From positions 183,421 to 207,420 of the forward strand of contig PHCV01000003.1 in the NCBI GenBank assembly GCA_002842395.1: a stretch of 24,000 nt of DNA. Direction: 5' to 3'. A model generated the notes under the pieces. The model saw only the letters and a list, made by a program, of their open reading frames with translations. It made no database searches and was not told the DNA's origin. Positions 1-24,000 of the stretch are shown piece by piece. The position numbers were made by a program, and so were the translations under genes. This stretch comes from Betaproteobacteria bacterium HGW-Betaproteobacteria-11 (GTDB lineage: Bacteria; Pseudomonadota; Gammaproteobacteria; Burkholderiales; Rhodocyclaceae). Position 1 is the first letter of the stretch. The number at the start of each line of letters is the position of its first letter.

Positions 1-649
1 CTCCGATCATGATATACAGGCTCATGCCAATAGCCAGCACCAGATGGCTCAGGGTCATCACCGGCGTCGCCCACAGAGCGATGAACATGCCCAGCATCAT
101 CGGATGGCGCACCGCCCTGTAAAGGAAACGGTGAGTGAACTTTGGAGGCGTGTAGGCACGGCCAAGCAGGTGCAGGAAGACCTGCCGCAAGCCGAACAGA
201 TCGAAGTGGTCGGTCAGGAAGGTGGCGACGAAGGTGATGGTCCAGCCCAAGGCAAACAAGGCGTAGATCGCATAGCGCACGAGCGGTGCGTCGACATGCC
301 AGATTTCCGGGCCGATCGGTTGCCACTGCCAGATGACCAGCAACAGTAGCAGACTCGAAACCAAGACGTAAACCGTGCGCTCCAGATACGCCGGGATCCA
401 TTGCGTCAGCCAGGCCTTGAACCAATGACGGGCCATCAGACTATGCGGCACACCGAAGACGACGATCAGCAAAAAGTCGGCGCTGGCGGCACGCCAGGGA
501 TCGGTGGCGGGAGCCGCGGAGAATGGCCAACCAGGGGGAATGAAATCGCCGACGAAGGCGACGAACACCAAGAATACGGCAAGAAAGAAAAAGTAAACCG
601 TCACGCCGAAAGTAAAGACGAACAGCCGCTGCAACACGGATGATTTCAC
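1..649 (-). CDS. Membrane methyltransferase of the ICMT/PEMT superfamily (MddA-like); partial, C-terminus lies beyond the window edge
   Basis: Absent from the ORF track because it runs off the window. My translation starts at GTG 649..647, with AGGAGG at 660..655 and a 5-nt spacer: VKSSVLQRLFVFTFGVTVYFFFLAVFLVFVAFVG...VPHSLMARHWFKAWLTQWIPAYLERTVYVL...TDHFDLFGLRQV...FLYRAVRHPMMLGMFIALWATPVMTLSHL. It is multi-TM and has the RHPxx-G motif typical of isoprenylcysteine carboxyl, phospholipid and methanethiol S-methyltransferases. Confidence 0.6.
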   Translation of the reverse strand, partial: MKSSVLQRLFVFTFGVTVYFFFLAVFLVFVAFVGDFIPPGWPFSAAPATDPWRAASADFLLIVVFGVPHSLMARHWFKAWLTQWIPAYLERTVYVLVSSLLLLLVIWQWQPIGPEIWHVDAPLVRYAIYALFALGWTITFVATFLTDHFDLFGLRQVFLHLLGRAYTPPKFTHRFLYRAVRHPMMLGMFIALWATPVMTLSHLVLAIGMSLYIMIG

Positions 650-775
650 CCACTCCTCCTTTTTTATATGACGCCAGAACCCGTCCGGAATCTATCACAA
701 ATCGATCAGCCCTCTTCCCGGACGCGGCGGGCAGATGATGATTGTCAAGTCTCGCTGCCGCAAGGCAACAGAGCA

Positions 776-1756
776 TCAGCGTGCGTAGATGGCTTTCACC
801 CGCTCGACTTCCTGCGCGATGCGCGAGCGCAGATCCTCGGGAGCCAGCACCTCGACATCGGCGCCGAACTTGAGGATATCCATCATCAGTTCACGATGAT
901 CGGTGTAGGGAAACTCGAGGAGCCAGCAGCCCTCCGCATCGAACCGGCCCTTTTGCTTCGGATGCCAGGATTCCTTGGCGACCCAGCGGGCACGTTGCGG
1001 CGTAAAGCGCAGCCTGGCCGTCTTCAACGACTTGCCGGAGAAAATGCCGTAACCGGCGCCCAGTTCCGCATCCATGGTTCGGCTCGAGACTTCGCGCGCC
1101 CGGGTTTCGAGCATGTCCACGCGTTGCAGCGAATCCAGCGCGAAACTGCGCAAGCCATTGCGCAGATGGCACCAGGCGTCGAGATACCAGTTTTCACGGT
1201 AGAACACCAGGCGTTGCGGCGAAACCTCGCGCTCGCTGACCTCGCCGCTGCCGCGTGCGAAATAGGTAATGGCCAGGCGCCTGCGCCGCAGCAGGGCGGA
1301 GCCCACCTTTTCGAAATGCACCAGCTTCAGTTCACGCCGAGCCAGGCCGAAGACCAGGATACGGCGGCGGACTTCCTCGGCTGCATCATCAGCCGAGCCC
1401 AGGAGACTATTCAGACGCGCCATCAGCGGCTGGATATGCGGCGTCAGAATCCCGCCCGGATCGAGATTGGCGAGCAGATGCTGCATGGTCAGCAAGGCAT
1501 GGATCTCGTTCGAGTTGAACCATAATCCCGGCAATTCATACTGGCCGCCACTGGCCGCAGGCGATGTGTCGAAGCGATAGCCACCGGCCTCCCGATCCCA
1601 GACGATGGGCGCGTTGAGGCGGTTGCGCATGTACTCGAGATCGCGCTTGAGCGTGGCACGGGAAACTTCCAGCGCTTCCAGCAGTTCGGCGAAGCTGACC
1701 CGCTTGCGCTCGTGGATCAGCTGGTCGATTTTGTAGAAGCGCTCAGTGCGATCCAT
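776..1756 (-). CDS. HTH plus WYL-domain transcriptional regulator (YafY/DeoR-like)
   Basis: 326-aa ORF. N-terminal HTH (RVSFAELLEALEVSRATLKRDLEYMRNRL) and a central WYL motif (VFYRENWYLDAWCHLRNGLRSF). The start overlaps the rsgA stop by 14 nt. Confidence 0.85.
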   Translation of the reverse strand: MDRTERFYKIDQLIHERKRVSFAELLEALEVSRATLKRDLEYMRNRLNAPIVWDREAGGYRFDTSPAASGGQYELPGLWFNSNEIHALLTMQHLLANLDPGGILTPHIQPLMARLNSLLGSADDAAEEVRRRILVFGLARRELKLVHFEKVGSALLRRRRLAITYFARGSGEVSEREVSPQRLVFYRENWYLDAWCHLRNGLRSFALDSLQRVDMLETRAREVSSRTMDAELGAGYGIFSGKSLKTARLRFTPQRARWVAKESWHPKQKGRFDAEGCWLLEFPYTDHRELMMDILKFGADVEVLAPEDLRSRIAQEVERVKAIYAR

Positions 1757-2609
1757 GGACAGATTCTCTGATCAGCTGATGAAAATGTTCCAGTCGTCGC
1801 GGATCGATTTCTCCGGCCGCCACCGCCTGCTTGATCGCGCAGTCGGGCTCGGCCGCATGGCGGCAGTCGCGGAAACGACAGTGGCCCAGGTGGGGACGAA
1901 ACTCAACGAAGCCATACGCGATGGCTTCCGGCGTCAGGTGCGCGAGGCCGAATTCCTGCAAACCCGGGCAGTCGATCACGATGCTGCGCTGATTCAGACG
2001 GAACAGGCGCGCATGGGTCGTCGTGTGCTTGCCGGAGTCGAGCGCCGTAGAAATTTCGCGGGTCGCCATGGCCGCCTCGGGAATCAGGGCATTGATCAGC
2101 GTCGACTTGCCCATCCCCGACTGCCCGATGAGCACCGAGGTTTCCCCTTCGAGCCAAGGCCGGAGCGGGGCCGCATCCTGCCGCGCCGACAGTTCGACCC
2201 GCTGGTAGCCGAGAGCGGCAAAAGGCTGCACACAAGCGCGCGCCGCGACCAAGGCAGCGGCCCGATCGATCTTGTTGAGCACGATGAGCGCTTTGAGTTC
2301 CTGATCTTCCGCCGCCACCAGCGCACGGGTCAGCAACAAATCGCTGAACGACGGCTCGGTCGCCACCACCAGCACCACCTGGCTGACATTGGCGGCAATC
2401 AGCTTCTGTCGGAAAGCATCGCTGCGATAGAGCAGGCTGCGGCGCGGTTCGTGCGCCTCGATCTGCCCTGTTTCGCTCAGGGTGACGCTATCGCCGACGG
2501 CGAACTGGCTTTTCTTGCCGCGCGGGAAACCCGTGGTCCGGCGGCCATCGGCAAGCTCGACCTGATAGTGCCGGCCGAAAGCGGCAACAATGCAGCCGTG
2601 CTGCATCAA
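1743..2609 (-). CDS. rsgA: Ribosome small-subunit-dependent GTPase A (RsgA/YjeQ)
   Basis: 288 aa with circularly permuted GTPase motifs: NKID (G4) precedes GQSGMGKSTLINAL (G1/P-loop). C-terminal zinc-finger cysteines CRFRDCRHAAEPDC. Confidence 0.9.
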   Translation of the reverse strand: MMQHGCIVAAFGRHYQVELADGRRTTGFPRGKKSQFAVGDSVTLSETGQIEAHEPRRSLLYRSDAFRQKLIAANVSQVVLVVATEPSFSDLLLTRALVAAEDQELKALIVLNKIDRAAALVAARACVQPFAALGYQRVELSARQDAAPLRPWLEGETSVLIGQSGMGKSTLINALIPEAAMATREISTALDSGKHTTTHARLFRLNQRSIVIDCPGLQEFGLAHLTPEAIAYGFVEFRPHLGHCRFRDCRHAAEPDCAIKQAVAAGEIDPRRLEHFHQLIRESVHGSH

Positions 2610-2615
2610 GGGTTA

Positions 2616-2954
2616 TCAGAGTGAAAAAAGCGCATCGACCTTGGCGGCACAAATCAAGTCGTTCATGCTCAAACCGCCGATCGCGTGCGTGGTGTAACTC
2701 ACCGTGCATTGGTTGTATCCCACCACCAGATCCGGGTGATGGTCTTCGCGGTGCGAAATCCACGCCGTCGCATTGACGAAGGCCAGGGTCTCGTAATAGT
2801 TCTTGAAGCGGAAGGTCTTGCGAATCACCTGCTCGTGCCGGCTCCAGCCGGGCAGTTCGCCCAAGGCACGCGCCACCTCGTCTTCGGCAAGCGGTGGCAC
2901 ACCCCCCTCGCAGGGTTTGCATTTTCCCTTGGACAAGGCACATAGCTCATTCAT
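2616..2954 (-). CDS. phhB: 4a-hydroxytetrahydrobiopterin (pterin-4-alpha-carbinolamine) dehydratase
   Basis: The track ORF is 2616..3026. I place the start at the internal ATG 2954 (MNELCALSKGKCKPCEGG...), which follows GGGAGA and avoids overlap with the upstream gene ending at 2968. PCD family signature: FKNYYETLAFVNATAWISHREDHHPDL. Confidence 0.85.
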   Translation of the reverse strand: MNELCALSKGKCKPCEGGVPPLAEDEVARALGELPGWSRHEQVIRKTFRFKNYYETLAFVNATAWISHREDHHPDLVVGYNQCTVSYTTHAIGGLSMNDLICAAKVDALFSL

Positions 2955-2967
2955 CACTGTCTCCCGA

Positions 2968-4218
2968 TCATCCACCCAGGGTACGCAAGTGCGCCACGCG
3001 CAAACTGGCCGGCGGATGCGAATCATAGAACAAAGAGTGCAGCGGATCGGGGGTCAGGGTGGCGGCATTGTCGCGGTAGAGCTTGACCAGCGCGCTGACC
3101 AGGTCGCCGGCGGCGGTCTGCCTGGCCGCATAGGCATCGGCCTGGTATTCATCGTGCCGCGACAGCGCCGAAAAAATCGGCGAAAGTGGAAAAGCGAACA
3201 CCGGCAGCACCAGCGAAAACAGCAGCAGTCCTTTCGCCGTGCCACCAGCGCCGACTTTCAGTCCCTCGTAAAACCAGGCTTGATCGATTACCTGCCCCAA
3301 CCCCCAGAGCAGTCCGAAACTGATGATGGCGAGCAGAACGATGCGCTTTTGCACATGACGGTGATGGTAATGCCCCAGTTCATGGGCCAGCACGCCTTCG
3401 ATTTCCTGCGGGGTCAGTTTGTCCAGCAGGGTATCGAAAAACACGATCCGCCGCGCCGCGCCGAAGCCCGTGAAATACGCATTGCCATGTGCCGAACGCT
3501 TCGAGCCGTCCATCACGAACAACCCCGAGACAGCAAAGCCGCAGCGCTTGAGCAAGGCCTCGATCCGCTGCTTGAGCGCGGCATCTTCGAGAGGAGCGAA
3601 TTTGTTGAACAGGGGCGCGATCACGGTCGGATAAAGCAACAGAACGAGCACATTGAAGCTGAGCCAGAACAGCCAGACATACAGCCACCAGAGCGAGCCC
3701 ATGGCCTGCATCAGCCACAAGACGGCGAGGAGCAAGGGCGCCCCGATCAGCAGGGCAAGCGCGCCACCCTTCAACAGGTCGGCAAACCACAATGACCAGG
3801 TCATTTTATTGAAGCCGAATTCCGCTTCGAGGCGGAAGGTACGGTAGAGACTCGATGGCAAGGCAATGATGAAGCCAAGCAGGCCGATGCTGCCGAACAG
3901 CGCCAGATCGTGCAGATAACCCGTACCGAACAGCCCGAGCAGCCTGCCGTCGATCGCCGCGATACCGCCGCCGACGGTCAGGACCAGCAGCCAGGCGGCA
4001 TCGACAAGGGTTTCGACGATCCCGAGCCGGACCTTGGCCGCCGCATAGTCCGCGGCGCGCTGATGCGCGGTCAGTTCGATGCTCTCGGCAAACTGGTCGG
4101 GCACGGCCCGCCGATGTGCCAGGACATGGTTTCGCTGGCGCAGGGCCAGCCCGGTGCGAAGCAAGGTCGTCAGCAGCAGTGCGGCCAAAAAGAGTATCGT
4201 CAGGAAATCCGGGGGCAT
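2968..4218 (-). CDS. M48 family membrane zinc metallopeptidase (Ste24/HtpX-like)
   Basis: 416 aa with several TM helices. HExxH zinc motif in LAHELGHYHHRHV and the C-terminal segment YDSHPPASLR typical of the M48 family. Confidence 0.85.
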   Translation of the reverse strand: MPPDFLTILFLAALLLTTLLRTGLALRQRNHVLAHRRAVPDQFAESIELTAHQRAADYAAAKVRLGIVETLVDAAWLLVLTVGGGIAAIDGRLLGLFGTGYLHDLALFGSIGLLGFIIALPSSLYRTFRLEAEFGFNKMTWSLWFADLLKGGALALLIGAPLLLAVLWLMQAMGSLWWLYVWLFWLSFNVLVLLLYPTVIAPLFNKFAPLEDAALKQRIEALLKRCGFAVSGLFVMDGSKRSAHGNAYFTGFGAARRIVFFDTLLDKLTPQEIEGVLAHELGHYHHRHVQKRIVLLAIISFGLLWGLGQVIDQAWFYEGLKVGAGGTAKGLLLFSLVLPVFAFPLSPIFSALSRHDEYQADAYAARQTAAGDLVSALVKLYRDNAATLTPDPLHSLFYDSHPPASLRVAHLRTLGG

Positions 4219-4269
4219 CGTGGGAAATATTCATCAGCGGCGAGATGCCGCAGGAACCTGCATACTACC

Positions 4270-4842
4270 TCACTCGCCGATGATGATTCGGGGCCAGGCA
4301 TGACGTGCGGCATCAACTTCGTAGAGGTCGCTTTCCGTGATCGGCCGTTTCACGCCCGGCTCGGGCGGTACGGCCAGCCGGTCCAGATCGGTTTCATACA
4401 AGCGGCCTTCGATGTGATCGCCCTGCCAGCGCAGACGGTAGTAAATACCCTTGTGTGCATCGATGCCATAGTCGGTGGTGCGTTTCCGGATGAACAGCAG
4501 GTCGTATTCCAGATCGGCAAGATCGCCGGTCGTGATCTTTCGCTCCAGAGCATAGGGATAGCCCAAATAGCATAGCGTGTAGTCCCCATTTTCCATGCAG
4601 ACAAACGGGCGCATGTTGAGGAAACGATCCTCGAAACGTTTTTTGTCGAGGCTCAGCCGGTAGTTCCAGCCTGCCCGGTCGGCCAGCGGCGAGAGCGTCA
4701 AGATAGCGATCGTCAGCCGCTTGCCGGCCGCATCCTCGAGTGCCACCGGCAACTGCCGGGCGCCTTCGGCCGCTGCCGCGGCACACATCCAGCCGAGCAT
4801 GAGAAGTATCAGAATCGAACGAAACACACGCATCGCGAACAT
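4270..4842 (-). CDS. Secreted hypothetical protein
   Basis: 190 aa. N-terminal signal peptide (ILILLMLGWMCAAAAAEG), SD AAAGGAAG upstream, non-repetitive composition, two Cys (CMENGDYTLC). It lies 27 nt downstream of the MutS-like gene on the same strand. I recognise no family. Confidence 0.6.
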   Translation of the reverse strand: MFAMRVFRSILILLMLGWMCAAAAAEGARQLPVALEDAAGKRLTIAILTLSPLADRAGWNYRLSLDKKRFEDRFLNMRPFVCMENGDYTLCYLGYPYALERKITTGDLADLEYDLLFIRKRTTDYGIDAHKGIYYRLRWQGDHIEGRLYETDLDRLAVPPEPGVKRPITESDLYEVDAARHAWPRIIIGE

Positions 4843-4869
4843 GACTTCTTCCTTTCGGAGTCGCTTGAA

Positions 4870-6600
4870 TCAGGCCGGGGCGCCGGCACCGCGTGACGCC
4901 AGGTGTTTCTCGACATCATCCTTGCTGAAACCCAGCGCCGCCGCGACACGATCGGCATGGCTGACCTTCGACACCCCGGGAATCAGGCGATGGGTCGGTT
5001 TGCCGCCGGTAAATTCGACCTGCAGATAGCGCCCCATCCCTTCCTCGCCCAGACGATTACACAATTCATGGTTGTGTGTCACCAGCAGCGTGCTGGCACC
5101 GAGCCCGTGAAAACCCTTCAGGATGTATTCCGAAATCGCCATCTTTTCTTCGTAGGTCGTCCCCTCGCCCAGTTCGTCGAGGATGGCCAGGGTGCGCGGC
5201 GTTGCATTGAAAAAAATCTCCCTGGTGCGTGTCAGTTCGTGGCCAAACCGCCCCATCTTGCCTTCCAGCCGTCCCGGATCCGGGACCTGGTAGAAAATTC
5301 GCTCGGCCGGCACCAGCCTGGCCTGTCGAGCCGGAACATAACTGCCGATCTGGCCCAGCAATTGCACCTGCGCCACCGTCTTGCAGTAGGCCGTCTTGCC
5401 GCCGCTGTTCGGCCCGGTGATCACCAGCAGCCGATCTTCGGTATCGATCGGAATGTCGTTGGGCACGTACGCCGGATTGCCTTTGCCCAGCACCGGATTC
5501 CTGACGCCAGCGGCCTGGAGTTGATGGCGCTCGGCATCAATGATCTCCGGCAACACGACCTCGCTGCCAAAAACCTGTGCATAGCGGCGGAACGAGAGCA
5601 ATTCGTCGATCGCTCCCAGCGCATCGAGGGCGCGGGCCAGCTCTTCGCTCTTTCGCCATTTTCTGCGCAGTGGATAGATGACGTTATCACGATCGGAGGT
5701 GGCGACCTGCGAGGAAACGATGACCAGCATGGGAATCAGCAGCATGAGGATGCCGACTTTCATGTGCCCCGCACCTGGAAGTAACTCGTTGGAAAAATAC
5801 GACGCCACGCTCAGCGCGGCGATGCCGAACAGGGTCGGCCCGCGCTTGAATGAAGAGGGGCTGAAACTGAAGGCGGGCAGCCAGCGCGGCTTCTCCGTCT
5901 TGGTCAGGAAATCGCCATTGACGGGGTAGACCGGCCCTTCCATCAGTGCATAGGTGCGTGAGCGGCCGAAGTCACGAATGACGTCGAACAACTCGCGCAG
6001 ATACGGGCTTTGCGGCACCGGCAACTGCTCGATACCCCGCACCAGATCCATGGCGAACTCGGTACCACTGATGAAATACTCATAGCCGTAGCCCTCGTAA
6101 TCCAGCGGTCCAAGATTGAGCAGCGCCGAGCTGCTGAACATGCCACCGCCGACAAAGCGGCCATAGAGCAGACGATAAAGCGACTTCTCGCCCTCGACCA
6201 GACGTTCGACGAAACGAGCCAAGACTCGCTCCAGCTCCGGATTCGCCTCCAGTTCACGAATGGCCTCCTGCTTGCTGCGAATCCAAGTGCCATCGACCAC
6301 CGGCCGGGCCAGGGAACGATACAGCGTCGCCCGTCCAATCCGGGTCTGCGCGTGATTGATGGCATCGAACAGCTCATCAATCTCGACGGCATCGAAGCTT
6401 GCTTCATCGAACACTCCCTCGCCACATTCCCCCGGACGAATCTGCCGCTCGGCCGGAGGCGCCTCGGCGCTCAGCAGAATTGGCGGGTACGGCGTCGCGT
6501 GCGTGGCTGAAGTCGCGCCCAACTCACCTGACTCGACGGCCACGTGATCCTCGTTCCTGCTCACCACCCTCGGCTTCGGCTCATCATACAGTTCAGCCAT
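4870..6600 (-). CDS. MutS-domain (domains III and V) ATPase with central TM segment; not a canonical mismatch-repair MutS
   Basis: 576 aa. Walker A VITGPNSGGKTAYCKTV, Walker B/MutS signature LAILDELGEGTTYEE, THNHEL. A hydrophobic stretch LFGIAALSVASYF...VGILMLLIPMLVIVSS sits mid-protein. There is no N-terminal mismatch-binding motif. SD AAGGGGGG upstream of the ATG. Confidence 0.8.
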   Translation of the reverse strand: MAELYDEPKPRVVSRNEDHVAVESGELGATSATHATPYPPILLSAEAPPAERQIRPGECGEGVFDEASFDAVEIDELFDAINHAQTRIGRATLYRSLARPVVDGTWIRSKQEAIRELEANPELERVLARFVERLVEGEKSLYRLLYGRFVGGGMFSSSALLNLGPLDYEGYGYEYFISGTEFAMDLVRGIEQLPVPQSPYLRELFDVIRDFGRSRTYALMEGPVYPVNGDFLTKTEKPRWLPAFSFSPSSFKRGPTLFGIAALSVASYFSNELLPGAGHMKVGILMLLIPMLVIVSSQVATSDRDNVIYPLRRKWRKSEELARALDALGAIDELLSFRRYAQVFGSEVVLPEIIDAERHQLQAAGVRNPVLGKGNPAYVPNDIPIDTEDRLLVITGPNSGGKTAYCKTVAQVQLLGQIGSYVPARQARLVPAERIFYQVPDPGRLEGKMGRFGHELTRTREIFFNATPRTLAILDELGEGTTYEEKMAISEYILKGFHGLGASTLLVTHNHELCNRLGEEGMGRYLQVEFTGGKPTHRLIPGVSKVSHADRVAAALGFSKDDVEKHLASRGAGAPA

Positions 6601-6645
6601 ACCCCCCCCTTATATTTTTAAGGAAACACTAAAAAGCCCGGTTTC

Positions 6646-6710
6646 GTCGTTCCCGTAAAAGTGGACCCATGAAAATCAACGAACTGGATACCCGCTTGCG
6701 CGGGAACGAC
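6646..6710. repeat. Pair of inverted, degenerate palindromic repeat units (GTCGTTCCCG ... CGGGAACGAC)
   Basis: 10-nt arms at 6646..6655 and 6701..6710 are perfect reverse complements. The right unit 6689..6710 reads, as reverse complement, GTCGTTCCCGCGCAAGCGGGTA. That closely matches GTCATTCCCGCGGAAGCGGGAAT at 7380..7402 and has its own CCCGC/GCGGG mini-hairpin. Confidence 0.7.
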
Positions 6711-6753
6711 CACCTGTTCAGCGGTTCCTTAAACAATTCCGGCGAACTCAGTG

Positions 6754-7230
6754 CTAATGATCCGTGTGCCCATCGCGCATGCCACCACCGCATTGATGCG
6801 TTGCGCCTTTACCTGCCTTGGTTTTCGGCTTGAGCGGCGCGAATTGGAACCCCTCCGCCTCCTGCCCGGGCATCTTGAGAAAAATCACAACCCCGGTTTT
6901 GGCATTCATGACGAACTCGCCTTTGCCTTTCAATGTATTTTCTCCGCCAGGCGTGAGCTTGACCTCCACCACCCTCTTGCCATTCTTTACCTTGGCCATG
7001 GCTTCGGCCCCCGCAGTCATTTGCGGCACGTTGCCGTGATCGGTGAGATAGACGTTCAGTTCGCCCGGAGTGTTGATCATCAACTCCATGTGATACGGCC
7101 CGGACATCCGCACCTGCCCACCATGGGGCGACGGAATGCTGTCCAGATATTCATTGCTATGCGCCAGGGCTGCACCAGTAAAAAACGCGAAAAAAACTGT
7201 GGTCAGAAGGGCTCTCGTTAACGAGTTCAT
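6754..7230 (-). CDS. Small periplasmic His/Met-rich protein, putative metal binding
   Basis: The track ORF starts at TTG 7236. ATG 7230 is preceded by GGAG with an 8-nt spacer. Signal peptide MNSLTRALLTTVFFAFFTGAALA, with predicted mature N-terminus HSNEY. Motif HGGQVRMSGPYHMELM and C-terminal tail THQCGGGMRDGHTDH. A perfect minus-strand TATAAT lies at 7290..7285 in the AT-rich upstream spacer, but I found no convincing -35. Confidence 0.65.
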   Translation of the reverse strand: MNSLTRALLTTVFFAFFTGAALAHSNEYLDSIPSPHGGQVRMSGPYHMELMINTPGELNVYLTDHGNVPQMTAGAEAMAKVKNGKRVVEVKLTPGGENTLKGKGEFVMNAKTGVVIFLKMPGQEAEGFQFAPLKPKTKAGKGATHQCGGGMRDGHTDH

Positions 7231-7379
7231 TTTCAATGCTCCTCATGGAATAGAAACGCCATAGTTAAAAAAACATTACCGAGTATTATAATAATAATGC
7301 TTAACGATCCCCTTGGTACTAAGCTTGTTGTTTCTAGTGTAGTGCTTGCGAATTGTCGAAACCGTCAAAACACCTCGGC

Positions 7380-7402
7380 GTCATTCCCGCGGAAGCGGGA
7401 AT
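7380..7402. repeat. Palindromic repeat unit GTCATTCCCGC-GGAA-GCGGGAAT
   Basis: Perfect 8-bp stem with a 4-nt loop (ATTCCCGC GGAA GCGGGAAT, 7383..7402). It has the form ATTCCC-N8-GGGAAT. Related copies sit at 6646..6668 (degenerate) and 6689..6710 (inverted). Confidence 0.7.
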
Positions 7403-7472
7403 CCAGTACGTTCCTGGGTCCCCGCTTCGGATGGATTGACCGCCCCAGTACTAAAATTTACCAAGCGCCACA

Positions 7473-9482
7473 CTAGTGCACGTGATCCCCCGCAGGTGGC
7501 AGAATTTCCTTTTCCCGTTTCAATTGCTCGAGCTGTACAAAGAGCAGGGCGAAGTCATTCCATCCCGACGGTTCCTGACTGGGCAGCCAGCGCGCCCGCA
7601 AGTAGCCGAAGCGGTCGACCAGCAGTTCCAGATGATCCGGCACCACGCCGGCTCCATACAGATCCGGATCTTTGATGGTGCGTCGGAATTCGGCATAGGT
7701 CGTTGCTGCTTCCCTGGCTCCTTCAATAGCGACCGGATAGGGAAGTTTCTTCAGCCATTGCTGATCGGGCAACTCGCCATTAACTGGAATAGCAATAACC
7801 TCCGCTCCAGAGGCACGGATTTTCGGGTAATTCGCCGCCAGGATTTCCATTCGCGCTCTCGATTCCGGCCACGAGAACAGCACCACGATGACCGCCTGCG
7901 TCTGGCGATAGTCCTTCAATGTACCGCTGCTGTCGTTTTGTGCAGCGAAAGAGAAATTCGGCGCCCCAAGACTGGCCTGCGGTCGGTTCGGCACCACCTG
8001 CGGCCGCAATGTCCGGCCTTCGTAGCCACGGGAAATCATATGGATGAAGTTAACCAGGTCCCAGCGATCGTCTTCGGTAAACCGGTCGCCAAATGGCGGC
8101 ATGCCGAACTGCGGAAAACCGGTCGTGATCCAATAGTAAAAATCACCTGCGGTATGTTGCTTGGTATGGGGCTCGGTGAGCAGATCAACCGGTTTTTTGG
8201 GTAGCGTCTTGGCCAGCGGCCCATCGCCTTTGGCCTGAAGTCCGTGACAAGCCGCACAGCTCTCCAGGAAAATCGTCTTGCCGCGATCGATCGAAATCGC
8301 ATCGAAAGCGACCGTGGTCGGCCGATAGGTAAAGGGGTCGGCCACTATCGTAATCCCATACAAGTAAAAACCCACGGTCGACAATCCCAGCACCCCGGCC
8401 AGAATTCGTCCGCGCCAGAGTGAACCCGGCAGGTAACGGCGCCACAGCGGATAGGCCAGCGTCATTAACAGCAATACCCCGGCAATGGTCAGGTTACGCG
8501 GCGTCGTCGAATCGAAGCCGAGCGTCGCATCCAGCGACCAGCGGAATGGATAGGGCCAGTTCTCGATACCATCATGTTTTCCTGGCAACGTCCCGACCAG
8601 GGCAGCGGCGATCAACACCAACAGAATGGCAAGGCCGAATTCGATCGCCACCAGGCGGCGCATCGCCACCCGCGCAGCCTCGCCTTCCCCGCCCTGCCCG
8701 AGCGCCGGCAAACGTTGCCTGACCGAGGCGGCAAGGGCAAGGATCAGCAGCAGCAAAAGCACCTTGGAAGTCAGCAGCCAGCCATAACGGGTCGCCACCA
8801 ATGAAGCGTAAACGGGCTCGATCTGGCTATAGCCGAGGACCAATCCGCTGGCTATCACCACAACCATAGCCGGCAAGGCCATGCGGGAGAAGCGGTGGAG
8901 GGCTATCAGCGCACCCTGCCCGGCATCGACCGAAACTCCTTTTTCGCCAAGCAGAATGGCGAGAAAGGCGGGCAAACCACCGAACCAGATTCCGGCGAAA
9001 AGAATGTGCCCGGCAAACAGTGCCATGGTCAGCGCCGATCCTTCCGCTGCCGGATGCCCGGCCAGGGCATTGACGCCCAGCGTCAGCGCCGCGAAAGCCG
9101 CCTGGAACAGATAGCGCGCGGGAACACTGGGTGCCCGAACGACATAAAACGTCACGGCGAAAAGCAGCACGGCCAGGATTTCGCGCACCAGCCAGATCTT
9201 TCCCAACTCGAGATTCTCGATCAATCCGAGCCAGGCGGAAGGCTGTATGAAGCTTTTCGCCTCTCCGGTGATCTGGGCTGCCGCCGCAGCCAAAACGCCG
9301 ACCAGCGCCAACGGGAGTACCCCGGCCAGCCATGGCAACAACCGCTCGAGCCGAATCAGCCACTCGTTCTTGGAGCTATCGCGGCGAAACCCGGCAAAGA
9401 CAAAAAACAGCGGACTTCCCAACAGCACCGTGTTGGCGGAAATCTCCAGCCAACGCGCCAACATGCCAAACAAATCGATCAT
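7473..9482 (-). CDS. copD: CopD-family copper transport membrane protein fused to a c-type cytochrome domain and a Cys-less redoxin (AhpC/TlpA-like) domain
   Basis: 669 aa. The N-terminal ~300 aa are poly-TM and CopD-like (ALAGHPAAEG...FAGHILFAGIWFGGL), followed by two further TM helices. Next come the heme-c motif ESCAACHG and a downstream GMPPF (candidate Met ligand). The C-terminal ~160 aa show a redoxin-fold pattern (AVIVVLFSWPESRARMEIL...GAEVIAIPVNG...HLELLVDRFGYLRARW) with no CxxC. The ATG overlaps the copC stop by 1 nt (TAATG). Confidence 0.8.
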   Translation of the reverse strand: MIDLFGMLARWLEISANTVLLGSPLFFVFAGFRRDSSKNEWLIRLERLLPWLAGVLPLALVGVLAAAAAQITGEAKSFIQPSAWLGLIENLELGKIWLVREILAVLLFAVTFYVVRAPSVPARYLFQAAFAALTLGVNALAGHPAAEGSALTMALFAGHILFAGIWFGGLPAFLAILLGEKGVSVDAGQGALIALHRFSRMALPAMVVVIASGLVLGYSQIEPVYASLVATRYGWLLTSKVLLLLLILALAASVRQRLPALGQGGEGEAARVAMRRLVAIEFGLAILLVLIAAALVGTLPGKHDGIENWPYPFRWSLDATLGFDSTTPRNLTIAGVLLLMTLAYPLWRRYLPGSLWRGRILAGVLGLSTVGFYLYGITIVADPFTYRPTTVAFDAISIDRGKTIFLESCAACHGLQAKGDGPLAKTLPKKPVDLLTEPHTKQHTAGDFYYWITTGFPQFGMPPFGDRFTEDDRWDLVNFIHMISRGYEGRTLRPQVVPNRPQASLGAPNFSFAAQNDSSGTLKDYRQTQAVIVVLFSWPESRARMEILAANYPKIRASGAEVIAIPVNGELPDQQWLKKLPYPVAIEGAREAATTYAEFRRTIKDPDLYGAGVVPDHLELLVDRFGYLRARWLPSQEPSGWNDFALLFVQLEQLKREKEILPPAGDHVH

Positions 9483-9886
9483 TATTTCGTCGTCGCGTGC
9501 TCTTTCAACTCGAAATCATAGGAAGACTCGACGACATGCCCATCCACCGAAAGGACACGAAATTTGACTACGTACTTTCCCGGTTTCAGCTCGGGAAGCG
9601 GCAGCACCATGAGCTTCGGCTCTTTTTCCGGAACAGTGAATTTTTCGGCGGTCACCGGTTTGTCTGTGGCATCGACAACAGTAAGCCGGGTATAAGCCGG
9701 TTCGATCTGTTCGTTGAACCACAACTTGACCTGATGCGGCGCACGGGTCAGCACGGCACGGCGAGCCGGCTCGGCCTTGACCAGCAAAGCATGGGCCTGG
9801 GCGCCCAACGGCAACCCCATGGCGAGTGCCGCGCTGACGGCAATCAAAAACGGTTTGCGCAAGCAAAAAGAAACTGGTCGATTCAT
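9482..9886 (-). CDS. copC: CopC periplasmic copper-binding protein
   Basis: 134 aa. Signal peptide ending AQA, then mature N-terminal His (HALLVKAEP). Motifs LWFNE..., GKYVVKFRVLSVDGH (D-x-H ligand motif). There is no Met-rich Cu(I) loop, which is consistent with a Cu(II)-only CopC. Confidence 0.85.
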   Translation of the reverse strand: MNRPVSFCLRKPFLIAVSAALAMGLPLGAQAHALLVKAEPARRAVLTRAPHQVKLWFNEQIEPAYTRLTVVDATDKPVTAEKFTVPEKEPKLMVLPLPELKPGKYVVKFRVLSVDGHVVESSYDFELKEHATTK

Positions 9887-9912
9887 GGCCTCACTCCCAA
9901 GGAAAACTTAGC

Positions 9913-9932
9913 GAGGCTTCCACGGAAGCCTC
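9913..9932 (-). terminator. Weak intrinsic-terminator-like hairpin downstream of the EthD-like gene
   Basis: GAGGCTTCC-AC-GGAAGCCTC, an effective ~8-bp stem. On the minus strand it is followed by GCTAAGTTTTCC. It lies between the EthD stop (9948) and the copC start (9886). Confidence 0.35.
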
Positions 9933-9947
9933 ACGAGACGAAAACGG

Positions 9948-10271
9948 TCAGAGGTTGACCGTGACCTCTTCAGCAACCAGGAAGACCGGGGCGCCGCCTG
10001 AAGAAATCTGCACCGCATGAGCCACCGTTTCCTGCCCACCCGGTGAGGCCGCGCAGGCCTGCAAAGCCTCCATCGACGGGAAATGGACTTCGGCAACGCG
10101 GTAGTACGGCGGATCGCCCGCCGGCGAACCCAGCACCTTCGAAGCGACAATCTTGCTCGCCCCAGCCAGTTTCGCCACCGCCATCGGCACATGCTCGGCC
10201 TGGTAAACCTGCTCGAATACCGCCACATCCTTCGGGGTCGGGTAAATCACCATCAGCTTGACTGCACTCAT
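9948..10271 (-). CDS. EthD-family protein (small alpha+beta barrel, TIGR02118-like)
   Basis: The track ORF is 9948..10544. I place the start at ATG 10271 (MSAVKLMVIYPTPKD...), preceded by GAGAGGAG. The 107-aa product matches the EthD pattern: MVIYP.P.D...F...Y...HVP...KL.G......KV.....G..PYY.VAE..F.S.EALQA...SP.GQ. The upstream 91 codons are Arg-rich and overlap the esterase gene. Confidence 0.75.
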   Translation of the reverse strand: MSAVKLMVIYPTPKDVAVFEQVYQAEHVPMAVAKLAGASKIVASKVLGSPAGDPPYYRVAEVHFPSMEALQACAASPGGQETVAHAVQISSGGAPVFLVAEEVTVNL

Positions 10272-10308
10272 ACTCACTCCTCTCTTTTCTGGTTTGAACG
10301 TAATGGAC

Positions 10309-11211
10309 TCATTTAGTTGCAACCGCCGATGACAATAACCGCTCGACGATTGCGACACCCATCCCCGGCCAATCCGAATGCCCACCCTGCTTTTCGCAAT
10401 AGGATAGTGGCGCGGCGCAACCCGGATAGACCAGACAACCCTCTTTATCACGCTGAGGCGGTGACGACAAATCACAGTGGTTACAAACCGCCCACCAGCT
10501 CGCCGTTTCCTTGCCCCATCCAGGAAAAAGACGGTCGTCGCCATTATGCATGATCATCACCGGCAGCGGCACCGGACAAGCATACGCATCGAGATCCTTG
10601 TGGGTGAACCCGGCCGCACTCGGCGCAATACCGGCCACAGTGCCACGGGTTTCCGGCAGTACCGCAACGGCATGCGAGGCCGTGCCGCCATCGGAATGGC
10701 CGGTAGCGTAAACCCGCTTGAGATCTATGCACCAGCGGGCAGAGACATCGGCCGGGACTTTCGCCAGTTGAGAAACCACTTCGGGTGAGAGCTTTCTGTG
10801 CGCGGTATAAGCTACCACGAACCCGCGTCGCGTCGCCTCGGTCGTCAGGTGGGTGAATGCCTCGTTTTTTTTCGCGCTCGCACCTGCGGGCGGGAAAACG
10901 ACGAGCAGGGGATGAGCAAAGTCAGGACGGTAGTTCGATGGGGTGCGGACGTTGTAGCCGATGCCTTCGGGGGTCTGCAGATCATCGCTGGCTCCGGCCT
11001 GCCCCATCTTGCTGCCGACCGGGCAGCCGGCGGCATCAGCCGCCGCCGGATATTCGGCGGCAGCGATCGCCATCCCTTCCACCGGCCCCGGCGGGCTACA
11101 GGCGGACATCATGCCGAGGACGGCTGCCGAGAGCCCAAGCCATCGAGGCCAGCACCGGCGCCTCAGCGAAGGCCATCGCCCGGACGGAGCGAAGAAATTA
11201 TCCGAACACAT
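10309..11211 (-). CDS. Alpha/beta-hydrolase esterase (PHB-depolymerase/LpqC-like family), probable lipoprotein
   Basis: 300 aa. Signal and lipobox-like LGLSAAVLGMMSAC. Family pattern YNVRTPSNYRPDFAHPLLVVFPPAG...RRGFVVAY. Nucleophile elbow GHSDGG in IDLKRVYATGHSDGGTAS. The start codon has only a weak SD, so the N-terminus is uncertain. Confidence 0.6.
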   Translation of the reverse strand: MCSDNFFAPSGRWPSLRRRCWPRWLGLSAAVLGMMSACSPPGPVEGMAIAAAEYPAAADAAGCPVGSKMGQAGASDDLQTPEGIGYNVRTPSNYRPDFAHPLLVVFPPAGASAKKNEAFTHLTTEATRRGFVVAYTAHRKLSPEVVSQLAKVPADVSARWCIDLKRVYATGHSDGGTASHAVAVLPETRGTVAGIAPSAAGFTHKDLDAYACPVPLPVMIMHNGDDRLFPGWGKETASWWAVCNHCDLSSPPQRDKEGCLVYPGCAAPLSYCEKQGGHSDWPGMGVAIVERLLSSAVATK

Positions 11212-11254
11212 CGCGCCCCGGATCGCTACTGAATGCGCATAGATGCCGGGTGAG

Positions 11255-11854
11255 TCAAGCCTCTGGCGCAGACTTCGATTCTTTCTTGTCTTTATTGCGC
11301 ATGCCCGAATACCAGAAGAAAATTCCGCCGATGATCAAAATAGCCAAAAAGGGCAGGTATTTGGTGTAGCGGGAAACGCCCTCCGCAACGCTGAACGGAA
11401 AGCGGGCCTCGATCTTTTCCTTGCCGTCGTAGGCGGTGATGATACCAATGAACTTCTCCGGATTCGAGTAGGTATTTTCGAACGTTAGACTACCGGTCGA
11501 ATAGAGGGTCGGCGGAATATAAAGGACCGTAACCGCATCCAGGTTTGGATTGGCTTCACCCGTATCCCTGATGATGTGGATCTCGAGTGGCATTGAACGT
11601 AGTTCCTGATTGATGGCATCGAGGGCAATGATGGTATGGCCGGTTCGCGGAATATCATCGCAAAAGGCCTTGCTCCCCGACGCTTCGGGTTGATAGCCGG
11701 TGAAATTCATCTGATACTTGCCGATGGTGAGTTTGCACACGTTATCCTCGCCACTGACCGCACCATGTGCGCTAGCCAGTCCCGGAAGCAAAGAGCAGAA
11801 TGTAGCGACAAGAACAATGACGGTGGCGACTGACTTGGAATGGCTACTGTTCAC
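11255..11854 (-). CDS. Secreted, C-terminally membrane-anchored protein; paralog of 15493..16137; PmoD/AmoD/AmoE-like architecture
   Basis: 199 aa, GTG start with GGAGAG 6 nt upstream. Signal peptide ending ASA, mature N-terminus HGAVSGE. Conserved block CKLTIGKYQMNFTGYQP...FCDDIP...LDAINQELRSMPLEI...EARFPFSV shared with the other paralog. C-terminal TM helix YLPFLAILIIGGIFFWY plus a basic tail. The position directly after the B subunit matches where amoD/amoE/pmoD sit in known operons. Confidence 0.7.
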   Translation of the reverse strand: MNSSHSKSVATVIVLVATFCSLLPGLASAHGAVSGEDNVCKLTIGKYQMNFTGYQPEASGSKAFCDDIPRTGHTIIALDAINQELRSMPLEIHIIRDTGEANPNLDAVTVLYIPPTLYSTGSLTFENTYSNPEKFIGIITAYDGKEKIEARFPFSVAEGVSRYTKYLPFLAILIIGGIFFWYSGMRNKDKKESKSAPEA

Positions 11855-11872
11855 TTTTGTCTCTCCAAAAGA

Positions 11873-11898
11873 AGTGAGGGGCCTCTCGACCCCTCACT
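11873..11898 (-). terminator. Rho-independent terminator after the monooxygenase B subunit
   Basis: Perfect 9-bp stem AGTGAGGGG / CCCCTCACT with an 8-nt loop. On the minus strand it is followed directly by TCTTTTGG. The U-tract runs into the GGAGAG SD of the next gene. Confidence 0.6.
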
Positions 11899-11961
11899 AT
11901 ACATCACGTAAGCAGACTATGAACTACTCATATAGATGTTGAAACATACTCTGGCTCCGAG

Positions 11962-13257
11962 TTACTTCCCAGCACCGAAGAAAGGCACAATCGGGCCCGA
12001 AAGCGTCGAGATGCTGCGATTGCCATCGGCGTCGAAAAAGAACACCAAGGCGCCGACGCGGTTATCCGGGTCGTTGATCAGACTCGTCAGACGTTCGACT
12101 TCCCAGGCCGCATCGGTCGCTTCTAGCATCATGGTGCGCGATTCTCCTGGAGCGATCGGGGTGTTGTCGCCGACTTTCAGTCCGCTTGGCGGTATGAGAT
12201 CCTTTGGAAACAGCGGATCGATATTGGCCATCGCCACAGGAACGTCGTGATTGACGAAGCGCAGACCAGCCGTCAAGAATTCACCGACCTGAACCGGCTT
12301 GGGCCCGTTGTTGGTGAGTGTGACGTTGATCTTCATCGAGCGGCCCGGAACATCGTAGGTCGCACGCTTGACCGCAATCTTCACTGAAGCGGCCTGTTTC
12401 GGCAATGGCTCCCATGTCGCTTCGCCTCCTTGCAATGGTACCGTGCGTGGATACTTGGCTTCCGCCCAGTTGGCGCCGGCGACCACGATAACCAGCGTGC
12501 CAACCATGAATGCGGCACCCCACATCCGGTCGCCACGGGTAATCAGCAGGTCGTCGTTGCCTGCCTCGGTGGCCAGGAAACGCGGCATCAGTAAGGGTTT
12601 ACGCAACCACCACAGCATATATACCAGCGCAATGGCGAACCACAGCGCATGCCATTTGAACACGGTCCCCACGCCCCAAGTTTCGAGGTTTTCGATATGC
12701 GTACCATCGATGGTATCGATTGGAAGCCTGAAGTCCTCCCTATTTCCGGTGATAGCGAGCCAGTTTCCTGGCCCCAGCAACGGTCCCGCGCCCTCGACGT
12801 TCAACATCGGGTGCACATGGTGATTCCCGGGAATTCGAGCCTTGTACACTGACCTGAAGGTGTAATCACGGTCGAGTTCAAGCTGGCCAGATTGAATTGC
12901 CGGGACATCGCCAATCCAACTCTCCGTTCTGGCCAGAACCGGTCCGGGCGTACCATTGCCGAGGAACACCCGTTTCGGTGGCGGCAGGTTGCCCGGCCAC
13001 TCCGGAAAGAGACGGAACGTGCCGCTCACCACGATCTCGCCATTGACGGGAACCTCGGTAGTATTCCACTTCATGTCATAGAAGTGCACCGTTCGCATGC
13101 GAAGGAACGGTTCCTGGTTCCGCTCGCCGTGCGCCAGAACCTGACCTGACACCGACGCCAGGAGCCCCAGACCAACCACCAGGCGCATCTGTCTGGCATA
13201 TTTTTTCAAGAATTTAAACATCGAAAACCCCCTTCTTTCGTTTTGTATGCTGGTCAT
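11962..13257 (-). CDS. amoB: Copper membrane monooxygenase subunit B (AmoB/PmoB family)
   Basis: 431 aa; an alternative start at ATG 13221 also has an SD. Signal peptide ...SGQVLA, then HGERNQEPFLRMRTVHFYDMKW (compare the PmoB mature N-terminus HGEKSQAAFMRMRTIHWYD). HxH ligand motif in PGNHHVHPMLNVEG. Two central TM helices (WHALWFAIALVYMLWW..., AAFMVGTLVIVVAG). C-terminal cupredoxin domain ending DAAWEVERLTSLINDPDNRVGALVFFFDADGN. Confidence 0.93.
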   Translation of the reverse strand: MTSIQNERRGFSMFKFLKKYARQMRLVVGLGLLASVSGQVLAHGERNQEPFLRMRTVHFYDMKWNTTEVPVNGEIVVSGTFRLFPEWPGNLPPPKRVFLGNGTPGPVLARTESWIGDVPAIQSGQLELDRDYTFRSVYKARIPGNHHVHPMLNVEGAGPLLGPGNWLAITGNREDFRLPIDTIDGTHIENLETWGVGTVFKWHALWFAIALVYMLWWLRKPLLMPRFLATEAGNDDLLITRGDRMWGAAFMVGTLVIVVAGANWAEAKYPRTVPLQGGEATWEPLPKQAASVKIAVKRATYDVPGRSMKINVTLTNNGPKPVQVGEFLTAGLRFVNHDVPVAMANIDPLFPKDLIPPSGLKVGDNTPIAPGESRTMMLEATDAAWEVERLTSLINDPDNRVGALVFFFDADGNRSISTLSGPIVPFFGAGK

Positions 13258-13268
13258 GAAACCACCCC

Positions 13269-14084
13269 TTAAATCGCTTCAACCGAGCGCTTGGGATCGG
13301 CCTTCAGGCCCATAAGTGTCTTCATCTTGTTCGGTACGGTAACTACCTTGGTCATCAGCATGCCGAAATACCACCAGGCGATATACATCAGCATGCAGAG
13401 GAAGCCGGCAAAGGCCGAAGCCACCCAGGCCGAGTGACCACCGAAGGTGCGCAAAGTACCGCGCTCGATGAAGCGCAGATACTCGGGGGTTGCCGTACGG
13501 GTAAAGGCATAACCGATGTAGTCGGCAACCGAGACCAGCGAGCCCATAACTTCGACTGGCAGATGATAAGCCGCCAGCATTACCCAGTTCGAAGGATAGA
13601 ACAAAATGGCATAGGCAATTGCACCCGTTAGCGAAGTCAGCAGGAAGTTGCCGGTAAGCATGAGTGTGACATCGAGAACGATTGCACCGGGAATATAGGT
13701 TGCCGGCCAAACCAGGCTGTACGGAAAATACGACCAGTCATAGAAGCCAAATTTCCGGTTCATCCACTCGCCGAAAATAAGGCAGACCACGGCAAAGGTG
13801 GCGCCGAAGGGGAGTCGCAGCTTCTCCCAGAACACATATTGCAACGCCGCCGGGAAGGTGATGGTGATCACAGGCGCCAGCGTCACCCAATATTGACGAT
13901 CTTTCCAGTCCACCCAGAAGTCCCAGTCACCCACCAGCAACATGACATGCAAATGAAACGCAGCGGTCACTGCCAGAAAAAGAATGATGGCAACGATGAT
14001 GTCGAACCGCCTCGACAACGCCGCGCTCCATTTCGACCATTTGACGCCGTAGATATCTACGGTCTCATGCGCGTTACTAGCCAT
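13269..14084 (-). CDS. amoA: Copper membrane monooxygenase subunit A (AmoA/PmoA family)
   Basis: The track ORF starts at TTG 14150. ATG 14084 is preceded by AAGGGGAGAA. The 271-aa product has hallmark blocks HLHVMLLVGDWDFWVDWKDRQYW, LPFGATFAVVCLIFGEW, TRTATPEYLRFIERGTLRTFGGH. Confidence 0.93.
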   Translation of the reverse strand: MASNAHETVDIYGVKWSKWSAALSRRFDIIVAIILFLAVTAAFHLHVMLLVGDWDFWVDWKDRQYWVTLAPVITITFPAALQYVFWEKLRLPFGATFAVVCLIFGEWMNRKFGFYDWSYFPYSLVWPATYIPGAIVLDVTLMLTGNFLLTSLTGAIAYAILFYPSNWVMLAAYHLPVEVMGSLVSVADYIGYAFTRTATPEYLRFIERGTLRTFGGHSAWVASAFAGFLCMLMYIAWWYFGMLMTKVVTVPNKMKTLMGLKADPKRSVEAI

Positions 14085-14266
14085 TTTAAAGGTTCTCCCC
14101 TTATATCGATTTAGACAACCTGCCTTGCAGCGAAAAAAACGCGACGACAACTATCACTCGCGCCACAATTGCATCCACAGGTGCAATAACACTCCAGACT
14201 TACTACCCTGCTACCAATCAGACAGCAACCTACTGTCCGATATTTCCCATAACTCGCAGGCAAACA

Positions 14267-14294
14267 CCCTGCCGGCCGTTAGCGGCCAGCAGGG
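14267..14294 (-). other. RNA stem-loop in the C-A intergenic spacer, 13 nt after the C-subunit stop
   Basis: CCCTGCCGGCCG-TTAG-CGGCCAGCAGGG: 11 bp plus one C/A mismatch. The downstream minus-strand sequence GTGTTTGCC is only a poor U-tract. It is therefore more likely a stabilising or processing hairpin, or a partial terminator, than a full terminator. Confidence 0.4.
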
Positions 14295-14307
14295 TATCCG
14301 GCGGCAA

Positions 14308-15072
14308 TTACGCCGCAGCCTTTTGCGCGTCGATGCGCTGCATTACCTCGACGATGTGCATCATGATTTGCGCGGCCAGACCACCCAGAGCCAGCACGGA
14401 CCAACCAAGGACGACAAAGCCCCAGTGCAGCGGGGCGGAGAAGAACTCCTCCATCATCCAGAAAGCATGACCCCACTCGTTGAAACCAAGGTTCGGCAGA
14501 ATCATCAACGGGCCGGTGACGGCAAGCACGAAGGGGATCGAAATCCGCTCGGCGAACTTCGGCAAACGGGTCATCGCGTAGAGAAACGAACCGACACCGA
14601 AGGTGACGTAGAACGGCATCGTGCCATAAAACAGCACGATATGGCTGGGGGTAAAGCTGGTATCACGCACCACCGTCTGATGCCACGAAGCATCCTGCTC
14701 GGCAAAGAAGCTACCGGCAAAATAGACCACGAAGGCATATGAGAAGATAAACAGTACCAGCGTGAAATAACGGCGCAACTCCTCTTCCGGCTTCAACTGA
14801 TCCAGATGACGGTCACGGGTGACCCACAACCAAGACCACAAACCGGCCCATAAAGCAATCATCAACGGCAACTCAACCTTAAACAGCATCATCCAGGTCG
14901 CATCGAACTCGGGCAGCGTCGAATCCAATCCGGTTTTCCAGGCAAAAGTCTGCTGAAACCAGCGATAGAACACCATCACTGCCAACGTGCCAACAAAACA
15001 AATCGTCGGCCACTTGTACTGCACAAAGCGCCCGGGGGAACGATCCGCGCTGCTTGCTAGTATTGCACTCAT
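14308..15072 (-). CDS. amoC: Copper membrane monooxygenase subunit C (AmoC/PmoC family)
   Basis: 254 aa, SD AAGGAGAG 5 nt upstream. Conserved ligand-bearing blocks are present: FAEQDASWHQTVVRDTSFTPSH (Asp/His/His site) and NEWGHAFWMMEEFFSAPLHW (Asn/His/His site). Confidence 0.93.
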   Translation of the reverse strand: MSAILASSADRSPGRFVQYKWPTICFVGTLAVMVFYRWFQQTFAWKTGLDSTLPEFDATWMMLFKVELPLMIALWAGLWSWLWVTRDRHLDQLKPEEELRRYFTLVLFIFSYAFVVYFAGSFFAEQDASWHQTVVRDTSFTPSHIVLFYGTMPFYVTFGVGSFLYAMTRLPKFAERISIPFVLAVTGPLMILPNLGFNEWGHAFWMMEEFFSAPLHWGFVVLGWSVLALGGLAAQIMMHIVEVMQRIDAQKAAA

Positions 15073-15492
15073 GTTAACTCTCCTTTAGGCATGTTGAATT
15101 GATTTACCAACCTACTACTCACTACTTAGTGCTGACTTAGCAACATGTTTTTTTTGATTACACGTGAAAGGTAGCTCCCTTACCGCATCCCGGCAGCCCG
15201 CTTGTACCGGCTACCAGCCTGCGCTTTACTGCCTTACCGCCCTAACTCAAGCTCGAAAGAAAACCAATGAAAGCCAATCCGGGCGGTGCACTCTCAACCC
15301 CTGTACGTTGCCACCCTCCATTGGCGGACTATCTTTGATTCCCTTTCCCTTCAAACCACACGAAATCCTCAAAGACACTCTTTTCTATTTTTACCCCTCC
15401 TTGACAAGTCTAGTGGAATGACGACGCAAATGACTTGATCTAACGCAAACAGATGCGACAAAACGCCGCATTCAGGCAGGCCGCCGCCACAC
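15073..15492 (-). promoter_or_regulatory. 420-nt non-coding spacer upstream of the C subunit (promoter and long leader; elements unresolved)
   Basis: No credible ORF. Relatively AT-rich, with an A8 run on the minus strand (15148..15155) and the 9-nt direct repeat GCGGTAAGG twice, 54 nt apart (15178..15186 and 15232..15240 on the plus strand). I could not find a convincing -35/-10 or -24/-12 pair by eye. Confidence 0.3.
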
Positions 15493-16137
15493 TCAGCCAA
15501 CCGCCGAGGATTTGCTGCGGCGCACCACGGCGGCGCGGCGATCGGAGTACCAATACAATACGCCAACCACCACAATGATGAACAGGTATTTGCCGTAAAC
15601 GTCCAAGAGTGAAGGCTGTGGCGCCACATTGAAGGGGAAGCGCGCCTCCAGCGGTTGCTTGCCGTTATGGGCGGTGACGATACCGACGAACCGTCCCGGC
15701 TGGTCGAAGGTGTACTGGAAGCGAATCGTTCCCGAGGGGTAGATTTTCGGCGGCAGGTGGACAATAGGGTTAGTCACGGCATCTTCCACCGACCCGCTCT
15801 CCGGATAAGGGACGATGCTCACTTCAATGGGCATCTCGCGCAATTTCTGGTCAATTGCGTCGAGATTGACCAGGGTATAGCCCAGATCCGGAATATCCTG
15901 GCAAAACTCCTTGTGCCCCCCGCCATCCGTGGGATGCACATGATCCTCGTGGCGATCGGCGTGCTCATCTTCCCTCGGCTGATAGCCGGTGAATTGCATC
16001 GTGTAGGGACCGAGGAAGAGTTTGCAGATACCTTCGTCGACGCGCACAGCGCCATGCGCCCGCACCTGTAAGGGCAGCAGCAGGCCCAGCAGAAACAGGA
16101 AGAATGTGGCGGCTCGCGCCCCGAATAGCCGATCCAT
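15493..16137 (-). CDS. Secreted, C-terminally membrane-anchored protein with His-rich insertion; paralog of 11255..11854; PmoD/AmoD-like architecture
   Basis: 214 aa, SD AAGGGGTGAG. Signal peptide ending VRA, mature N-terminus HGAVRVDE. Shares CKLFLGPYTMQFTGYQP, FCQDIP, LDAIDQKLREMPIEV and EARFPFNV with the paralog. It carries an extra REDEHADRHEDHVHPTDGGGHK loop and a C-terminal TM helix YLFIIVVVGVLYWY. Confidence 0.7.
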   Translation of the reverse strand: MDRLFGARAATFFLFLLGLLLPLQVRAHGAVRVDEGICKLFLGPYTMQFTGYQPREDEHADRHEDHVHPTDGGGHKEFCQDIPDLGYTLVNLDAIDQKLREMPIEVSIVPYPESGSVEDAVTNPIVHLPPKIYPSGTIRFQYTFDQPGRFVGIVTAHNGKQPLEARFPFNVAPQPSLLDVYGKYLFIIVVVGVLYWYSDRRAAVVRRSKSSAVG

Positions 16138-16214
16138 GACTCACCCCTTGTCGTTATATAAGGAAAACATCGAATGGCATCTTACGCCAACAGGTTCCCG
16201 GTTACCATTGCCGG

Positions 16215-17747
16215 ATGAATCTGTTGCGCACGCTCGCCACCGTCTCCGGCATGACCCTACTTTCCCGCCTGCTCGGCTTCGTGCGCGACTTCGTCATCGC
16301 CCGCAGTTTTGGCGCCGGAGCGATGACCGATGCCTTCTTCGTCGCCTTCCGCCTACCCAACCTGCTGCGCCGCCTGTTCGCCGAGGGCGCTTTTTCGCAG
16401 GCCTTCGTGCCGGTACTGGCGGAGTACCGCGCGCGCTGCGGCGAGATGGCGACCCGCACCCTCATCGACCGGGTGGCGACCTGGCTGTTTCTGATCCTGG
16501 TCGTCGTCAGCGCCCTCGGCATGGTGACCGCGCCGATCCTGATCGCCGTCTTCGCTCCCGGCTTTGTGGCCGATGCCGACAAATTCCAGCTCACCGTGCA
16601 ACTGACCCGCATCACCTTTCCCTACATCCTCTTCATGTCGCTGGTGGCGCTGGCCGCCGGCATTCTGAACACCTGGAGCCGCTTTACCCTGCCGGCCTTC
16701 ACGCCGGTGCTGCTCAATCTGTCGATGATCGGCATGGCGCTGTTCGCCGCACCGTGGTTCGAGCCGCCGATTCTGGCGCTGGGCTGGGCAGTGGTGATCG
16801 GCGGCACGCTGCAACTGGGGATTCAACTACCGGCGCTGGCCCGGATCGGCCTGTTGCCGCGTTTCGACCCGGTCTGGCGCGATGCCGGCGTACGGCGCAT
16901 CCTGAAACTGATGGCGCCGGCCGTGCTTGGCGTTTCCGTCTCCCAGGTAAGCCTCTTGATCAACACCATTTTCGCCTCGTTTCTGGAAAGCGGTAGCGTC
17001 TCCTGGCTCTATTATGCCGATCGGATGATGGAATTCCCGGCCGGCCTGCTCGGCGCGGCGCTGGGCACCATTCTGCTGCCAAGTCTGGCGCGCACGCATG
17101 CCCGCGGCGAGACGACCGAATTCTCCGCCTTGCTCGACTGGGGCTTGCGCCTGACCCTGATGCTGACGCTGCCCGCCGCGCTCGCTCTGGCGCTGCTGGC
17201 GGTGCCGCTGCTGGCGACCTTGTTCCAGCATGGCGCCTTCACCGTCACCGATGTGCTGCGCACGCGTGAAGCGCTGGTCGCCTACTCGATCGGGCTCTCC
17301 GGGCTGATCCTGGTCAAGGTGCTGGCGCCCGGCTTCTATGCCCGCCAGGACATTCGCACGCCGGTGAAAATCGCCCTCGTCACCCTGGCCCTGACGCAGC
17401 TAATGAATCTGGCCTTCATCGGCTGGCTCAAGCATGCCGGGTTGGCATTGTCGATCGGGCTGGCCTCCTGCGTCAATGCCGGCCTGCTCTGGCGCGGCCT
17501 GCGCCAGCGCGGGGTCTATCTGCCACAGCCCGGCTGGGGCGGCTTTCTGTTGAAACTCGGCGTGGCGCTGGTGGTGCTCGCCGCTGTGCTCTGGTTTTTC
17601 TCCGGCGCGGATGTCCACTGGCTGGTAATGCCGGGCCGGCAACGGCTGACTCAGCTCGGCTTCCTCGTCGGCGCGGGCATGTTCAGTTACTTCGCCACGC
17701 TGGGTCTGCTCGGCTTTCGCTTGAAGGACTTTCGCCGCCGCGGCTGA
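16215..17747 (+). CDS. murJ: Lipid II flippase MurJ (MviN)
   Basis: 510 aa. Canonical N-terminus [68 protein letters not shown], with about 14 TM helices. Confidence 0.95.
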
Positions 17748-17844
17748 CTCCGGGTTGGCATCCGGACGAAACGTTCCCGCAGGCGACCCGCAGGTAGTGC
17801 AAAGCAAGCAAAGTCGGCGCTGGCGAGACGGCGAACACATCGGG

Positions 17845-18708
17845 TCAGCGCAACAGGAACAGCACCAACACCAGCCAGCCGAGGCTCGCCGCCAGCAGAT
17901 GCGGATCGGCGAGCAGTTCCTGCGCCGGATCACCGCCGCCACCGTGACGATGCAGCCGCCACAGGTAACGCAGCATGCCGTAGAGGACGAAGGGGACAGT
18001 GGCAATCAGCGCGTGCGTGCCATGCAGGGCCACGGTTTCGGCGCTGACGGTATAGAGCGCGTAGGAAATCACCGTGCCGGCGGCGGCGATGCCGATGAAC
18101 TGGTCGAGCATCGGCTCGGTGTAATGTTCCAGCACCCGGCGGTGTCCGGCCGAGGCGTCGAGCAGGATGTTGAGCTCGGCGCGACGCTTGGCAAAGCCGA
18201 GGAACAGCGTCAGCATCAGGCCGCAGAGCAGCAGCCAGTGCGAGGGGGCGATACCGATGCCGAGCGTGCCCGCGAGGATGCGCAGCATGAAACCGGCGGC
18301 GATGATGAAGACATCGAGGATCACCACATGCTTGAGGCCGCCGCTGTAGGCGAGATTCATCAGCACATAGACGAGATAAATCCATGGCGCGGAACCGGCA
18401 TGGAGCACGGCGAGCGTGCCGCCGGCGAACAGGCAGGCGAGCGCCAGGGTCAGCGCCGCGCTGGTACCAACGGTGCCGGAAGCCAGTGGCCGCAGGCGCT
18501 TTTTCGGGTGCACCCGATCCTGCTCGCGATCGGCCAGATCGTTCAGCACATAGACCGCCGAGGAGAGCAGGCAGAAGGCGGCAAACGCGGCCAGCGCCTG
18601 GAAGAGCAAGGCCGGATCGCGCCAGGCGTGGCCGAACAACAGGCCGACGAAGACGAAGCCGTTTTTCAGCCACTGTTGCGGCCGCAGCAGGCGAATCAGC
18701 GGCGGCAT
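17845..18708 (-). CDS. UbiA-family prenyltransferase, decaprenyl-phosphate phosphoribosyltransferase-like
   Basis: 287 aa, poly-TM. N-terminus LLRPQQWLKNGFVFVGLLF and Asp-rich motif YVLNDLADREQDRVHPKKRLRPLASG, both typical of the DPPR-synthase branch of UbiA. Confidence 0.8.
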   Translation of the reverse strand: MPPLIRLLRPQQWLKNGFVFVGLLFGHAWRDPALLFQALAAFAAFCLLSSAVYVLNDLADREQDRVHPKKRLRPLASGTVGTSAALTLALACLFAGGTLAVLHAGSAPWIYLVYVLMNLAYSGGLKHVVILDVFIIAAGFMLRILAGTLGIGIAPSHWLLLCGLMLTLFLGFAKRRAELNILLDASAGHRRVLEHYTEPMLDQFIGIAAAGTVISYALYTVSAETVALHGTHALIATVPFVLYGMLRYLWRLHRHGGGGDPAQELLADPHLLAASLGWLVLVLFLLR

Positions 18709-20228
18709 GCTTCACCCGGGAAATAGCGGTCGCAGAAATAGCACGCGGTTTGCGGCAGCCAGGCCGGCAAGGCATAGTACCTGCGCTTGGCCTCGGCCAG
18801 AATGCCGTCGCGATAGGCCGGATAGAGGAAACCTTCACCCTTCACCCGCCAGAAACGGGCGCCGCGCACGCTGAAACTGTCGATTTCGACCTGGCGGAAA
18901 TACGGCCGGTATTCGGCCGGATCGGGGACGGACTTGCGCAACACCAGGATGTTGCGGCCATCGAGCGCGCGAAAATCGGTGAGGATGTCGTCGTGCCGGG
19001 CGTGGCTCGAAGCCAGGCCGAAGACGATGAAATATTGGCGCGCATCGTAGCCCAGGGTCACCGCGTTCGAATAGCCGTCCATCGCCAGTACCCAGCCGTT
19101 GTCCCGGTAAGGCGCGAGCTCCTGCAAAATTGCCTGATGCTCGACGGTCAGCACCAGACCATCGTAGAAGCCGTACTTCTGCCAGGTTTCCAGCGGCAGG
19201 CGCGCCACCCCCATGATCGCCACCATATGCAGCAAGGCAAAGGCGATGAAGAAGCGCAGCAGCTTGCGCAGCGTCTCCGGCGCCAGGCGCAGCGCCGTCC
19301 ACAGCAGGGCGAAGGGAATGAAGGCGAGCAGCCAGTGGAGGCCGATCTGCTTGATGGGCGAAAGCGCGGCGAACAGCGCCAGCGGCACCCAGGCCAGCAC
19401 GCCGAGGGAAGCGCAGGCGGGAAAGTCGGCGCTGGCGGGACGCCGAAAACTCATCGCCGTGGCCCCCCGGCGGCGTAGCGCGAGCCAGAGCACCGGCGGC
19501 GTCAGCACATAGAGCAGGGTGACGGCGTAGAGCAGCGGCGTGCGCCACGAGAGCCCGGCATCCTCGTTGCGATTGACGAAGTTGAACATGTAGTTCGGCC
19601 AGCAATGCCCGGCATTCCACCAGGCCATCAGCGCCAGCGCCGGAAGGGTCAGCGCATAGCACAGCGCGAGGCCGGCATAGGCACGCGGCCGGCGGCGCAG
19701 CAGCACGTCGATGAGATAAGCAAATCCCAGCAGCGCGGCGAAGTATTTGGAGAGCACGGCGCCGGCCAGCAGCAGGCCGGAAATGAAATACCAGCGCAGG
19801 TCGTCATCGCGCGCCGCGCGCAACCAGGCCAGACCCGAACCCACCGCGAAATAGACCAGCGGCGTATCGGTGGTGATGAAGATGTTCCAGACATTGACCG
19901 GCGCCAAGAGGATCAGCGCCGCGATACCATAACGCTGCGCGGCGCCAAGCCGGGGTGCCAGAGCAGTCAAAGCCCAAGCCACGGCCAGTGACAGGAGCGC
20001 AGGCAGCAGAACCGCCGGCAGGCGCAGCCAGAGTTCCCGATCGCCCCAGTGGAGCAAGGCCGCCAGCCACCAGCCGATCATCGGCGGGTGATCGTAAAAA
20101 CCCCAGTCGGGCCGCCAGCCCCACCAGATGAAGTAGGCTTCGTCGCCGGTGATCGGGGTCGCTTGCGCCAGCCAGAGCCGAAAGCCGAGCGTCACCGCCA
20201 GCAGGATGGCGAACAGGCGGGCGCTCAT
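18696..20228 (-). CDS. GT-C fold glycosyltransferase (ArnT/PMT, GT39/GT83-like)
   Basis: 510 aa, poly-TM. First-loop DE motif in ITGDEAYFIWWGW, plus a soluble C-terminal domain. The 3' end overlaps the UbiA-family gene start by 13 nt. Confidence 0.8.
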   Translation of the reverse strand: MSARLFAILLAVTLGFRLWLAQATPITGDEAYFIWWGWRPDWGFYDHPPMIGWWLAALLHWGDRELWLRLPAVLLPALLSLAVAWALTALAPRLGAAQRYGIAALILLAPVNVWNIFITTDTPLVYFAVGSGLAWLRAARDDDLRWYFISGLLLAGAVLSKYFAALLGFAYLIDVLLRRRPRAYAGLALCYALTLPALALMAWWNAGHCWPNYMFNFVNRNEDAGLSWRTPLLYAVTLLYVLTPPVLWLALRRRGATAMSFRRPASADFPACASLGVLAWVPLALFAALSPIKQIGLHWLLAFIPFALLWTALRLAPETLRKLLRFFIAFALLHMVAIMGVARLPLETWQKYGFYDGLVLTVEHQAILQELAPYRDNGWVLAMDGYSNAVTLGYDARQYFIVFGLASSHARHDDILTDFRALDGRNILVLRKSVPDPAEYRPYFRQVEIDSFSVRGARFWRVKGEGFLYPAYRDGILAEAKRRYYALPAWLPQTACYFCDRYFPGEACRR

Positions 20229-21276
20229 CGCGAGGTTGCCGCACCGCGGTTGCCAGAATGTCGAGCACTGTCAGCGTGTCTTCCCAGCCGAGGCAGGCAT
20301 CGGTCACCGAAACGCCGTATTCGAGCGGCTGCCCGGCGACGATATCCTGACGCCCTTCCTTGAGATTGGATTCGACCATTACGCCGATGATCCGCGCATC
20401 GCCGCCGGCGATCTGGGCGCCGACATCGCGCGCCACGTCGACCTGCCGCTTGAACTGCTTGTTGCTGTTGGCATGCGAGAAATCGATCATCAGCCGTGCC
20501 GCGAGGCCCGACTTGCCCAGATCGGCACAGGCCGCCTCGACCGCCGGCGCGTCGTAGTTGGGCGACTTGCCACCGCGCAGGATGACATGGCAATCCTCGT
20601 TGCCGTTGGTCGACACGATCGCCGAATGGCCGGCCTTGGTCACCGAGAGGAAATGATGCGGACTGGCCGCCGACTTGATTGCATCGACGGCGATACGGAT
20701 GTTGCCGTCGGTGCCATTCTTGAAGCCGACCGGGCAGGACAGCCCCGAGGCCAGCTCGCGGTGGATCTGCGACTCGGTGGTGCGCGCGCCGATGGCGCCC
20801 CAGCTGATCAGGTCGGCCGTGTACTGCGGGGTGATGACATCGAGGAACTCGGTGCCGCAGGGCAGGCCCAGTTCGTTGATCTGCCACAACAACTGACGCG
20901 CCAAGCGCAGGCCATCGTTGATCCTGAAACTGCCATCCATCTGCGGATCGTTGATCAGCCCCTTCCAGCCGACCGTGGTGCGCGGCTTCTCGAAATACAC
21001 CCGCATCAGGAGGATCAGCTCCTCGCCGAAGCGCTCGCACTCGGCCTTGAGCTTCGCCGCATAGTCCAGCGCCGCATCGGCATCGTTGATCGAGCAGGGG
21101 CCGACCACCACCACCAGCCGGTCGTCCATGCCGTGCAGCACGCGATGCACGGCCTGCCTCGCCTGCCAAGTGGTTTCAGCGGTCTTTTCGGTGGGCGGAA
21201 ACTCGCGCAGCAGATGGGCTGGCGGCAATAGTTCCTTGATCTCGCGGATGCGAACGTCGTCGGTTACTCGGTGCAT
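19804..21276 (-). CDS. aroG: 3-deoxy-7-phosphoheptulonate (DAHP) synthase, type I-alpha, with an anomalous ~140-codon 3' extension into the next gene
   Basis: Start placed at ATG 21276 (MHRVTDDVRIREIKELLPP, which lines up with the E. coli AroG N-terminus as I recall it). Blocks VVVGPCSI, MRVYFEKPRTTVGWKGLINDP, GARTTESQIHRELASGLSCPVGFKNGTDG, IDFSHANS, TDACLGWEDT. Homology ends near codon 350 (about 20227), but the frame stays open to 19804. See the finding at 19804..20229. Confidence 0.85.
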   Translation of the reverse strand: MHRVTDDVRIREIKELLPPAHLLREFPPTEKTAETTWQARQAVHRVLHGMDDRLVVVVGPCSINDADAALDYAAKLKAECERFGEELILLMRVYFEKPRTTVGWKGLINDPQMDGSFRINDGLRLARQLLWQINELGLPCGTEFLDVITPQYTADLISWGAIGARTTESQIHRELASGLSCPVGFKNGTDGNIRIAVDAIKSAASPHHFLSVTKAGHSAIVSTNGNEDCHVILRGGKSPNYDAPAVEAACADLGKSGLAARLMIDFSHANSNKQFKRQVDVARDVGAQIAGGDARIIGVMVESNLKEGRQDIVAGQPLEYGVSVTDACLGWEDTLTVLDILATAVRQPRDERPPVRHPAGGDARLSALAGASDPDHRRRSLLHLVGLAARLGFLRSPADDRLVAGGLAPLGRSGTLAAPAGGSAACAPVTGRGLGFDCSGTPAWRRAALWYRGADPLGAGQCLEHLHHHRYAAGLFRGGFGSGLVARGAR

Positions 21277-21438
21277 GGCAGAAATACTCGTGCAAAAATG
21301 CGATTCTACCGGCTCGACAGGTTTTCGGCAGCAGTGTTCGGGCAGAACTTTCACGCATCCCAGCCACGCATCGGCTCCGATCATCAGCAGAGCCCGCGTA
21401 CGTTTCAAAACATTCCGGTCGGCAAGCCCCCGTCTGGC

Positions 21439-21957
21439 TCATCGCGTCCGGTACGCCGCATGGCAGGCGATGCACTGCCGGGTGACGTCGGCCAATGCCG
21501 CGACCGCAGGCAGAGGATCATCGCCGGGATGCAGACCGCTGGCGACGCGGGCCAGTTCGCTGGCGGCGCTGTGCATCTGAAAGCCAATGGTGCGCATGCC
21601 CTCCGGCATCAGCTGCGCCATCATCGCCGGCATGCCCGCCGCCGCGGGTGACATCGCCGGCTTGCAGACGGCGGCCATCGGTGAATTCAGTCCCAGCCGG
21701 GTATCGGCCAGTTCGGCTGCCCGCAGGTAGTCCCGTGCCGCCAAAGCGGTCTGAATCTCGCCCAGTGCCTGCAAGTGCTCGCGCATGTGCGCCAGATGAT
21801 GCTGCACCATCGGTGCGGGAAATGTCACCCACTGCCGCGGATCGCCGCCGCTGTCCGGCGCCGCATGTCCGGCAGCGAGCACGGTCACCGACACAGCGCC
21901 GAGCAGGAATGAAGAGAAAATGACGGCACAAAGGCGGCGCACACGGCATGGATTCAT
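21439..21957 (-). CDS. Class II c-type cytochrome (cytochrome c'/c556-like four-helix bundle), Met-rich
   Basis: The track ORF starts at 22020. I prefer ATG 21957 (GGAG 9 nt upstream), which gives the signal peptide MNPCRVRRLCAVIFSSFLLGAVSVTVLAAGHA. A single heme motif lies at the extreme C-terminus, CIACHAAYRTR, the class II hallmark. Confidence 0.55.
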   Translation of the reverse strand: MNPCRVRRLCAVIFSSFLLGAVSVTVLAAGHAAPDSGGDPRQWVTFPAPMVQHHLAHMREHLQALGEIQTALAARDYLRAAELADTRLGLNSPMAAVCKPAMSPAAAGMPAMMAQLMPEGMRTIGFQMHSAASELARVASGLHPGDDPLPAVAALADVTRQCIACHAAYRTR

Positions 21958-22089
21958 GGCCGACAACTCCAAGGAAATAAAATGAACGATCAGCCTATGC
22001 CTGCCACCATGCCTTGTCAAAGCAAAGCGCCGGCGACCGCCATGTGCCGTGGCATACTCAATGCCTTCTCAACCCACGGGAACTCACCC

Positions 22090-22533
22090 ATGAATCCGCA
22101 AAATGGCCATGACCTCGAAGACCTCGCTCCCGGCATGAAGGCCGAACTGGCGAAGACCATCACCGACGCCGACATCGTCCTCTTTGCCGGAGTGACGACC
22201 GACACCAATGCGATCCACCTCGACGACGAGTATGCGAAGAGCACGCCATTCGGCGGTCGCATCGCGCACGGCATGCTCTCCGCCGGACTGATTTCGGCGG
22301 TACTCGGCAGCCGCCTGCCCGGCCCCGGCACCATCTACATCAGCCAGACATTGAAGTTCCGCGCCCCGGTGCGGCCGGGCGACACCCTGCATGCCATCGT
22401 CACCGTGAAGGAAGTGCTGGCCGACAAGGGGCGCGTGCTGCTCGACACGGTGTGCACCGTGAATGGCAAGACGGTAGTCGAAGGCGAGGCGCTGATGATG
22501 CCGACCTCGCGCGCCAGGCGGGAAGCGGCCTGA
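22090..22533 (+). CDS. MaoC-family (R)-specific enoyl-CoA hydratase/dehydratase
   Basis: The track ORF starts at 21982; I prefer ATG 22090 (147 aa). Hot-dog fold motifs FAGVTTDTNAIHLDDEYAKSTPFGGRIAHGML and LKFRAPVRPGDTL. Confidence 0.8.
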   Translation: MNPQNGHDLEDLAPGMKAELAKTITDADIVLFAGVTTDTNAIHLDDEYAKSTPFGGRIAHGMLSAGLISAVLGSRLPGPGTIYISQTLKFRAPVRPGDTLHAIVTVKEVLADKGRVLLDTVCTVNGKTVVEGEALMMPTSRARREAA

Positions 22534-22577
22534 CTTTCATGATGCGCGGGCTGCGCCCCGATCATGAAAGTCAGGCC
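22527..22577. repeat. Perfect 17-bp inverted repeat (hairpin) spanning the MaoC stop codon
   Basis: GGCCTGACTTTCATGAT (22527..22543) pairs perfectly with ATCATGAAAGTCAGGCC (22561..22577), leaving a 17-nt GC-rich loop. It sits between convergent genes and could act as a terminator or REP-like element. Confidence 0.6.
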
Positions 22578-22602
22578 ATTCTCGAACACCCGCCCCCCTT
22601 CG

Positions 22603-22618
22603 CCCCCCTCGCGGGGGG
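22603..22618 (+). terminator. C6/G6 hairpin, terminator-like
   Basis: CCCCCC-TCGC-GGGGGG followed by TTCCTGGTTTG. It is preceded by a tandem CGCCCCCC (22591..22598 and 22601..22608). The T-tract is weak. Confidence 0.3.
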
Positions 22619-22697
22619 TTCCTGGTTTGCTCGCTGCGACCGAAGGAAGTGCAAAGCCGCTCGAATATCACAGGGCGCACTTGTTTTGTATTTCACG

Positions 22698-23576
22698 TTA
22701 ACGCTTTTCCATCAGGCCCGCACGCCGGCCGCGGATCACCAGCGCGATGCCGCCGAGCACGGCGAGCGAAGCGAGGACGAGGCGCGCACTGACGGCCTCG
22801 TTCAGCCAGAACACGGCGCCCACGGTGGCGATCACCGGCACAGAAAGTTGCACCGTCGCCGCCGTGCTGGCCGCAAGCGCCGGCAGCACGGCATACCAGA
22901 GGGCATAACCGAGCCCCGAAGTCAGTGCGCCGGATGCGACGGCGAGCAGGAACCCGCTCGCGTCGAGGCGTGTCTGCGGCCAGAAGATCACGCTCAGGAC
23001 CACGGCAAACGGCACGGCGCGCAGGAAATTCCCGGCCGTGGCGCGGGTCGGATCGCCTCCGCCCTTGCCGCGCAGCGAATAGATGCCCCAGCTGATGCCG
23101 GCGGCGAGCATGAGCAACGCACCCGGCAGTGGCGGCGCACTCAAACCCGGCAGCAGCAGCCCGATCAGTCCCGTCACCGCCAGCAGGAAACCGGCACTCC
23201 GCATGGCGGAGAACCGCTCGCCGCGCCAGTAACCGTAACCGATCATCGTCGCCTGCACGGCGCCGAACAGGAGCAGGGCGCCGGTCGCGGCCGGCAGGCT
23301 GAGATAGGCGAAAGAAAAGCCGGCGGCATAGACGAACAGGGCGCAGGCCGACCATCCGTTGCCGGCCAGCGGCTGCGCTCCCTGGCGCAAGCGCACCAGC
23401 AGCCACAAGGCCAGCGCACCGGAGACGAGGCGCACCGTGGTAAAGCTGGCCGCATCGATCGCCGTATCCTTCAACGCCAGCCGGCAGAGCAACGAATTGC
23501 CGGCGAAGGCGAGCATGGTCAATGCCGTCAGCAGCACAGTACGCAAGGGCAGAATTTTGGCTGGCATGCGCCGCAT
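22698..23576 (-). CDS. DMT-superfamily (EamA-type) transporter
   Basis: The track ORF starts at 23615. Likely starts are ATG 23576 or 23567 ([35 protein letters not shown]). About 10 TM helices with a duplicated EamA-like pattern. Confidence 0.8.
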
Positions 23577-23658
23577 TTTACGGTCGACCGGCTTGCCGTC
23601 CCGGCCGCGAATCAAGGATAATCCGGCTTCCTTTCACCAGCGCGGCGAAGAAGCACCC

Positions 23659-24000
23659 CATGGAGGCACGACTCATCGACGGCAATGCCCTGGCCACCAC
23701 GATTCGTGGCGAGCTGGCCGAGCGGACAGCCGCGCTGCAAGCACGCGGCATCGCACCTGGTCTCGCCGTGATCCTGGTCGGCGACGATCCGGCGTCGGGG
23801 GTCTATGTCCGCAACAAGACCGCCGCCTGCGAAAAGATCGGCATGCGCTCGCTGCAATTCGCCTATGCCGCCGACACCGACCCCGCCATCGTCTTCGCCA
23901 GGATCGCGGAACTCAATGCCGACCCGACGGTACATGGCATCCTGGTCCAGCTGCCGTTGCCGAAACACTTCGACAGTGACGCCATCCTTGAAGCGATCGC
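23659..24000 (+). CDS. folD: Bifunctional methylenetetrahydrofolate dehydrogenase/cyclohydrolase FolD; partial, C-terminus beyond the window
   Basis: Absent from the track because it runs off the edge. My translation from ATG 23659: [64 protein letters not shown]...[15 protein letters not shown], which is the canonical FolD N-terminal half. Confidence 0.9.

Follow-up and report, generated by a model that had tools for sequence, protein, structure and literature searches.

A copper membrane monooxygenase operon outside the classical methane and ammonia lineages in a groundwater betaproteobacterium

The xmoCAB operon

The DNA stretch analysed here (24,000 nucleotides, hereafter the window) comes from a published MAG of the groundwater betaproteobacterium HGW-Betaproteobacteria, a relative of Sulfuritalea and Rugosibacter. 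Its minus strand carries an intact xmoC-xmoA-xmoB operon of three consecutive ORFs at 11962-15072 (Table 1). The three products exceed the cut-offs of the curated NCBIfam models AmoC_BACT (XmoC, 358.7 bits; cut-off 319), AmoA_BACT (XmoA, 337.9; cut-off 290) and AmoB_BACT (XmoB, 514.6; cut-off 336) with E-values of 1e-101 to 1e-154, which bears out the initial annotation of the locus as a complete C-A-B operon of a copper membrane monooxygenase (CuMMO). XmoA scores 301 against TIGR03080, under the cut-off of 318. The TTG start of xmoA at position 14150 in the mechanical ORF listing makes the gene too long, and an alternative call of xmoB begins at 13221 and gives 419 aa.

Table 1. Features of the module, all on the minus strand (window coordinates)
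Feature	Position	Strand	Length	Remarks
upstream pmoD-like gene	15493..16137	-	214 aa	GenBank hypothetical protein PKO84336
xmoC	14308..15072	-	254 aa	CuC (Asp/His/His) and CuD (Asn/His/His) ligands
xmoA	13269..14084	-	271 aa	exact sequence in GenBank, PKO84334
xmoB	11962..13257	-	431 aa	signal peptide; CuB set: mature N-terminal His, His147, His149
intrinsic-terminator-like hairpin	11873..11898	-		directly 3' of xmoB; from consensus scan
downstream pmoD-like gene	11255..11854	-	199 aa	PmoD crystal structure 6cpd, E 5e-19
lipoprotein serine hydrolase	10309..11211	-	300 aa	feruloyl-esterase / PHB-depolymerase fold
EthD-family protein	9948..10271	-	107 aa	NCBIfam TIGR02118, 56.9 bits (cut-off 30.5)
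copC	9482..9886	-	134 aa	periplasmic copper-binding protein; Pfam CopC, E 1.3e-22
CopD-cytochrome c fusion	7473..9482	-	669 aa	Pfam CopD, Cytochrom_C, AhpC-TSA
small secreted protein	6754..7236	-	160 aa	His/Cys-rich C-terminus

The operon is not newly seen. The MAG dates from 2017, all three ORFs have exact matches in the public protein collection (GenBank PKO84333-84335), and the GenBank automatic annotation names them methane/ammonia monooxygenase subunits. The suggestion that this is a little-studied CuMMO lineage is correct in that the clade is uncharacterised, but GenBank had already annotated the operon and relatives of it had already appeared in Khadka 2018.

A conserved ribosome-binding site, AAAGGAGAG, precedes xmoC, whereas a consensus scan of the same upstream region found no convincing sigma-70 promoter. 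The hairpin that follows xmoB has 11 pairs, of which 7 are G-C, and then a T-rich tail; judging by this pattern match, it may serve as the terminator. Compared with L001, the nearest relative, dN/dS amounts to 0.10 for xmoC, 0.06 for xmoA and 0.11 for xmoB, and the genes are thus under purifying selection.

The GC content of the operon is 54-57% (GC3 0.68-0.71) and that of its flanks 60-67% (GC3 0.73-0.85). The operon is thus less GC-rich than its surroundings, and the initial argument from GC content is weak. About 60-65% GC is not unusual in methanotrophs, for example Methylococcus capsulatus and Methylocystis.

The surrounding module

The initial annotation delimited the operon correctly, but the operon is just the core of a conserved module of about 9.4 kb (6754-16137). 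The additional genes encode two PmoD-like proteins, a lipoprotein esterase, an EthD-family protein, CopC, a CopD-cytochrome c fusion and a small secreted protein. From murJ to a WYL regulator gene, the locus is syntenic in Rhodocyclales MAG L001 and Rugosibacter sp. MAG L092, and the module is chromosomal and occupies the same site in all three related genomes.

The two PmoD-like proteins are paralogs (41% identity). [quoted passage not shown] Orthologs of the upstream gene precede xmoC in L001 and L092, and in most of the loci compared xmoB is followed by a PmoD-like homolog. The lipoprotein esterase gives weak matches to NCBIfam PHA-depolymerase models. Its AF2 model (pLDDT 82) finds feruloyl esterase, acetyl xylan esterase and PHB depolymerase as the best PDB matches in Foldseek, and its lipobox Cys38, its Ser173/Asp226/His278 triad and eight Cys residues are invariant in the alignment. 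The EthD gene is restricted to the betaproteobacterial subclade (L001, L084, L092; 87-90% identity), whereas copC is kept in the module throughout the clade. The fusion protein combines a CopD membrane domain, a cytochrome c domain whose haem motif is CAACH, and a thioredoxin-fold (AhpC/TSA-like) domain without CxxC; the haem motif and the lack of CxxC were read from the sequence. The same architecture recurs in loci of Bradyrhizobium, Alphaproteobacteria and lake Gammaproteobacteria. The small secreted protein has no match in Pfam, NCBIfam or the PDB, and its homologs come after copD in five other loci (L001, L092, L007, L029 and L045).

In agreement with the initial annotation, none of the large ORFs in the window encodes hao, cytochrome c554/cM552 (cycAB), methanol dehydrogenase or enzymes of alcohol, aldehyde or epoxide pathways. 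Genes of alcohol or aldehyde oxidation adjoin the operon in neither the window nor L001 nor L092, and neither hao nor cycAB adjoins it in those related loci for which the neighbouring genes were annotated. In Alphaproteobacteria MAGs, the operon is adjoined by genes for the acetaldehyde dehydrogenase ExaC (937 bits; cut-off 900), propionate/acetate-CoA ligase, AcuI and OmpW; A Hyphomicrobium MAG likewise has ExaC next to the operon. L085 (XmoA 76% identical to that of the window) encodes a PQQ dehydrogenase of the methanol/ethanol family and its MoxJ-cytochrome c partner directly downstream. This dehydrogenase resembles the methanol dehydrogenase XoxF and the ethanol dehydrogenase PedH about equally, with XoxF (4mae) the best match by a small margin.

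Copper ligands and structural matches

We assigned the ligand positions by alignment to solved pMMO and AMO structures. All the copper ligands checked in XmoCAB (CuB, CuC and CuD) are conserved, as the motifs of the B and C subunits had indicated. In XmoB, His43, which is the first residue past the predicted signal peptide, aligns with M. capsulatus His33, and the M. capsulatus residues His137 and His139 have their counterparts in His147 and His149. His58 corresponds to M. capsulatus His48, but the partner of the latter, His72, is replaced by Arg. In XmoC, the segments EQDASWHQ...TPSH and NEWGHAFW...APLHW match AmoC of the solved AMO structures (9leg, 9pxf) residue for residue, and only 2 of the 20 positions of the CuD loop differ from AmoC of the ammonia-oxidising betaproteobacteria (beta-AOB). 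With the ligands kept, the ORFs intact and dN/dS low, the impression of a functional operon holds.

The three subunits differ in their closest structural match. XmoC, which is 54.5% identical to its beta-AOB AMO counterpart, is closer to AMO (277 bits) than to pMMO (243 bits), whereas the best PDB match of XmoB is M. capsulatus PmoB (385 bits versus 347 for AMO). XmoA matches both about equally (AMO, 275 bits; pMMO, 263 bits). Over about 225 trimmed columns its identity is 51% with beta-AOB AmoA (PDB 9pxf) and 48% with M. capsulatus PmoA, so the earlier estimate by eye of about half identity to either was right. The RLPFGAT motif, however, had been taken for a PmoA-like feature and is in fact the AmoA-like form, as M. 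capsulatus PmoA has RLPWGAT.

Phylogenetic placement

Neighbour-joining (NJ) trees with bootstrap were built from concatenated C+A+B sequences and from XmoA alone. The operon pairs with that of L001 with 100% support in the concatenated tree, and the betaproteobacterial subclade has 96% support in the XmoA tree. The concatenated (CAB) identity is 81% to the operons of the two syntenic Rhodocyclales MAGs and 64-68% to the groups of Bradyrhizobium, soil Alphaproteobacteria (Alpha-MFD/Hyphomicrobium) and lake or groundwater Gammaproteobacteria, but only 43-48% to pMMO, Pxm and beta-AOB AMO. In the concatenated tree, pMMO and Pxm fall on one side of a split with 94% bootstrap support, and the operon of the window falls on the other, grouped with Cycloclasticus, ET-HIRO-type and Burkholderiales operons. 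Beta-AOB AMO pairs with Pxm in 81 of 100 bootstraps and not with the clade of the window. The XmoCAB clade is distinct from pMMO, Pxm and AMO, and the operon belongs to a widespread lineage that is neither the classical methane nor the classical ammonia enzyme.

The nearest relatives with reported physiology grow on ethane or ethylene, and their XmoA is 54-60% identical to that of the window. As the deep nodes within the hydrocarbon-type group have only 14-60% support in the NJ trees, they settle no sister relationship to the ethane and ethylene enzymes. It had been considered that the operon might nest at high identity in a clade of known substrate; by trees and identities it lies outside all such clades, so this ordinary explanation does not apply.

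Comparison with known systems

The Bradyrhizobium-type operons, for example that of Bradyrhizobium sp. ERR11, are listed among CuMMOs of unknown function in Khadka 2018 (PMC6215863). Those of B. niftali, B. forestalis, B. frederickii and Ai1a-2 (XmoA 64-70%, CAB 68% identical) share with the window the order C-A-B, PmoD-like, CopC, CopD-cytochrome c fusion. Unlike the chromosomal, syntenic module of the window, they lie on an integrative conjugative element, and they have no esterase gene, no EthD gene and no pmoD copy upstream.

The Methylococcaceae ET-HIRO and ET-SHO grow on ethane and not on methane (Knief 2015, PMC4678205). Their putative ethane monooxygenase, Emo, and the related Cycloclasticus operons (XmoA 54-60%, CAB 51-53% identical) form one hydrocarbon-type supergroup with the operon of the window, and Emo-type loci likewise have a PmoD-like gene after xmoB. 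However, neither the esterase nor copCD adjoins these operons, and their hosts are marine hydrocarbon-seep organisms. Haliea sp. ETY-M and ETY-NAG, which assimilate ethylene, have a pMMO-like enzyme (Suzuki et al. 2012) that was compared by its A subunit and is 57.5% identical in XmoA (ETY-M). In the XmoA tree, the split between pMMO and hydrocarbon enzymes leaves it together with the window, but in a different clade whose relationship to that of the window has bootstrap support below 40%, and its host is a marine gammaproteobacterium. For the CuMMOs of Rhodoferax and Polaromonas, which resemble the window in their betaproteobacterial hosts and non-methane, non-ammonia type, a role in short-chain alkane oxidation was proposed by Rochman et al. 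(2020), as cited in PMC8630023. The Burkholderiales/Methylibium group (51% CAB identity, separate clade) may correspond to these enzymes, although neither genus is named among our loci.

The M. capsulatus Bath pMMO (1yew, 3rgb, 7ev9) shares the fold family and the CuB, CuC and CuD ligands, but belongs to a separate clade and has the bis-His partner that is Arg in XmoB. Beta-AOB AMO (9cl6, 9pxf, 9leg) shares the three subunits, all copper ligands, a near-identical CuC/CuD region and a cluster order with amoD/E-like and copCD genes.

Function and substrate

Since CuMMOs are promiscuous, homology does not fix the physiological substrate, and several explanations had to be weighed. It is quite improbable that XmoCAB is a particulate methane monooxygenase of a cryptic or facultative methanotroph in methane-rich groundwater. 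The MAG name fits such a setting, as HGW presumably refers to the methane-rich Horonobe groundwater, and both the PmoB match of XmoB and the XoxF-like dehydrogenase of L085 point the same way. However, the CAB identity to alpha- and gammaproteobacterial pMMO is just 43-46%, the 94% split sets the two groups apart, XmoA stays under the TIGR03080 cut-off, the window has no methanol or formaldehyde pathway genes, and the nearest relatives of reported physiology neither oxidise nor grow on methane. The clade also includes Bradyrhizobium nodule isolates, which are not known to be methanotrophs. Ammonia monooxygenase, in a host that nitrifies or oxidises ammonia co-metabolically, is a highly doubtful alternative. 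Among the NCBIfam models, the Amo*_BACT equivalogs give the top matches, XmoC is nearest to AmoC, and the gene order is like that of the beta-AOB amoCABED-copCD cluster (review PMC13058606). Yet the CAB identity to beta-AOB AMO, 47%, is not above that to other groups, the AMO sequences side with Pxm, and hao and cycAB are missing from the window and from the annotated surroundings of the operon in related loci. In published surveys cycAB is confined to AOB and comammox clades (PMC11135946), and in the presumed source paper of the MAG, judging by its HGW name, no genome combines AMO with hydroxylamine dehydrogenase (PMC5520028). The phylogeny thus disfavours the cryptic ammonia or methane oxidiser that had been envisaged initially.

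A substrate class new to CuMMOs, for example small molecules that are oxygenated, contain sulfur or form esters, with the periplasmic lipoprotein esterase as part of the pathway, is unlikely but deserves more weight. The esterase, with its invariant triad and lipobox, holds the same position in many hydrocarbon-type loci and is absent from pMMO and Pxm loci. The substrate range of CuMMOs has been widened before, as PmoCAB3 oxidises acetone (PMC8630023), and the location of the Bradyrhizobium operon on a mobile element suggests an accessory, niche-specific trait. On the other hand, Nitrospira has esterase homologs (about 48% identity) away from its amo genes, so the family is not CuMMO-specific; the Bradyrhizobium operons do without the esterase; and no particular alternative substrate has positive evidence. 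That the operon is a decaying or silent relic is extremely improbable. The lack of adjoining pathway genes and of a convincing promoter would fit, but all ORFs are intact and of conserved length, the metal ligands, ribosome-binding site and purifying selection are maintained, and three related genomes retain the entire module.

Hence, with somewhat better than even confidence, we favour a functional three-subunit XmoCAB of a non-methane, non-ammonia proteobacterial type with copper-handling genes of its own, which most likely acts on an alkane or alkene of two to four carbons (C2-C4). Ethane, propane and ethylene are the candidate substrates of such a short-chain hydrocarbon monooxygenase, and the short alkanes and alkenes proposed initially are the best-supported guess, with the physiology of the nearest characterised relatives and the genes beside the operon in other clade members in their favour. 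By analogy with other CuMMOs, the XmoCAB membrane trimer would take O2 and electrons from quinol and, at the copper site of XmoC, introduce a single oxygen atom into a small hydrophobic substrate. The two PmoD-like proteins, together with CopC and the CopD-cytochrome c fusion, would supply or handle copper and possibly electrons, and enzymes from other parts of the genome would carry on the oxidation of the product, an alcohol or an epoxide.

The xmoCAB operon and the integrity of its products

The initial annotation had placed three consecutive minus-strand ORFs for the C, A and B subunits of a copper membrane monooxygenase (CuMMO) at 11962–15072, and both the ORF calls and NCBIfam bear this out. 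XmoC, XmoA and XmoB score above the curated NCBIfam cut-offs for AmoC_BACT, AmoA_BACT and AmoB_BACT (E-values of 1e-101 to 1e-154), and an identical contig carries Pfam assignments to the families AmoC, AMO and Monooxygenase_B. A longer, TTG-initiated xmoA ORF was rejected as an artefact of mechanical ORF listing. XmoA had been estimated by eye to be about half identical to either AmoA or PmoA, and the alignments agree (51% identity with AmoA of beta-AOB, 48% with PmoA of M. capsulatus).

The metal ligand motifs named in the initial annotation were confirmed by alignment to solved pMMO and AMO structures. In XmoB, His43 is the first residue past the signal peptide and aligns with M. capsulatus His33, and the HxH pair, His147 and His149, corresponds to His137/His139 of that enzyme and matches the AMO B subunits as well. 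XmoB thereby contains the CuB ligand set, consisting of the mature N-terminal His and the HxH pair. XmoB His58 aligns with M. capsulatus His48, the partner of which, His72, is replaced by Arg. The XmoC segments EQDASWHQ...TPSH and NEWGHAFW...APLHW are identical to the corresponding stretches of AmoC in 9leg and 9pxf, without any shift in the alignment, and supply the ligands of CuC (Asp, His, His) and CuD (Asn, His, His).

All ORFs are undisrupted and equal in length to their orthologs. Relative to L001, the related locus of a Rhodocyclales MAG, dN/dS is 0.10 for xmoC, 0.06 for xmoA and 0.11 for xmoB, values that are approximate as synonymous sites are near saturation. The AAAGGAGAG ribosome-binding site before xmoC is conserved in four genomes. 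The earlier impression of a functional enzyme is thus retained, and, judging from the undisrupted ORFs, the conserved ligands, the low dN/dS and the preserved ribosome-binding site, it is close to certain that XmoCAB is functional. A non-functional relic is very unlikely, the least probable of all the readings considered here.

The region upstream of xmoC yielded no convincing sigma-70 promoter on the minus strand, and an Rfam scan of the window returned no RNA family. A TTGACTTGATATAAATCAA element, which has the appearance of a -35 box with a palindrome, is conserved upstream of xmoC in three relatives (at 5959–6243 in L092, the locus of a Rugosibacter sp. MAG, 8834–9124 in L001 and 880–1158 in L084). 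It is only weakly recognisable in the window, the leader of which is about 130 nt longer.

The module surrounding the operon

The xmoCAB genes form the core of a conserved block at 6754–16137 in which every gene is on the minus strand.

Features of the xmo module, listed in the order of transcription
Feature	Position	Strand	Product length	Remarks
Upstream PmoD-like gene	15493–16137	minus		
xmoC	14308–15072	minus	254 aa	
xmoA	13269–14084	minus	271 aa	
xmoB	11962–13257	minus	431 aa	
Hairpin	11898–11873	minus		strong, terminator-like; right after xmoB
Downstream PmoD-like gene	11255–11854	minus		matches PmoD crystal structure 6cpd, E 5e-19
Lipoprotein serine hydrolase gene	10309–11211	minus		
EthD-family gene	9948–10271	minus		
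copC	9482–9886	minus		
CopD fusion gene	7473–9482	minus		CopD + cytochrome c (CAACH) + thioredoxin fold
Secreted protein gene	6754–7236	minus	160 aa	His/Cys-rich C-terminus (HQCGGGMRDGHTDH)

Both PmoD-like proteins retain a signal peptide, two invariant Cys residues and a C-terminal TM helix; neither C40 nor C65 varies in the alignment, and the hydrophobic stretch at the C-terminus is preserved. By these features, which were defined by Fisher 2018, the two proteins belong to the PmoD/AmoD family. The same work found the Cx7MxH ligand set to be required for the CuA copper site of PmoD, and in our alignment this motif is absent from both window proteins: Met49/His51 of PmoD correspond to Gln/Asn in the downstream copy and to Thr/Gln in the upstream copy. 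Most of the PmoD-like orthologs compared have C-x8-M-H, where the window has M-Q (upstream copy) and M-N (downstream copy). The upstream copy also carries a His-rich insertion (REDEHADRHEDHVHPTDGGGH) not seen in the orthologs. L092, and apparently L001 too, have two upstream pmoD-like genes, and the window has one.

The thioredoxin-fold domain of the CopD fusion protein lacks a CxxC motif and has WPES in its place. The same CopD–cytochrome c–thioredoxin-fold architecture recurs in the modules of Bradyrhizobium, Alphaproteobacteria and Gammaproteobacteria. The 160-aa secreted protein is kept 3' of copD in several loci; neither it nor a 190-aa ORF has a match in Pfam, NCBIfam or the PDB.

In the lipoprotein hydrolase, the lipobox Cys38 and the triad Ser173/Asp226/His278 are invariant in the alignment and eight Cys residues are conserved. 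Its AlphaFold model (pLDDT 82) has feruloyl esterase, acetyl xylan esterase and PHB depolymerase as the closest folds, and the protein is predicted to be a lipoprotein serine carboxylesterase of the feruloyl-esterase/PHB-depolymerase fold. The gene occupies an equivalent position in many hydrocarbon-type loci (L001, L083, L084, L085, L087, L092 and others), whereas no pMMO or Pxm locus in the comparison has it there. The possibility that it is a general CuMMO partner was rejected, as the Nitrospira homologs are not beside amo; that of comammox Ca. Nitrospira inopinata sits among lipid-biosynthesis genes. Because the esterase is also missing from the Bradyrhizobium operons, its link to CuMMOs is a recurrent association and not a rule.

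Placement within the CuMMO family

Relatives of XmoA were collected by searching proteins and by scanning GTDB at one genome for each species. Unnamed sequences and a Rhodocyclales MAG are 77–95% identical to it, soil Alphaproteobacteria MAGs and a Hyphomicrobium MAG 64–71%, seven Bradyrhizobium species 64–65%, lake and groundwater Gammaproteobacteria MAGs 58–69%, and methanotroph PmoA about 50%. Mean identity to the window operon over the three subunits (CAB) is 81% for L001, 64–68% for the Bradyrhizobium, Alphaproteobacteria/Hyphomicrobium and two lake-Gammaproteobacteria groups, 49–58% for the other hydrocarbon-type groups and 43–48% for pMMO, Pxm and AMO. The first two of these classes are referred to below as the 64–81% clade, which ranges over Rhodocyclales groundwater MAGs, Bradyrhizobium integrative conjugative elements (ICEs), soil Alphaproteobacteria and lake and groundwater Gammaproteobacteria.

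Neighbour-joining trees with Kimura-corrected distances and 100 bootstraps were calculated for concatenated C, A and B (69 operons, 835 columns) and for XmoA (94 sequences, 233 columns), from references without gamma-AOB, comammox, NC10, Verrucomicrobia and Actinobacteria sequences. In the CAB tree, a split with 94% support sets pMMO and Pxm apart from the group containing the window operon, which also holds the Cycloclasticus, ET-HIRO-type, Burkholderiales/Methylibium and Xanthobacteraceae operons, and the window operon pairs with L001 at 100%. In the XmoA tree, the betaproteobacterial subclade has 96% support, but the branching deeper within the hydrocarbon-type group is poorly resolved, at only 4–60%. 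When the beta-AOB AMO (PDB 9pxf) was added, it joined Pxm in 81 of the 100 replicates and was about equidistant (43–48%) from the other groups, so that a sister relationship between the clade and beta-AOB AMO was rejected.

The window operon does not nest within AMO (47% CAB identity to beta-AOB AMO, in a set without gamma-AOB and comammox sequences) or within pMMO (43–46%, in a set without verrucomicrobial and NC10 sequences). Taken together, the tree and the CAB identities therefore place it in no clade of known substrate, and the earlier description of a divergent operon to which no substrate could be assigned, for which such nesting would have been the counter-evidence, stands. By sequence, it groups with the ethane/ethylene-associated CuMMOs and not with pMMO, Pxm or AMO. 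The NCBIfam equivalog name 'bacterial ammonia monooxygenase subunit' for XmoCAB is, as far as these trees go, not supported by phylogeny.

Two loci of relatives deserve mention in their own right. On the Alphaproteobacteria MAG contig CAWDMD010000007.1, about 25 kb separates two distinct CuMMO operons, with XmoA 71% and 53% identical to that of the window (L007 and L025, respectively). In the Bradyrhizobium niftali-type locus (L081/L082), xmoCAB-pmoD-copCD has genes for a relaxase and a type IV coupling protein on one side and Trb/VirB genes on the other, and an IS66 transposase is also present; these neighbours place the Bradyrhizobium module on an ICE.

Genomic setting and history of the module

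The module is flanked by housekeeping genes: murJ, UbiA, PMT_2 glycosyltransferase, DAHP synthase, MaoC, EamA, mutS-like, M48 peptidase, pterin dehydratase, rsgA and a WYL regulator. The adjoining MurJ has its relatives in Sulfuritalea (83–84% identity) and in Sulfurisoma and Ca. Nitricoxidivorans (78%). The gene order murJ, xmo module, mutS-like, M48 peptidase, rsgA, WYL regulator is common to the window, L001 (from Californian groundwater) and L092, with identities across the syntenic loci of 75–93% for the housekeeping genes and 73–83% for XmoC, XmoA and XmoB. The shared gene order and these identities therefore indicate that the module was present in the common ancestor of the three organisms. 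GC3 of the module genes is 0.63–0.73 versus 0.72–0.85 in most flanking housekeeping genes, and dS relative to L001 is about twice as high in the module genes (1.5–1.9) as in murJ (0.76). The lower GC3 hints at a foreign origin. Horizontal transfer is nevertheless not concluded, because three genomes share the location of the module and because GC3 is confounded by the composition of membrane proteins.

The ORFs at 17755–18726 (plus strand), 20225–21169 (minus) and 22452–23621 (plus) were discarded as antisense shadows on the basis of GC3 and Pfam, the real genes at these places being UbiA, DAHP synthase and EamA. The DAHP synthase ORF (19804–21408, minus) overlaps the PMT_2 glycosyltransferase gene (18696–20228, minus): it lacks the stop that the L092 ortholog has after about residue 393 and continues for about 140 extra codons, in another frame, into PMT_2. 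There is probably an assembly indel or a frameshift near 20,230–20,260.

Which substrate?

Short-chain hydrocarbon oxidation is in our analysis the most likely role of the window XmoCAB, held with a confidence somewhat above even. Among the nearest relatives with measured host physiology is Haliea ETY-M, whose XmoA is 57.5% identical to that of the window. XmoA of Methylococcaceae ET-HIRO and ET-SHO is 54–60% identical, and these organisms grow on ethane and not on methane (Knief 2015, PMC4678205). The operons of two soil Alphaproteobacteria MAGs (XmoA 71%) have as neighbours genes for ExaC, which matches the acetaldehyde dehydrogenase equivalog with 937 bits (cut-off 900), for a propionate/acetate-CoA ligase, for AcuI, an acrylyl-CoA reductase, and for an OmpW porin. 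An ExaC gene adjoins the operon in the Hyphomicrobium MAG as well; the loci with linked ExaC are L083, L009 and L029. In the metagenomic contig L085 (XmoA 76%), the module is directly followed by a PQQ dehydrogenase of the methanol/ethanol family, about equally close to XoxF (413 bits) and PedH (403 bits), and by a MoxJ-cytochrome c protein. The ExaC, CoA-ligase and PQQ-dehydrogenase neighbours in the relatives' loci are the steps one would expect after hydroxylation of a C2–C3 hydrocarbon, and point to such a substrate. No alcohol or aldehyde oxidation genes lie beside the operon in the window, L001 or L092. The initial annotation had remarked that the 24-kb window holds no hao, methanol dehydrogenase, alcohol, aldehyde or epoxide pathway genes, and the gene annotation is in accord with this for hydroxylamine, methanol, alcohol, aldehyde and epoxide metabolism alike. 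The evidence from the relatives is thus indirect, given that the window lacks such neighbours, that the PQQ enzyme is no closer to PedH than to XoxF and that CuMMOs are promiscuous.

A particulate methane monooxygenase is improbable: the operon is split from pMMO with the 94% bootstrap support and low CAB identity described above, XmoA scores below the TIGR03080 cut-off, related operons occur in non-methanotrophic hosts, and the window contains neither methanol dehydrogenase nor C1 assimilation genes. Ammonia oxidation would be in keeping with XmoC, which is closer to AMO than to pMMO (277 vs 243 bits), and with the amoCAB-amoD-copCD-like arrangement of the genes. It is nonetheless quite improbable, as AMO, which joins Pxm, has no specific kinship with the clade of the window operon, and hao and cycAB are missing both from the 24-kb window and from those flanks of related loci that were annotated. 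The HGW name presumably refers to the Horonobe study. In the study that we take from this name to be the source (PMC5520028), no genome has both hydroxylamine dehydrogenase and AMO, and the three monooxygenase genes of the window are not discussed; in published surveys cycAB is confined to AOB and comammox clades (PMC11135946). A genuinely new substrate class is unlikely, and is the alternative to which we would give the most weight. In its fuller form, the 64–81% clade may act on a substrate outside methane, ammonia, C2–C4 alkanes, ethylene and acetone and possess a dedicated accessory set, which would comprise the non-CuA PmoD proteins, the periplasmic lipoprotein carboxylesterase and the CopD–cytochrome c–thioredoxin-fold fusion; we see a small chance that this is so.

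Significance

The sequences themselves are not new. All six module proteins compared, among them the three subunits and the two hypothetical proteins that flank them, have exact matches in GenBank (PKO84332–84337), where the subunits already bear the name 'methane monooxygenase/ammonia monooxygenase subunit' A, B and C. MurJ, too, has a GenBank match of 100% identity, and over 7430–20234 the window is 100% identical to an ENA contig. Operons of the same type have been recorded as CuMMOs whose function is not known in Bradyrhizobium sp. ERR11 and Solimonas (Khadka 2018, PMC6215863) and in Polaromonas, Rhodoferax and Rhodomicrobium (PMC8630023), and expressed xmoCAB has been reported in a groundwater Nevskia MAG. 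In the literature searched, we found no paper characterising the 64–81% clade or mentioning the Sulfuritalea/Rugosibacter-like subclade, and no physiological data for any clade member. Hence, the window operon has been deposited and automatically annotated before but is undiscussed, and it belongs to an uncharacterised CuMMO lineage.

CuMMOs catalyse the first step in the oxidation of methane, ammonia and short-chain hydrocarbons, and their misassignment distorts carbon- and nitrogen-cycle inventories. The substrate question is directly testable, because cultured Bradyrhizobium isolates carry a 64–70% identical enzyme. Should ethane, propane or ethylene prove to be the substrate, groundwater bacteria of the Sulfuritalea/Rugosibacter type would have to be added to the sinks already known for non-methane hydrocarbons.
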